Shown here: piece after piece, positions 1-32,000 of the stretch | How the letters are laid out: every line of letters starts with the position of its first letter | Numbering within the stretch: position 1 is the stretch's first letter | NCBI RefSeq assembly: GCF_037902255.1 | Contig: NZ_CP147990.1 | Coordinates: 210,001 to 242,000 of the forward strand | Length of the DNA stretch: 32,000 nt | From: Candidatus Electrothrix sp. GW3-4 | GTDB lineage: Bacteria > Desulfobacterota > Desulfobulbia > Desulfobulbales > Desulfobulbaceae | Reading direction: 5' to 3' | Program-made: the position numbers and the translations under genes | The notes under the pieces: generated by a model | Database searches by the model: none | What the model was told of the DNA's origin: nothing | Seen by the model: the letters and a program-made list of their open reading frames with translations, nothing else

Positions 1-792
1 TCCACGGTGGGTTGTAATTTCTTCTGCCAGCATTGCCAGAATTATCAGATTTCCCAGTACCCACACATGTACGCCGGGGCGATTGTTGGTAATCTGCGTA
101 CCCCAGCACAGGTCGTCGCGGCAGCGGAACAGGGCCGTTGCCAGAGTGTCAGTTATACCTATGTGGAACCGACAATTTTTTACGAGTTTGCCCGAGACTG
201 CATGGAACTGGCCCATGCCCAGGGCCTTGCCAATCTCTTTGTCAGTAACGGCTTTATGACAGCAGAGTGCAGCCGGGAGCTGGCGCCTCTGCTTGATGGG
301 ATCAATATTGATATCAAGTCGTTTTCCGAAGAATTTTATCAAACGGTCTGCAAGGCCTCTCTCCAGCCGGTGCTGGATACTGTCCGCCTGCTGCGGGAAC
401 TGGGGGTCTGGGTGGAGGTGACCACCCTGGTCATTCCCGGTCTGAATGATGCCGCTGAAGAACTTGCAGGGATAGCCTCTTTTCTCAAGGAGGTGGATCC
501 TGCCATCCCCTGGCATGTAACGGGCTTCTACCCGACCTATAAGATGCTTGATCGAGTTCCGACTTCGGTTGCCTCCCTCCGTATGGCCCGGCAGATTGGT
601 CTGGATGCGGGCCTCCGCTTTGTCTATCAGGGCAATGTTCACTCTGGAGAAGGAGAAAGCACCTTGTGCCCCTCCTGTCACACGGAGTTGCTTTCCCGAA
701 CTGGTTTTCTGGTCCAGAATAATCGACTTTCAGATGGTAGGTGCCCAAAATGTCAGGAAGTCATCGAAGGTGTCTGGTGCGTTCCCCAATAA
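1..792 (+). CDS. amrS: AmmeMemoRadiSam-system radical SAM enzyme; the 5' end lies outside the window
   Basis: The frame is open from nt 1 (STVGCNFFCQHCQN), giving the CxxxCxxC radical-SAM cluster motif. The C-terminal Cys pairs CPSC...CPKC followed by IEGVW are typical of this subfamily. Recognised from memory, not searched. Confidence 0.8.
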   Translation, partial: STVGCNFFCQHCQNYQISQYPHMYAGAIVGNLRTPAQVVAAAEQGRCQSVSYTYVEPTIFYEFARDCMELAHAQGLANLFVSNGFMTAECSRELAPLLDGINIDIKSFSEEFYQTVCKASLQPVLDTVRLLRELGVWVEVTTLVIPGLNDAAEELAGIASFLKEVDPAIPWHVTGFYPTYKMLDRVPTSVASLRMARQIGLDAGLRFVYQGNVHSGEGESTLCPSCHTELLSRTGFLVQNNRLSDGRCPKCQEVIEGVWCVPQ

Positions 793-810
793 TGATGAAA
801 GGAGGTTCGA

Positions 811-1923
811 ATGAGATACGCTGATGTGGTTCGTTTGAAATCTGTTCAGGCCGTTCTGCTGCTCATCGCCTTGGTCGGGGCCTTTCTGCTGGGGAGGTGT
901 ACTGGACCGGAACCGAGCAAAGAGGCCGTTGTTGAGAAAGAACAACCAGCACCTGTACAGCCAGTGGAAGAGAAGGTCCCGGTAGTTGTGGAAAAAAGCG
1001 GGGCAGTTAAACCACAGGACATCTCGGTCGAGCCCGTTCCTCCCCCAGAGACTGGGGTGGCAGACGAGGAAGGATACGATTTTACGGAGCAATGCAGGGA
1101 TATTCTGCCGGATATCCGCTGTTGGTGCTCCTGCCTCCCTGAACCTCCCTCCTTGGTGCCCTCGCCTCCCAAAGAGGTGCCTGAGATTATCCCCGAAGAA
1201 ATTCCTGAAGCCCTGCCTGAAGTAAAGTCTGAAGTAAAGCCTGAAGTAAAGCCTGAAGTAGAAGAGACCGAGGAAGAGAAAATGCCTCCTCCTGATATCC
1301 CGGTCAAGGTCGGGGAAAGGCTTCCTGAGGTCTTTCTTGGCTATGATGATGCCGTCTGTGCAGGAGACCTGGTTCCGGCAGTGCGGGCCTCGGTGGCAGA
1401 CCTTGAGGCCCAAGCCATCCTGTACGGAGTAGGGCCACTCAGCGACTGCTCAGGTATCTTTCATCGGGTCTTGATGGGAGTAAAGAAGCGTTGTCCTGAT
1501 CATGCATATCCGCCCATTGACGTGTATCGGGATTCCAGAGATCTTGCCCGTTGGTATAATGAACAGGGCGAGTTGATCCTCATCGAAGACGCCTTGCAAC
1601 GTACCGATCTGATCAGGCCGGGCATGGTCCTGTTCTACGGGCGTGCAGGAAGGGTTTTTAAGAACTTTACCGTTGATGATCTGGTTGCGACCCGAGCCGG
1701 GATTGATCATGTGGGCGTGGTGGTGCGTGTGCAGCGGGATGAAGACGGTGAGGTGTCCAATTATAGGCTGTTCCACGGGCATGGTCGTAAAGGCAAGACA
1801 TTCGCCTCAGCAACCAACTGGCATAGGCGCGAGCCTACCAGGGCCAGTTACCCGCCCTTTGGTAATGGGCGCCAGCAGCTGGTGGCCGCAGCCCGGATTG
1901 TTCGGCCTGAAGAGCAGGAGTAG
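811..1923 (+). CDS. Membrane-anchored or secreted NlpC/P60-like cysteine peptidase with a Pro/Glu/Val/Lys-rich linker
   Basis: A strong SD (AAAGGAGG) lies 5 nt before ATG 811. There is an N-terminal hydrophobic anchor (AVLLLIALVGAFLLG) and a Pro/Glu-rich linker. The C-terminal half has DCSGIF (catalytic Cys context) and IDHVGVVV (His context), as in NlpC/P60 papain-fold peptidases. Confidence 0.7.
   Translation: MRYADVVRLKSVQAVLLLIALVGAFLLGRCTGPEPSKEAVVEKEQPAPVQPVEEKVPVVVEKSGAVKPQDISVEPVPPPETGVADEEGYDFTEQCRDILPDIRCWCSCLPEPPSLVPSPPKEVPEIIPEEIPEALPEVKSEVKPEVKPEVEETEEEKMPPPDIPVKVGERLPEVFLGYDDAVCAGDLVPAVRASVADLEAQAILYGVGPLSDCSGIFHRVLMGVKKRCPDHAYPPIDVYRDSRDLARWYNEQGELILIEDALQRTDLIRPGMVLFYGRAGRVFKNFTVDDLVATRAGIDHVGVVVRVQRDEDGEVSNYRLFHGHGRKGKTFASATNWHRREPTRASYPPFGNGRQQLVAAARIVRPEEQE
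1216..1263 (+). repeat. In-frame 12-bp tandem repeat, 4 units (cctgaagtaaag), encoding PEVK SEVK PEVK PEVE
   Basis: Read directly; units start at 1216, 1228, 1240 and 1252. The repeat lies inside the linker of CDS 811-1923. Confidence 0.9.
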
Positions 1924-1957
1924 GCGGGTGTATTTCGGTTGTGCCGAATTCTGGAGG

Positions 1958-1975
1958 GGCGTTTCGCGAAACGCC
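1958..1975. terminator. Perfect 18-bp palindrome GGCGTTTCGCGAAACGCC between convergent genes; possible bidirectional terminator hairpin or protein-binding site
   Basis: The palindrome is read directly. It lies 35 nt after the stop of CDS 811-1923. No T-run follows, so the terminator call is weak. Confidence 0.3.
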
Positions 1976-2146
1976 TGTACAGGTGGAATATGCTGAGGGG
2001 GTGTTGCAGAGTTCCCTGGTAGGTACTGGGCTCGTACTGCTCTGGTATACACAGCATGCGAATGCGCTACATGTTGTCCTTTTTAGGCACGCTGAAAGAG
2101 TAACTCCACGCACTATGCGTTTGAAGTGTCTATGTCTCAGTCTCAG

Positions 2147-2602
2147 CTACACGTCGTTTTGACTCAGTTTTCTATAGACGCCAAGGCTGATGATCAGCAG
2201 CACAGCCGCGATCAGCAGCAAAGTTGGGTAAATCAAGAGAGTGATATCCTTTTTTCCGGCATCAAAAATAAAGACCAGAGCTTCAAGGCTCACCGCAATG
2301 GAAATGATGACGAGAAATTTTGATAAGGTGGCTCGCTGTGTTGCGGGTGTGATTGCGTGATGGCTTTTTACAACCTCTTCCTCCAATAAAAATTTAGAGA
2401 CATCAAAGACGGCCATGCCGATGACAATCAGCCCGACGGCGTCAAGAAGGGCTTTCACCAGCAGCTGTTTTTCATGTATTGAATTCCAGATATTGCAAAT
2501 AGCGACGATAATCATGGTCAGGCTGATCAGGCCCAGAGAGATACTTATCAAGCTGAATACTACCAGACCGATTCGTTCTGATAGATTTTTCGGGAATATC
2601 AT
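2147..2602 (-). CDS. Small integral membrane protein (about 4 TM helices), family not recognised
   Basis: SD AGGAGAA lies upstream of ATG 2602. Four hydrophobic stretches are present: GLVVFSLISISLGLISLTMIIVAI, AVGLIVIGMAVF, FLVIISIAVSLEALVFIF and IYPTLLLIAAVLLIISLGV. Confidence 0.7.
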   Translation of the reverse strand: MIFPKNLSERIGLVVFSLISISLGLISLTMIIVAICNIWNSIHEKQLLVKALLDAVGLIVIGMAVFDVSKFLLEEEVVKSHHAITPATQRATLSKFLVIISIAVSLEALVFIFDAGKKDITLLIYPTLLLIAAVLLIISLGVYRKLSQNDV

Positions 2603-2881
2603 GAGTTCTCCTGACCTGCTTGTTTTATGAAGCCACTTTGTTTCCGCTGAAGGGCAACTTTATTGGGATTTGGAACTATTCAGATGAGCTGTTAAAAACA
2701 GGTGCAACACTGCCCGCATGGGTGGTCAGCCTGCTTGTTTTGGGATGAAAACTGCTGTGCGCAGGAGGCGAGAAAGAAGGAAGGGTTGGTACCGATCCGA
2801 TTGTATATATAGTGATAATGGATTACTGTCAATGGAATTGTCGTAATTGAAGGATCGGGGATACGGCAGCAGTAGGGTATA

Positions 2882-3011
2882 CAGCGACTGCTCAGGTATC
2901 TTTCATCGGGTCTTGATGGGAGTAACGAAGCGTTGTCCTGATCATGCATATCCACCCATTGACGTGTATCGGGATTCCAGAGATCTTACCCGTTGGTAAT
3001 GGACGCCAGCC
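2882..3011 (+). pseudogene. Fragment copy of the NlpC/P60-like gene (matches 1440-1556 joined to 1861-1877)
   Basis: 2882-2998 aligns to 1440-1556 with 3 mismatches over 117 bp. It then continues as ggtaatggacgccagc, which matches 1861-1877. This implies an internal deletion of about 300 bp at a ttggta microhomology. There is no start codon and no intact frame. Confidence 0.75.
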
Positions 3012-3111
3012 TCCTGAGGCTAATGGGGCTTGAGCTGCTGAGCTGCCCGGATAAACCTCCGGGCGGTTGGGTCGCTCAGCCTGCTTGTTTATACTCGGCT
3101 CGCTCTCCTTG

Positions 3112-4227
3112 CTATGGCCTTGGCAGGGGCATCAGCGGACCATTGGTGTTGTCACAGCGGCTCACGCAGTTGAAGTGAGCAGGACGAGAACTCCGGGTAC
3201 AATAGGCCCGTCCATAGGGATCTATCAGATCAACCTTGCCGTGCAGATCCTGGCTGGTGCCGTCACTCCAGGTCACCCGGCAGGAAATCCCTTGCCAAAA
3301 TCCCCGGTTACCACATTGCTGGACCACCTTGTAGCTGGATCTTCCCTCGCACCGGCTTTTGAGATGCTGCCAGGAGGTTACGTATTTGGGGGTGGGCTGA
3401 TGAACCACAGGATTGTTAGGTCTTCTTTTCTTCTTCTTTTTTTTCTTCTTATTCCCATTAGTATTGTTCTGGGTTTTGCAAGGCGTTACCCGGCGAGGAT
3501 CAAACTCCATTGTTTCTCTGCACTGGTCAAGGATGCATCTGTTGAGCCCAGCTTCGGAGCATTTTCGCATGGCCTTCCGTTGTGCCCTGCGTTGATTACC
3601 GGCAAGATCGCCTTGGATTGTTTGTGAGAAACCCCGTCGGGCATAGCCGGTAGCTGTGCAAACATACCCGGATTGGGCGCAGCGCTCCTCACATTGCCCA
3701 TGCTTTTGTTCACAGGCCTTGCAGTTAGGGTATTCACGCTGGGGGGCCTGGGACGATTTGGGAAAAATACCACAGCGATATTCGTTTTCCTTTTCTCCTC
3801 CCCAGTTATGAGAGGAACCGCCACCTCCCCAGCCTGGTCGGGACTGGCAGACTTCAATGCTCTCGGGCTGGCGGTTTATTTCCTCTGTGCAGCGCAGGAT
3901 ATTACAGCCATTCAGGCCCTGCTGCTGACATTGTTGGAGGGCTTTTTTTCTTGCCCCCTTTTCCCGTTTGGCCTGTTCTCCCTGCATAGTGCTGCGAAAG
4001 CCATAACGGTCATAGCCCACAGCTGTACAGACAGTGTTGGTCTCGAAACAGCGTTTTTCACAGCGCGGGCTTTGCCGGAGACAGTCCTCGCAGCTTTGGT
4101 ACATTTGTTCGCCGCCCCATCGTGACGAACCAAAGACGTTGCATTCTCTTTCTGCACCGATGGCCTGCTGGCCAAGGCAGAAAAGAGTCCCCACAAGGAA
4201 GGTGCAGGCCCATATTGCTTTTTTCAT
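3112..4227 (-). CDS. Secreted cysteine-rich protein with two homologous 8-Cys modules, a poly-Lys tract and a Cys-rich C-terminal domain
   Basis: SD AGGAGAA precedes ATG 4227. The signal peptide is MKKAIWACTFLVGTLFCLGQQAIGA. Module 1 is CEDC..C...C.......CTAVGYDRYGF...ALQQC....GLNGC. Module 2 is CKAC..C...C.......CTATGYARRGF...AMRKC....GLNRC. The sequence KKKKKKKKRR is encoded at 3418-3450. Confidence 0.8.
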   Translation of the reverse strand: MKKAIWACTFLVGTLFCLGQQAIGAERECNVFGSSRWGGEQMYQSCEDCLRQSPRCEKRCFETNTVCTAVGYDRYGFRSTMQGEQAKREKGARKKALQQCQQQGLNGCNILRCTEEINRQPESIEVCQSRPGWGGGGSSHNWGGEKENEYRCGIFPKSSQAPQREYPNCKACEQKHGQCEERCAQSGYVCTATGYARRGFSQTIQGDLAGNQRRAQRKAMRKCSEAGLNRCILDQCRETMEFDPRRVTPCKTQNNTNGNKKKKKKKKRRPNNPVVHQPTPKYVTSWQHLKSRCEGRSSYKVVQQCGNRGFWQGISCRVTWSDGTSQDLHGKVDLIDPYGRAYCTRSSRPAHFNCVSRCDNTNGPLMPLPRP

Positions 4228-4461
4228 CCGTTTTCTCCTGTTTGCTGGAATGAATGTGTAATTATTTTGGCATAATAGTCTAAGGTGGGTGGCAGGTCAA
4301 GTGGATGGCAGTCTTTCTTTTAGGGGATTTTTTTTGCCGGATTATTCTTGAAATGAGACCTCTCATTAAGAGGTGATATAGTATCTTTAAGTGTAATTTT
4401 ATATTGTCTATAGCTAATATATTATCTTTTATTTTATCTCGTTGTCGGTTAAAATAACGAC

Positions 4462-4773
4462 ATGCTTACCTCCATCCCCGCACTCCTCACCCCGCCGGAA
4501 ACGGAACAGCTGTTAGCGGAACGCTTCAAGACCCTGCGCCTTCAGGCAGGGTATAAACGGACCACCCTGGCTGCTCGGGCCGGAGTGTCTCCGGCATCTC
4601 TGAAGCGCTTTGAAACAACTGGGCAGGTTTCCCTTAAAAATCTTTTGCGTCTGGCCCATGCTCTGGGTCGTTTACCGGAATTTGCTGATCTTTTGGCTCC
4701 CCAGGAAGCTCGCTCTCTAGCTGAGCTCAAAGAGATGAGTCGCCAAGATACGCCGAAACGGGGGAGGATTTAG
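4462..4773 (+). CDS. hipB: XRE-family HTH protein, HipB-like antitoxin
   Basis: The HTH signature is LRLQAGYKRTTLAARAGVSPASLKRFETTGQVSLKNLLRLAHALG. It lies directly upstream of, and in frame with, a hipA remnant. Confidence 0.75.
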   Translation: MLTSIPALLTPPETEQLLAERFKTLRLQAGYKRTTLAARAGVSPASLKRFETTGQVSLKNLLRLAHALGRLPEFADLLAPQEARSLAELKEMSRQDTPKRGRI

Positions 4774-5268
4774 CGCCGTTATCATATCCACACCTTTGGC
4801 AATCTTATCCAGGCGAATTTTCGTATCCCGTCCTGTGATTATGCTGATCTTTTCAAGGTGACGACCCTGCTGACCCGCAACCATGGTGACCTGCTGCGGG
4901 CCTTCCGGCTGATGCTGTTCAATATCCTGACCCATAATCGTGACGACCATGTGAAGAATTTCAGTTTGATCCTGGATGGTCGCACAGGAAAATGGTCGCT
5001 GGCTCCGGCCTATGACCTCACCTTTGCCGACGGCCCCGGAGGCGAGCACAGCATGACTGTTGCCGGTGAAGGCCGGGCTCCTGCGTACAGGCAGGTTGTT
5101 GAGCTGGCAGGGCGGTATGGTGTTGCGGAGAAAGAGGTGGAAGTGATGTTTGATGAGGTTGCCGCTGCTGTGGAACGGTGGCCGGAGTTTGCTCGGGTTG
5201 CCGGGGTCAGAGAGGCGATGAGTGCGAAGATTTCTCGGCGGTTGGCGGCAGTGCGATTGCGGGCATAA
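4774..5268 (+). pseudogene. hipA: HipA-family kinase toxin, C-terminal remnant only (about 160 of the expected ~440 aa)
   Basis: The frame opens right after the hipB stop: RRYHIHTFGNLIQANFRIPSCDYADLF..LFNILTHNRDDHVKNFSLILDGRTGKWSLAPAYDL. This matches the catalytic-loop region of the HipA C-terminal domain. The N-terminal and P-loop-containing part is absent. Confidence 0.75.
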
Positions 5269-5295
5269 AGGGTAGAAATGTGGATGCACAGCAGG

Positions 5296-5448
5296 CTGTG
5301 ACGAATCGTTGCACTAGGGTGCAACGGTCAGTTCCACTATAGTGCAAGGACGAGTTCCACTAGGGTGCAACGGTCGGTTCCACTAGAGTGTAACGATGAG
5401 TTCTACTATAGTGCAATGACAGGTTGCACTCCAGTGTGACTGTATTTT
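5296..5448. repeat. Tandem array of 23-bp units (6 full units plus a half unit), iteron-like
   Basis: Units start at 5311, 5334, 5357, 5380, 5403 and 5426. The consensus is CCACTAnrGTGCAAnGrnnrGTT. The cores CACTATAGTG (perfect palindrome) and CACTAGGGTG alternate. The array sits between two convergent gene ends. Confidence 0.85.
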
Positions 5449-5471
5449 GTACGGGCGATTGCCAATCGCCC

Positions 5472-7610
5472 CTACGCCCCCCGCCGCTTGGCCCGCACCC
5501 GTTCCAATCCTTCACGCCATGTCTCCAAAGAAGGATGCCCCATAGCCTCTGCAATCTCCACGGCTTGGCTGATGTATTGCTCGGCTTGGGCAAGGTCACC
5601 TTGCTCTTCGTAAATCATACCGATGTTCCAGCTCGTGATTGCTTCTCCTGCCTTGTTACCGAGATCTTGGTGTATGCTCAGGCTCTGCTTCAGGTAGGTC
5701 AAGGCCGTGGCATAGTCACCCTGTGGCTGGTAAACTTGGCTGATACAGTTCAGCGTTGCTCCTTCCCCGTATCTGTTTCTGATCTCCCGTTGTATGGTCA
5801 GACTTTGCTCCAGATAGGCCAGTGCTGCAGCATAGTTGCCAAGTATCCTATGGATGTTGCCGATGTTGCTCAATGCACAGTCTTCCCCTGCCCGGTCGCC
5901 AATCTGCCGCTGTATAGTCAGGCTTTGCTCCGCATAATTCAATGCCGTGGCATAGTCGCCCTGTAGCTGGTAAATCAAGCTGATACTGTTCAACGTTGCT
6001 CCTTCCCCATATCTGTTTCTGATCTCCCGTTGTATGGTCAGGCTTTGCTCCAGATAGGCCAGTGCTGCAGCATAGTCGCCAAGTACCCTATGGATGTTGC
6101 CGATGTTATTCAACGCACAGTCTTCTCCAGCCTTATTTCCGATTTCCCGACAGATGATCAGATGTTGTTCATACAAGGGGAGGGCGGCGGTATAATTTCC
6201 CTGTGTCTGATAAATCTGGCCGATGTTGTTTAATGCTGTCCCTTCGCCTGGTTTGTTGCCGATCTCACGGTATATGCTCAAACTTTGCTCCAGATACTTC
6301 AGGGCATTAGCGGAGTCGCCTCGTACCCTGTAAATCTGACTGATATTGTTTAATGCTGTTCCTTCTTCGTCCCTGCCATCAATCTCACGACATATCGTCA
6401 GACTCTGCTCATATAGGTGCAGAGCGGCGGCATAATCACCCTGTGCCTCATAAATTTGACCGATGTTGCCCAGCGCAATCCCTTCTCCTTTTTTATCGCT
6501 GATCTCCCGACGTATAGTCAAGCTCTGCTCTAAATAGGTCAGGGCAGTGGTGTAGTCGCTCCATGCCTTGTAAATCTGACTGATATTATTCAGTGTTGAA
6601 CCTTCTCCTTCCCGGTCGCCGATCTCTCGGCTTATGGTCAGGCTCTGCTCAAGATACTTCAGGGCGATGGCATAATCGCACCGTGCATGGTAAAGCGCAC
6701 CGATATTGCCCAAGGTTGTGCCCTCTCCTGCCCGGTTGCCGATCTCACGTTGTATCTTCAGGCTTTGCTCCAGATAGGTCAAGGCAGCAGTATAATCACC
6801 CTTGGCATATGCAATCGTGGCAAAGTTGTTTAGGATTGTCGCTTCACCTGCCCGGTCGCAGATCTCCCGGCGTATCATCAGGCTTTGCTCCCATAAGGGC
6901 AGGGCACCACTATAGCGGGCAACACGATGAAGGTCATAGCCAGCCTCGTTCAGATGATCTGCCCGCTTCTTTTTTTTGTCTTCTGGTAGCAGCGCGGCGG
7001 CCTTCTGCCAGTATTCAGAAGCCTTGGCATAGCGCAACTGTATACGCTGGAGGTGGGCTTGGTCGGCATTGGTTTCCGCAGCAGAGATGCGCCGTTTCCG
7101 GGTGATTTTCTCCTGTTCCTCAATAGCTTGGAGGTCGCGGGCTTCAGCCTGATTTTGCAGCTCCTCAGCCTTGGCGTAGTCACCAAGCTCAATTGCCTGC
7201 CGTGCTTCTTCCTTCAGTCGTACCACCTGCGAGTCTTCGGACTGCACTGTCTCCAAGCGAAGGAGCAGTTCTTTATAATGCCCGGCTACCTCCCTCAGTT
7301 TGCAATCCAAGCCGCTGCGTGGAACCTGCTGTTCTTCCAATACCCGGAAAAAGCTACTTAGGGCGGCATCAGTAACTGCGAGATCGCCTGCATAGCGAGC
7401 AAAGACTTCCGGTGATATGCCGTAGTTATTGACCTGCTTACCGATGGCCCCTTCGCCTTCAGCAATGTTTATATCTCCATTGCCGCTGTGGGGGTAGACA
7501 CTGCCCTGAACATCACCGCCAACCGTTACGCCTCCTTCACCGGCGACTGTACTGCCGTTCTGCGTTATTGTCCCGGAGCCGCTGTTCTCATCACTTTTCC
7601 TCTTCTTCAT
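5472..7610 (-). CDS. TPR-repeat protein (about 12 x 40-aa TPR_12-like units) with an N-terminal Gly/Asn/Asp-rich motif and a coiled-coil linker; putative sensor partner of 7591-8028
   Basis: Repeating units of the form NNIGxIYxxxGDYxxALxYLEQSLxIxREIGxxxGE are read directly. N-terminal residues 26-61 are GGVTVGGDVQGSVYPHSGNGDINIAEGEGAIGKQVN. No canonical Walker A was found. Confidence 0.9.
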   Translation of the reverse strand: MKKRKSDENSGSGTITQNGSTVAGEGGVTVGGDVQGSVYPHSGNGDINIAEGEGAIGKQVNNYGISPEVFARYAGDLAVTDAALSSFFRVLEEQQVPRSGLDCKLREVAGHYKELLLRLETVQSEDSQVVRLKEEARQAIELGDYAKAEELQNQAEARDLQAIEEQEKITRKRRISAAETNADQAHLQRIQLRYAKASEYWQKAAALLPEDKKKKRADHLNEAGYDLHRVARYSGALPLWEQSLMIRREICDRAGEATILNNFATIAYAKGDYTAALTYLEQSLKIQREIGNRAGEGTTLGNIGALYHARCDYAIALKYLEQSLTISREIGDREGEGSTLNNISQIYKAWSDYTTALTYLEQSLTIRREISDKKGEGIALGNIGQIYEAQGDYAAALHLYEQSLTICREIDGRDEEGTALNNISQIYRVRGDSANALKYLEQSLSIYREIGNKPGEGTALNNIGQIYQTQGNYTAALPLYEQHLIICREIGNKAGEDCALNNIGNIHRVLGDYAAALAYLEQSLTIQREIRNRYGEGATLNSISLIYQLQGDYATALNYAEQSLTIQRQIGDRAGEDCALSNIGNIHRILGNYAAALAYLEQSLTIQREIRNRYGEGATLNCISQVYQPQGDYATALTYLKQSLSIHQDLGNKAGEAITSWNIGMIYEEQGDLAQAEQYISQAVEIAEAMGHPSLETWREGLERVRAKRRGA

Positions 7611-8028
7611 CTCTTCGCCTTTTGTCGTCAGGTAGCTGGTTCACCTGCTTGCCAATGGCTCCTTCGCCTTGGGCGATGTTCATGTCTCCATTGCCGCTGT
7701 GGGCGTAGACATCGCCATGCACATCACCGCCTACCGCCACACCGCCCTGTACCGCCTGCGCTCCTTTAAGCTTTTCCTTCAATTGTCTCGCCGCAGTCAG
7801 TACCTCCTCATCCTTATCCGCCCCGACCTTTGCCAACTCCTCGGCAACAACGGCCTTCCGCGCAGGAGAGTCCGGGTTATTCTCCAACTGCTCCACTGCT
7901 TCGGCTAGTGCGCTCTTTTCCCCGAACTTGCCTTGCAGCAGTTCCTTCAACTTGGTGTAACCATGCTTTACGCCTTCCAGGCCCAGGCTACCCACCGCAG
8001 ACGCAATTGCGGAAGTGATAAAGTCCAT
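7591..8028 (-). CDS. Small protein (145 aa): a ~90-aa helical N-domain (Bell-like, putative effector) plus a C-terminal motif shared with the TPR protein
   Basis: I preferred ATG 8028 over the ORF-track start at 8262 because GGAGGA lies 6 nt upstream of it. The C-terminal sequence is GGVAVGGDVHGDVYAHSGNGDMNIAQGEGAIGKQVN. The stop overlaps the TPR gene start by 20 nt. Confidence 0.75.
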   Translation of the reverse strand: MDFITSAIASAVGSLGLEGVKHGYTKLKELLQGKFGEKSALAEAVEQLENNPDSPARKAVVAEELAKVGADKDEEVLTAARQLKEKLKGAQAVQGGVAVGGDVHGDVYAHSGNGDMNIAQGEGAIGKQVNQLPDDKRRRDEEEEK

Positions 8029-8248
8029 GTTCGTTCCTCCATTCATTTGAATTCTATCGGCAATATCCCCCTCATCATAACCCGACATCCTATCTCCTGC
8101 ACCGGAAATATTCCCCCGAACAAGCCAAAAACATCCTTGAGGAAAACCTCCCGCAACTGTATGATGGCTTGAACGGAACATGGTGCAGTTGCACAGGAAG
8201 AGGCATGCACTGCTCCAGCTCATTGACCCCTTGCCCCTGAGTGACGCA

Positions 8249-8803
8249 ATGAAAAAAGACAAGAAGAGGAGATCAAAGCCGGTTGAACTGCTGAGAGCGG
8301 TCTACAGTGCCGCAATGCTCTTCTGCATCCCCGGACTTATTATTACCTTTATCTCACCGACGTTCATCATCAAGTTTGACCGCATCAATCAGGAGCGTGT
8401 CGATGCGACCGTCACCCGACAGCTCCTCTTTCTTATTCCGGCCTTTAAGGAGACAGCTGTGGATATCCGGGACATGAAGTCGGAAACGATGCACGGCAAG
8501 GCCATCCGTGAAGGCAGCAGAACAACAGGCAGGATTGTCGGCAATGCAGAGGACGAAGGTGTCCTTCAGCTGAACAGTCGGTCAGGGGCACCTGTATCCC
8601 TGTCTGTCTCTCCGGTAAACCTTGATGATATTGAGGAAGAGATCAGTTCCTTTATCAATGAAAGCAAGGAGCCGTCCCAGCACTTGTGGGTGACGTCCAA
8701 CTGGAAGTTCGGTGTGCTGTTGCCCGGTGCAATCCTGCTGTTCAGTCTGATAGTCTTTATTATGGCCGTCCGGTCGATCCTTACCGGCAAGACGTTGGAG
8801 TGA
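8249..8803 (+). CDS. Bitopic membrane protein (N- and C-terminal TM helices, central soluble domain), unknown family; paralogue of 29145-29675
   Basis: I chose the start at ATG 8249 (MKKDKKRRSK), which parallels MKKGSKKESR of the paralogue. The TM segments are AAMLFCIPGLIITFISPTFII and FGVLLPGAILLFSLIVFIMAV. Confidence 0.65.
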   Translation: MKKDKKRRSKPVELLRAVYSAAMLFCIPGLIITFISPTFIIKFDRINQERVDATVTRQLLFLIPAFKETAVDIRDMKSETMHGKAIREGSRTTGRIVGNAEDEGVLQLNSRSGAPVSLSVSPVNLDDIEEEISSFINESKEPSQHLWVTSNWKFGVLLPGAILLFSLIVFIMAVRSILTGKTLE

Positions 8804-8849
8804 AGCCATACCTCCCCTATCTTCTGCAACCTTCTTTGAATAAATTCCC

Positions 8850-11693
8850 GTGACCTCCGAACCCAAATACATCTCCGTGCGCGGCGCACGGATGCACAAC
8901 CTGAAGAACATCTCCGTCGATCTGCCCCGCAATCAGCTGGTGGTCTTCACCGGCCTGTCCGGCTCCGGCAAATCCACCCTAGCCTTTGACACCCTCTATG
9001 CCGAGGGCCAGCGCCGCTACGTGGAATCCCTGTCCACCTATGCCCGCCAGTTTCTCGGGCAGATGGACAAGCCGGACGTGGATCTGCTGGAGGGCCTGTC
9101 GCCAGCGGTCTCCATTGAGCAGAAGACCACCTCGAAGAATCCGCGTTCCACGGTGGGCACGGTGACCGAGATCTACGATCATCTCCGCCTCCTCTTTGCC
9201 CGGGCCGGTCAGCCCCATTGCCCCAAATGCGGGGAGGCCATCAGTTCTCAGTCCATTGAGGACATGGTCAATACTCTGCTGAATCGTTCTGAGGAGGCGG
9301 AACGACCGGAGAAGGTCATCCTGCTCTCTCCGCTGGTGGTTCGCAAAAAGGGCAGTCACGAGCAGATCCTTCAGGAGCTGCGCAAGGACGGCTATGTCCG
9401 GGTGCGGGTGGACGGCGAAGTTCGTGCCCTGAGCGAGGAGGTCAAACTGAACAAGAATACCTTTCATTCCATTGAGGTAGTGGTGGATCGAGTGGTGCTC
9501 AAGCCGGGCATTCGGCGACGGCTGGATGAATCGGTGTCCACGGCAGTGGGCCTGAGTGAGGGTACCATGCTGGTCCAGTTCCCGGACAGCGGCGAGGAGG
9601 TGCTCTTTTCTGAATCAGCGGCCTGTCATGCCTGCGGCATCTCTGTGCAGGAGCTCTCCACCCAGCTCTTTTCCTTTAATAATCCCCAAGGGGCCTGCCC
9701 GGAATGTAGCGGTCTGGGCGTGAAGCAGGTCTTTGCCGAGCAGCTCATCGTGCCTGACCCGCGCCTCCCGCTGGATCAGGGGGCCATTGCCCCGTGGTCG
9801 CGGCGCAAGCTGGCCACCCATAATGCCCAGTGGATACAGGCCCTGGCCAGCCATTACGGTTTTGATCCGGCAATGCCCTTTCACAAGCTCTCGGACGAAG
9901 TCAAGCAGGCTTTGCTCTACGGTACCGGTCAGCAGCGCATCGAGTTCCGCTACAGCCGGGGCAACCGACGCCTGGTTTCTCAGATTCCCTTTGAGGGCAT
10001 TATCCCCCGCATGGACCGCCTGTTCCGGGAGACCAGTTCTTCAAGGGTGCGGGAGGAGACCGCCCGTTTTATGAAGGAGCAGCCCTGCCCGGTCTGTCAT
10101 GGCGACCGGCTCAAGCCCGAGGCCCTGGCGGTGCGGGTCGGGGGGCGCAGTATTATTGATCTCACCCGGATGTCCATTGATCACCTGATTGCAGAGCTGC
10201 ACGGCATGACCTTCAGCGGGCATTATCAGATGATTGCCGAACCCGTACTCAAGGAAGTGCAGGAGCGGCTGGGCTTCCTGCACGGAGTGGGCCTGGGCTA
10301 TCTTTCTCTGGAGCGCAAGGCGGGCACACTGTCCGGCGGCGAGGCCCAGCGGATCAGGCTGGCCTCCCAGATCGGTTCCCGGCTGGCAGGGGTTCTTTAT
10401 ATTCTGGATGAACCCAGCATCGGTCTCCATCAGCGCGATAATAATAAGCTGATCAAGACCCTGTTGAGCCTCCGTGATCTGGGCAATACGGTCATCGTGG
10501 TGGAGCACGACACTGACACCATTGCAGCGGCGGATCATATCCTGGATATCGGCCCCGGTGCCGGGGTGCATGGCGGCGAGATCCTCTACTCCGGCCCGGT
10601 CCCGGGCCTGCTGGATTGCCCGGACTCCCTGACCGGCGGCTATCTCTCCGGCAGGCTGTCCATCGCCATTCCCAAGAAACGGCGCAAGATACGCAAGGGA
10701 GCCAAGTACGGCCTGACCGTCAAGGGCGCGACCGTCAATAATCTTTGTGATATGACCGTCCGCTTTCCTCTGGGCGTGATGACCTGCGTCACCGGGGTGT
10801 CCGGCTCGGGCAAGAGTTCCCTGGTCATGGAGACCCTGTATAATGAGGCCCACGCCGTGCTTCAGGATGGCGACAGGCCCGGACTGCTGCACGGGCTGGA
10901 GCAGCTGGATAAGGTCATTGATATTGACCAGAGTCCCATCGGGCGGACACCGCGCTCCAATCCGGCCACCTATACCGGGGTGCTCACGCCAATCCGGGAG
11001 CTGCTGGCCCGCCTGCCTGAGTCCAGGGCACGGGGCTATAAGCTGGGGCGTTTCAGCTTCAACATCAAGGGCGGTCGTTGTGAAGCCTGTGAGGGCGACG
11101 GGGTGCTGCGTATCGCCATGCACTTCCTGCCGGATATCTACGTCACCTGCGAGACCTGTCAGGGCAGACGCTATAACCGGGAGACTCTGGAGATCAAGTA
11201 TCGGGGCAAGAATATCGCCGACATCCTGGAAATGACCGTGGAAGAGGCCCTGGACTTTTTCCAGAATATCCCGCCCATCAAGAACCGGCTCCAGACCGTG
11301 CTGGATGTGGGGCTGGGCTACATCACCCTGGGCCAGTCCTCAGTGACCCTGTCCGGGGGCGAGGCCCAGCGGGTCAAGCTGGCCCGTGAGTTGAGCAAAC
11401 GTTCCACCGGTCAGACCCTGTACATCCTGGACGAACCCACCACCGGCCTGCATCCGGCGGATATCCAGCACCTGCTGCTGGTGCTCAACCGACTGGTGGA
11501 CAGCGGTAATACCGTGGTGGTGATTGAGCATAATCTGGATGTGATCAAGACGGCGGATCATATTATTGATATCGGCCCGGAAGGTGGGGATGGGGGCGGG
11601 CAGGTGGTGGCCTGCGGTACGCCGGAGGAAGTGGCGGAGGTGCCGGAGTCGTTTACCGGGCGGTTTTTGCGGCAGGTTTTGGGGGAGGGGTAG
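8850..11693 (+). CDS. uvrA: Excinuclease ABC subunit A (UvrA)
   Basis: The 947-aa product has two ABC ATPase modules ([28 protein letters not shown] and [10 protein letters not shown]), zinc-finger Cys clusters and LSGGE signatures. Start codon is GTG. Confidence 0.97.
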
Positions 11694-12956
11694 GAGTGCA
11701 AGGGCTGCACTCCCATAGGGTTCACCCATCGCATCATTTTTTATACCAAGCACCTTGGATATAGGGATACATATCATCGTCATGCTGTTGCCTGATGTGT
11801 CAATAGCAATCCGGGGTAAATCCGTAAGATTCGCATCATCGGGCTTAATAAGCTGGGCTGTCCTCCAACCGGTGTTTGCATCATAGCGGTTGGCCCAGAC
11901 GTTTCGCTGGAACGTGACGGCACGGCCTTCCATCATCCAGACGACCAAAGCATTGCCCGATCCATCAAAGGCAACTTGTGACTCACCCGCAGGGTATTTC
12001 TCGTTGGTTTCGATAAGGCGGGCACCTTCCCAGCCGCTCTCCGGTACGTAGCGATTGGCCCAGATACTGTCGTTAAGGGATGTTCCATCATCCTGTTCCC
12101 AGACAGCAAGGGCATGGCCTGATTTATCAACGGCAATCTGGGGAGACCCCGCATTCCCTGCATCTTTAATTGAGATAAATTGAGCAGTACCCCATCCACT
12201 GCCTGCATCGTAGCGGTTGGCCCAGATGTTCCAAGAATCATCATCGCTGTCTTGGCTGTTAGTTTGTTGAACCCAGACTGCCAAAGCGTTGCCTGATTCA
12301 TCAAAGGCGATTTTCGGGGCACCTCCGGCATATCCTGCATGGGTTTCGATGGGACGGGACTTTTCCCAGCCACTGTCCATCACATAGCGATTGGCCCGGA
12401 TATTGTATGTGGTGCCGTCATATTGCTCCCAGACAACCAAAGCATTGCCTGCATCGTCAGAAGCGATATCGGGGTGTCGCGCCGTTTCCGTTTCAGTTTC
12501 GATAAGTTGAGCTGTCCCCCAACCAGTAGTTGCATCATAGCGGTTGGCCCAGATGCTGCCAGCCTCCCAGACAACCAAGGCATTACCTGCTGCATCCACA
12601 GCAACCCGGGGAGTTGCCCCCCCTTCATTATTGATACTGATGAGCTGTGCTGTGCCCCAAGTTTCGGTTGCTTTGTCATAGCGGTTGGCCCATATGCCAT
12701 AATGCCGTCCCCAGACAACAAAGGCATTACCTGCTGAATCCACAGCAACTTGGGGGTCTTCTGCATTAGCATACTGAACACTGATGAGTTGGGCAGGCTG
12801 CCAGGATCGTTCAGCCGGTTGCTTTTTCACCGATTCCGTCGGGCTGTCGGGTTTGGACAGATGAGCATGAATTTTATCTGCCTGGAGAGCAAGGCAGAGA
12901 GTAAGAAGAATGGCCGGACTCAAAATAGAACGAGTAGTAAGGGAACAGAATCTCAT
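11340..12956 (-). CDS. Secreted repeat protein with six ~45-55-aa blade-like repeats (GNALVVW...IWANRY...GWGTAQLIE), probably a beta-propeller; the 3' end is uncertain
   Basis: GGAGGAG SD lies 4 nt before ATG 12956. The signal peptide is [31 protein letters not shown]. Six repeats are read directly. The ORF has no stop until 11340, which is inside uvrA on the antisense strand. Confidence 0.7.
11694..11712 (+). terminator. Hairpin GAGTGCA-AGGGC-TGCACTC immediately after the uvrA stop
   Basis: A 7-bp perfect stem with a 5-nt loop is read directly. No U-tract follows, so it may not be an intrinsic terminator. Confidence 0.3.
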
Positions 12957-13295
12957 GTTATCTCCTCCAGAAATATGTAATAAGAAAATTTGTTGTGTAT
13001 CTTGAGAATACAGCCCGGAAGGATAGCTTGTCAAATAGAGACCTGAATTGAGCGATTCTGTATACAGGTAACCAAGTATCCTTTTAATATAATAAGATAT
13101 TTGACAGATTCTTTTTTGACCCATTGGGTTAAGAGTTGTCTTGGGAGAATTTATGGAGTTACAGTAAGTTGCTTCATTTTTCAAAAAGAATCACTCAATT
13201 TAGGAGAGAGTAAATATTTCCATACGATATTCTGCCAGCTTAACAACGCACAGAACACAGCCCCTCTTTCCCATCCCCCTCCTCCACAACGTTCT

Positions 13296-13389
13296 CCCCA
13301 AGGGGCGCAAGGCAATCCCCTCGTGACGCAGGATGATCCCCAAGGGGCGCAAGGCAATCCCCTCGTGACGCACGATAATCCCCAAGGGG
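13296..13389 (+). repeat. 42-bp tandem repeat array 1 (2 full units plus the start of a third)
   Basis: Units start at 13296, 13338 and 13380. The unit is CCCCAAGGGGCGCAAGGCAATCCCCTCGTGACGCAsGATrAT. Confidence 0.9.
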
Positions 13390-13447
13390 AGGAACTTCCA
13401 CCCCTTCCGCACACCTTACCGGAACCTGCCTGCTGATTGCGTTCGGT
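13386..13447 (+). repeat. 62-bp element, copy 1 (direct repeat of 14123-14184)
   Basis: GGGGAGGAACTTCCACCCCTTCCGCACACCTTACCGGAACCTGCCTGCTGATTGCGTTCGGT differs from copy 2 at 4 positions. Confidence 0.85.
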
Positions 13448-13594
13448 TTTCCGGTAAGCAGTTGTCTCCCGCTGAACATCATATCCCACCATAATCCACA
13501 AGCAAGCAAAACAGAAAAAAACTTGACGAGACAAGCTGTTCTGTCTACCCTGATTGTATGAACAGGCAGAGGAAAATGACGGAGTCGGGTAGAT

Positions 13595-13867
13595 ATGCAT
13601 TTTGAGTGGGATCCGAACAAGGCAAGAATAAACCGGCGCAAACATGGTGTTACATTCGAGGAAGCATCCAGCGCCCTGCGTGATTCCTTTTCAGCGACTG
13701 CGTATGACCCTGACCATTCAGAAAATGAAGATCGCTTTGTGACTTTCGGCATGTCCTCAAAAGGCCGCCTGCTTACAGTGGCACACACAGAAAGAGGCAA
13801 TGCGATTCGCATTATATCGGCACGCCCGGCAACAAATTCGGAGAGGATAATTTATGAAGAAGGCTGA
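13595..13867 (+). CDS. brnT: BrnT-family (DUF497) toxin
   Basis: FEWDPNKARINRRKHGVTFEEA....IRIISARPATNSERIIYEE matches the BrnT/DUF497 pattern known to me. Confidence 0.85.
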   Translation: MHFEWDPNKARINRRKHGVTFEEASSALRDSFSATAYDPDHSENEDRFVTFGMSSKGRLLTVAHTERGNAIRIISARPATNSERIIYEEG

Positions 13868-14099
13868 ATCAGAGAAAGCGGATGAACTCCGACCCGAATA
13901 CAAGAGATCGGATTTTGGAAAAATTGTGCGTGGTAAATATGCGGACCGTATTAAAGAGGAATCCAACATTGTCCTTCTGGATCCCGATATTGCCCAAGCT
14001 TTTCCCAATGATAAAGCTGTGAATAATGCGCTTCGCTCTCTGCTGGAACTGGCAGCGGCATCAACCCGCTTGGTAAAGCATTCCAAGGTGCAGCAGTGA
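13854..14099 (+). CDS. Putative cognate antitoxin of BrnT (small protein in the BrnA position)
   Basis: The gene overlaps the brnT 3' end by 14 nt. It encodes 81 aa (EYKRSDFGKIVRGKYADRI...VLLDPDIAQAFPNDKAVNNALRSLL). The exact family was not identified. Confidence 0.6.
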   Translation: MKKAESEKADELRPEYKRSDFGKIVRGKYADRIKEESNIVLLDPDIAQAFPNDKAVNNALRSLLELAAASTRLVKHSKVQQ

Positions 14100-14122
14100 C
14101 AGGGGGCACGTTCATCTTCCGT

Positions 14123-14184
14123 GGGGAGGAACTTCCACCCCTTCCTCACACCTTACTGGAACCTGCCTGTTGATTGCGTTTGGT
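14123..14184 (+). repeat. 62-bp element, copy 2 (direct repeat of 13386-13447)
   Basis: GGGGAGGAACTTCCACCCCTTCCTCACACCTTACTGGAACCTGCCTGTTGATTGCGTTTGGT, read directly. Confidence 0.85.
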
Positions 14185-14265
14185 CTCCCTTGCTGAGCCA
14201 GGTATCCCTTGGTATAATTACACATTCCGATCTACTTATTTTTCCATAGCTTGAGGAGGATTCCC

Positions 14266-14499
14266 ATGACACTTACCGAGGTTATACCGCTTATTGATGC
14301 GCTTCCCCGCGTAGACAAGTTTGAACTGATGCGATTTATTTTGTCAAAGCTCTCAAAGGAAGAAGACACGGCTTCAATACCTCATGGTGCGCCTGCTGCG
14401 CAAAAGAAGAATGCCCTGCTGGATATTGTGGGAATGGCGGAGGGGGAGGAGGACGACGTTGCTCGGCAGCACGATAAATACCTGTACGGTGCGAAGTGA
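14266..14499 (+). CDS. Small antitoxin-like protein (VapB position)
   Basis: GAGGAGGA SD lies 5 nt before ATG 14266, which I preferred over TTG 14251. The 77-aa product has an acidic tail. Its stop overlaps the ATG of a PIN-domain remnant (TGATG). Confidence 0.5.
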   Translation: MTLTEVIPLIDALPRVDKFELMRFILSKLSKEEDTASIPHGAPAAQKKNALLDIVGMAEGEEDDVARQHDKYLYGAK

Positions 14500-14588
14500 T
14501 GGAGCGGGGCTTGCGTGAGTACAACATTCAGTACGCGTTTGCCTTTGACGAGCATTTCCGGCAGGCAGGGTTTCTGTTAAGGCCGTAG
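14499..14588 (+). pseudogene. vapC: VapC/PIN-domain toxin, C-terminal 29-codon remnant
   Basis: MERGLREYNIQYAFAFDEHFRQAGFLLRP* resembles the conserved PIN C-terminus (..FxFDxHFxQxGF..L) that carries the last acidic residue. The N-terminal ~100 aa are absent. Confidence 0.45.
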
Positions 14589-14602
14589 CAGGCAACGTTC
14601 AA

Positions 14603-14809
14603 ATGAGTGAAAGCATTATCAAGGAAGTACGCAGAGTACGCGAACAACATGCAGCCAGCATGGGCTATGATTTGGATCGGATTTATGACGCCCTGAAAGC
14701 CGGAGAGAGAAAGCATGCGGCGGAAGGATGGGCGGTTGTACCTCCACCGTCCGTACCGCCGCAGGAGCCTGATTTGGCATTACAGCGGACCCGCTTTGCT
14801 TGTCGATAA
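14603..14809 (+). CDS. Small hypothetical protein (68 aa)
   Basis: The ORF starts with ATG. The N-terminal half is helical (SESIIKEVRRVREQHAASMGYDLDRIYDALK). No family was recognised. Confidence 0.45.
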   Translation: MSESIIKEVRRVREQHAASMGYDLDRIYDALKAGERKHAAEGWAVVPPPSVPPQEPDLALQRTRFACR

Positions 14810-14937
14810 TCAGACGGGCAAGCGTCCTGATGTACTGCGCGAAGTGTTCAGATAATTTCGTGATGAGGCAGTGAGTGAACGGAGCGGTATGGCTTTATGA
14901 TTCTTGCAATTATGAGGACAAACCTGGAGGAATAATC

Positions 14938-15279
14938 ATGCGTGCTCTTACCTTGGCAGTCTCCTCCTGCGAAGAGACGAACCGACGTTTTCTTCAGGCA
15001 TTTGAGGGAAAGCCACATAGAAACCTGCTCATCTTCGAGTCTCCCTCCCTCCTTTTTACGCTGCTGACTGCCGAGCGATGGGATCTGCTGAAAATGATGA
15101 CCGGTGCCGGAGCAATAACGGTACGGGAAGCGGCGGAAAGGGTGGAGAAGGACATCCGGGCTGTGCAGGATGATGTGGACGCGCTGTTACAGGCGGGTAT
15201 TCTCCAGAAAAATGACAACGATGAGATAGAGTTCCCCTTTGACGCCGTGCATGTGGATTTTATGCTCAAGGCTGCGTAA
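14938..15279 (+). CDS. Winged-HTH DNA-binding protein of the antitoxin-type family (MarR-like); no recognisable partner toxin
   Basis: GGAGGA SD lies 7 nt before ATG 14938. The sequence is LLTAERWDLLKMMTGAGAITVREAAERVEKDIRAVQDDVDALLQAGIL. Confidence 0.6.
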   Translation: MRALTLAVSSCEETNRRFLQAFEGKPHRNLLIFESPSLLFTLLTAERWDLLKMMTGAGAITVREAAERVEKDIRAVQDDVDALLQAGILQKNDNDEIEFPFDAVHVDFMLKAA

Positions 15280-15341
15280 AAGGAGCAACCATGTTTTTGG
15301 CGAGGGTGCGCGTGGGAAGGAGATTTAACTTTATGCGTTTT

Positions 15342-15860
15342 TCATTCAATGTGTTTTCCAAGGTCGTTACGTGCGCACTTTAGAACCTCGGAGTAAGCAA
15401 ATGCCACTGCTTCGGATAAATTCCCAAGGCTGGGTTCGTTACGTGCGAAAAGTCTGACTTCATCAAGCTTTTTTGCTTCTCCAATTTTCATTTCCATTCC
15501 GAGGAACAGAGACATCTCAGCATTAAGTTTTTCGGATACACTGTTAATTTCTGCTCTTACATTTGAGGAACATACAATGGTTAATGATGTCATCCATGCT
15601 TGCGCCTCACTGATATCCTGAAACCATTGAGGCAAGTGTTCTTTCGATATGAAGGTGATACCATCTGCCGTGATCTGGGAACGACGGTTCAACACCTTCA
15701 GTAAATAACGAAGTGTGTTGGAGTATGCCTCCTCTTTTTTTGATAGCCGCCATTTCTTGTGGTCTCTTTTGGATTGCATTGTTTGTCCGATAATCGTCCC
15801 GATCATTCCTGCTATCGCTCCAATGCCTGCGCCAATTAATCCAGCTACTGCGGAGTCCAT
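15342..15860 (-). CDS. Hypothetical protein with an N-terminal glycine-zipper TM helix
   Basis: MDSAVAGLIGAGIGAIAGMIGTIIG is followed by a ~140-aa helical domain. Its GC content looks lower than that of its neighbours. Confidence 0.6.
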   Translation of the reverse strand: MDSAVAGLIGAGIGAIAGMIGTIIGQTMQSKRDHKKWRLSKKEEAYSNTLRYLLKVLNRRSQITADGITFISKEHLPQWFQDISEAQAWMTSLTIVCSSNVRAEINSVSEKLNAEMSLFLGMEMKIGEAKKLDEVRLFARNEPSLGNLSEAVAFAYSEVLKCARNDLGKHIE

Positions 15861-16077
15861 ATTCTACCTTAATTTGCAAAATACATGGTAACAAACTCTA
15901 GTGCCTATCCATAATTCCAGTGTTTCTACAGCATCATACTGTAATCGCCCTCTCGTTTATCTGCAAGCAATTTAACTGAGTTGTACCGGCGAGTTTTGCT
16001 GAAGACGAGCCGATAAAAAAGATACGGAACCTCGGAAAACAGGTACCCCTCCTCATCCCTCTGCTCCGAGGCGTTCT

Positions 16078-16310
16078 CCCCAAGGGGCGAAGGATAATCC
16101 CCCTCTGACGCATGATGATCCCCAAGGGGCGAAGGGCAATCCCCCTGTGACGGACAATAATCCCCAAGGGGCGGAAGGCAATCCCCTTGTGACGCACGAT
16201 AATCCCCAAAGGGCGAAGGCTAATCCCCCTGTGACGCATGATGATCCCCAAGGGGCGAAGAGATATCCCCTCGTGACGCATGATGATCCCCAAGGGGTGA
16301 GAGGCTATAC
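16078..16310 (+). repeat. 42-bp tandem repeat array 2 (5 full units plus a degenerate sixth)
   Basis: Units start at 16078, 16120, 16162, 16204, 16246 and 16288, an exact 42-bp register. The unit and orientation match array 1. The ~35-bp 5' flank is also homologous to that of array 1. Confidence 0.9.
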
Positions 16311-16461
16311 GATACCAATACGGACCATTTTTACCCAAAATACGGGCAATTCCCCATGCAGGGTTATCGAATTTACTCAGAAATAGTGCTTTTTCGGCAT
16401 CATCGGTAAACCTCTATCATTTCCATTGCCCGCGAACAAGTTGGAAGCACTTAGTTTTTTC

Positions 16462-16490
16462 TTGACAGGAAAGGGATGTAAAAATATCCT
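16462..16490 (+). promoter_or_regulatory. Sigma-70-like promoter (TTGACA-17 nt-TATCCT) upstream of pseudogene 16527-16846
   Basis: The hexamers and 17-nt spacer are read directly. There is no experimental support. Confidence 0.35.
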
Positions 16491-16526
16491 GTTCTTATTC
16501 TTTAAAAATTTTGCAAGGAGAACTGT

Positions 16527-16846
16527 CTGCCTGAACAAACCTTGATTGAGCAGCTTGCGGTAGTACTGAACGTAGACGTTGTATCTCCGATGGAGGGTGC
16601 TGAAGCCCAGGCCCTCCACAAGGCGTTACCCGGTTATCAGGCTGTTGCCGACGAAGCAGCTCGTTTTATTCAGGAGCATGGAGAAGCCCTTCATCTGGAG
16701 GTCTCGGTCCTTGCTAATCTTATCGTATCCGTAACTTTGCTGAGGCCTATCCAGAGGTTGCCGAGGAAGGAAAATTCCTCCTTGATTTTATGAAGACCTT
16801 TAAGCTGGCAAGGGAAAAGGAGAAGAAGAGCGATGGGGAAAAGTAA
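16527..16846 (+). pseudogene. Decayed paralogue of gene 30416-30874 (start codon lost, internal deletion with frameshift)
   Basis: LPEQTLIEQLAVVLNVDVVSPMEGAEAQALHKALPGYQAVADE aligns with MPEERVTIEQVAELLDVNLTPPLDPSDVQALHKALPGYQAMVDD, with CTG in place of ATG. About 41 codons are then missing. The C-terminal part SYRIRNFAEAYPEVAEEGKFLLDFMKTF continues in another frame and aligns with SSRRIREFKNAYPEIRSQAQYLFDFLKAF. Confidence 0.7.
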
Positions 16847-16996
16847 GGCAAAAGGAATATTCTGCAACGAGGAGATGATGCCCGATTCAGAATCATACGT
16901 CCTGTACGTTTTTTTGGGTTGAGGGTGTATTGTCTGAAAAGTATCACTTCAAGACTTAGCAGCTTTTGACAACTTTTGACAACAAAGGAGTTCACA

Positions 16997-18190
16997 ATGA
17001 AATGCACCATAAAATTTGGCTTCATTATTGTCTTATTCATTTTCTTCTCTAGCATTGTTGTATTAAAAGCATCCCACGCCGCCGAGCCTACGATATTGGC
17101 TGCCTATCAGGCTTGGTTCGGTTTACCCTCCCATCTGCCAGTCTATAATTCCTGTGATCCCGACTTGCTGGCTCAGCAAATTCAAAAAGCCAAAGACATG
17201 GGCATTGATGGCTTTGTCGTGGACTGGTACGGTCCTCAGGCCGGGGTGATCAATGATACAGACAGGGAATTTATAGATCAGGCAACTGCCGTACTTATCG
17301 AGCAGGCAGAGGCAGATAATTTTAAGATTGCCTTGATGTATGATGAAGGGGCCGTTGCCCAGGCTGGCTTGGATGATGAACGCTCTATGGGCCAGGTGCA
17401 GGCTGATCTGGTCTATGCCAAGAAGTATTTTTCTTCCCCTGCTTATCTACACATTCATGGCTATCCTGCTCTGTTTGTCTTTTCCTATGATGAGGTTGAC
17501 CAATATCTTGACTGGGAAACCCTGCGTAGCGAGTTGGGCACGCAACTTACCCTGATCGATAATGATCCCAACCCTGCTGCGCAAGAACGTGATGATATAT
17601 TTGATGGCTTCTATGCCTGGGTGCAGGCCGACTGGCGTCCCAAAGGGAAAGACTGGGGCAAAGGCTATCTGGATTGGTTTTATGGGCAGATGAAAGAGGG
17701 GCGTTATGCCGATAAAATCATGATTGGGGGTGTTTGGCCGGGGTTTGATGACCTGCTTGCCTTCTGGGGTAAGCGTCGTTTTATTCCCCGCCAAAACGGA
17801 CAGGTTTATGCCAAGACCATGGACCTTGCCCAGCAGCATGACGCTGCCATTATTCTCTTAGAAACCTGGAATGATTTTGAGGAAGGGACAGATATCGAAT
17901 TCGGCAGAGACATGATTGTTGATATGGAAGCAGATTATCCAGACTTGCTCGTCAGGTCTTCACCGATTACAGTTGAGTGGGACCCTGCGAGGGGAGAGCT
18001 TGCCGTGCAGGTTTATAAAAATGGAAGATTGATCTATGATCAGCGAAAATCATCAGGCGTTTCCCTCGCCCTTAAACCCAAAGGTGAATATGAGTTGAAG
18101 CTGTGGACATCTGGAACAGATACCCTCTCTCAATGGATAAAAATTCGCAGGAAGGATTTGGAAAAAAGACGTAACAGGACAAGAGGCTGA
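16997..18190 (+). CDS. Secreted putative glycoside hydrolase (GH99/GH71-like TIM-barrel family, tentative)
   Basis: AAGGAG SD lies 6 nt before ATG 16997. The signal peptide is MKCTIKFGFIIVLFIFFSSIVVLKASHA. The motifs GIDGFVVDWYGP and LLETWNDFEEGTDIE resemble endo-mannosidase-like hydrolases. The product call is tentative. Confidence 0.6.
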   Translation: MKCTIKFGFIIVLFIFFSSIVVLKASHAAEPTILAAYQAWFGLPSHLPVYNSCDPDLLAQQIQKAKDMGIDGFVVDWYGPQAGVINDTDREFIDQATAVLIEQAEADNFKIALMYDEGAVAQAGLDDERSMGQVQADLVYAKKYFSSPAYLHIHGYPALFVFSYDEVDQYLDWETLRSELGTQLTLIDNDPNPAAQERDDIFDGFYAWVQADWRPKGKDWGKGYLDWFYGQMKEGRYADKIMIGGVWPGFDDLLAFWGKRRFIPRQNGQVYAKTMDLAQQHDAAIILLETWNDFEEGTDIEFGRDMIVDMEADYPDLLVRSSPITVEWDPARGELAVQVYKNGRLIYDQRKSSGVSLALKPKGEYELKLWTSGTDTLSQWIKIRRKDLEKRRNRTRG

Positions 18191-18220
18191 CGTTGAATTC
18201 TATAAAAAGGAGCAAAGATA

Positions 18221-18442
18221 ATGATCACTACACAAATTCTTGGAGAAATTCATCAGCGACTGCACAGGATTCGGGAAATTTCCGTTGAAATTGAAGAGGT
18301 GCCCAATCTTCTGCCAGATCTTTGGACAATGAAAAAGATCGATAAAAAATGTCAGGAAATTCAAACGCACTGTGATTGGATTGGCTCGCATCTCGGGACT
18401 GGTTCTGGCTGCTCTTCCAGTGGCAGCGGATGGAATGATTAA
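18221..18442 (+). CDS. Small hypothetical protein (73 aa) with a Gly/Ser/Cys-rich tail
   Basis: AGGAG lies 8 nt before ATG 18221. No family was recognised. Confidence 0.4.
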   Translation: MITTQILGEIHQRLHRIREISVEIEEVPNLLPDLWTMKKIDKKCQEIQTHCDWIGSHLGTGSGCSSSGSGWND

Positions 18443-18557
18443 TATATCAGTAGCAAGAGAAGAAACAGGAAGAACGATATCTCGGCAGCTTCAGAGATAA
18501 TAGGACGCTCTACTGCTCTAGAGCGGCAACATCGCCAGTCCAACAAATATCAGGCTC

Positions 18558-19778
18558 ATGCATCTCAAACTCGCCTACCGAAATATTACGGCCTATAAAA
18601 AACGCAGCATCATCACCCTGCTGCTGACCACGGTCACCACTGCCCTGCTGATCTTTGCTACGGCCTGGATGGATGGTTCCCACAAGACGATCCTCAATAA
18701 TGCCGTAGAGGTCTATCCGGGCTATCTCCAGATAACCGGCAAGGACTTCCGGGATACGCCCAGTTTTGATAATCTGATCTTTGATGCCCAGGCGGTCCAT
18801 GATAAGCTTGCCCAACAAGAGGGCATTGCCGCCTTTGGGGCCCGCTTTGAGTCCTTTGTCCTTTATTCAGTAGGAGACAAGGCCGTGGGCGGTATGCTCA
18901 CCGCTATTGAACCGGAAAAGGAGGCCCAGCTCTCCCGCTTGGCTGATTCCCTGGTTAAGGGAGCGTATCTCCAGGCTGGAGATGGCAATAAGGTCTATAT
19001 CGGCAAGGAACTGGCCCGTCGCCTTAAGGTGGATGTGGGCGACACAGTCACCTTTGTCGGCAGCGGGGCTGATTGGTCCTTTGCTGCGGATAACCTCCAG
19101 ATCAAGGGGATCTTTCAGACAGGCCTGTTTGAATTCGATGCCTCTGCTGCCTTTCTGGCCAAGGGCTATTTTGATCAGATCATGGCCTCGACCAATTATG
19201 CCACCCATTTTATTGTTCTTCCCAAGCAAACGGACCAGGCGGAGCCGTTAGCTGCCAGCATCGGCGCAGAGCTGGGGCCGGAATATGAGGTCGCGAGCTG
19301 GAATCAGATCATGGCGGCCTTAGTCACGGCTATGGAGCTGGACTCGGTCTTCGGCTATATCACCCTGGGGATCATCTTTACGGTGATCTTCTTCGTTATC
19401 ATGATCTATACCTTCCTGGCCGTGTTTGCCCGCATTCGTGAGCTGGGGATCTTGCGAGCTATTGGCACCAAACCCAGTGAGATTTTTATCATGCTTCTCC
19501 TGGAGTCCTGCCTGCTGGCCCTGGTCAGTGTACTGCTCGGTGGCTTGATCGGAGGGGGCATAGCCTGGTATTTTGAGGTCAACCCAATCGTCTTTGCCAG
19601 CTTTGAAGAGCAGTTCAAACAGTACGGCATGGCTTCCTCTGCTATGCCCACTGCCTTTGCGCCCCTGGTTATCCTTCGGGACATGGTCGTGATCTTTGTC
19701 CTTTCGGTGCTTTCCACCCTCTATCCCATTCTCAAAGCCAACCGGATGCAACCTGTGGAGGCCATGCACCATGTTTAG
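18558..19778 (+). CDS. ABC transporter permease, FtsX/MacB/LolCE-type
   Basis: The N-terminus is LKLAYRNITAYKKRSIITLL. There is a large periplasmic loop and a C-terminal FtsX-type 3-TM bundle containing RELGILRAIGTKPSEIF. Confidence 0.9.
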   Translation: MHLKLAYRNITAYKKRSIITLLLTTVTTALLIFATAWMDGSHKTILNNAVEVYPGYLQITGKDFRDTPSFDNLIFDAQAVHDKLAQQEGIAAFGARFESFVLYSVGDKAVGGMLTAIEPEKEAQLSRLADSLVKGAYLQAGDGNKVYIGKELARRLKVDVGDTVTFVGSGADWSFAADNLQIKGIFQTGLFEFDASAAFLAKGYFDQIMASTNYATHFIVLPKQTDQAEPLAASIGAELGPEYEVASWNQIMAALVTAMELDSVFGYITLGIIFTVIFFVIMIYTFLAVFARIRELGILRAIGTKPSEIFIMLLLESCLLALVSVLLGGLIGGGIAWYFEVNPIVFASFEEQFKQYGMASSAMPTAFAPLVILRDMVVIFVLSVLSTLYPILKANRMQPVEAMHHV

Positions 19779-20994
19779 CCTGATCCTGAAAATCGCCCGT
19801 GCCTCTCTGGCCCGTCGTGGCTTGCGTTCTCTCTTGGTTGTTCTGATGATTGCCATCAGTCTCTGGGGCCTACTGCTCATGGAAGGGGTCTATGAAGGCA
19901 TGATAGAGCAGATGATTAATAATGCCATCCGCAGCGACAGCGGCCATCTCTCCTTTTTTGCCAAGGGGTACCGCTCAGATCCGGATCTTGCTCTCTTGGT
20001 AGATAAGGTCCCGGCCATCCGGGCTGCCCTGGAGCAGGATCAGCGGCTGCGAAGCTTTGCCCTACGCCTCAAGCAAGATGGCCTGGCAGCAACGGCCCAT
20101 GCCTCACGGGGGGCGGCGATTATCGGTATGGATCTGGAAAAGGAAGAACAGCACGGCCGATTGGCGGAATATCTTTACAAGGGAGAATTCAGCTTTGGTA
20201 AACAAGATAAGGGGATTATTCTTGGCTTTAAGCTGGCTGATACCCTGCGGGTGCGTATTGGCAGCAAGATCATTCTCTCGGCCCAGGACCTGCATGCGGA
20301 GGTCGCCTCTGCCGCCTTCCGGGTGACCGGTATCCTCAAGACCAATAATATGGGCCTGGATGAACGGGCGGTCTTTATTGATCTGGACAGGATGCGCAAG
20401 ATGCTGAGTGTACCGGAAGGCGTAAGTCAGGTTGCGGTGATTGTTCATGACCAGGATCAGCTTGCTGAGGTGCAGGAAGACCTGCATAGCCAATTTCCTG
20501 ATCTGGATATCCTGCGCTGGGACGAGCTCTATCCGGCCCTGATGCAGTCCAAGGTGATCATGAACGGCTTTAATATGGTGATCAGCGGGATGATCTTCTG
20601 TGTGGCAGCCCTGGGGATTTTTGGCGTAATGCTGGTCTCCGTCCTGGAGAGGATTAGGGAATTCGGGATCATGCTGGCCATCGGGACCCGCTTCGGGCTG
20701 ATCCGCAATATCGTTCTGGCTGAGTCTTTCTTTCTCGGCCTGATCGGCTTTCTCTTTGGCAGCCTGATCGGGGGACTCTCTCTCTATTATTTTAAGATTT
20801 ATGGCCTGGATCTCAGCGCCTTCAGCGATGCCTTTGATGAATTTGGCATGGATGCCGTGACCTATGCCATCATCCGTCCGAGTTATTTTCTCACTGCCTT
20901 TGTTGCGGTGCTGCTGGCCACCTTTTTCAGTGTGCTGATTCCTTTGCGGGTATTGAAGAAGTCCAATCCTATTGAGGCGATTAATAAGGTGTGA
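19771..20994 (+). CDS. ABC transporter permease, FtsX/MacB/LolCE-type (second copy)
   Basis: I chose ATG 19771, which overlaps the upstream stop by 8 nt. The sequence has MFSLILKIARASLARRGLRS... and REFGIMLAIGTRFGLI. Confidence 0.9.
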   Translation: MFSLILKIARASLARRGLRSLLVVLMIAISLWGLLLMEGVYEGMIEQMINNAIRSDSGHLSFFAKGYRSDPDLALLVDKVPAIRAALEQDQRLRSFALRLKQDGLAATAHASRGAAIIGMDLEKEEQHGRLAEYLYKGEFSFGKQDKGIILGFKLADTLRVRIGSKIILSAQDLHAEVASAAFRVTGILKTNNMGLDERAVFIDLDRMRKMLSVPEGVSQVAVIVHDQDQLAEVQEDLHSQFPDLDILRWDELYPALMQSKVIMNGFNMVISGMIFCVAALGIFGVMLVSVLERIREFGIMLAIGTRFGLIRNIVLAESFFLGLIGFLFGSLIGGLSLYYFKIYGLDLSAFSDAFDEFGMDAVTYAIIRPSYFLTAFVAVLLATFFSVLIPLRVLKKSNPIEAINKV

Positions 20995-21057
20995 GGCACT
21001 CAAAGGATACGAAGAGAAAAGTATAGAGACGATACGTCTTATCGACAGGAGAGCACT

Positions 21058-21591
21058 ATGCCGAATACAGCCTATTTGGAGCATTATACAGCGGATGATT
21101 ATGCCCGGTGGGAGGGTGATTGGGAATTGATCTACGGTGCGCCGTATGCCATGTCGCCGTCCCCTTCCATCTCTCACCAGCGCGTGGCGAAGCGACTCCT
21201 TGTGCTGCTGGATGCACAGTTGCAGGACTGCCCTTTATGTGAGGTGCTCAGCGAGGTGGACTGGCATTGTGCCGATGACATCATCGTTCGACCGGATATT
21301 GTGGCGGTTTGTGAGGTTGAAGGGGAACAGCTTGTTCAGACTCCTGAGCTGATTATTGAAGTTGTTTCTCCGTCCACGGTTAAGCGGGATGAGCAGATAA
21401 AATTTGCGTTGTATCAGGGGAAAGGGGTGAAAAACTATATCTTGGTTTATCCGCAGGAGCGGAAGATCGTCATCTATCAGTTAACTGGTGGGCGGTATCG
21501 CAAGGTTGGGGACGATAAAATGGAGTCTTTTGATTTCAGGGTGAAAGATTGTGCTGTTAGGCTTGAATTTGAGCGGGTTTGGCGGGTGTGA
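21058..21591 (+). CDS. Uma2-family (DUF820) putative endonuclease
   Basis: AGGAGA SD is present. YTADDYARWEGDWELIYG..., PDIVAV and PELIIEVVSPST..D...K...Y match the Uma2 PD-(D/E)XK pattern. Confidence 0.85.
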   Translation: MPNTAYLEHYTADDYARWEGDWELIYGAPYAMSPSPSISHQRVAKRLLVLLDAQLQDCPLCEVLSEVDWHCADDIIVRPDIVAVCEVEGEQLVQTPELIIEVVSPSTVKRDEQIKFALYQGKGVKNYILVYPQERKIVIYQLTGGRYRKVGDDKMESFDFRVKDCAVRLEFERVWRV

Positions 21592-21720
21592 AATAGAGTG
21601 AGCGTGACCTCAAACTCTGTCCCTGTAAAGTTACTACAAACCATGAGTCATGCTAACAACTTGTTAAATTTTAAGAATCAGCATTATTTTTTATTAGAAG
21701 CAAAACAGTAGGTATGCATA

Positions 21721-22788
21721 ATGACCAAAAGATATATCACTGCTCAGAATGTTTCTGTAGGTAAACAAATTGCCCCCATAAAAATGGTTTATCTTTTTTC
21801 TGCTGATGAATATGAAGAATTTATTGAAGAATGGATAGATACAAAGAAAGATAAATATATAAGGACTGAAAAAAATGCAGGTGCTGGTGATATGGGTAGA
21901 GATATTATTGCTTATATTGAAGACCCTAAAAGTAATCCAGAAAAATACAAATGGGATTGTTATCAGTGCAAACATTACAGTAACCCCCTAGTACCAAGTA
22001 ATATTTGGGTAGAATTCGGAAAAATTCTTTTCTATACATTTAAAAAAGAATATCCAGTCCCTGAAAAATATTACTTTGTCCCCCCGAAAGGTGTTGGTAC
22101 GGCATTATCAGCCCTTCTTAGCAATACATCAAAACTAAAAGTAGAATTGCAAAAAAATTGGGATAAACATTGTAAATACAAAATTACAAAAACTAAAGAT
22201 ATTAAATTGTCTGGAGAATTTTTAAATTATTTTAACAAATTTGATTTTTCAATTTTTGATAAAATTCCCCCAAAGAAAGTAATTGAACAGCATGCAAAAC
22301 ATGAAAATCACCTGTTACGGTTTGGGGGTGGTCTCCCCGAAAGAAAGGTTATCGAAGAAATTCCCAAAGTTGATACAGATAAGGAATTAAGATATATCAA
22401 ACAGCTAACTTTGGCCTACAATTCTGATAGTCAAGATGACATTAAAACAGTTAACGATATAGAAATATATAACAAATATAAGCAACATTTTCACAGGGCA
22501 AGAAAGAGCTTCTATCATGCGGAAGAATTAAGAATTTTCACAAGAGATAACTTGCCAGCTCAAGTTTTTGATGATTTTCAAGAGGAAGTCTTTCAAAGTG
22601 TTGCAAATACGGCAGAAGATGACTTCGAAAATGCCTTTACCAAGGTTAAAACAGTTGAAAACCAAGCAGTAAAAACTCCCATAGAGTCGAACCCACTTAG
22701 AGAAGTATGCAACACTATAGACAAAAAAGGTATATGTCATCAATTGGTTAATAAAGAAATAATTTCATGGATCAACGATAATGAATAA
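21721..22788 (+). CDS. lmuA: Lamassu/ABC-3C effector (LmuA-like): N-terminal Mrr-like PD-(D/E)XK nuclease domain plus a helical C-terminal domain
   Basis: The gene is AT-rich. EEFIEEWI...GAGDMGRDIIAY...KWDCYQCKHY fits the E..D..QxK restriction-endonuclease-fold motif order. It is the first gene of a three-gene overlapping operon that ends in an SMC-like ATPase. Confidence 0.7.
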   Translation: MTKRYITAQNVSVGKQIAPIKMVYLFSADEYEEFIEEWIDTKKDKYIRTEKNAGAGDMGRDIIAYIEDPKSNPEKYKWDCYQCKHYSNPLVPSNIWVEFGKILFYTFKKEYPVPEKYYFVPPKGVGTALSALLSNTSKLKVELQKNWDKHCKYKITKTKDIKLSGEFLNYFNKFDFSIFDKIPPKKVIEQHAKHENHLLRFGGGLPERKVIEEIPKVDTDKELRYIKQLTLAYNSDSQDDIKTVNDIEIYNKYKQHFHRARKSFYHAEELRIFTRDNLPAQVFDDFQEEVFQSVANTAEDDFENAFTKVKTVENQAVKTPIESNPLREVCNTIDKKGICHQLVNKEIISWINDNE

Positions 22789-23266
22789 TAAAATCCATAT
22801 TTTTAATAACGAAATTGAAATAGGGCTAAGAATATTAATAATTTTAAATACCGTTTACCCGCGATCTTTAGATGTTGAACTCCTTAATTACTATGATTAT
22901 TTTTCACTTCATACAGCTGACATTGGAGGTGAAGAAAGTCTTCACCCTCCAGTGCCAAATCGTTTTGGAGAATTATCAGTAAAACGAGAAATACTACAAA
23001 GGAGCTTGGAATTTTTACTTCTTAAAGGATTAATAAATCAATCTTTCACTGAAAATGGGGTAGAATTTATAGCAAGTGAAACAACTTCACCATTTATTGA
23101 TACATTGAACGAAGAATACACATTAAATTTATTAGAAAAAGCAAAATGGGTTTCTGATAAATTCAAGAATTATTCCCCCGAAAAGATAAGAAAGTATATC
23201 AATGTTAATCAAGAAAGATGGGGAAGTGAAATCTCATTTTGTAGCATAGGATGCACAAATGAATGA
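22781..23266 (+). CDS. lmuC: Lamassu/ABC-3C middle component (LmuC-like)
   Basis: The gene overlaps both neighbours by 8 nt (ATGAATAA and ATGAATGA). The 161-aa product contains LDVELLNYYDYFSLHTADIGGEESLHPPVPNRFGELSVKREIL, typical of the middle-component family as I recall it. Confidence 0.65.
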   Translation: MNNKIHIFNNEIEIGLRILIILNTVYPRSLDVELLNYYDYFSLHTADIGGEESLHPPVPNRFGELSVKREILQRSLEFLLLKGLINQSFTENGVEFIASETTSPFIDTLNEEYTLNLLEKAKWVSDKFKNYSPEKIRKYINVNQERWGSEISFCSIGCTNE

Positions 23267-25067
23267 GGTAGGGTTTTTAATAAAAAGATTACGAATAGTT
23301 GGAAAAGGTGTTGAAAGTGCCGAAGTACCATTTACCACAGGGTTAAATGTGATAATCGGTCCATCAGATACAGGAAAGACTTACATCTTCCAATGCTTGG
23401 ATTATATGCTCGGGGCAAGTAAAAAGCCGAAGGGAATTCCTGAAGCAAAAAAATATACTAGCTGTCTACTAGAAATAAAATCATATCAAGGTGACTATTA
23501 CACATTAGAACGAAGCCTTAAGGGTGGAGCATTTAATCTTTATGAAAGTAAAATTGATATTCGTGGCACAGCTAAACCACTAAAAGAGGACAATAAAGGA
23601 AGTAATGAGAGTATTTCAGACTTTTTGTTAAAATTATGCAATATTGATAATAAAAAAGTACGAAAAAATGCAAACGGACTAACGAGAAATTTATATTTTC
23701 AAGATTTAAAACGATATTGTCTAATTGATGAAGAAAGAATTATTGAAGAAAATACACCTGTTCGCAGTAAACAATACACAGAAAAAACATTTGGAGAAAA
23801 TGTTTTTAAATTTTTACTAACAGGTCAGGATGACAGTAGTATTGTTTCACTTTTAACTAAAGATGAAGTAACAAATAAAAAAGGTAAACTGGAATTACTA
23901 GAAGAAATTATTACAGCACTGAAATCAGACCTAAAAGGACAAACAAGCAAGGGTAAACTGGAAGAGCAAATTAAAAAAATAGATGATGCAATTCTTTCAT
24001 TTAAAAAAGATTATTCTTTAACTAAAGATATTTTCAATCGCTACGAAACGGAAAAGAACCAACTTTACAATCAGTTATTGCAAAAAGAATCCCGGATCAA
24101 TACGTTAATTGAGCTTCTCAAGAGGAGCGTGATTCTGGAAAGACAATATGAAAGTGATATTGCTAGACTGAAGGCAACATTTGAAGCGAGTGAATCTATT
24201 GAGAATATAGAAATATTCAATTGTCCTGTATGTAAAAGTGATTTGACGAATCAAGCCACTGTTGATACGGAGTCCATAAGACTGGCTATCAAAAAAGAAA
24301 TTGAGAAAACGATATTATTAAAAAAAGAATTAAAAGAGTCTGTAAAGCTATTTGATAATGAAAGACTATTGTTGATTCACGAGAAGAATAAACTTCAGAG
24401 GAGTTATGACGAATTAATTCGAACTATCGAAAGTGAAGCAAGTGGAAATATCTCTAAAATAGAAAAACAAATAAATTATTTTCTCATAAAAAAGGTTGAA
24501 CTATCAAAAATACAGTCACTATTTATTGAATTAGATGATTTTGAGGATAAAAAGAAAAAGATTGAAGCTATTATTCGAAATAATAAAGAAAAAGGATGTG
24601 AGAACAATTATGAAAAAATTTCAACATCAATTTTGCAGCCATTCACTGAATTAATGTACTCAACCCTCAAAGCCATCAAGTTCGAGAATCTCGGCAAGAG
24701 TGTTGGGTTTTCAGAAGATGATTTGGATTTTGTAATAGCAGGAAAAAACAGAAAAGATTACGGAAAAGGGTACCGTGCTATTCTATACGCTATCTTTACG
24801 ATTACACTTTTAGAATTCCTAAAAAACAAACCATACAAAATAGGTTTCATCCTCATTGATTCACCATTAAATCCATACAAACCCGATGAATCGACAGAAG
24901 GCAAAATATCAAGAAATTTAGCCAACAATTGCTACAAATATTTACATGAAAGCACGAACGATCAACAGGTTATTATTATAGAAAATACAGAACCTCCAAA
25001 ATGCCTTGAGGAAGAGATTAATTTTATTAAATTTAGCAAAGAAAATGGCTTTATACCTAAACAATAG
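23259..25067 (+). CDS. lmuB: Lamassu/ABC-3C SMC/Rad50-like ABC ATPase (LmuB-like, DUF3732-type)
   Basis: Walker A is GLNVIIGPSDTGKTYIFQCLDYMLG. There is a long Lys/Glu-rich coiled-coil insert with CPVCKS (a zinc-hook-like CxxC). The C-terminus has GFILIDSPL (Walker B) and QVIIIENTEP. Confidence 0.8.
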   Translation: MNEVGFLIKRLRIVGKGVESAEVPFTTGLNVIIGPSDTGKTYIFQCLDYMLGASKKPKGIPEAKKYTSCLLEIKSYQGDYYTLERSLKGGAFNLYESKIDIRGTAKPLKEDNKGSNESISDFLLKLCNIDNKKVRKNANGLTRNLYFQDLKRYCLIDEERIIEENTPVRSKQYTEKTFGENVFKFLLTGQDDSSIVSLLTKDEVTNKKGKLELLEEIITALKSDLKGQTSKGKLEEQIKKIDDAILSFKKDYSLTKDIFNRYETEKNQLYNQLLQKESRINTLIELLKRSVILERQYESDIARLKATFEASESIENIEIFNCPVCKSDLTNQATVDTESIRLAIKKEIEKTILLKKELKESVKLFDNERLLLIHEKNKLQRSYDELIRTIESEASGNISKIEKQINYFLIKKVELSKIQSLFIELDDFEDKKKKIEAIIRNNKEKGCENNYEKISTSILQPFTELMYSTLKAIKFENLGKSVGFSEDDLDFVIAGKNRKDYGKGYRAILYAIFTITLLEFLKNKPYKIGFILIDSPLNPYKPDESTEGKISRNLANNCYKYLHESTNDQQVIIIENTEPPKCLEEEINFIKFSKENGFIPKQ

Positions 25068-25156
25068 AAGAGTGCTGAATGAATACGTATTTTTAAATCT
25101 GTCTATTGCCGCTTCAATCGCAACTATTCTCCGACAGAAACACAATCGTACTTGCA

Positions 25157-25342
25157 ATGAAAAATAACCACAATGCAAGTATGGCAAATTCCGGCATACT
25201 TGAAATAGCTAAAAAAGCTATCGGCAATGCTTTACTGCACCACAAAGCAATTGGTAACGAAATTGTGTTCTGGAAAGACGGCAAGATCGTTCGTGAAAAA
25301 CTAACAGCAGAGACACAGACACCGAAAATTCCCCAAAGCTAA
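25157..25342 (+). CDS. Small hypothetical protein (61 aa)
   Basis: I preferred ATG 25157 over TTG 25106. The gene ends 3 nt before the next gene, so it is possibly co-transcribed. No family was recognised. Confidence 0.4.
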   Translation: MKNNHNASMANSGILEIAKKAIGNALLHHKAIGNEIVFWKDGKIVREKLTAETQTPKIPQS

Positions 25343-25345
25343 ACA

Positions 25346-26899
25346 ATGCTCAAACCCCTACCAACCAGCATCCAGACATTCTGCGATCTTATCAACGGCG
25401 GCTACCTCTACATTGATAAGACGCAGTATCTCTACGAACTGGTCCGCTACCCCAAGGGTGTCTATTTTCTCGCCAGACCGCGCCGTTTCGGCAAGAGCCT
25501 GCTGATTTCCACCCTGGACGAGATTTTCCAAGGCAATAAAGAACTGTTCAAAGGGCTGTGGCTTTATAACAGTCCCTATCAATGGCAGCAACATCCAGTC
25601 ATTCGGATTGATTTCAGTCGTCATCGCATTCGGAATGAAGCAGACTTGGAAGTACGGATTCATCGCCACCTGAGTCTTATCGCCCGGCAATATAACATCA
25701 ATCTGCCGGACGCTCCTTTTGACATCCGGTTTGAAGAGTTGATTTTATCGCTGGGAACGGAAAAACAGGTTGTTATCCTTATTGACGAATACGACAAACC
25801 GTTGATCGACAACTTGGAAAGAATAGAAGATGCCCAAGCGATTCAACAGGTTCTGAGGGAGTTCTATACGGTTATAAAGTCTATGGATCAGTATATCCGT
25901 TTCGTCTTTATCACGGGGGTCAGCAGATTCAGCCGGGTCGGGGTCTTCTCGTCCATGAATAACCTCCTTGATCTGACAATGCACCCTGATTTTGCCGGAT
26001 TACTGGGATTGACCGAAAATGAAATTAGACAGTCTTTTCAAGGCTACCTGACGAAATTTGCCGAAGAAAAAAATATTTCCGAGGTTGCATTGCTGGATCA
26101 GATGCGCCGATGGTATGACGGATTTCGTTTTGTCGACGGCAGCGAGCGGCTCTACAATCCTTTTTCCACCATGCATTTTTTTCATAACCGACGCTTTGCC
26201 AATTATTGGTTTGAAACCGGTACCCCCTCTTTTTTGATCAAGCTCATCAAAGAACAGAATTTCGATGTCACCCGGCTCGAACACCTTGAACTCAGAGAAA
26301 CCGCCTTCAGCACCTATGAGCTGGAAAACTTGGCCGTCATCCCGCTGCTGGTCCAGACCGGCTATCTGACTATTAAGGAGTATGATCAGGAGAACCGTAA
26401 ATATACCTTGGGGCATCCCAATTATGAAGTCAAAGACGCCTTTTCCGTCCATCTGCTGGGGGCCTTCAGCTCGGTGAACTACGGGCTCGGCGAGTCGTAT
26501 CTCTGGCAATTGATCGACGCTTTGCAGGCTGGAGAGTTAGAAGAATTCTTCACCATCCTGGATGTCTTCTTCGCCAACATCGACTATCAGCTTCATCTGA
26601 AATATGAAAAATATTATCAGACCATTTTTTACCTGATTTTCCTGCTGCTCGGCTTACGGGTCGAGGCCGAGGTGGAGACCAACAAGGGGAGGATTGATGC
26701 TGTGGTGGAGTTGAAGGAAGCCGTCTTTCTTTTTGAATTCAAGCTGGACGGCAGCGTAGACGAGGCCCTGCGTCAGATCATAACTCGGGAGTATTATAAG
26801 AAATATATTTTAAAGGGGAAGCCGGTGACCCTGGTGGGTGTTAACTTCGACAGCGAAAAACGTGGGGTAGCTGAGTGGCGGGGTGAGCTTGTTGCGTAG
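25346..26899 (+). CDS. AAA-ATPase-like protein with a C-terminal PD-(D/E)XK nuclease domain (PDDEXK_9 type)
   Basis: The N-terminus FCDLINGGYLYIDKTQYLYELV....YFLARPRRFGKSLLISTL is characteristic of the family. The C-terminus has GRIDAVVEL...FLFEFKLDGS (D..E.K). Confidence 0.88.
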   Translation: MLKPLPTSIQTFCDLINGGYLYIDKTQYLYELVRYPKGVYFLARPRRFGKSLLISTLDEIFQGNKELFKGLWLYNSPYQWQQHPVIRIDFSRHRIRNEADLEVRIHRHLSLIARQYNINLPDAPFDIRFEELILSLGTEKQVVILIDEYDKPLIDNLERIEDAQAIQQVLREFYTVIKSMDQYIRFVFITGVSRFSRVGVFSSMNNLLDLTMHPDFAGLLGLTENEIRQSFQGYLTKFAEEKNISEVALLDQMRRWYDGFRFVDGSERLYNPFSTMHFFHNRRFANYWFETGTPSFLIKLIKEQNFDVTRLEHLELRETAFSTYELENLAVIPLLVQTGYLTIKEYDQENRKYTLGHPNYEVKDAFSVHLLGAFSSVNYGLGESYLWQLIDALQAGELEEFFTILDVFFANIDYQLHLKYEKYYQTIFYLIFLLLGLRVEAEVETNKGRIDAVVELKEAVFLFEFKLDGSVDEALRQIITREYYKKYILKGKPVTLVGVNFDSEKRGVAEWRGELVA

Positions 26900-27099
26900 G
26901 CGCACAAAGCGGAAAGGCATCAGATATATTCAACGTTTTGCTTTGAGCGATTTTAAAAGATCCTATTGAAGCTATTAATAAAGTATGATGGAGAGGATAG
27001 AATCCTTTAAGGGGGGGGGCAGTGCCGGAAGAACAAGGACATTGTTGTTGATTCCCTGCATCTGCTGGCGCATCTCTTCGGCATTTGCATTGAAAATGC

Positions 27100-27233
27100 A
27101 GAATATTCTTCCCTATACACGGTGTTTCGCTGCCGGTGCCATGATTTTTGTGGTTGTGAAAGATGAGTTTTTTCTTTTTTGCTGTCAGCCCTGCATAGGA
27201 GCGGCGGTATATTTTGTTGCAGATAATCTTTAA
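27100..27233 (+). pseudogene. Possible fragment of a ZIP-family (ZupT/GufA-like) metal transporter
   Basis: CFAAGAMIFVVVKDE resembles the conserved GFAAGAMxFVVxxEl motif of the last ZIP TM helices. No other ZIP motifs flank it. Confidence 0.25.
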
Positions 27234-27249
27234 AATCATGAGGAATTAT

Positions 27250-27795
27250 ATGAATCATTGGCCAAGACAATTGTTCTTTTCTGTCACCCTATCTGTAATG
27301 CTGCTTTGCTTTTCCTCTGCGCAGGCGGTAGAGAACCGTGTTGTTGTGGTGCCATTACTGGGAGGAAACAGCAGTGCTGCCGCTACCGAGAAAGAGGTAT
27401 ATATTCCGGCCCATATGTTTCGACCTGTCCTGTCAATGACCGCATGGAGTTTCGAGGAGGAAGGGGCAATTATCAATCCGAATGATGCCAGTTACTGGAT
27501 TGCGCCGATTTTACTCCCGGTGGGCGCCACGATTATCTCTTTAGAGCTTGTGTTTAAAAATGCTGTGGCAAATAGCGGGACGAGCTCGGTGATGCTGCAT
27601 CTTCTTAACCAGGCAAATGCACAGGGTCTCGATTTTATTTCTCAAAACTCGTTTGTAACTACAGCCGGGGTTCAAACAGTGAAAAGAGAGGATATTAACT
27701 GGGTAATCTCAGAAGCCTACCATGCCTCTGTGAGAGTTTATTTAGGAAACACCAACCGGTGGCTGCTTGGAGTAAAAGTGGTCTATTCCGATTAA
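27250..27795 (+). CDS. Secreted hypothetical protein (181 aa)
   Basis: GAGGAA lies 4 nt before ATG 27250. The signal peptide is MNHWPRQLFFSVTLSVMLLCFSSAQA. No family was recognised. Confidence 0.65.
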   Translation: MNHWPRQLFFSVTLSVMLLCFSSAQAVENRVVVVPLLGGNSSAAATEKEVYIPAHMFRPVLSMTAWSFEEEGAIINPNDASYWIAPILLPVGATIISLELVFKNAVANSGTSSVMLHLLNQANAQGLDFISQNSFVTTAGVQTVKREDINWVISEAYHASVRVYLGNTNRWLLGVKVVYSD

Positions 27796-27864
27796 GGGAT
27801 ACAACTCCCTTAGGTTCCAAAAAAGATTTCCGGCCGGAGTTGACTCCACGCTTTTTCAGGCGCC

Positions 27865-29052
27865 TCACAGCCATTTTTTCTTGCGAAAATACCAGAATAA
27901 CCCTGCCGGGATTGCCAAGAAAAGAGCCCACAGGATCGGGTAGGCCCATTTCCAGTGCAGTTCAGGCATGTATTCGAAATTCATGCCATAGATCCCGGCT
28001 AAAAAGGTCAGGGGAATAAAGACTGAGGCAAAGAGGGTGAGGACTTTCATGACCTCGTTCATTCTATTGCTGAGGCCGGAGATATAGAGCGAGGACAGGC
28101 CTGCCAGCAGCTCCCGGTAAGACTCCACTGCCTCGCTGAGGCGCAGGGCATGGTCAGAGACATCCCTGAAATAGATCTTGGTCCGCTCATGAATCAGCTT
28201 TGAATCACTGCGCAGGATAGCGCCAGTGAGTTCTTTAATCGGCACGACATGCTTTCTAATAAAGATTGCCTCCCGCTTGAGCTGCTGGATGGTCACTGGC
28301 ATATCCTTGGTGGGCTCAGAAAAAAGGAGCCGGTCTTCCAGCAGGGTGATGGTGTCATCAACGGTATCGGTCAGCAGGAAGAGCTGATCAACCAGGATGT
28401 CGAGCAAGGCATAGGCCAGATAATCCGCACCCATGCTTCGGAGCTTTCCTCTTCGCATGTTGATGCGCCGAATCAGTGGCTGAAAGAGATCATCGGTCCG
28501 TTCCCTGAAGACAACCACGGCATTGGCCAGAATCAGCAGGCTGATCTGCTCATGTTCCACCACCAGGTCACCGTCTTCCTCATCATTGAAGGTATTGAGG
28601 TTGCTGGTGACGATAAAGAGATAGGAGTCGTAGATCTCCAGCTTGGGACGTTGATGGGTGGTGAGGATATCTTCGATAACAAGCGGGTGAATGCCTGCCA
28701 TTGTCCCTATCTTTTCGATTAGATCAACGTCGGCCAGCCCTTCCACCGTAATCCAGGTCACGCTGTTATTGTCATCAAAGCCATCAAGCTGCTCTGGCAT
28801 CCCGATCCGTTCCTGCTCAACTGTATCTCTATTATAGGTCACCTTGCTGATAACCGTTTCCAGCTGGCAAAAATCACCCACATGAACAATGGAGCCAGGG
28901 GGCAGGCCTGTCTTTTCTGAGGGATTGGTCAGGGATTCTTTGGGATGGCGCTTCATTTTGTTGCGTTTTTTCTGCGGGTATGTAGGGAATTGCTGAATCT
29001 TCTTACGTGATTTTCTTGATTTTTCCTTGGGCTTTTTTCCTGATTTTATCAT
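27865..29052 (-). CDS. corA: CorA-family magnesium/cobalt transporter
   Basis: The C-terminal YGMNFEYMPE (GMN signature) lies between two TM helices. The start is ambiguous: ATG 29052 gives a Lys-rich 32-aa extension, and ATG 28956 (MKRHPKE...GLPPGSIVHVGD) is an alternative. Confidence 0.9.
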   Translation of the reverse strand: MIKSGKKPKEKSRKSRKKIQQFPTYPQKKRNKMKRHPKESLTNPSEKTGLPPGSIVHVGDFCQLETVISKVTYNRDTVEQERIGMPEQLDGFDDNNSVTWITVEGLADVDLIEKIGTMAGIHPLVIEDILTTHQRPKLEIYDSYLFIVTSNLNTFNDEEDGDLVVEHEQISLLILANAVVVFRERTDDLFQPLIRRINMRRGKLRSMGADYLAYALLDILVDQLFLLTDTVDDTITLLEDRLLFSEPTKDMPVTIQQLKREAIFIRKHVVPIKELTGAILRSDSKLIHERTKIYFRDVSDHALRLSEAVESYRELLAGLSSLYISGLSNRMNEVMKVLTLFASVFIPLTFLAGIYGMNFEYMPELHWKWAYPILWALFLAIPAGLFWYFRKKKWL

Positions 29053-29144
29053 ATTGCTCAGGTCGTGGTTCCGTGCCGTTTCATCTCATCGTCAAGCGCT
29101 CTCTCCTCTTGCCAATAGAATACGCAAAGAATCCACCGGCGTCT

Positions 29145-29675
29145 TTATCTTTTTCTCCTGCACAGCAGAATATCCAGGGCTACATAGAGCATGAGCAGTC
29201 CCAGGGGAAAGAAAAAAAGACTGAGTCCCAGCGGAAGCCAGGTGGCCTGCCAGACCCGCAAGGGTTCTGTGGTGTGGGATTGGAGAAAGTCTTTGATTGT
29301 CTTGGCGGTGTTTTTGGCGAGAAAGCCGCCGGTTTCATCAAAGCTGTTCAGTGGGATTGTATCCGAGCTGGTCTGGAGCACGACCCTGTCCGTGACCAGC
29401 CGTTCTGTTTTGCCGGACCGTCGTTTTTCTGAGGATTCCTTGGATACATAGGCATCTTTCAGATCAAGAACGTCTTGGGATTTGATTGGAATCAGGCCGA
29501 CTGCCCGTTCCTGCAAGTGGCAGTCGACCTGATTTGGTTCCACATATTCACAGGTCAGGATGGAGACCGGATAGACGTAGAAGAGCACTGACGTGAGAGC
29601 GACCGTGAAGAGGCCAAAGAAGAACAGAACACAGACATCAAAGACCCGTGATTCTTTTTTGCTTCCCTTCTTCAT
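29145..29675 (-). CDS. Bitopic membrane protein, paralogue of 8249-8803
   Basis: The architecture matches 8249-8803: a basic N-terminus, a TM helix, a ~110-aa domain and a TM helix. Shared patches include VD......LIP, VLQ.S and I..F..S..EP..VW. Confidence 0.65.
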   Translation of the reverse strand: MKKGSKKESRVFDVCVLFFFGLFTVALTSVLFYVYPVSILTCEYVEPNQVDCHLQERAVGLIPIKSQDVLDLKDAYVSKESSEKRRSGKTERLVTDRVVLQTSSDTIPLNSFDETGGFLAKNTAKTIKDFLQSHTTEPLRVWQATWLPLGLSLFFFPLGLLMLYVALDILLCRRKR

Positions 29676-29804
29676 TTATTTTCTCTCCCATCGTCCGGTG
29701 GAGCGGCTTGTAAAAAGTTTTTTTTCTGTTTTCCGCTGAGGCCGTGAAGAGCTTGTTGACAATCGATCAAGGAACTGCCCTGACTACAGGTAGTCGATTG
29801 CACA

Positions 29805-30341
29805 TTATTTTCTTCCAATCCTGGTCATCCGTAATCTAATTTCTGTAACGACTTGGCCGCCAACTGAAATATCATTGACAAGTGTCAGGGTATTCTCATC
29901 CTCAAAATGCCAGGTACCGTGATCCAACATGATTACACCTCCGCCCAGGTCTTGGCTTTTTTCAAGGACTAACGTATCAGGTTCGGTAAACTGACCGGTC
30001 CAGGTAAACGCCTGGCCAAAACTGTTGAAGCAGGACCAGTTGACAAGGTCGGATGCAACATCATAGCCTGCCATTACCCCTTCATTATAAGTGAGTTCCT
30101 CTGATGTGAGTTTAGATGTACATTGCAGTCCCCAGCCTCCTGCAACTATACGGCAATACTGGTACCCTTCTCCCGTTATAGTCGGTTCTCCGACGTTTGT
30201 CAGGCTGGCTTCTCCGACCCAAATCCCTTTAAATTTGTAGAGATCGGTTATAGTTTCCGGTATGTCTTGAGAAGAGGCGAGACTACCTGTACAAAACAAA
30301 AACACGCAGGCAAGTATTGGCAAGAACATTCGTTTACTCAT
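29805..30341 (-). CDS. Secreted hypothetical protein (178 aa), possibly a lipocalin-like/DUF1579-like beta-barrel
   Basis: The signal peptide is MSKRMFLPILACVFLFCTGSLASS. The composition is beta-rich. The family call is tentative. Confidence 0.6.
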   Translation of the reverse strand: MSKRMFLPILACVFLFCTGSLASSQDIPETITDLYKFKGIWVGEASLTNVGEPTITGEGYQYCRIVAGGWGLQCTSKLTSEELTYNEGVMAGYDVASDLVNWSCFNSFGQAFTWTGQFTEPDTLVLEKSQDLGGGVIMLDHGTWHFEDENTLTLVNDISVGGQVVTEIRLRMTRIGRK

Positions 30342-30415
30342 TTTTTCTCCTCCATTTTGAATTCAGTGAGTTTCACGCTATATTCAGCAGTGTGATTCCT
30401 TTTTTCTGCTTCTTC

Positions 30416-30874
30416 TCATCCGTTTCCGGTGCCGTTGCTCGGTTTATCCCGTTTCGGGCCGGGTCGGAAGGCTTTGAGGAAGTCAAAAAGATACTGGGCC
30501 TGGCTACGAATTTCGGGATAGGCGTTTTTAAATTCCCGGATGCGCCGGGAGGATTTGTACAGCCCTTCCATACAGCGGGAGGTGGCTTGCAGGCGTTGGT
30601 GATAGACTGACTGTTGCAGCTCGTCCAGGAGGTATTCAATGGGTTCAAGACGCTTGACCTCGGCCAGGCCCTGATTAAGGTCGGCCATGACCTCCGGGCT
30701 CAGGCGCAGGGTTTCGTTATGCCCCAGCACCAGGCTGGCGGTATCGTCCACCATTGCCTGATAGCCGGGCAGGGCCTTGTGCAGTGCTTGCACGTCTGAT
30801 GGATCAAGGGGAGGCGTCAAGTTCACGTCCAGTAATTCCGCAACCTGTTCGATGGTGACACGTTCTTCTGGCAT
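30416..30874 (-). CDS. Hypothetical protein (152 aa), intact paralogue of pseudogene 16527-16846
   Basis: GGGAGGA SD lies upstream of ATG 30874. No family was recognised. Confidence 0.7.
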   Translation of the reverse strand: MPEERVTIEQVAELLDVNLTPPLDPSDVQALHKALPGYQAMVDDTASLVLGHNETLRLSPEVMADLNQGLAEVKRLEPIEYLLDELQQSVYHQRLQATSRCMEGLYKSSRRIREFKNAYPEIRSQAQYLFDFLKAFRPGPKRDKPSNGTGNG

Positions 30875-30914
30875 TGCAAAGTCCTCCCTATAAGGATTTT
30901 ATGGATTTGTAATT

Positions 30915-30943
30915 ACGTTAAAACGTTGGTTTTTTGTTGTCAA
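30915..30943 (-). promoter_or_regulatory. Sigma-70-like promoter (TTGACA-17 nt-TAACGT) upstream of gene 30416-30874
   Basis: Read on the minus strand. The paralogous pseudogene also has TTGACA with a 17-nt spacer. Confidence 0.3.
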
Positions 30944-31067
30944 GGGAAAAAAGGGTGGGGCTGGGTGGAGCTAGGAATAGTCTGGGTCAAGGCAGGCGGA
31001 TTCTGAGTTAAAGGCAGGAGCGGTCTGGGTAAAAACAGAACATTTTTCTGCTAACCTTGATGAAATG

Positions 31068-31832
31068 CTAATCTTTGTTGTCTTTATCTTCTGTTAAAAG
31101 CGTCTTGATTTGATCTGCAATAGGGGTGAAATTATAAATTTCTTCTTTCTCGTTAGTTTCTACTTTTCTTAAAAGATTAAGAGATAAAAGCCGATTGATT
31201 TTATCTTTCATTTTTTCATCTCGATAGACATATAGTGAGCTTCTTGTTACGAGAGAGCAATAAGGTTCAGGTGCAGAGATTACTGTTGAAGCAGTAAGCA
31301 TGTGCCTTTTTCCATCACTACTTACTTTTGATGGGCTTGGTTTAGGCTGTTTTTCTTCAGTAAAAATTCTTATATCAGTAAATGTTTCTTCCTTATGTGT
31401 TCGTTCAACGATGAACTTAGCTTCTTTTGCTGAAATATCGCGAAGGGTTCTTGTTAAAACTTCAGCTTCATATTCTAATTCAGAAGCCGTTTCTGGCTTG
31501 AATGAGTTCCTAATAGCCCTTTTGAGATACTCAATTTTTTCTTCATCAACTGTACTCAGCATACAATTTATCGCATCTCCGATAATTTTATACTGAGCAT
31601 CAGTTAGTTCATTGATCCTCAATCCTTGTTTGTTGATAGATTCCTCTAGATCTTTGATAGCAGCCTCTATCCTTTTAACATGTCTCCCATGAGCAAGAGT
31701 GCCTGTCAATAAAGGAAGAAATGAAGCTATTCCTCCACTAAGTACACCTATTCCTGTTGTTACCAAGGTTGTCGATAAAGAACCAGCAACTGATTCTATT
31801 TTACTTTTTTCTTCCATCTCTTTTTTTCTCAA
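31068..31832 (-). CDS. Hypothetical protein (254 aa) in an AT-rich patch, with an N-terminal Gly-rich hydrophobic segment
   Basis: The ORF has AT-rich codon usage unlike its flanks. The N-terminal segment is TTLVTTGIGVLSGGIASFLPLLTGTL. No family was recognised. Confidence 0.65.
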   Translation of the reverse strand: MRKKEMEEKSKIESVAGSLSTTLVTTGIGVLSGGIASFLPLLTGTLAHGRHVKRIEAAIKDLEESINKQGLRINELTDAQYKIIGDAINCMLSTVDEEKIEYLKRAIRNSFKPETASELEYEAEVLTRTLRDISAKEAKFIVERTHKEETFTDIRIFTEEKQPKPSPSKVSSDGKRHMLTASTVISAPEPYCSLVTRSSLYVYRDEKMKDKINRLLSLNLLRKVETNEKEEIYNFTPIADQIKTLLTEDKDNKD

Positions 31833-31852
31833 TTCTCCCCTACGCTTTTATG

Positions 31853-31999
31853 TTAAAGCGTCTTCCGATATTTTAAAATCAAACAGGTAGGATAGATCAT
31901 CCCTGAAATAACCTGCTCGGTAGCCGGAAAATCCGTTTTTTCTTCCAGCAGCTCCAGCCGGGCAGCCTGTAGTACCGTCGGATCAAGGTACTCCATCAT
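31853..31999 (-). CDS. Possible small or partial ORF at the window edge (MMEYLDPTVLQAARLELLEEKTDFPATEQVISGMI...)
   Basis: The frame is open to the window end, so it may continue upstream beyond 32000. The last ~12 codons run into the AT-rich patch. Confidence 0.3.
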   Translation of the reverse strand: MMEYLDPTVLQAARLELLEEKTDFPATEQVISGMIYPTCLILKYRKTL

Positions 32000-32000
32000 C

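Follow-up and report, generated by a model that had tools for sequence, protein, structure and literature searches.

Phased 23-bp palindromic repeats beside a TPR gene of Candidatus Electrothrix sp. GW3-4 belong to an Electrothrix array family with a conserved promoter-linked member

The window, a 32,000-nucleotide stretch of the closed genome of the cable bacterium Candidatus Electrothrix sp. GW3-4 analysed as a whole, carries a tandem repeat array between two convergent gene ends. On the left, a gene for a HipB-like HTH protein of the Xre family (4462-4773, + strand; Pfam HTH_31/HTH_3), whose product is identical to WYD84533 of Ca. Electrothrix sp. GW3-4, precedes a hipA remnant (4858-5268, + strand) that encodes the C-terminal 136 aa only and matches only profile positions 114-213 of Pfam HipA_C. 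The E. scaldis orthologue is full length (421 aa), and about 760 bp of it are missing in the window. On the right lies a gene for a TPR_12/TPR_10 repeat protein, a STAND-type C-terminal repeat module (5472-7610, - strand; Pfam TPR_12, E = 7.6e-94), and upstream of it a co-oriented gene with a HetE-N domain (7591-8262, - strand; Pfam HetE-N, E = 8.7e-6). The TPR and HetE-N ORFs, as delimited here, have no exact counterpart in the protein collection. The assignments confirm the two neighbours, hipA remnant and TPR gene, that had been named from the letters alone. A REP-like, GC-rich palindrome with GTAG/GTAC heads, GTACGGGCGATTG-C-CAATCGCCCCTAC (5449-5475; inverted repeat, 13-nt arms, 92% complementary), contains the TAG stop codon of the TPR gene (5472-5474, - strand), and this hairpin and the array together occupy the 3' flank of that gene. 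GTAG-headed hairpins form a family separate from the array (11 in 192 kb versus 0.3 expected) and directly adjoin arrays at the focal locus and at loci L004, L008, L009 and L028; unlike these GC-rich neighbours, the array units lack a GTAG head.

The array consists of six units (5308-5445) that start exactly 23 bp apart, at 5308, 5331, 5354, 5377, 5400 and 5423, according to a repeat search of the window. Tandem Repeats Finder reports both a period of 23 (4.7 copies, 77% matches, score 125) and a period of 46 (2.4 copies, 85% matches, score 155) over 5308-5416/5437. The six 23-bp direct repeats described earlier are thus borne out, as are the two alternating sub-types with a 46-bp super-period. 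The motif GTTCCACTANNGTGCAAC, with at most three mismatches, has nine matches in the 32-kb window, all within the array (expected 0.10). The same array sequence is present in an independent Logan assembly of run SRR28154589, from the same sequencing project, which excludes an artefact confined to a single assembly. Every unit comprises an imperfect palindrome of 18 bp, GTTsCAC-TAnn-GTGsAAC, and then a spacer of 5 bp, which places the natural register 3 nt before the unit starts proposed from the sequence (5311 and so on).

Unit 1 (5308-5330, + strand), GTTGCAC-TAGG-GTGCAAC + GGTCA, is A-type and a perfect 7+4+7 palindrome, and unit 2 (5331-5353, +), GTTCCAC-TATA-GTGCAAG + GACGA, is B-type. They are followed by unit 3 (5354-5376, +), GTTCCAC-TAGG-GTGCAAC + GGTCG; unit 4 (5377-5399, +), GTTCCAC-TAGA-GTGTAAC + GATGA, which is nearest to unit 1 of the E. 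scaldis array; unit 5 (5400-5422, +), GTTCTAC-TATA-GTGCAAT + GACAG; and unit 6 (5423-5445, +), GTTGCAC-TCCA-GTGTGAC + TGTAT, a terminal variant found identically in L011 and 1 nt off in L009. The core of unit 5 had been taken for a perfect palindrome; it reads TACTATAGTG, not CACTATAGTG. The count of six stands, but it had passed over a seventh, degenerate unit 0, TGCACAGCAGGCTGTGACGAATC (5285-5307, + strand), which is in register with the array and identical at 20 of 23 positions to unit 0 of L011, TTCACACTAGGCTGTGACGAATC. Still further left, 2 nt beyond the hipA stop codon, begins a shared module whose left edge, GGGTAGAAATGTGGA (5270-5284), is common to other TPR-linked arrays and differs by one mismatch from the sequence left of the L009 array. 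The L009 gene upstream of this edge is unrelated to the hipA remnant. Units 1-5 score 23-28 bits against the weight matrix of the family. A period of 23 bp corresponds to about 2.19 helical turns, so that successive sites are rotated by about 68 degrees and do not share one face of the DNA, as had been supposed.

A CRISPR array is rejected, as only 5 bp separate the 18-bp palindromes and there are no spacers of that kind; so is a coding explanation, as the ORFs that span the array are all short and overlapping and both neighbouring genes stop before it. No promoter-like site was found adjoining the focal array. Unit 6 together with the following TATTTTG scores as a weak terminator-like hairpin on the + strand; in a terminator scan of the array only this terminal unit with GTATTTTGTA fits, with three G-C pairs (one site versus 1.6 in shuffled sequences). 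On both strands the array folds much more stably than shuffled sequences do (z = -5.0 and -5.3), a trivial outcome of tandem palindromes. Rfam 15 gave no match over the array at gathering thresholds, nor at E <= 1.

The GTTsCAC-TAnn-GTGsAAC dyad occurs in seven or eight unlinked Electrothrix contexts, exclusively as phased arrays of 3-9 units. An exact two-unit pattern searched over 185,579 species-representative genomes matched only two loci of Ca. Electrothrix gigas, an exact-pattern metagenome scan matched six sediment contigs, and further arrays were taken from orthologous and related loci. A weight-matrix scan of about 190 kb of non-redundant cable-bacterial DNA found no single units, and from these scans the copy number of the family is apparently low. 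No plasmid or phage sequence matched the array by blastn, and the IMG/VR viral contigs contain neither the array pattern nor a relative of the HU-like protein described below; a plasmid, phage or viral origin is rejected on the absence of matches in those collections. The contexts comprise hipA/TPR in the window; hipA/DUF900 at the orthologous site of E. scaldis, with three units, where the hipA stop falls within unit 1, a position that is not conserved; DUF3482 GTPase/TPR (E. gigas L005, L011); Mutator transposase/TPR (L009); TPR/AdoMet decarboxylase (E. gigas L004); the nifD/nifK spacer (L010); and the upstream region of a gene for an HU-like protein (L006, L007 and L008; L024/L025 in GW3-4 itself; L026/L027 in E. 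rattekaaiensis). Five of the eight are convergent gene ends, and the L006 array lies between divergent genes, 5' of both. A protein roadblock within the nifD-nifK spacer would be awkward for a model of protein binding.

Within the family the number of units is 3, 6, 7 or 9 among TPR-linked arrays and constant at 5 upstream of the HU-like gene. End units are degenerate, the polarity of the central TAnn is the same in most successive units (it alternates only in L006 and part of L010), and the orientation relative to neighbouring genes is inconsistent. The sequence-only reading had named a dispersed genome-wide REP-type element devoid of positional specificity as a finding that would refute it. 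Dispersal is indeed seen, over at least seven unlinked contexts, but the repeats occur only as arrays, apparently in low copy number, with a preference for TPR 3' ends and one promoter; thus, the family is not a typical REP element. Literature searches on cable-bacterium or Electrothrix repeats and on DUF4469 turned up no description of it, but only insertion-sequence-type and protein repeats. Phased arrays of palindromic sites are a known kind of element; this family, its 23-bp class and its links to TPR cassettes and HU-like genes appear to be new.

At the slot between hipBA and uvrA, the array is found only in GW3-4 (6-7 units) and E. scaldis (three units) and is missing from all five other lineages checked (E. 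communis, E. rattekaaiensis and three more that are represented by genome, metagenome or read assemblies). In E. communis a canonical bidirectional terminator takes its place. E. rattekaaiensis carries another 23/24-bp palindromic array, GTCATAC-GrrGy-GTATGAG-CCTA, on the 3' side of the NB-ARC/TPR gene that it has there, together with REP-like hairpins, and the genes between hipA and uvrA differ in every species. GW3-4 and E. scaldis are homologous from hipA across the array up to a point inside the 5449-5475 hairpin, and homology with L009 and L011 begins just past the hipA stop and continues via array and hairpin into the 3' end of the TPR gene, which is homologous to the array-adjoining TPR genes of those two loci. 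The two blocks overlap at the array, which is therefore a segment common to two mosaics. Among the window, L009 and L011, the non-coding part (array and hairpin) is better conserved than the TPR coding sequence. The focal array probably came with, or recombined with, the TPR cassette, to judge from these alignments. The focal copy is lineage-specific, dispensable and not next to a promoter, and it lies at a synteny breakpoint beside a REP-like hairpin. A role as the operator of HipB is rejected, as hipB is at least 90% identical in five lineages that have no array at this locus and other arrays have no hipB nearby. The position between convergent gene ends, with no promoter-like site adjoining, and the dispensability of the focal copy count against a reading as sites for a DNA-binding protein, as do the REP-like hairpins that often adjoin the arrays.

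Conservation among the units is concentrated in the dyad. Across 52 units, positions T2 T3 C5 A6 C7 T8 A9 / G12 T13 G14 A16 A17 carry 1.2-1.9 bits each and spacer positions 18-23 only 0.04-0.6 bits. The 12 core positions of the dyad hold only 15 of the 104 pairwise differences within the focal array, a value reached by random sets of positions in 7e-5 of trials, and the spacers differ at about 0.6 per site. The same core-conserved, spacer-variable pattern holds in every other array; within each array there are 0.08-0.16 differences per core site versus 0.32-0.76 per spacer site. No indels separate the focal units, which together with the nearly randomised spacers indicates that the units are old and that dyad and phase have been preserved. 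The bases at dyad position 4/15, which is variable, do not covary in a compensatory way (18 Watson-Crick pairs versus 18.4 expected in 51 units), and B-type units retain a C-C mismatch in the stem; without compensatory change at 4/15, it is particular bases that are kept, beyond mere complementarity. Conserved cores, random spacers and lack of compensation favour recognition by a dimeric or otherwise symmetric protein over an RNA or DNA hairpin. Core conservation at the focal locus could be inherited from a selected ancestral array instead of reflecting upkeep there.

The most constant member of the family lies upstream of a 357-aa HU-like gene, where a five-unit array ends 16-17 nt before the -35 box of a promoter TTGACA-N17-TAnGAT. 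This arrangement is found in five lineages (GW3-4, E. rattekaaiensis and three metagenome lineages), and the number of units, their phase and how far they lie from the -35 box are conserved. For the two most divergent members, the cores are identical at 0.85-0.88 of positions and the spacers at 0.28-0.32, the random level; this contrast is a clear phylogenetic footprint that marks the array as a functional set of sites. Most likely it acts as an operator or upstream control region. The gene product combines an HU/IHF-like N-terminal domain with an Ig domain and carries a weak Pfam HU-DNA_bdg and DUF4469 signature. In a structural model (pLDDT 74), the N-terminal domain matches HU proteins with probability 1.0, and the whole model matches PDB 4fmr, a putative DNA-binding protein of Bacteroides (E = 9e-10). 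The protein has 639 detected homologues, and all named ones belong to Electrothrix, Electronema or Desulfobulbus-labelled cable-bacterium genomes.

A GW3-4 paralogue of the HU-like gene, locus tag WGN25_10560, has a different dyad, GTTGGGGT-CT-ACCCCAAC, also with a 23-bp period and upstream of its own promoter TTGACA-N17-TATGAT, and the Electronema orthologue has yet another dyad upstream of its promoter, again with a 23-bp period. These differing dyads fit cognate pairs of protein and site, of which they are not a proof. A fourth 23/46-bp array, again of other sequence, directly adjoins the promoter of an unrelated gene that encodes no HU-like protein (L026 63-209), which counts against the best reading given below. 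The families of 23-bp-phased arrays seen so far are GTTsCAC-TAnn-GTGsAAC, GTTGGGGT-CT-ACCCCAAC, ..TATGAGC..GCTCATA.. and AATGCATGCATT... GW3-4, E. rattekaaiensis and Electronema share a syntenic order of a TPR gene, (a toxin-antitoxin pair), an array and the HU-like gene, and the focal TPR protein shares a C-terminal tail with the TPR proteins of these loci. The HU/IHF-fold protein WYD84947 is the leading, unproven candidate for the binder of the dyads, on the basis of promoter adjacency in three gene lineages only. HU/IHF dimers usually cover about 35 bp and have no specificity for dyads, which counts against an HU-like binder.

Starting from the observed anatomy, family, contexts and conservation pattern, we infer binding by a protein, the candidate binder and a local effect. 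The array is best read as a phased cluster of six sites and one decayed site, each a 16-18-bp dyad, for a sequence-specific, dimer-forming protein encoded elsewhere, a reading whose chance of being right we put at about even. An array bound by a dimeric protein, among the possibilities raised earlier, is likewise the one best supported by conserved cores, random spacers, strict phase, lack of covariation and the promoter-linked array elsewhere in the genome. Dimers would bind each dyad TTsCACTA/TAGTGsAA, and may do so cooperatively from one site to the next in the strict 23-bp phase; the alternation of A and B units points to one dimer-of-dimers for every 46 bp. Since each site is rotated by about 68 degrees relative to the last, a wrapped or filament-like nucleoprotein complex is proposed. 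The focal array would be a secondary copy, carried on the 3' flank of a STAND-type TPR cassette that was placed in the variable hipBA-uvrA slot. At most it might separate the two converging transcription units there as a barrier made of protein or hairpins, provide a pool of extra binding sites and form a portable patch of homology at which neighbouring cassettes were exchanged.

Among known systems, the arrays may be likened to tandem palindromic operator boxes to which oligomeric repressors bind, such as the ARG boxes of ArgR, two 18-bp imperfect palindromes 2-3 bp apart. Both are head-to-tail 18-bp imperfect palindromes with a short spacer and a period of about two helical turns, in which specific bases are conserved and spacers are free, and the array at the HU-like gene lies directly upstream of a promoter. 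The arrays described here differ in having five to nine boxes instead of two, a period of 23 bp instead of 21 bp and an unrelated sequence; moreover, the focal copy is away from a promoter and the binder is only a candidate.

Origin iterons of RK2 and R6K are 17-22-bp repeats spaced 22-23 bp apart, and the array shares with them the number of repeats, the combination of a conserved block with a spacer and the roughly 23-bp period. Centromere-like arrays that double as operators, such as parC (plasmids R1 and pSK41) and the omega-protein heptad arrays (pSM19035), consist of phased tandem repeats on which a cooperative nucleoprotein filament assembles. They lie 5' of the promoter of their own binder, as the array at the HU-like gene does with respect to its candidate binder. 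The sequence-only reading considered iterons, as in a replication origin, or a centromere-like parC/parS site; either would suit an architecture of six to seven repeats at 23-bp intervals, and the half-site GTTCCAC may resemble that of chromosomal parS. However, iterons are asymmetric direct repeats that lie close to a rep gene and are accompanied by DnaA boxes and an AT-rich element for unwinding, none of which is present here, and the units of the array are palindromic; no Rep, DnaA, ParA/ParM, ParB/ParR or RHH gene is present among the window ORFs according to Pfam and precomputed families, several ORFs having no Pfam match. The search for a nearby Rep, ParB or RHH gene that had been suggested was thus negative in the window, and loci bearing other arrays also lack partition genes (ParA/ParM with ParB/ParR/RHH), hence any motor gene or RHH protein of the parC and omega type. 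There is no AT-rich region near the array (GC 0.55 at 5-6 kb), and cumulative GC skew rises monotonically across the window, with no switch. The family is chromosomal, built of dyads instead of short direct repeats, and spread over several unlinked loci (the nifD-nifK spacer, the 3' ends of several TPR genes and a promoter) instead of one locus of a replicon; it is missing from the same locus in five related lineages and has no plasmid, phage or viral match. With no Rep/Par gene, AT-rich region or skew switch nearby, the iteron and centromere readings fail, and we consider either extremely unlikely. A transcribed RNA element that works by folding, be it a small RNA or a structure in the 3' UTR of the TPR or hipBA transcript, is very improbable as well. 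It would suit the strongly negative folding scores of both strands, the location in the 3' flank of two genes and the excess of G-T over A-C combinations that the dyad shows when read on the displayed strand, but such folding is expected of any tandem palindromes, no Rfam family matches, covariation is lacking, the L006 members lie in a non-transcribed divergent promoter region and orientation relative to neighbours is inconsistent.

The main rival to an array of protein sites is a BIME/REP-like extragenic palindromic array, that is, a selfish or structural repeat that spreads with the GTAG hairpins via a RAYT-type transposase or recombination and is tolerated at gene ends. Its tandem hairpins would there affect DNA topology or the transcript, in the latter case by protecting its 3' end or by attenuation. 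We regard it as a possibility to be taken seriously, if tentatively. Like enterobacterial BIME/REP elements, the arrays are extragenic tandem imperfect palindromes of variable copy number, with two alternating sub-types as in BIME-2; they lie at gene ends, mostly convergent, or between operon genes, with GTAG-headed hairpins adjoining; and some BIME classes are bound by an IHF/HU-type protein. The nifD-nifK copy is almost certainly transcribed, both strands fold well, the terminal unit with TATTTTG is weakly terminator-like, and presence and copy number differ between species. Yet the units are shorter (23 bp) and mostly direct, seldom alternating; the stem of a single unit has only 3+3 bp around the C-C mismatch that B-type units retain, and compensatory changes are absent. 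Single copies are lacking in the roughly 190 kb scanned, the strict pattern is confined to two E. gigas loci among species representatives, and no RAYT gene was found in the DNA of the loci examined. The L006 array lies upstream of both its neighbours, the nearly randomised spacers indicate units that are old and not recently transposed, and one promoter-upstream array is conserved with constant number and phase. A functionless local relic, copied passively with the TPR gene from an ancestral order of TPR gene, array, promoter and HU-like gene and now a decaying or expanding minisatellite, is unlikely. The synteny of TPR gene, array and HU-like gene, the shared C-terminal tail of the focal TPR protein, the better conservation of the module from array through hairpin to TPR 3' end than of the TPR coding sequence, the degenerate end units, and a unit number that varies in TPR-linked copies and is fixed at five at the promoter all agree with it. 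Against it, units 1-5 retain 23-28 bits, the phase is intact with no indel, and TPR-linked arrays persist in several lineages and contexts. Mycobacterial MIRU/VNTR loci are similar in being dispersed intergenic tandem repeats whose unit number varies between related genomes (here 3, 6, 7, 9), but they are near-identical recent duplications, unlike these old units with a selectively conserved dyad core. The relic reading bears on the role at this locus alone and leaves room for a family that binds protein.

Extending the reading as protein sites, the arrays might belong to a lineage-specific DNA-marking system of cable bacteria, in which paralogous HU/IHF-fold and Ig proteins each read their own family of 23-bp-phased dyads. 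Arrays at their own promoters would serve autoregulation, and arrays 3' of STAND/TPR cassettes would organise, silence or insulate these cassettes and supply homology for swaps; the focal array would then count among these marks. This broader proposal is speculative and rather doubtful at present.

Cable bacteria cannot be grown in pure culture, and to our knowledge their gene regulation and chromosome organisation are almost wholly obscure. A phased cis-element defined by its sequence would offer a concrete handle on both, all the more as the arrays include a conserved promoter-linked archetype and have a plausible HU/IHF-fold partner whose named homologues occur only in cable bacteria, and as they are directly testable with recombinant protein and synthetic DNA. 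The array is also a marker for hypervariable islands that hold STAND/TPR conflict systems, and such arrays account for some of the assembly breaks and synteny breakpoints in Electrothrix genomes. If the pairing of each paralogue with its own array is true, it would be a new example of an expanded code of proteins and binding sites in a multicellular bacterium.

About 760 bp of hipA is missing from GW3-4, corresponding to the N-terminal Couple_hipA half of the gene (window 4773-4858 versus 6308-7070 of L014, the E. scaldis locus), and hipB is intact. E. communis likewise has only a HipA_C remnant, as does a JGI metagenome lineage, while full-length hipA is kept in E. scaldis, E. rattekaaiensis and one other lineage. 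The orthologous site in E. communis (L012 6735-6800) holds a textbook bidirectional intrinsic terminator, whose 3' arm, GGATGCAAACAGGCTGT, is similar to GGATGCACAGCAGGCTGT just left of the focal array (window 5283-5299); a related hairpin arm, CAGCAGGCTG, was found again in the Electronema locus L030. The likeness could stem from leftover homology or be fortuitous. The hipBA-uvrA slot of E. rattekaaiensis carries a tandem palindromic array of 23/24 bp with about four units (GTCATAC-GrrGy-GTATGAG-CCTA; L015 7144-7234), which is equivalent to the focal array in position, unrelated to it in sequence and assigned to another dyad family. Together with REP-like hairpins, it lies 3' of an NB-ARC/TPR gene.

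Dyad arrays with a 23-bp period recur at other cable-bacterial loci. Six copies of GCATGCATTTGATCGGAACGAAA with a 46-bp super-period (E. rattekaaiensis, L026 63-209) adjoin a TTGACA box located 5' of a Lactamase_B gene, two to three copies of GTTGGGGT-CT-ACCCCAAC precede a GW3-4 paralogue of the HU-like gene (L028 7670-7718), and a GTATGAGC/GCTCATGC dyad precedes the Electronema orthologue of that gene (L030 9812-9860). Among nine non-redundant tandem arrays not chosen by search pattern (period 15-60 bp; approximately 190 kb of non-redundant cable-bacterial DNA, or 252 kb with duplicate assemblies), four have a period of 23-24 bp and two a period of 21/42 bp. In one contig from a sediment metagenome, the nifD-nifK spacer (L010 2385-2721; 337 bp) is taken up by two REP-like hairpins and an array of six focal-family units, which implies that an operon can tolerate such arrays.

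The REP-like family consists of GC-rich palindromes with a GTAG/GTAC head (GTAGGGGC...GCCCCTAC), present as singles or inverted doublets at a frequency of 11 per 192 kb, compared with 0.3 in shuffled sequences. Members occur in the window (5449-5475), in E. gigas (L004 2019-2091), at L008, an array locus upstream of an HU-like gene (1464-1491 and 5502-5529), and in GW3-4 (L028 7519-7580); three more lie within a called HrpA-type helicase gene (L026 5113-5497).

A second kind of tandem repeat in the window, different from the focal one, has a 21-bp unit and a 42-bp super-period, in which TCCCCAAGGGGCGAAGGnTAA and TCCCCCTGTGACGCATGATGA alternate. It forms two arrays, one with 2.8 double units (13273-13391) and one with 5.3 (16077-16297). 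The shorter array is situated downstream of ORF 13757-14149(-), a homologue (83% identity at the DNA level) of the small ORF that in L007 comes before the HU-like gene's 23-bp array. The window also includes a low-GC island (21700-25100; GC 0.31 versus about 0.5) encoding proteins with CTD6 and MC2 domains as well as AAA_15-like proteins; an AAA-ATPase_like/PDDEXK_9 gene comes next. The island has the look of a conflict or defence module gained by horizontal transfer.

The TPR gene contains internal DNA repeats of 240 bp and 120 bp with up to 90% identity (window 5699-6296 and 6496-6787), which correspond to near-identical TPR_12 modules. Logan contig L001 terminates within these repeats, a type that breaks short-read assemblies. 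In both Electrothrix and Electronema, synteny is conserved across an HrpA-type helicase gene, a STAND/TPR gene (and a UPF0175/DUF3368 toxin-antitoxin pair), a dyad array and the HU/IHF-Ig gene (GW3-4, L024 238-4867; L026 7149-11074; L030 6880-11071). This conservation hints at a functional link between the TPR protein and the HU-like protein.

What the first reader, a model, noticed from the sequence alone, without database searches (positions are those of the whole stretch)
5472..8028. Small helical protein and TPR protein share a 36-aa motif (C-terminal vs N-terminal): candidate amyloid-templating effector/sensor pair without an NTPase
**Seen directly.**
- Gene 7591-8028 (145 aa) ends with GGVAVGGDVHGDVYAHSGNGDMNIAQGEGAIGKQVN.
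- The next gene on the same strand (5472-7610, 712 aa) carries GGVTVGGDVQGSVYPHSGNGDINIAEGEGAIGKQVN at residues 26-61.
- 30 of 36 residues are identical, and the similarity is also visible at the DNA level (7428-7535 vs 7639-7746).
- The ORFs overlap by 20 nt, so they are very likely co-expressed.
- The rest of the small protein is a ~90-aa helix-rich domain (MDFITSAIASAVGSLGLEGVKHGYTKLKELL...NNPDSPARKAVVAEELAKVGADKDEEVLTAARQLKEKL).
- The rest of the large protein is a coiled-coil linker plus about 12 TPR units.

**Established knowledge.** An executioner protein with a short C-terminal motif, next to a repeat-containing sensor with the same motif at its N-terminus, is the signature of amyloid-prion-like signalling. 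Examples are fungal HET-S/NWD2 and bacterial Bell-domain proteins with BASS motifs paired with NLR-like NB-ARC/NACHT-TPR/WD proteins.

**Inference.** This is such a pair. Ligand-induced clustering of the TPR protein would template the motif of the helical protein.

**What is unusual.**
- I found no canonical P-loop or NB-ARC/NACHT region in the 712-aa protein, so the sensor would be NTPase-less.
- The motif carries 4 acidic residues.
Basis: partly seen in the sequence, partly recalled or inferred. Interest (0 to 1): 0.85.

Follow-up and report, generated by a model that had tools for sequence, protein, structure and literature searches.

The report
Cell-death protein paired with TPR-only sensor
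In a cable bacterium, a small membrane-attacking "executioner" protein and the TPR-repeat protein encoded next to it share a short sticky motif that probably lets the sensor switch the executioner on; this is a known type of bacterial suicide/immune switch, but here the sensor lacks the usual ATP-driven engine and belongs to a large sensor family that apparently has not been described.

Summary
Genes 7591-8028 (145 aa) and 5472-7610 (712 aa) overlap by 20 nt and share a 36-37-residue motif (30 identical; BLASTP E=5e-18).

The window comes from Candidatus Electrothrix sp. GW3-4, a cable bacterium.

- **Small protein.** Its N-domain is a Bell domain. It passes the Pfam HetE-N cutoff and is homologous to published Bell-side proteins (E down to 9e-20).
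- **Motif.** The first half matches published BASS6. The second half ("D unit") is the usual N-terminus of the partner's own family.
- **Co-variation.** In 14 loci the tail matches its own neighbour (median score 65.5 vs 24). In sister strains the same chromosomal site carries other tail+sensor cassettes behind the constant Bell domain.
- **Partner.** It has no NTPase: no Pfam hit, no Walker A, and a confident all-helical AF2 model. It is motif + about 155-aa helical linker + about 12 TPRs.
- **Linker family.** It has 1,896 database clusters. None of the 139 top hits has a Walker A. Members are fused to TIR, trypsin, PNP, EAD8 or Bell domains.

NTPase-less partners have precedent (Bab/Agp, GAPS6). 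This is therefore a new variant of a known kind. Amyloid templating itself remains inferred.

The parts
7591..8028 (-). Gene for the 145-aa Bell-domain executioner protein (NCBI locus WGN25_00975, annotated there as 165 aa from an upstream start)
   Evidence: ORF. P0001 is 100% identical. Homologues start at MDF/MEF.
8035..8040 (-). Shine-Dalgarno GGAGGA, 6 nt upstream of ATG 8028
   Evidence: Read directly from the sequence.
7759..8028 (-). Bell / HetE-N domain (aa 1-90): hydrophobic N-terminal helix starting MDFITS, then four more helices
   Evidence: Pfam PF20701 scores 28.1 bits against a 25-bit cutoff. AF2 gives helices 2-10, 17-35, 40-50, 55-68 and 74-94, with pLDDT about 80-87 for aa 21-80. 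The profile hits published Bell-side proteins at E=9e-20 to 2e-10.
7639..7746 (-). C-terminal signalling motif of the small protein (aa 95-130, GGVAVGGDVHGDVYAHSGNGDMNIAQGEGAIGKQVN): second half of a BASS6-type unit followed by the 'D unit'
   Evidence: BLASTP E=5e-18 against the partner. The BASS6 HMM hits aa 94-113 at E=9e-5. pLDDT is below 50 in the monomer model.
7591..7638 (-). Charged tail QLPDDKRRRDEEEEK plus stop codon; it overlaps the partner's ribosome-binding region and start codon
   Evidence: Sequence. Similar RRRDEEEE tails occur in class C homologues.
5472..7610 (-). Gene for the 712-aa NTPase-less partner (motif, helical linker, about 12 TPRs)
   Evidence: ORF. Pfam, NCBIfam and PADLOC give only TPR families. 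No Walker A pattern.
7428..7583 (-). N-terminal motif region of the partner (aa 10-61): a full BASS6-type unit (SGSGTITQNGSTVAGEGGVTVGGDVQGSVY) plus the D unit (HSGNGDINIAEGEGAIGKQVN). The stretch shared with the small protein is 7428-7535.
   Evidence: AF2 pLDDT is 33-52 with no secondary structure for aa 1-60.
6966..7427 (-). Conserved all-helical linker module (aa 62-215), including a predicted 63-residue helix; no Pfam model covers it
   Evidence: AF2 pLDDT is 88-98, with helices 67-76, 81-93, 98-121, 127-141 and 145-207. No Pfam hit. The linker profile finds 1,896 clusters. It is 32% identical over 165 aa to the L008 partner, E=2e-21.
5475..6965 (-). TPR array (about 12 units of the TPR_12/TPR_10 type) with a C-terminal cap; it contains near-identical 240-bp repeats
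   Evidence: Pfam TPR_12 at 308 bits and TPR_10 with 11 stretches. A tandem repeat at 5699-6132 has period 240 and 90% matches. Short-read assemblies break here.
5273..7799 (.). Variable cassette (tail motif plus sensor gene) relative to sister strains. The breakpoints lie at the Bell-domain/tail junction (about 7761-7799) and at the 3' part of hipA (about 5273-5290).
   Evidence: blastn of the window against syntenic L014 and L016: flanks and Bell domain are 81-90% identical, with no homology in between apart from weak TPR-repeat hits.
4462..5268 (+). Conserved downstream flank: HipB-like HTH gene (4462-4773) and a truncated hipA remnant (4858-5268). This is context, not part of the system.
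   Evidence: Pfam HTH_31/HTH_3, and HipA_C profile positions 114-213 only. Intact 418-aa HipA is present in L014, L016 and L017. About 760 bp are missing in the window.

Best explanation
This is a two-gene regulated-cell-death or immune module of the Bell/BASS type. Its sensor is an NTPase-less helical-linker + TPR protein instead of an NLR.

**Shown**
- The small protein is a Bell-domain protein. Bell is the bacterial counterpart of the fungal HeLo / HET-S membrane-targeting domain.
- Its C-terminal tail and the N-terminus of the translationally coupled partner carry the same disordered, G/V/N/Q-rich motif. The motif is a BASS6-type unit plus a 'D unit'.
- Across loci, each tail matches its own neighbour.
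- Motif and sensor are exchanged together as a cassette behind a constant Bell domain.
- The partner has no NTPase.
- Its linker-TPR module is elsewhere fused directly to TIR, trypsin-like, PNP, EAD8 and Bell domains.

**Inferred, by analogy with HET-S/NWD2 and with E. coli Bab/Agp**
1. The TPR array binds a trigger, such as a phage or other danger-associated protein.
2. Binding promotes self-association through the long helical linker.
3. This brings several N-terminal motifs together so that they adopt a stacked cross-beta fold.
4. That fold templates the identical motif on the Bell protein.
5. Conversion releases the Bell N-terminal hydrophobic helix, which attacks the membrane and kills or silences the infected cell of the filament.
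For: - **Motif identity.** 30/37 identical, E=5e-18. 13 synonymous against 6 non-synonymous codon differences.
- **Bell membership.** Pfam HetE-N above cutoff. Homology to published Bell-side sequences, E=9e-20 to 2e-10. Five-helix model with a disordered tail. MDFITS start resembling the 'MEPIS' motif described for Bab, Bell and antiphage NLRs.
- **BASS6 HMM.** It hits only the two motif copies among all window ORFs, E=9e-5 and 3e-4.
- **Composition.** G 28%, V 14%, no L and at most one K or P. This fits the published BASS bias.
- **Co-variation.** In 14 pairs, cognate median score is 65.5 and non-cognate median is 24. Six or more motif classes each match their own neighbour.
- **Cassette swap.** It occurs at the same chromosomal site, with breakpoints at the Bell/tail junction.
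- **Independent second example.** A distant soil-metagenome contig, L008, has a Bell-like protein plus a motif-linker partner.
- **All-in-one fusions.** P0135 and P0203 are Bell + linker + TPR, hhalign probability 97.6%.
- **Effector repertoire.** The linker family is fused to TIR_2, Trypsin_2, PNP_UDP_1 and EAD8.
- **Repeat diversification.** The TPR repeats are 90% identical at DNA level, as in rapidly diversifying NLR repeats.
- **Precedent.** NTPase-less TPR partners work by amyloid signalling in Bab/Agp and in GAPS6.
Against: - No experiment or multimer model shows that this motif forms amyloid. BASS6 itself was not among the motifs tested experimentally in the papers read (BASS1, BASS3 and BASS11 were).
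- The BASS6 HMM scores are modest (14.9-16.4 bits) and cover only half of the shared stretch.
- The D unit abuts the linker. A beta-type segment before 'YGISPE' is a general feature of the linker family, including members with a TM anchor and no known partner. It could therefore be an ordinary oligomerisation element rather than a prion-like switch.
- Without an NTPase, nothing is known about how ligand binding would drive oligomerisation.
- Most cable-bacterium paralogues of the partner are solo genes.
- The fold search for the Bell model found nothing significant.
- The trigger is unknown.
Confidence: 0.6

Rival explanations
1. The shared motif mediates an ordinary, non-amyloid heteromeric contact, such as beta-strand pairing or a short beta-helix. 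The TPR protein would hold the Bell protein in an inactive soluble complex, acting as an antitoxin or chaperone. Ligand binding or loss of the TPR protein would then release the executioner.
For: - There is no NTPase to drive oligomerisation.
- The genes are translationally coupled, like toxin-antitoxin pairs.
- The locus sits next to a HipBA module.
- A beta-type segment precedes the linker throughout the family, even where no partner is known.
Against: - The motif is disordered in both monomer models.
- It matches a published amyloid-signalling family.
- All-in-one fusions put the Bell domain and the linker-TPR in one chain, which does not fit a stoichiometric inhibitor.
- In the validated Bab/Agp system the TPR protein activates, not inhibits.
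Confidence: 0.2
2. The system is an allorecognition or developmental cell-death module of the multicellular filament rather than antiphage immunity. Examples would be policing of damaged or foreign cells, or programmed filament breakage. The molecular wiring would be the same but the trigger would be endogenous.
For: - Strain-to-strain replacement of the cassette at a fixed locus resembles fungal het loci.
- Bell/NLR systems are concentrated in multicellular prokaryotes.
- Cable bacteria contain unexplained dead 'ghost' cells, and sacrificial cell death has been discussed for them.
Against: - The only experimentally characterised bacterial relatives act against phages.
- Another conflict system (ABC-3C) and nuclease genes lie in the same window.
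- Hypervariable cassettes are equally typical of defence hotspots.
Confidence: 0.12
3. The partner is a decayed NLR that lost its NB-ARC domain, so the pair is a non-functional remnant. The motif similarity would merely reflect recent common descent or gene conversion.
For: - All other Electrothrix Bell genes examined sit next to NB-ARC-TPR proteins.
- The neighbouring hipA is a truncated remnant.
- The last 130 nt of the TPR gene resemble the end of an NB-ARC-TPR gene.
Against: - Both ORFs are intact.
- The linker is a conserved, confidently folded module with 1,896 database clusters, and none of the 139 top hits has a Walker A. It is therefore not NB-ARC debris.
- The motif copies show 13 synonymous against 6 non-synonymous codon differences.
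- The same architecture recurs next to a Bell gene in a distant organism.
Confidence: 0.05

Closest known systems
Bell-domain / BASS / NLR gene pairs of filamentous bacteria (Dyrka et al. 2020, bioRxiv 10.1101/2020.01.06.895854; BASS1-10)
   Same: [quoted passage not shown]
- Occurrence in a multicellular prokaryote.
- Half of the motif matches BASS6.
- Sister loci in cable bacteria are classical Bell + NB-ARC-TPR pairs.
- A near-identical class C tail (RWX52249.1) is already in the published BASS6 set.
   Different: - The partner has no NB-ARC or NACHT domain. The published screen only considered NB-ARC/NACHT neighbours, so such pairs were excluded by design.
- The motif is composite (BASS6-type plus D unit).
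- The D unit is not among BASS1-10, apart from a partial resemblance to one BASS3-set member.
Bab/Agp of E. coli ECOR25 (Ibarlosa et al. 2024, bioRxiv 10.1101/2024.11.07.622273) and GAPS6 of Vibrio (Mahata et al., bioRxiv 10.1101/2023.03.28.534373)
   Same: - Two adjacent genes: a small Bell-related helical protein with a C-terminal amyloid motif, and a TPR protein with the same motif at its N-terminus and no NTPase.
- They are experimentally shown to be abortive-infection antiphage systems.
- The small protein here gives a weak hit to the GapS6a model (E=0.033).
   Different: - Agp/GapS6b carry GreA/B-C and PIN nuclease domains after the TPRs. The partner here ends with the TPR cap and instead has a conserved roughly 155-aa helical linker before the TPRs.
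- The motif is BASS11 there and BASS6-type plus D unit here.
- The Bell domain here is the longer classical type, not the 'Babybell' type.
HET-S / NWD2 of Podospora anserina (fungal amyloid prion signalling)
   Same: The logic is the same: a pore-forming or membrane-targeting helical domain is kept inactive until a C-terminal motif is templated by the matching N-terminal motif of an adjacent repeat-containing receptor.
   Different: - There is no sequence homology of the motif.
- The receptor is a NACHT-WD NLR.
- The system is eukaryotic.
- The effector carries two pseudo-repeats of one motif, whereas here the units are of two different types.
Variable-effector + constant TPR-GreA/B-C-PIN core systems, and EAD-coupled conflict systems (Kaur, Burroughs, Iyer, Aravind 2020/2021; PMC7159879, PMC8195603)
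   Same: - A constant repeat-containing core is preceded by interchangeable effector or adaptor domains (TIR, trypsin, PNPase, EAD).
- These systems are enriched in multicellular prokaryotes.
- EAD8 is fused to the linker-TPR module in cable-bacterium paralogues.
   Different: - The constant core here is a helical linker plus TPRs only.
- I found no description of this linker module in those papers and no Pfam or NCBIfam model for it.

Membership tests
Bell domain (Dyrka 2020) / Pfam PF20701 HetE-N | Profile-level sequence similarity to the family | tested here: met
   Pfam HetE-N scores 28.1 bits (cutoff 25), E=2.5e-6, aa 1-84. All 27 close homologues carry PF20701. My N-domain profile hits published Bell-side proteins PLS85526.1 (9e-20), CCI22909.1 (4e-14), AFR28659.1 (8e-12) and KZB79293.1 (2e-10).
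Bell domain (Dyrka 2020) / Pfam PF20701 HetE-N | Roughly 90-100-aa all-alpha (five-helix) globular domain in a 120-140-aa protein | tested here: met
   AF2 predicts five helices between aa 2 and 94, with pLDDT about 80-87 in the core. The protein is 145 aa.
Bell domain (Dyrka 2020) / Pfam PF20701 HetE-N | Hydrophobic N-terminal helix with an acidic residue at position 2 or 3 ('MEPIS'-type start) | tested here: met
   The sequence starts MDFITSAIASAVGSLG. Relatives start MEFIT, MDPIT and MEPIT. The feature is described.
Bell domain (Dyrka 2020) / Pfam PF20701 HetE-N | Membrane targeting and cell-death activity | not testable with these tools
   This needs expression and localisation experiments.
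BASS amyloid-signalling motif pair | The same short motif at the C-terminus of the effector and the N-terminus of the product of an adjacent collinear gene | tested here: met
   30/37 identical, E=5e-18. The genes are collinear and overlap by 20 nt.
BASS amyloid-signalling motif pair | Co-variation: each effector tail matches its own partner across loci | tested here: met
   In a 14 x 14 score matrix the cognate median is 65.5 and the non-cognate median is 24. High off-diagonal values occur only within the same motif class.
BASS amyloid-signalling motif pair | Membership of a published BASS family (BASS1-10) | tested here: inconclusive
   A BASS6 HMM built from 52 published sequences hits small-protein aa 94-113 (E=9e-5) and partner aa ~16-38 (E=3e-4). 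The next unrelated window ORF scores E=0.99. However, only half of the shared stretch is covered. The D unit has no clear BASS1-10 counterpart.
BASS amyloid-signalling motif pair | Compositional bias (rich in G, N, Q, V, I; poor in K, P, L) and lack of structure in the monomer | tested here: met
   There are 10 G, 5 V, 3 N, 2 Q, 2-3 I, 1 K, 0-1 P and 0 L in 36 residues. pLDDT is below 50 in both models. The reference bias is given.
BASS amyloid-signalling motif pair | The motif forms amyloid fibrils or prion-like foci and cross-seeds | not testable with these tools
   No multimer prediction or experiment was available.
NLR / STAND NTPase (the expected partner) | NB-ARC or NACHT P-loop NTPase domain between the motif and the repeats | tested here: not met
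   - There is no NTPase family in Pfam, NCBIfam or PADLOC.
- There is no G-x4-GK[ST] pattern.
- aa 67-300 are confidently all-helical, with no beta strand.
- Foldseek returns only TPR solenoids.
- Positive controls: partners in L001, L006, L009, L010, L014 and L016 do show NB-ARC/NACHT and Walker A.
Bab/Agp (TGP) / GAPS6 systems | Small Bell-related protein plus an NTPase-less partner with an N-terminal motif and TPRs | tested here: met
   The architecture of Bab/Agp is described and that of GAPS6.
Bab/Agp (TGP) / GAPS6 systems | [quoted passage not shown] | tested here: not met
   Pfam finds only TPR families up to residue ~693 of 712. The protein ends with a TPR capping helix.
Linker-TPR family (defined here) | Conserved helical linker (..YGI[SP]PE..AL..FF.IL....VP...L..KL.EIA...KEL...) followed by TPR_12-type repeats, with no NTPase | tested here: met
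   The window protein seeds the profile. There are 63 cable-bacterium relatives. 1,896 clusters score E<=1e-3 and 194 score <=1e-30. 0 of 139 have a Walker A.

The most novel reading that the evidence does not exclude
The helical linker + TPR module may be an undescribed, nucleotide-independent counterpart of the NOD-repeat core of NLRs. It would be a self-associating sensor scaffold, widespread in bacteria (about 1,900 sequence clusters). It would activate whatever is attached to its N-terminus (TIR, protease, PNP, EAD8, TM helices, a Bell domain) either directly or, as here, through a shared prion-like motif.

In cable bacteria, composite tails built from different motif units could wire a single Bell executioner to several sensors at once. 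One example is P0016. One of its units matches its adjacent NB-ARC-TPR protein. Its other unit matches 15 of 18 residues of a solo linker-TPR protein, P0072, encoded about 80 kb away on the same contig. That would be a trans-acting amyloid signalling network rather than isolated gene pairs.
Probability: 0.3. Interest if true: 0.75.

Novelty: new variant of a known kind. Interest (0 to 1): 0.55.

Why it matters
- **The engine may be dispensable.** Amyloid or prion-like signalling from a receptor to a membrane-attacking executioner is a conserved immune principle in fungi, animals and, since 2020-2024, bacteria. It has mostly been tied to NLR receptors, whose ATPase drives oligomerisation. This locus, the two all-in-one fusions and the size of the linker-TPR family suggest a simple helical-linker + TPR protein can replace that engine. 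Such a minimal sensor could be reconstituted in vitro.
- **How matching is preserved.** The locus shows motif and sensor moving together as one cassette behind a constant executioner domain.
- **Cable bacteria.** These are uncultured multicellular filaments with unexplained dead 'ghost' cells. The finding gives concrete candidate genes for regulated cell death or antiviral defence.
- **Limit.** The general mechanism is already known, so this extends it rather than founding something new.

Tried and rejected
- **Sequence search of the Bell profile against PDB chains.** Nothing below E=0.39.
- **Foldseek of the small-protein model against PDB.** No hit with E<1; small helical bundles are uninformative. 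The Bab crystal structure was not recovered.
- **Foldseek of the partner's first 300 aa.** Only generic TPR proteins, best E=5e-3.
- **PADLOC.** No model for the small protein and only a generic 'TPR' model for the partner.
- **Literature search for 'HetE-N' / PF20701.** No relevant paper. The link to 'Bell' was instead made through published Bell-side sequences.
- **Homology search with the motif alone.** No candidate. This exact composite is not in the database, and the 712-aa protein itself is absent because short-read assemblies break in its repeats.
- **Genome and metagenome pattern scans.** Only 4 loci each, so most synteny evidence came from per-protein contig look-ups.
- **TIR gene near solo paralogue P0072.** It carries no shared motif.
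- **85-aa gene upstream of solo paralogue P0039.** It carries no shared motif either.
- **Promoter and terminator scan.** Nothing above chance.
- **Idea that the partner is an NLR with a deleted NB-ARC.** Rejected (see rivals).
- **Idea that the acidic residues make the motif unusual.** Rejected, because published BASS6 members are similarly acidic.

Full report
**1. Observation**

Both ORFs lie on the minus strand as described. The small gene is 7591-8028 (145 aa from ATG 8028) and the large gene is 5472-7610 (712 aa). They overlap by 20 nt.

BLASTP aligns small-protein residues 94-130 with partner residues 25-61. There are 30/37 identities and E=5e-18. The DNA of the 36-codon core is 81% identical. 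It has 17 identical codons, 13 synonymous-only differences and 6 non-synonymous ones. Both copies are therefore conserved at the protein level and are not merely a fresh duplication.

ATG 8028 is preceded by GGAGGA at a 6-nt spacing, and every homologue starts MDF/MEF. The 165-aa start in the public annotation (P0001) is therefore probably too long.

Two corrections apply. The small protein continues for 15 charged residues after the motif, and these overlap the partner's start region. The partner's motif region also extends upstream to about residue 10.

**2. Source and family of the small protein**

The exact protein belongs to Candidatus Electrothrix sp. GW3-4, a cable bacterium.

- Residues 1-84 hit Pfam PF20701 (HetE-N) above the curated cutoff (28.1 against 25 bits).
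- There is a faint hit to the antiphage family GapS6a (E=0.033).
- AF2 with a 22-sequence alignment gives five helices between residues 2 and 94 (pLDDT about 80-87 in the core). The tail from residue 93 is unstructured with low confidence.

No paper in the library mentions PF20701. I therefore tested the link to the published 'Bell' domain directly. A profile of the cable-bacterium N-domains (A2) hits published Bell-side sequences from the BASS data set of PMC8086366 at E=9e-20, 4e-14, 8e-12 and 2e-10.

The start MDFITSAIASAVG has the acidic residue at position 2 and the hydrophobic helix described for Bell, HeLo and Bab ('MEPIS' region).

PDB sequence and fold searches gave nothing significant.

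**3. The tails are modular and match their neighbours**

The 28 homologues share a 60-90% identical N-domain. Their tails fall into at least six unrelated classes. I collected 14 distinct loci:

- Electrothrix, Electronema and metagenomes.
- The cyanobacteria Fischerella and Mastigocoleus.
- A soil contig.

I scored every tail against the first 130 residues of every downstream gene. The cognate median is 65.5 and the non-cognate median is 24. High off-diagonal scores occur only within one motif class.

All complete partners except the window's carry a Walker A and NB-ARC/NACHT hits.

**4. A cassette at a fixed chromosomal site**

Loci L014, L016 and L017 come from other Electrothrix populations. 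They have the same flanks as the window (uvrA on one side, hipA-HTH on the other) but different tails and NB-ARC-TPR partners.

blastn shows 81-90% identity in the flanks and in the Bell-domain part of the small gene. Homology stops at window ~7761-7799, which is the Bell/tail junction. It resumes at ~5273-5290 in hipA. Motif and sensor are thus exchanged together, which explains how matching is maintained.

**5. The motif**

The data set of PMC8086366 maps cluster C09 to BASS6. It contains 'SGAIAQGPGAVAAGERGVAIGGD...', 'DGGVAVGGDVEIRADGG...' and RWX52249.1 'SGAIAQGQGAVAAGAGGIAVGGSVHGGINMPDNRDK'. The last is almost identical to the cable-bacterium class C tails.

I built an HMM from 52 published BASS6 sequences, leaving that entry out. 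I searched all window ORFs plus the collected pairs. It hits the small protein at residues 94-113 (E=9e-5) and the partner at about residues 16-38 (E=3e-4). The best unrelated ORF scores E=0.99.

The second half of the shared stretch (HSGNGD-x-NIA-x-GEGAIGKQVN, the 'D unit') is not in BASS1-10, apart from a partial resemblance to one BASS3-set sequence. It is instead the standard N-terminus of the partner's own family.

The composition (G, V, N, Q and I rich; almost no K, P or L) fits the published bias. Acidic residues are common in BASS6.

**6. The partner has no NTPase and belongs to a large family**

- Pfam, NCBIfam and PADLOC report only TPR families from about residue 215 onward.
- AF2 on residues 1-300 with 26 sequences gives pLDDT 33-52 and no structure for residues 1-60.
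- The same model gives confident helices only (pLDDT 88-98) from residue 67 on, including a 63-residue helix.
- Foldseek returns only TPR solenoids.
- The TPR DNA contains 240-bp repeats with 90% matches. This explains why short-read assemblies truncate the gene and why the protein is missing from the database.

A search with residues 1-216 found 63 relatives, all from cable bacteria or metagenomes. They have the architecture short motif + linker + 3-12 TPRs and none has an NTPase domain. One adds an EAD8 domain.

A linker-only profile searched exhaustively finds 1,896 clusters (E<=1e-3) and 194 at E<=1e-30. None of the 139 top proteins has a Walker A. Before the linker they carry one of the following:

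- short beta-type G/N/Q/T/V segments, often after a TM helix;
- TIR_2, Trypsin_2, PNP_UDP_1 or EAD8 domains;
- in P0135 and P0203, a Bell-like domain fused directly (hhalign probability 97.6%, E about 5e-12).

A soil contig (L008) has a separate Bell-like gene whose tail (SAQGIGIAQADRGGKASVQMGY) matches the N-terminus of the next gene (TASGTGIAQATQGGTATVNITGY). That partner's linker is 32% identical to the window's over 165 residues (E=2e-21).

The NTPase-less arrangement is therefore recurrent and ancient, not decay. I found no Pfam or NCBIfam model for the linker and no description of it in the papers read.

**7. Mechanism**

*Shown:*
- the family assignments;
- the motif sharing, co-variation and cassette structure;
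- the absence of an NTPase;
- the fusion partners.

*Inferred:*
1. A trigger binds the TPRs.
2. The linker promotes self-association.
3. The clustered N-terminal motifs adopt a cross-beta fold.
4. That fold templates the Bell protein's tail.
5. The Bell N-terminal helix then damages the membrane.

The inference rests on HET-S/NWD2 and on Bab/Agp. [quoted passage not shown] GAPS6 is an independently validated antiphage pair of the same type.

The main uncertainty is whether this motif really behaves as an amyloid switch. The alternative is a conventional association element, because a beta-type segment precedes the linker throughout the family.

**8. Comparison and novelty**

The pair is a Bell/BASS system. 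It fails the NLR feature of the classical definition, and it fails the GreA/B-C-PIN feature of Bab/Agp. It works like both.

It is best called a new variant of a known kind, for these reasons:

- a third kind of partner;
- a composite motif;
- the first explicit description in cable bacteria;
- evidence for cassette exchange.

The linker-TPR family is the most novel element. A network reading is possible. P0016's tail has one unit matching its adjacent NB-ARC protein. It has another unit matching 15 of 18 residues of solo linker-TPR protein P0072, about 80 kb away on the same contig. Most cable-bacterium paralogues of the partner are solo genes.

**9. Verdict**

The claimed oddities are partly overstated, and amyloid behaviour is untested. 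Interest is moderate to high for specialists (0.55).

Noticed in passing
window 21721-25067 (with Uma2 at 21058-21591 and an AAA-ATPase_like/PDDEXK_9 gene at 25346-26899): A low-GC island (31% against about 50%) encodes an ABC-3C conflict system: a CTD6 protein (PF20282), middle component MC2 (PF20288) and a 602-aa ABC-type ATPase. It is probably horizontally acquired. Nuclease-type genes flank it.
   Followed up: partly
window 4858-5268 (+), next to HTH gene 4462-4773: hipA is a truncated remnant. Only HipA_C profile positions 114-213 remain. About 760 bp present in sister strains (intact 418-aa HipA in L014, L016 and L017) are deleted, leaving the HipB-like HTH gene intact.
   Followed up: yes
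window 8180-8803 (+): A 207-aa predicted two-TM protein with no Pfam hit lies between the Bell gene and uvrA. It is absent from the syntenic loci L014 and L016, which have only 72-209 bp there. It is therefore a strain-specific insertion, divergently oriented to the Bell gene.
   Followed up: partly
window 3112-4227 (-): This is a 371-aa cysteine-rich, apparently secreted protein. It has two internal repeats (C..C......CE.RC... pattern), a glycine run and a lysine run (KKKKKKKKRR). It has no Pfam hit.
   Followed up: no
window 7591-8088 (-): The public annotation (WGN25_00975, 165 aa) starts 20 codons upstream of the start supported by the Shine-Dalgarno sequence and by all homologues (145 aa).
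   Followed up: yes
L010:6001-8373, L013:803-2203 and L020:4001-5131: Small proteins P0016 and P0009 have two-unit tails. The last unit (GSGDN[VI]GRDK) matches the adjacent NB-ARC/NACHT-TPR partner. The first unit (GEQNIAQGxxAIGKQV) does not. Instead it matches the N-terminus of solo linker-TPR proteins such as P0072, which is about 80 kb away on the same 461-kb contig. This hints at cross-wiring of one executioner to two sensors.
   Followed up: partly
L009:3024-4701 and 6001-8539: One cable-bacterium contig carries two Bell + NB-ARC pairs about 3 kb apart, with different motif classes (A and C). The first partner appears split into 266-aa and 184-aa ORFs. The tail of the second Bell protein carries class C plus a D unit, although its partner has only class C.
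   Followed up: partly
L002:6001-6528 (Candidatus Electronema sp. KV): This Bell gene has a class C tail that runs into unrelated sequence, and no partner gene lies downstream. It is probably a decayed copy.
   Followed up: no
window 5699-6296: The TPR array contains 240-bp (two-TPR) units with 90% DNA identity. All three short-read assemblies of this strain end inside the array (L021-L023). The full-length protein is therefore absent from protein databases, and repeat number could be mis-estimated in draft genomes.
   Followed up: yes
window 5469-5600 versus L001:8233-8364: The last ~130 nt of the TPR gene (the C-terminal capping helices) are 79.5% identical to the end of an NB-ARC-TPR gene in Electrothrix sp. 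YB6. This suggests that TPR arrays are exchanged between the NLR-type and NTPase-less sensor families.
   Followed up: no

Follow-up and report, generated by a model that had tools for sequence, protein, structure and literature searches.

The window, a 32,000-nucleotide stretch of the Candidatus Electrothrix sp. GW3-4 genome, contains two tandem arrays of a 42-bp repeat with a group of small genes between them (Table 1). Tandem Repeats Finder (TRF) placed array 1 at 13295-13391 (period 42, 2.3 copies, 94% matches, score 166) and array 2 at 16077-16297 (period 42, 5.3 copies, 86% matches, score 305). The genes in between comprise one intact toxin-antitoxin (TA) module (brnT), one decayed vapBC cassette, an HTH gene, and small unknown ORFs, which bears out the preliminary description of a TA patch with toxin remnants. 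The antitoxin of the vapBC cassette, ORF82 (14251-14499), shows 77% identity to the antitoxin of locus L019 (L numbers denote the loci compared), and the 29-codon remnant that follows (14499-14589) aligns with residues 109-133 of the L019 PIN toxin. The pair of ORF68 and the HTH gene was also found 3' of an array and its D2 tail element in Ca. Electrothrix scaldis (L020), with 91% nucleotide identity.

Table 1 Features of the two repeat arrays and the DNA between them (window coordinates)
Feature	Position	Strand	Remarks
Leader of array 1	13248..13295	+	Degenerate units ..GCACAGAACACAGCCCCTCTTTCCC ATCCCCCTCCTCCACAACGTT CT
Array 1	13296..13379	+	Two full 42-bp units, each an A and a B half-unit
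D2 tail element	13380..13475	+	Degenerate terminal unit with hairpin 1, then hairpin 2
Portable promoter module	13476..13594	+	Putative; boxes read by eye
brnT	13595-13867	+	Type II TA operon with brnA; Pfam 2e-28
brnA	13854-14099	+	brnTA operon spans 13595..14099
D2'	14117..14189	+	Second D2 copy without units; hairpin 1 retained, hairpin 2 truncated
Decayed vapBC cassette	14251..14589	+	Antitoxin intact, PIN toxin internally deleted
ORF68	14603-14809	+	In region 14603..15279
HVO_A0114-family HTH gene	14938-15279	+	In region 14603..15279
172-aa Gly-rich membrane-like ORF	15342..15860	-	Divergent from array 2; no Pfam match
Leader of array 2	15983..16077	+	..GTACCGGCGAG..CCGATAAAAAAGATACGGAACCTCGGAAAACAGGTACCCCTCCTC ATCCCTCTGCTCCGAGGCGTT CT
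Array 2	16078..16308	+	Five full 42-bp units at 16078-16287 and a partial sixth

When the window was searched with the unit pattern CCCCAAGGGG-N9-ATCCCC-N3-TGACG (three mismatches or fewer), seven matches were obtained, all of them on the + strand in arrays 1 and 2, and 100 shuffled sequences gave none. The two arrays of two and five units in exact 42-bp register, as first described, were thus confirmed. A profile HMM of 52 units detected seven full and two partial units and nothing further in the 32 kb. With regard to the additional degenerate units reported at the two arrays, array 2 does have a partial sixth unit, which stops after ATCCCCAAGGGG and is followed by a tail without relation to D2, whereas the supposed third unit of array 1 (from 13380) is the start of D2. 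The TRF rows at period 21 and the profiles showed that the 42-mer is a higher-order unit composed of two related 21-bp half-units, A (ATCCCCAAGGGGCGnAGGGCA) and then B (ATCCCCyTGTGACGCAnGAnn). Pure 21-bp arrays also occur, and those in L012 and L016 are purely B-type. The units abut with no spacers between them, which is not the architecture of a CRISPR; no indels were observed between units, and the variable positions are substitutions only. Of the 21 positions of the half-unit, 13 are conserved at 92% or more, whereas the variable positions 7, 15, 17, 20, and 21 reach 1.0-1.8 bits. The core ATCCCC-N2-GKGRCG is near-invariant across genomes, with saturated columns beside it. At both edges of the arrays, the units decay progressively into leader and tail.

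The leader of array 1 is homologous to that of array 2 and to the leaders in L001, L019, L020, and L023; the leader of array 2 is likewise common to L019, L001, and L020. The homology of the 5' flanks seen earlier at both arrays is real (repeat family D1), and the leader recurs in other genomes. The D2 element on the 3' side of array 1 is a separate element of 67-96 nt. Its hairpin 1 (13384-13406) is formed by the degenerate terminal unit, and hairpin 2 (13415-13458) by CTTACCGGAA/TTCCGGTAAG; D2 was the sole part with significant predicted structure (z = -2.8 as ssDNA). A second copy was found at 14123-14189 with 91% identity, and further copies were found in other genomes. The putative promoter module that follows D2 has the boxes TTGACG (13523-13528) and TACCCT with a 17-nt spacer, which were recognized by eye and are absent from the output of the promoter scan. 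Region 13402-13564 is 86% identical to the upstream region of an unrelated UPF0175/DUF3368 TA operon in L013; D2 and the putative promoter are common to unrelated TA operons. Such a portable sigma70-type promoter would drive any TA operon placed downstream. The order leader L1, (AB)n, and D2 is shared by window array 1, L001, L019, and L020, and the other arrays have different leaders and tails. The 3' modules are heterogeneous (D2, T2, T3, and others), the D2-type tail with the putative promoter on its 3' side being limited to one subfamily.

The period of the repeat is divisible by 3, all arrays can be read through without a stop codon in one + frame and three - frames, and the substitution counts show a mild 3-periodicity, as might be the case for a protein-coding repeat or its remnant with the heptad NPxVTxD / DPQGAxG. 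However, the column entropy was equal across codon positions, with no third-position bias (Kruskal p = 0.51), and four-fold degenerate third bases were near-fixed (CCC 66/66, ACG 64/65, and GTG 60/64). The + strand frame with the highest "synonymous" fraction contains stop codons, and the open frame has neither a start codon nor an RBS, the first possible start in array 2 being a GTG inside unit 2. Among 5.8 billion proteins, merely eight (2 + 6) tiny hypothetical array ORFs were found, none of them with another domain, and neither protein-level conservation nor homologous proteins of the kind expected for a coding tandem repeat were observed. A coding origin is thus extremely unlikely, and the absence of codon-position bias, the fixed four-fold sites, and the lack of a usable start codon agree with the non-coding nature assigned in the preliminary description.

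A scan of 185,579 species genomes with the exact pattern gave matches in only one Desulfobulbaceae MAG (four contigs), and a metagenome scan gave five contigs. Named array-derived ORFs were solely those of Ca. Electrothrix sp. AW5, E. scaldis, AS4_5, and LOE2; the uvrA gene of the window shows 93% nucleotide identity to that of E. scaldis. The repeat family is restricted to cable bacteria (Ca. Electrothrix spp. and the Desulfobulbaceae MAG). It was not recognized at first sight, and no match was found in Rfam, in 72,556 plasmids, in phages, or in viral contigs, nor was a description of it found in the literature. The repeat is a previously undescribed, non-coding DNA element. Every array found is intergenic, located between ORFs with its edges tens to hundreds of nt away from the flanking stop and start codons, and consists of 1 to at least 8.5 units. 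The arrays are dispersed, as in a dispersed minisatellite: two lie in the window, others on four contigs of one MAG, and five segments in L017.

In about half of the independent loci (raw count), an array is located 20-230 nt upstream of a type II TA operon in either orientation. The neighboring operons are brnTA (the window, L001, L018, and L021), vapBC (L012, L014, L017, and L019), higBA (L017), parDE (L021), and UPF0175/DUF3368 (L022/L023). L001 contains transposases as well, which are of the ordinary IS200, IS701, and IS5 types. In a 4.3-kb metagenomic contig, repeat stretches lie between four successive TA modules. The remaining loci, again about half, have no TA neighbor; the adjacent genes are nadD (L009), CcbP/LRR-Roc (L011), an ABC ATPase gene (L015), a NACHT gene (L016), and an unknown gene (L010). 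The proposed link with TA genes therefore recurs in other genomes, but the bracketing of the patch by two arrays is no special composite structure, as the repeat is dispersed beside many cassettes.

The unit had also been proposed to form a conserved stem with a variable loop, and this proposal was not supported. Compared with dinucleotide shuffles, the arrays folded no better, or worse, as RNA (z = +1.5 and +0.33) and as ssDNA (z = +0.6 to +2.3). The base opposite the invariant AA of CAAGGGG is C in 59% of the B half-units, so that the proposed stem shows no covariation, and in the pure B-type arrays (L012 and L016), no GGGG is available for pairing. These results also bear on the reading that the arrays are transcribed and serve the adjacent toxins as repeated RNA, e.g. 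as the precursor of a type III (ToxI-like) antitoxin or as an sRNA that sponges proteins. In toxIN, 36-nt repeats precede toxN, and the layout of array 1, L019, L020, and L022/23, in which tandem repeats of approximately 40 nt are followed by the GC-rich hairpin of D2 and then by a co-oriented toxin operon, recalls that system; tandem direct repeats of about 36-45 nt beside a toxin gene, with a hairpin between at some loci, are features common to both. However, the promoter scan detected no promoter-like site upstream of or within the arrays, and a separate putative promoter lies between D2 and the TA genes. Moreover, the orientation is inconsistent, as arrays and TA genes point away from or towards each other in L012, L014, L017, L018, and L021, and the neighboring toxins are BrnT, PIN, HigB-like, and ParE-like proteins, with no ToxN, AbiQ, CptN, or TenpN type among them. 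Without a stable or covarying fold or an Rfam match, we consider an RNA element of this type very unlikely.

At the syntenic locus linked to uvrA, the number of units was 0 (L002 and L003), approximately 1 (L013), 2+ (the window), approximately 4.5 (L020), and at least 8.5 (L010, at a contig end), this comparison being between species and not between strains of one species. Synteny between genomes breaks within arrays or at D2 edges. When the window was compared with the closed E. scaldis genome, brnTA and the vapBC remnant were found inserted directly after D2, and when it was compared with L002/L003, an 830-bp insertion (14106-14937) was found with D2' as its 5' edge. L018 and L021 show 98.8% identity across 1525 bp and diverge after ATCCCCCTG of the third half-unit, L014 consists of an L017-like and an L012-like segment joined at an array, and L022 and L023 have the array and the right flank in common and differ leftwards from the first leader unit, although several of these mosaic comparisons use short-read metagenomic contigs, in which chimeras are possible exactly at repeats; contigs L004 and L007 do end inside array 1. 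The positions of the breakpoints differ, and exchange driven by homology fits this better than a site-specific one.

A site-specific process would be expected if the arrays and D2 were recombination sites of an integron-like gene-cassette system. As in chromosomal integrons, small TA cassettes that bring their own promoters are set apart by a recurring element. Genomes differ in whether a cassette is present at these junctions, and D2 forms predicted hairpins. However, the arrays are direct repeats without the imperfect palindrome of attC (57-141 bp with R''/L''-L'/R' boxes, as judged from anatomy), fold worse than shuffles, and reach lengths of at least 380 bp. There is no fixed crossover point, the breakpoints being inside units, in the leader, and at both the 5' and 3' edges of D2, and in the window and the 20-kb loci, the ORFs and annotations included neither intI nor any other integrase or recombinase gene. 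This reading is consequently highly improbable.

On balance, the arrays are probably an interspersed minisatellite of cable bacteria similar to BOX, MIRU, and BrickBuilt, which would provide portable homology for cassette shuffling. Near-identical copies beside many small cassettes would make the arrays and D2 such portable homology. The arrays would grow and shrink via slipped-strand mispairing or unequal crossing-over, and RecA-type recombination among arrays or D2 copies would insert, delete, or swap TA and defence cassettes; the two window arrays, being in the same orientation, could delete the 2.7-kb patch between them. From these sequence comparisons, we infer that the arrays may mark sites of TA cassette swaps between genomes.

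Neutral evolution of a minisatellite does not by itself account for the position-specific conservation of the units, which indicates a further constraint. The near-invariant core next to saturated positions suggests that constraint also acts on the units as a motif in double-stranded DNA, the simplest candidate being a binding site every two helical turns. The arrays might be protein-binding sites in duplex DNA, at which a trans-acting factor reads the core once per 21 bp. They would then serve TA and defence promoters as a regulatory or insulating array on the upstream side, or act in the manner of an iteron or a centromere. The period is strictly 21/42 bp without indels, and the avoidance of self-structure (z up to +2.3) is what a duplex site should display. 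The arrays lie 15-230 nt upstream of promoters in both orientations, and in E. scaldis (L020), the leader has a divergently oriented gene for a ParA-like CbiA ATPase as its neighbor. However, no candidate binding protein recurs near the arrays, and the neighboring TA modules differ in family (RHH, HTH, and Phd antitoxins), so that their own repressors cannot explain a shared site. The number of half-units ranges from 1 to more than 17 with no evident relation to the neighboring gene, and arrays were found after housekeeping genes, too. Compared with iterons and centromeres such as sopC and parC, the arrays have helical phasing (21 bp) but not the single locus per replicon next to rep or par genes; they are dispersed, a ParA-like neighbor occurs in L020 only, and the 72,556 plasmids gave no match. 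Overall, we regard protein binding as possible but rather unlikely to be the explanation of the arrays.

The minisatellite interpretation was compared with known repeat families. Like the cable bacterial arrays, the BOX elements of Streptococcus pneumoniae (boxA-boxB(n)-boxC) are confined to one lineage, dispersed between genes, and modular, with a variable number of internal tandem units of approximately 45 bp. The distinct 5' and 3' modules on either side of the BOX units have counterparts at some of the cable arrays. The two are unrelated in sequence, and BOX elements fold stably, whereas the cable arrays gave z = +0.3 to +2.3 and D2 alone is structured. The cable arrays also differ in their heterogeneous 3' modules and in an apparently strong link to TA cassettes. 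BrickBuilt of Porphyromonas gingivalis is a MITE-borne, species-restricted, and always intergenic minisatellite (PMC4596501). It likewise consists of tandem units of approximately 22 bp without spacers, has leader and tail subunits, and lies tens to hundreds of nt from genes (PMC4596501). BrickBuilt ends in small terminal inverted repeats and has promoter activity within the element (PMC4596501). In the cable arrays, no promoter-like sites were found, nor was an inverted repeat between leader and tail, and because related loci differ in one flank only, they offer no empty site from which a target-site duplication could be defined.

The MIRU VNTRs of Mycobacterium tuberculosis share with the cable arrays units of 40-100 bp in multiples of 3, a dispersed and intergenic location, and a copy number that varies between genomes at one locus. 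The small ORFs of MIRU, which overlap the stop and start codons of flanking operon genes, are absent at the cable arrays, and the latter lie mostly upstream of promoters, not inside operons. Neisserial intergenic mosaic elements (NIME, dRS3) and REP/BIME clusters alternate in orientation or enclose variable segments, whereas the cable arrays are head-to-tail. A RAYT-type transposase was not found, the sole nearby Y1 transposase scoring as IS200 (144 bits versus 25 for the REP-associated model). D2 is a REP-like hairpin element, and in both groups, short repeats cluster where variable regions begin and end and act there, in the cable bacteria putatively, as junctions for recombination or rearrangement. 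Taken together, the repeat is closer to the interspersed minisatellites known from bacteria than to a novel type of machinery.

Tandem Repeats Finder recovered the two 42-bp-period arrays of the preliminary description, each with a weaker period-21 row. With up to three mismatches allowed, the unit pattern was matched seven times in the window, always on the + strand and within the two arrays, and not once in 100 shuffles. A profile HMM built from 52 units of many loci detected seven full units and two partial ones over the 32 kb, and nothing else. The homology noted earlier between the 5' flanks of array 1 and array 2 was also confirmed. Each 42-mer joins half-unit A (ATCCCCAAGGGGCGnAGGGCA) to the related half-unit B (ATCCCCyTGTGACGCAnGAnn), both of 21 bp, and the units differ from one another by substitutions alone, never by indels. 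Conservation reaches at least 92% in 13 of the 21 half-unit columns (ATCCCC, then G-K-G-R-C-G), and columns 7, 15, 17, 20 and 21 are near saturation. Judged from the sequence, what is conserved is a double-stranded motif. Such sharply position-specific conservation speaks most strongly for the chief rival to a minisatellite, an array of protein-binding sites phased at two helical turns; the minisatellite account leaves it unexplained, and the two could hold side by side.

A conserved stem with a variable loop had been proposed for the unit. However, RNA of array 2 folded no better than its shuffles (z +1.50 on the + strand and +0.33 on the - strand), and as ssDNA, single units, three-unit stretches and the pure-B array of L012 (L-numbers denote the loci or contigs of other genomes compared) gave z values of -0.7 to +2.3. 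The proposed stem CAAGGGG/CCCCyTG contains an A.C mismatch in 59% of the units, its 5' arm being invariant, and the GGGG arm is wholly absent from pure-B arrays. On these grounds an RNA or ssDNA stem-loop was rejected. A CsrA sponge was dismissed by eye, as GGA is present in only one of six loops, and a G-quadruplex or i-motif is unlikely given the loops of 16-17 nt between the C4/G4 tracts, which recur every 21 nt.

One + frame (..DPQGAKGNPLVTHD..) is open across the arrays, as are the three - frames, and the period is divisible by three. For the open + frame no start codon was found, the first candidate in array 2 being a GTG inside unit 2. Among 118 distinct half-units, the column entropies by codon position were 0.64, 0.47 and 0.65 bits (Kruskal p=0.51), and four-fold degenerate third bases were nearly fixed (CCC 66/66, ACG 64/65, GTG 60/64). 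The raw substitution counts showed 3-periodicity (p=5e-5), which we attribute to the few hypervariable columns falling there, because the favoured + frame has stop codons and the entropies show no difference by codon position. No protein family with this repeat was present in a database of 5.8 billion proteins; the array translations matched only two (+ frame) and six (- frame) short hypothetical ORFs, those named coming from Candidatus Electrothrix sp. AW5, E. scaldis, AS4_5 and LOE2. A coding tandem repeat was therefore rejected, and the non-coding character suggested before was borne out by the entropies, the fixed four-fold sites and the mere eight short ORFs.

The anatomy was compared over about 24 arrays, which ranged from 1 to more than 17 half-units. 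A and B alternate in most of them (42-bp period), and the arrays of L012 and L016 are almost pure B (21-bp period), which indicates that B is the basic unit and A+B a higher-order repeat. Towards both edges the units become progressively degenerate. A common leader (..CGGAAAACAG..CCCCTCyTTCTC ATCCCCCTGCTCCGAGACGTT CT) is present in both window arrays, L001, L019, L020 (Candidatus Electrothrix scaldis) and L023, and the end point is nearly always ATCCCC plus 2-6 nt. The tails fall into classes, namely D2 (window array 1, L001, L019, L020), T2 (L014, L017, L018), T3 (L014, L021) and others. The degenerate third unit ascribed to array 1 is indeed a degenerate unit, but it is the start of the separate repeated element D2.

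D2 combines this unit, turned into a good hairpin, with a second, 10-bp hairpin, and is the only part for which a significant structure was predicted (ssDNA z -2.8). RNAalifold predicted the 10-bp hairpin, with compensatory changes at 0 of 15 pairs in the alignment; as a model, the D2 structure is plausible. A promoter-like TTGACG-17-TACCCT was read by eye 3' of D2, where the promoter scanner made no call. The block of D2 and promoter recurs in L013 upstream of a UPF0175/DUF3368 TA operon, its window counterpart being the unrelated brnTA, and behaves as a putative portable promoter module. T2 (..CCCCTTGGGGATAGGGCTTCGGGGGAAGGGCG..GGCAAGCGGGAATGCGGGGTGCTTCGGGTGAAG..) is a second recurrent intergenic element, observed in L012, L014, L017 and L018; on contigs of marine Electrothrix type it lies 3' of arrays, and it is also present without them. 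In L017, a different 21-bp tandem repeat lies directly 3' of a short array of the 42-bp family.

Every array lies between genes. At about half of the independent loci, the gene closest to the array on one side or both belongs to a type II TA system; the TA linkage first seen in the window thus recurs in other genomes. The neighbouring modules are brnTA (window, L001, L018, L021), vapBC (L012, L014, L017, L019), higBA (L017), parDE (L021) and UPF0175/DUF3368 (L022/L023), and in L017 array segments separate each of four TA modules in 4.3 kb. The arrays lie upstream, 15-230 nt from the TA start or promoter, co-oriented with the TA genes in the window, L001, L019, L020 and L022/L023 and divergent from them in L012, L017, L018 and L021. 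The remaining loci have ordinary neighbours (nadD; a CcbP-like and an LRR-Roc gene; an ABC ATPase; a NACHT gene). Between the window arrays, the ORF of the PIN toxin remnant has 88% identity to residues 109-133 of the L019 toxin, which is intact; this ORF overlaps the stop codon of the retained ORF82 antitoxin in an ATGA.

Features of the window and of the compared loci
Feature	Sequence	Position	Details
Period-42 array 1	window	13295-13391	2.3 copies, 94% matches
Period-42 array 2	window	16077-16297	5.3 copies, 86% matches
D2, first hairpin	window	13384-13406	degenerate unit
D2, second hairpin	window	13415-13458	10 bp
D2 + promoter block	window	13402-13564	86% identical to L013 5833-5991
Second D2	window	14123-14189, between arrays	91% identity; also HMM match
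brnTA	window	between arrays	
Decayed vapBC	window	between arrays	antitoxin 77% identical to L019 antitoxin
PIN toxin remnant	window	14499-14589	29-codon fusion: first codons + residues 109-133
ORF68 + HVO_A0114 HTH gene	window	between arrays	
Gly-rich ORF	window	between arrays	divergent
Tandem palindromes	window	5297-5437	six 23-bp units, each imperfect TTGCAC-N4-GTGCAA
Long tandem repeats	window	5699-6787	240 bp and 120 bp, 73-90% matches
Low-GC stretch	window	22000-25000	GC 0.31 vs about 0.5 elsewhere
IS701-family element	L001	8725-9728	about 1 kb; 11-bp terminal inverted repeats (CTTCTACTTTG/CAAAGTAGAAG)
ParA-like CbiA ATPase + HEPN (RiboL-PSP) genes	L020	10632-12265	leader side of syntenic array
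T2 example	L017	2352-2442	
Other 21-bp tandem repeat	L017	4125-4325	AGCGAGTACCATACTAATGGAAC, at least 9 copies, reaching contig end

Several further observations concern the surroundings of the arrays. The CbiA and HEPN genes of L020 stand where the window has the beta-propeller gene. In L001, the IS701-family element, whose transposase is truncated, interrupts a single unit of the array that precedes a brnTA paralogue, in a junkyard of IS200/IS5/IS701. Elsewhere in the window, the tandem palindromes are just 3' of a hipA-like remnant and have the look of an operator or iteron array, the long tandem repeats are probably within a TPR-type coding region, and the low-GC stretch is probably a horizontally acquired island; in contig L004, which is identical, the genes downstream encode CTD6/MC2 conflict-system domains.

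An exact-pattern scan of 185,579 species, with one genome per species, found the unit in one Desulfobulbaceae MAG only (S24.Bin023, 4 contigs), and the metagenome collection contributed 5 further contigs. Searches of plasmids, phages and viral contigs all came up empty, so no such origin was seen; Rfam gave nothing relevant in gathering and E-value modes. The searched literature on cable-bacterium repeats or TA describes the element nowhere; in Sereika et al. 2023, the only mention is of 'genomic repeats', without further detail. From these and the protein results, the repeat family, which the preliminary description had not recognised, is therefore restricted to cable bacteria and close relatives as far as the searches reach. 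The window uvrA has 93% nucleotide identity to E. scaldis CP138355.1 and 91% to S24.Bin023, and several public assemblies encode a BrnT protein identical to that of the window.

The number of units at the syntenic locus downstream of uvrA is 0 in L002 and L003, about 1 in L013, 2 in the window, about 4.5 in E. scaldis and at least 8.5 in S24.Bin023, at a contig end. Homology between genomes stops in or at the repeats, several of the breakpoint contigs being short-read assemblies that may be chimeric at repeats, a problem from which the closed or long L001, L002 and L020 are free. L018 and L021 are 98.8% identical over 1.5 kb, up to ATCCCCCTG of the third half-unit, beyond which they diverge; L014 consists of an L017-like and an L012-like segment joined at an array; L022 and L023 have the array and right flank in common and diverge leftward from the first leader unit. 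Compared with L002/L003, the window carries an 830-bp insertion starting at the second D2 copy, and compared with the closed E. scaldis genome, brnTA and the vapBC remnant are inserted directly after D2. Because these breakpoints are at differing positions, they point to homology-driven or illegitimate exchange rather than site-specific crossover. L004, a short-read contig 100% identical to window 13343-23867, is broken inside array 1, where L007 of the same strain also starts (window 13343 onward), and MAGs probably contain fewer copies of the repeat than the genomes do.

The most parsimonious reading of the element is an interspersed minisatellite specific to this lineage. Its probable origin is the 5' part of a D2 spacer accompanying small TA cassettes: this part, which contains a hairpin, would have been duplicated in tandem, and array length would change by slippage or unequal exchange. 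Arrays and D2 would then serve as portable homology where cassettes are inserted, lost and swapped, and the direct orientation of arrays 1 and 2 may permit deletion of the cassettes between them. If the element is such a minisatellite, the window arrays are two family members that happen to flank a cassette run; the special bracket around the TA patch proposed at first gives way to a dispersed family beside many cassettes. Type III antitoxin-RNA, integron-attC, CRISPR, iteron/centromere and coding-repeat readings each fail on the defining features tested. A REP/RAYT link was rejected as the Y1 transposase next to the array of L001 proved to be an ordinary IS200 TnpA, and a MITE was rejected as a search for terminal inverted repeats found none. 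There is a modest chance of a hidden binding-site or cassette-exchange system behind the repeat. We consider it unlikely that the 21-bp units are cis-sites of a cable-bacterial trans-acting system, in which a protein on ATCCCC-N2-GKGRCG every two helical turns would co-regulate (silence or insulate) TA/defence cassettes or catalyse their capture and exchange as non-integron shuffling. If the core were a protein-binding site, it would provide a common control or mobilisation layer above many unrelated TA systems.

Cable bacteria, which have not been cultured, are multicellular filaments that conduct electricity; repeats break up their genome assemblies. The practical value of the element lies in cable-bacterium genomics: the family accounts for some contig breaks (two short-read contigs of the window's strain), its arrays could serve directly as VNTR markers for typing strains in sediments, and the repeats mark putative junctions of TA/defence cassette exchange, beside uvrA and elsewhere, giving a concrete handle on genome diversification. 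The element is previously undescribed and of an already known kind of bacterial repeat. Its behaviour is comparable to that of pneumococcal BOX elements, mycobacterial MIRUs, the neisserial dRS3/NIME junction repeats and BrickBuilt of P. gingivalis, a leader-minisatellite-tail element (PMC4596501).

Follow-up and report, generated by a model that had tools for sequence, protein, structure and literature searches.

The closest described relative of the system reported here is Lamassu-Mrr, a published and validated subtype. The Lamassu-Mrr of Escherichia coli O150:H5 SE15 was validated by Millman et al. 2022 (10.1101/2022.05.11.491447). It protects E. coli by abortive infection, and the ATPase, the effector and LmuC are required (10.1101/2022.05.11.491447). 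The structural and mechanistic studies of Lamassu all concern another subfamily, Cap4-CTD7-MC3. Sequestration, release and tetramerisation of LmuA have been described (10.1101/2025.03.14.643221; PMC12663957), and palindromic DNA was identified as a trigger (PMC11707656). The short form of the ATPase LmuB is defined by a length of about 600 aa, a Walker B of the type hhhhD[Q/S/T/E] and 0-2 CxxC motifs; SbcCD has been proposed as the ancestor of Lamassu (PMC12663957).

Here we describe a three-gene operon from the cable bacterium Candidatus Electrothrix sp. GW3-4. The window analysed is a stretch of 32,000 nucleotides (contig NZ_CP147990.1, positions 210,001 to 242,000); all positions refer to it (Table 1). 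Taken as a whole, the data are very probably best explained by a short type II Lamassu (Mrr/CTD6/MC2) which is intact, was acquired horizontally, occupies a variable chromosomal slot and would operate by a mechanism assigned by analogy.

Table 1. Positions of the operon, its slot and the flanking genes in the window
Feature	Position	Strand	Basis
Uma2-family putative endonuclease gene, left flank	21058..21591	+	Pfam Uma2 1.7e-26; PADLOC candidate PDC-S03 4.6e-28
Strain-variable segment (island)	21593..25345	.	All DNA separating the conserved Uma2 stop codon from the AAA-ATPase_like/PDDEXK_9 gene, which is conserved too
AT-rich leader, presumed promoter and ribosome-binding site of the operon	21593..21720	+	Sequence reading
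lmuA, effector, 355 aa	21721..22788	+	PADLOC, Pfam, conserved motif, AF2 fold
lmuC, middle component of MC2 type, 161 aa	22781..23266	+	PADLOC, Pfam, synteny
lmuB, short SMC/Rad50-like ABC ATPase sensor, 602 aa	23259..25067	+	PADLOC, motifs, profile matches
Orphan small gene WGN25_01065, 61 aa from ATG	25157..25342	+	Homologues; inside the variable segment
AAA-ATPase_like + PDDEXK_9 gene, right flank, slot anchor	25346..26899	+	PF09820 5.6e-61; PF08011 7.5e-20

An earlier note on this DNA had placed the three reading frames exactly, including their strand and the 8-nt overlaps (ATGAATAA and ATGAATGA). Frameshifts and internal stops are absent. The drop in base composition reported there at about 21.6 kb and the recovery at about 25.1 kb are equally evident: GC falls from 0.51 to 0.32. 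Seven 500-bp windows between 21501 and 25000 have a mean GC of 0.317 (range 0.29-0.35), compared with 0.510 (sd 0.056) in the 55 such windows outside the island (z = -3.4 for the mean inside). The genes for LmuA, LmuC and LmuB have GC contents of 0.32, 0.30 and 0.31; at third codon positions (GC3) the values are 0.24, 0.20 and 0.25 vs 0.57-0.66 in the flanking host genes. The limits of 21600-25100 originally given for the island agree with this drop, yet the segment which varies between strains is wider, extending from 21593 to about 25321-25348. These limits were set by the break of synteny against sister Electrothrix genomes (blastn). On the left, identity with L002 stops at 21592, and the segment begins directly after the Uma2 stop codon; on the right it restarts at 25322 (L002), 25335 (L011) and 25349 (L003). 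The foreign segment thus measures 3.7 kb and contains the operon plus one small gene.

Because the variable segment reaches so far, it includes this real 61-aa gene, WGN25_01065, which was missing from the earlier listing. It has 13 homologues (57-92% identity) without family assignment, and its GC of 0.41 is intermediate between island and host. In four of four contigs from relatives the homologue overlaps the 3' end of a Zeta_toxin/AAA_33 gene; neither such a gene nor a remnant was found in the window. WGN25_01065 probably stands outside the Lamassu system.

The insertion site is a single variable slot. To its left lie a MacB/FtsX-type permease pair and the Uma2 gene. The latter has a host-like GC and, among four Electrothrix genomes, is present in two (the protein of L002 is 94% identical), decayed in one (L011, where 51 aa of a 73-aa ORF still match) and absent in one (L003). 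The AAA-ATPase_like/PDDEXK_9 gene on the right is 93-95% identical at the aa level in L002, L003 and L011 and is tandemly duplicated in L002. Between these common flanks the four genomes carry four different cargos: in the three sister genomes a complete Gabija system (GajA 1.6e-216, GajB 9e-134), a 1541-aa AAA/nSTAND-like protein or a 420-aa unknown ORF. Since the flanks are shared and the cargo differs in each genome, the proposal of a defence hotspot is supported. Close relatives carrying the same genes at native composition were looked for; the operon is absent from the site in all three other Electrothrix genomes.

In its essentials the interpretation given in the note is right, and the assignment to Lamassu/ABC-3C is strongly supported by HMM searches. 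PADLOC models match all three proteins near full length: LmuA PDLC03852 (1.8e-107, aa 13-353), LmuC PDLC03871 (1.1e-48, aa 5-151; the model has 156 positions) and LmuB PDLC03863 (2.9e-150, aa 6-600 of 610). Pfam adds CTD6 (PF20282, 7.3e-38) in LmuA and MC2 (PF20288, 6.2e-45) in LmuC. The first protein is 100% identical to an NCBI entry of Ca. Electrothrix sp. GW3-4 named 'ABC-three component system protein'.

LmuA combines an N-terminal PD-(D/E)xK nuclease of Mrr type (about aa 1-210) with a C-terminal CTD6 (aa 222-350). The motif order GDMGRDIIAY...YQCKHY, pointed out earlier, is present; E37, D57, D61, Q82 and K84 are invariant in 40 homologues, with D61...Q82-x-K84 as the core motif. In AF2 models (pLDDT 88.9 and 88.6) the N-domain is predicted as a nuclease fold and the C-domain as a helical bundle. 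Confident Foldseek matches comprise LmuA, the Avs3 N-terminal nuclease, Cap4 and MspJI, and the nuclease fold postulated for this gene thus withstood examination, with TM-scores to known nucleases which are modest (0.38-0.46). The best structural neighbours of the window LmuA are Cap4-type nucleases. Other PADLOC LmuA models match only its C-terminal domain, aa 213-355, direct evidence of swapping of N-domains on a shared CTD, as the note had supposed for effectors of this family.

One may ask whether the effector is better described as Cap4/DUF4297-type, i.e., of the same class as in Vibrio cholerae DdmABC. The top structural neighbours of the N-domain are indeed the Avs3 N-terminal nuclease (4.1e-4, TM 0.46), LmuA 9nxx and Cap4 6vm5, and the window LmuA alone has no Mrr_cat match at E <= 1. 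Fold matches are unable to separate Mrr from Cap4 because both nuclease families share one fold. At the family level, Mrr_cat is matched by 31 of 40 LmuA relatives (best 7.4e-6; gathering score exceeded in two), the match spans the catalytic core (aa 24-92), and it is the only second Pfam family which recurs among the 40 members, whereas a Cap4/DUF4297 model is matched by none. Further, we take the motif G-x-G-D-x-G-x-D ... Q-C-K-x-Y to be associated with Mrr_cat, and the partners are CTD6/MC2 instead of the CTD7/MC3 of the DdmABC type. A Cap4-type effector is unlikely, though it deserves some credence. The Mrr-like designation is retained on the grounds of family profile, motif and fold, not of a match by the window copy itself.

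LmuB conforms to the published short form: 602 aa, a Walker A Gx4GKT (GPSDTGKT, 34-41, with K40), a Walker B FILIDS(P) (530-536; F530-S535, D534) and one CxxC, the CPVC hook at 322-325 (C322-C325). All three motifs had been quoted correctly. Across 30 homologues with identities down to 31%, no substitution occurs at G34, G39, K40, C322, P323, C325 or D534. Compared with the PDB, the family profile matches 9hqu, a 'DUF3732 domain-containing protein' (3.2e-17, aa 16-543); SMC and Rad50 heads come next. One homologue is labelled 'DNA repair exonuclease SbcCD ATPase subunit' by one source.

The likeness to Rad50/SMC heads, this label and the proposed descent of Lamassu from SbcCD (PMC12663957) could suggest a housekeeping SbcCD/Rad50-like repair module instead of an immune system. 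This has next to no probability. The partners are CTD6 and MC2 rather than SbcD, the composition is foreign, and defence-specific models match best, with E-values down to 1e-150. In three sister genomes the site holds Gabija or other genes in place of these three, and this pattern of presence and absence across Electrothrix effectively refutes a housekeeping role in DNA repair.

The immune operon has relatives elsewhere. Three of them (L023, L024 and L025) keep a lmuA-lmuC-lmuB operon with genes of the same sizes, including an MC2 gene of 161 aa at the equivalent position. The proteins diverge in step (73/81/64% and 58/58/46% identity to relatives); judged from these sequences the operon has been inherited as a unit. 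Its lineage is mainly found in Campylobacterota and Flavobacteriia. The contigs of the relatives are natively low in GC (0.22-0.30), thus the AT-richness was brought along from the donor and is no sign of divergence. The description of the operon as a 'divergent' version has to be abandoned, as the existing Lamassu models describe its proteins very well. Horizontal acquisition is corroborated by the foreign GC3, the low-GC relatives and the narrow extent of the DNA homology with the relatives. The leader is not common to the relatives' cassettes, in which homology begins at 21733-21752.

In this context we considered whether a larger integrative element (prophage, satellite, ICE) carries the low-GC segment as cargo, with defence as an incidental property. 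The operon of L023, the 73%-identical relative, is set among resolvase, HTH and AlpA-type genes, and 157 plasmids, most of them conjugative, as well as 4 phages carry related LmuB-MC2 operons. Yet no integrase, recombinase, tRNA or terminal or flanking repeats were found in the window, the foreign segment is short, and the DNA homology to the relatives is confined to 21752-25058, i.e., it ends at the operon edges. Such an element is very improbable.

Another reading is that the acquired operon is a recently landed passenger, intact yet silent or ineffective because codon usage and promoter are foreign to the host (51% GC). The low GC3 and the fast turnover of the slot agree with this. Further, no sigma-70-like site passed a scan of the 128-bp leader, regional matches being at chance level. 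Against this, all three ORFs are full length when compared to the HMMs, and the copy in the window keeps every residue which is invariant across 30-40 homologues. We consider a non-functional passenger quite unlikely.

For a functional Lamassu of this kind a mechanism may be proposed by analogy. In the resting complex two LmuB protomers and one LmuC would hold the CTD of one LmuA, keeping the nuclease monomeric and inactive. LmuB would sense aberrant DNA of phage or plasmid replication, e.g., free ends or palindrome hairpins, and ATP-dependent head engagement would set LmuA free. The helical CTD6, a putative docking and oligomerisation domain, would then mediate oligomerisation and bring the PD-(D/E)xK domains together. 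Active LmuA would cut DNA without sequence discrimination and halt infection at the cell's cost, i.e., by abortive infection. Stoichiometry, release step and oligomer size are extrapolated since all solved systems are Cap4-CTD7-MC3: a sequence search with the window proteins found no solved LmuA or LmuC chain, and the CTD6/MC2 pair is without detectable match.

How does the operon compare with known systems? Gabija (GajAB) of Ca. Electrothrix laxa occupies the same position between the Uma2 and AAA-ATPase_like genes. It, too, is low in GC relative to its host (0.37) and is an ATPase-nuclease defence, yet its components, an OLD-family ATPase-TOPRIM nuclease and a UvrD-like helicase, are unrelated to Lamassu. 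SbcCD/Rad50-Mre11 resembles the operon in its CxxC-hook ABC ATPase with a coiled coil, supported by sequence matches of LmuB to Rad50/SMC heads, and in a nuclease controlled by a DNA-end-sensing ATPase. However, the operon lacks the SbcD/Mre11 phosphoesterase and carries a PD-(D/E)xK nuclease on a separate, releasable subunit; SbcCD/Rad50-Mre11 is a core repair locus, whereas the operon is strain-variable and of foreign composition.

V. cholerae DdmABC and Salmonella enterica LmuACB (9ny5, 9nxx, 9uxh, 9hr5) share the short type II architecture: an LmuB of roughly 600-660 aa with a divergent Walker B, and an LmuA built from a PD-(D/E)xK nuclease and a helical CTD. As a whole protein, the LmuA of the window is structurally closest to their LmuA chains, and the logic of sequestration, release and oligomerisation is likely common to both. 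They differ in using Cap4/DUF4297, CTD7 and MC3 in place of Mrr_cat, CTD6 and MC2; the sequences are only marginally similar, and a zinc hook is missing from V. cholerae LmuB (PMC12663957), whereas the CPxC of Electrothrix LmuB is invariant.

With Lamassu-Mrr of E. coli SE15, compared by description, the operon shares lmuA, lmuC and lmuB, an Mrr-family endonuclease effector and an SMC-like ATPase with a Walker A. It differs in its host, a cable bacterium, and in belonging to a lineage found mostly in Campylobacterota and Flavobacteriia. The fit to ABC-3C, which is the Lamassu family under another name, is exact: one operon encodes a CTD6 effector, MC2 and an ABC ATPase, and the architecture shows no difference. 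The Electrothrix operon is an ordinary but well-supported example of a known Lamassu type, to which it adds a further member.

The base composition changes abruptly at the operon. Seven 500-bp windows between 21501 and 25000 have GC contents of 0.29-0.35 (mean 0.317), whereas the mean of the other 55 windows in the 32 kb is 0.510 (sd 0.056); the mean inside is 3.4 sd lower. The contrast between island and host genes is greater at third codon positions than in overall GC: third-position GC is 0.24 in lmuA, 0.20 in lmuC and 0.25 in lmuB versus 0.57-0.66 in the flanking genes. This bears out the sharp drop in composition which an earlier note had claimed from the sequence alone. The three open reading frames are positioned exactly as described there, all on the plus strand, and every quoted motif was located in the respective protein. 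The start codon of each following gene overlaps the preceding stop codon (8 nt). Three ORFs on the minus strand (21694-21975, 22528-22743 and 24942-25187) were not regarded as genes; their translations are of low complexity and derive from the antisense strand of AT-rich DNA. Promoter and terminator scans of the island remained at shuffle level. A second patch of low GC (0.35-0.39) is present at the end of the window (31001-32000) and may be a further acquired segment which extends past it; the patch contains an ORF (31068-31832, minus strand) for a 254-aa protein without a match in Pfam or PADLOC.

Genes of the Lamassu operon, its neighbours, and the cargo of the slot in four Electrothrix genomes (coordinates relative to the window unless a locus is named)
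Feature	Position	Strand	Size or content
Uma2 gene, left flank	21058-21591	+	
lmuA (gene 1)	21721-22788	+	355 aa
lmuC (gene 2)	22781-23266	+	161 aa
lmuB (gene 3)	23259-25067	+	602 aa
WGN25_01065, small gene just 3' of lmuB in the variable segment	25157-25342	+	61 aa; GC 0.41
AAA-ATPase_like/PDDEXK_9 gene, right flank	25346-26899	+	
Slot cargo, Electrothrix sp. GW3-4 (window)			Uma2, Lamassu and 61-aa gene
Slot cargo, Ca. Electrothrix laxa (OW818652.1)	L002:12357-15198		Uma2 and complete Gabija; GC 0.37
Slot cargo, uncultured Electrothrix (CBFDDU010000080.1)	L003:2437-7062		without Uma2; one 1541-aa protein; GC 0.495 (host-like)
Slot cargo, Ca. Electrothrix aarhusensis (MTKO01000059.1)	L011:801-2309		decayed Uma2 (73-aa ORF) and 420-aa ORF

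The identity of the system as Lamassu is practically certain. LmuB matches the PADLOC model PDLC03863 (610 positions) with aa 6-600 at 2.9e-150; in Pfam only sub-threshold P-loop matches are obtained. The protein has a Walker A motif, GPSDTGKT (aa 34-41, lysine K40), a Walker B motif, FILIDS (aa 530-535), and near its midpoint a single CxxC, i.e., CPVC (aa 322-325). G34, S36, G39, K40, C322, P323, C325, and D534 do not vary among 30 aligned homologues (identity down to 31%), T41 is nearly invariant, and S535 is conserved in at least 90%. Short Lamassu LmuBs have been defined by a length of about 600 aa, a Walker A motif Gx4GK[S/T], a Walker B motif hhhhD[Q/S/T/E], and zero to two CxxC hooks (PMC12663957). 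Judged by its motifs, the window protein matches this definition, and CPVC is the putative zinc hook of a predicted coiled-coil arm. The LmuB family profile retrieves PDB entry 9hqu, a "DUF3732 domain-containing protein", over nearly the whole length (3.2e-17), followed by SMC and Rad50 heads; in a single-sequence alignment CPVC coincides with a CPMC of 9hqu. A literature search found no paper on this structure. LmuC, encoded between lmuA and lmuB, matches PADLOC model PDLC03871 (1.1e-48) and the Pfam family Middle Component 2 (MC2; 6.2e-45, well over the 26.9-bit cutoff). The earlier note had proposed profile searches for LmuB- and LmuC-type families as a test of its reading, and their outcome is strongly positive.

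LmuA aligns with PADLOC model PDLC03852 (336 positions) over aa 13-353 at 1.8e-107, and Pfam assigns the C-terminal domain CTD6 of ABC-3C systems to aa 222-350 (7.3e-38). Further PADLOC LmuA models cover only the C-terminal part (aa 213-355, 3.2e-29). This is direct evidence that different effector N-domains are mounted on a shared docking domain; the note had mentioned swappable effectors. The nature of the N-terminal domain, the weakest point of the note's proposal, is less readily read from the single protein: the first 220 residues have no Pfam match, and Mrr_cat (PF04471) is not detected at E <= 1. Among 40 homologues (48-82% identical), scanned separately, 31 match Mrr_cat at E <= 1, the best at 7.4e-6, and besides CTD6 it is the sole recurring family. 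Two of the 40 exceed its 21-bit gathering score (25.9 and 26.5 bits); in these, profile positions 3-67 are covered by aa 24-92, the catalytic core. Across the 40 proteins E37, W38, G54, D57, G59, D61, W78, C80, Q82, C83, K84, and Y86 are invariant.

The note had made a nuclease fold of gene 1 a point on which its proposal should stand or fall. AlphaFold2 models of LmuA are of good quality (pLDDT 88.9 for the whole protein; pLDDT 88.6 and pTM 0.84 for the N-domain alone). The predicted N-domain has an alpha-beta-beta-beta-alpha-beta core (helices 28-40 and 92-107; strands 48-51, 62-65, 78-82, and 116-119). In the model, E37 resides in the first helix (28-40), D61 at the start of the second core strand (60-65), Q82 at the end of the third (78-82), and K84 just beyond, a predicted placement which is the canonical PD-(D/E)xK layout. 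The C-terminal half is modelled as an all-helical bundle (aa 224-344); short LmuA CTDs have been described as helical (PMC12663957). A Foldseek search with whole LmuA returned solved LmuA chains first (9nxx_D at 2.9e-5; also 9ny1 and 9uxh), then Cap4, followed by MspJI and FokI. TM scores were only 0.25-0.30 with an rmsd >12 Å because the two domains are hinged; therefore, the N-domain was modelled again on its own for a fold search. The Avs3 N-terminal nuclease 8dgc then came out on top (4.1e-4, TM 0.46), ahead of LmuA 9nxx (3.3e-3), Cap4 6vm5 (3.5e-3), and MspJI. At the level of structure prediction the nuclease fold of the LmuA N-domain is thus established. Sequence searches against solved structures, carried out with LmuA, LmuC, a whole-LmuA profile, and an N-domain profile, gave no match of significance; acetyl-CoA synthetase, butyryl-CoA dehydrogenase, and gp6 (E about 0.1-1) were dismissed as chance matches.

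The fold by itself does not tell Mrr from Cap4, and the window LmuA falls below Mrr_cat detection. An effector of the Cap4/DUF4297 sequence family, the DdmA type, would agree with the Cap4 structures among the fold matches, yet DUF4297 is matched neither by the window LmuA nor by any of the 40 homologues. Further, the partner domains are CTD6 and MC2 as opposed to the CTD7 and MC3 reported for DdmABC. The likeness to Cap4 is confined to the fold. The label "Mrr-type" is supported by the motif and by the profile matches of the family; of the Mrr-like effector as originally proposed, the motif and the family relationship hold, but not a match of the window protein itself.

From where did the operon come? 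The closest relatives of LmuA, 82%, 73%, and 68% identical, are all metagenomic. Named relatives (50-58%) are mostly from low-GC Campylobacterota (Malaciobacter, Arcobacter, Sulfurimonas, Poseidonibacter) and also from Flavobacteriia (Tenacibaculum, Flavobacterium). The same operon is present in two relatives with a CTD6 gene of 355 or 350 aa, an MC2 gene of 161 aa, and an ATPase gene of 601 or 609 aa, overlapping or abutting; gene order and sizes are kept in three relatives' contigs, L023, L024, and L025. LmuA, LmuC, and LmuB are 73, 81, and 64% identical to their counterparts in L023 and 58, 58, and 46% to those in L025, i.e., the three proteins diverge in parallel. The co-directional genes have been inherited as one unit. 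The DNA homology to these relatives is limited to 21752-25058; the moved unit is the operon alone. The DNA around the relatives' operons is natively low in GC (0.30 in L023, 0.22-0.25 in Malaciobacter marinus). The AT-richness in the window is therefore a donor signature, and the notion of a divergent AT-rich version has to be abandoned. In L023 (contig SRR34318148_6704, 5090-12788) the operon is located amid a resolvase, two HTH regulators, and an AlpA/HTH_17 gene, with a uniform GC of 0.30; this context suggests carriage by a mobile element in the donor lineage. More distant LmuB-MC2 operons (<=32% identity) are found on 157 plasmids, mostly conjugative, and in four phages.

With the adjacent permease as an anchor, 22 related loci were fetched. 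Both flanks are common to the window and three other Electrothrix genomes at 85-93% DNA identity. The cargo differs in each, which sustains the proposal of a defence hotspot. The identity to Ca. E. laxa ends right after the Uma2 stop codon (window 21592), and identity to the sister loci is back at 25322-25349, just upstream of the AAA-ATPase_like start; hence the variable segment extends from 21593 to about 25345. At the very position of the Lamassu operon, Ca. E. laxa has Gabija with GajA (548 aa, 1.6e-216) and GajB (401 aa, 9e-134). The 1541-aa protein of the uncultured Electrothrix has only an AAA/nSTAND_NTPase5-like P-loop region (aa 259-406) and no PADLOC match; by position it is a candidate for an unclassified STAND-type defence gene. 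The 420-aa ORF of E. aarhusensis is rich in lysine and glutamate (GC 0.41); Pfam assigns it to no family, and PADLOC gives it no more than a marginal match. The occurrence of the same genes at native composition in close relatives, which would have spoken against acquisition, was not observed, as the three sister genomes hold other cargo. None of the 22 loci represents an empty site in which the permease is directly followed by the AAA-ATPase_like gene. In more distant Desulfobulbaceae the arrangement is absent; the pattern is confined to Electrothrix.

The site is a single slot, not a large island. A wider defence island was considered and rejected, the neighbours being MacB/FtsX-type permeases, a CorA transporter, a glycosyl hydrolase, and UvrA, whose PADLOC match to 'mad3' is ascribed to the similarity which ABC ATPases share in general. 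Only the permease pair, Uma2, and the AAA-ATPase_like gene are syntenic with E. laxa. Counterparts of the glycosyl hydrolase, a 193-aa ORF, and CorA (16976-18190, 27214-29052) are missing from the 10 kb to either side in E. laxa, i.e., the wider neighbourhood is also rearranged. Two observations on other genes of the window are added. The second permease (19696-20994, plus strand) was mechanically called from a TTG with an 83-nt overlap with the upstream gene; its orthologues start with MFSLI, which corresponds to an ATG at 19771, probably the true start. Far to the left (5472-8262, minus strand) an overlapping pair codes for a 223-aa protein with a Het-E N-terminal domain (8.7e-6) and a 712-aa protein with many TPR repeats (TPR_12, 7.6e-94; PADLOC 'TPR', 1.7e-67); by its domains the pair resembles NLR-like conflict proteins.

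How was the cargo inserted? The signatures of a self-mobile genomic island, i.e., recombinase, tRNA target, and direct repeats, are missing at the variable segment. No tRNA is located there, no integrase or recombinase is encoded among the window genes, no Rfam family or RNA element accompanies the segment, and no credible direct or inverted repeats flank it, the best candidates (12-25 nt, 73-100% identity) being typical of AT-rich DNA. It is reasonable to suppose that the cargo entered by homologous recombination through the flanks, which are conserved. A more active role of the neighbours is conceivable: the conserved AAA-ATPase_like/PDDEXK_9 gene or the sporadic Uma2 endonuclease gene could take part in cassette capture or exchange. 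The AAA-ATPase_like/PDDEXK_9 protein is 93-95% identical between the window and the three sister genomes (L002, L003, L011) compared with 87-91% for the adjacent permeases. In E. laxa its gene is duplicated in tandem (L002:15198-18056); the second copy is complete, and the match of the first, a 403-aa ORF, to the window protein (517 aa) is limited to residues 1-380 of the latter. That the slot is a nuclease-anchored cassette-exchange site of cable bacteria is, in our estimate, improbable. The small gene WGN25_01065 may be a trace of turnover. In four of four contigs its homologues overlap the 3' end of a Zeta_toxin/AAA_33 gene (197-217 aa) by 11 nt, and the two genes form a module in these relatives. 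No zeta-toxin gene or remnant is situated beside WGN25_01065 in the window. The small gene seems to be an orphaned partner that a previous slot occupant may have left behind; it is probably no part of Lamassu.

Publications already cover the Lamassu family, the Lamassu-Mrr subtype, the domain families of ABC-3C, and the mechanism in general. Existing PADLOC models recognise the operon; at NCBI the product of gene 1 (100% identical) is listed as "ABC-three component system protein" of Candidatus Electrothrix sp. GW3-4, and LmuB is annotated as hypothetical. A literature search found no paper which connects Electrothrix with Lamassu. The finding is correct, well supported, and largely ordinary; it adds little to the biology of defence systems as a Lamassu with an Mrr effector is a validated subtype. 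Its value is modest and local: it concerns anti-phage immunity in cable bacteria, uncultured filamentous organisms with an almost unknown phage biology, and the recent flow of genes to them from marine bacteria of low GC. It further defines a specific Electrothrix slot in which defence cargo turns over between species, i.e., Lamassu, Gabija, and two unclassified occupants which could be mined as candidate new defence genes.

For the window system it is established that all three proteins belong to the family, that the residues of the catalytic site, the ATPase, and the hook are intact, that LmuA combines a nuclease N-domain with a helical CTD, and that the genes are co-inherited. Lamassu-Mrr of Escherichia coli SE15 protects from phages via abortive infection, for which the ATPase site, the effector, and LmuC are all required (10.1101/2022.05.11.491447). 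Phage or plasmid protection with such dependencies is reported for other members of Lamassu; the Electrothrix system is known from its sequence. In the Cap4-CTD7-MC3 systems of Vibrio cholerae and Salmonella enterica LmuA is monomeric, with its CTD sequestered by two folded LmuB protomers together with LmuC. This complex binds to DNA ends; LmuA is released when the heads engage in an ATP-dependent manner, and it then assembles via its CTD into a tetramer whose paired nuclease domains cleave DNA (10.1101/2025.03.14.643221; PMC12663957). Palindromic hairpin-forming DNA and DNA damage are triggers of DdmABC (PMC11707656). By analogy, the window system would follow the same route of sequestration, release, and oligomerisation with the Mrr-type LmuA domain as the predicted DNase. 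We consider this fairly probable; the rating is lower than that of the family assignment, since no structure of a CTD6/MC2 pair has been solved and sequence searches detect no similarity of the pair to the LmuA or LmuC chains of known structure. That the Mrr-CTD6-MC2 complex is assembled or activated unlike Cap4-CTD7-MC3 is, taken separately, a long shot as well; with its invariant zinc hook it may nevertheless differ in this respect from the solved complexes, which are hook-less. The putative hook is invariant in the LmuB family of the window, yet absent from V. cholerae LmuB, and a member of the structurally unsolved CTD6/MC2 subfamily with such a hook could usefully be compared with the V. 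cholerae complex, which has none.
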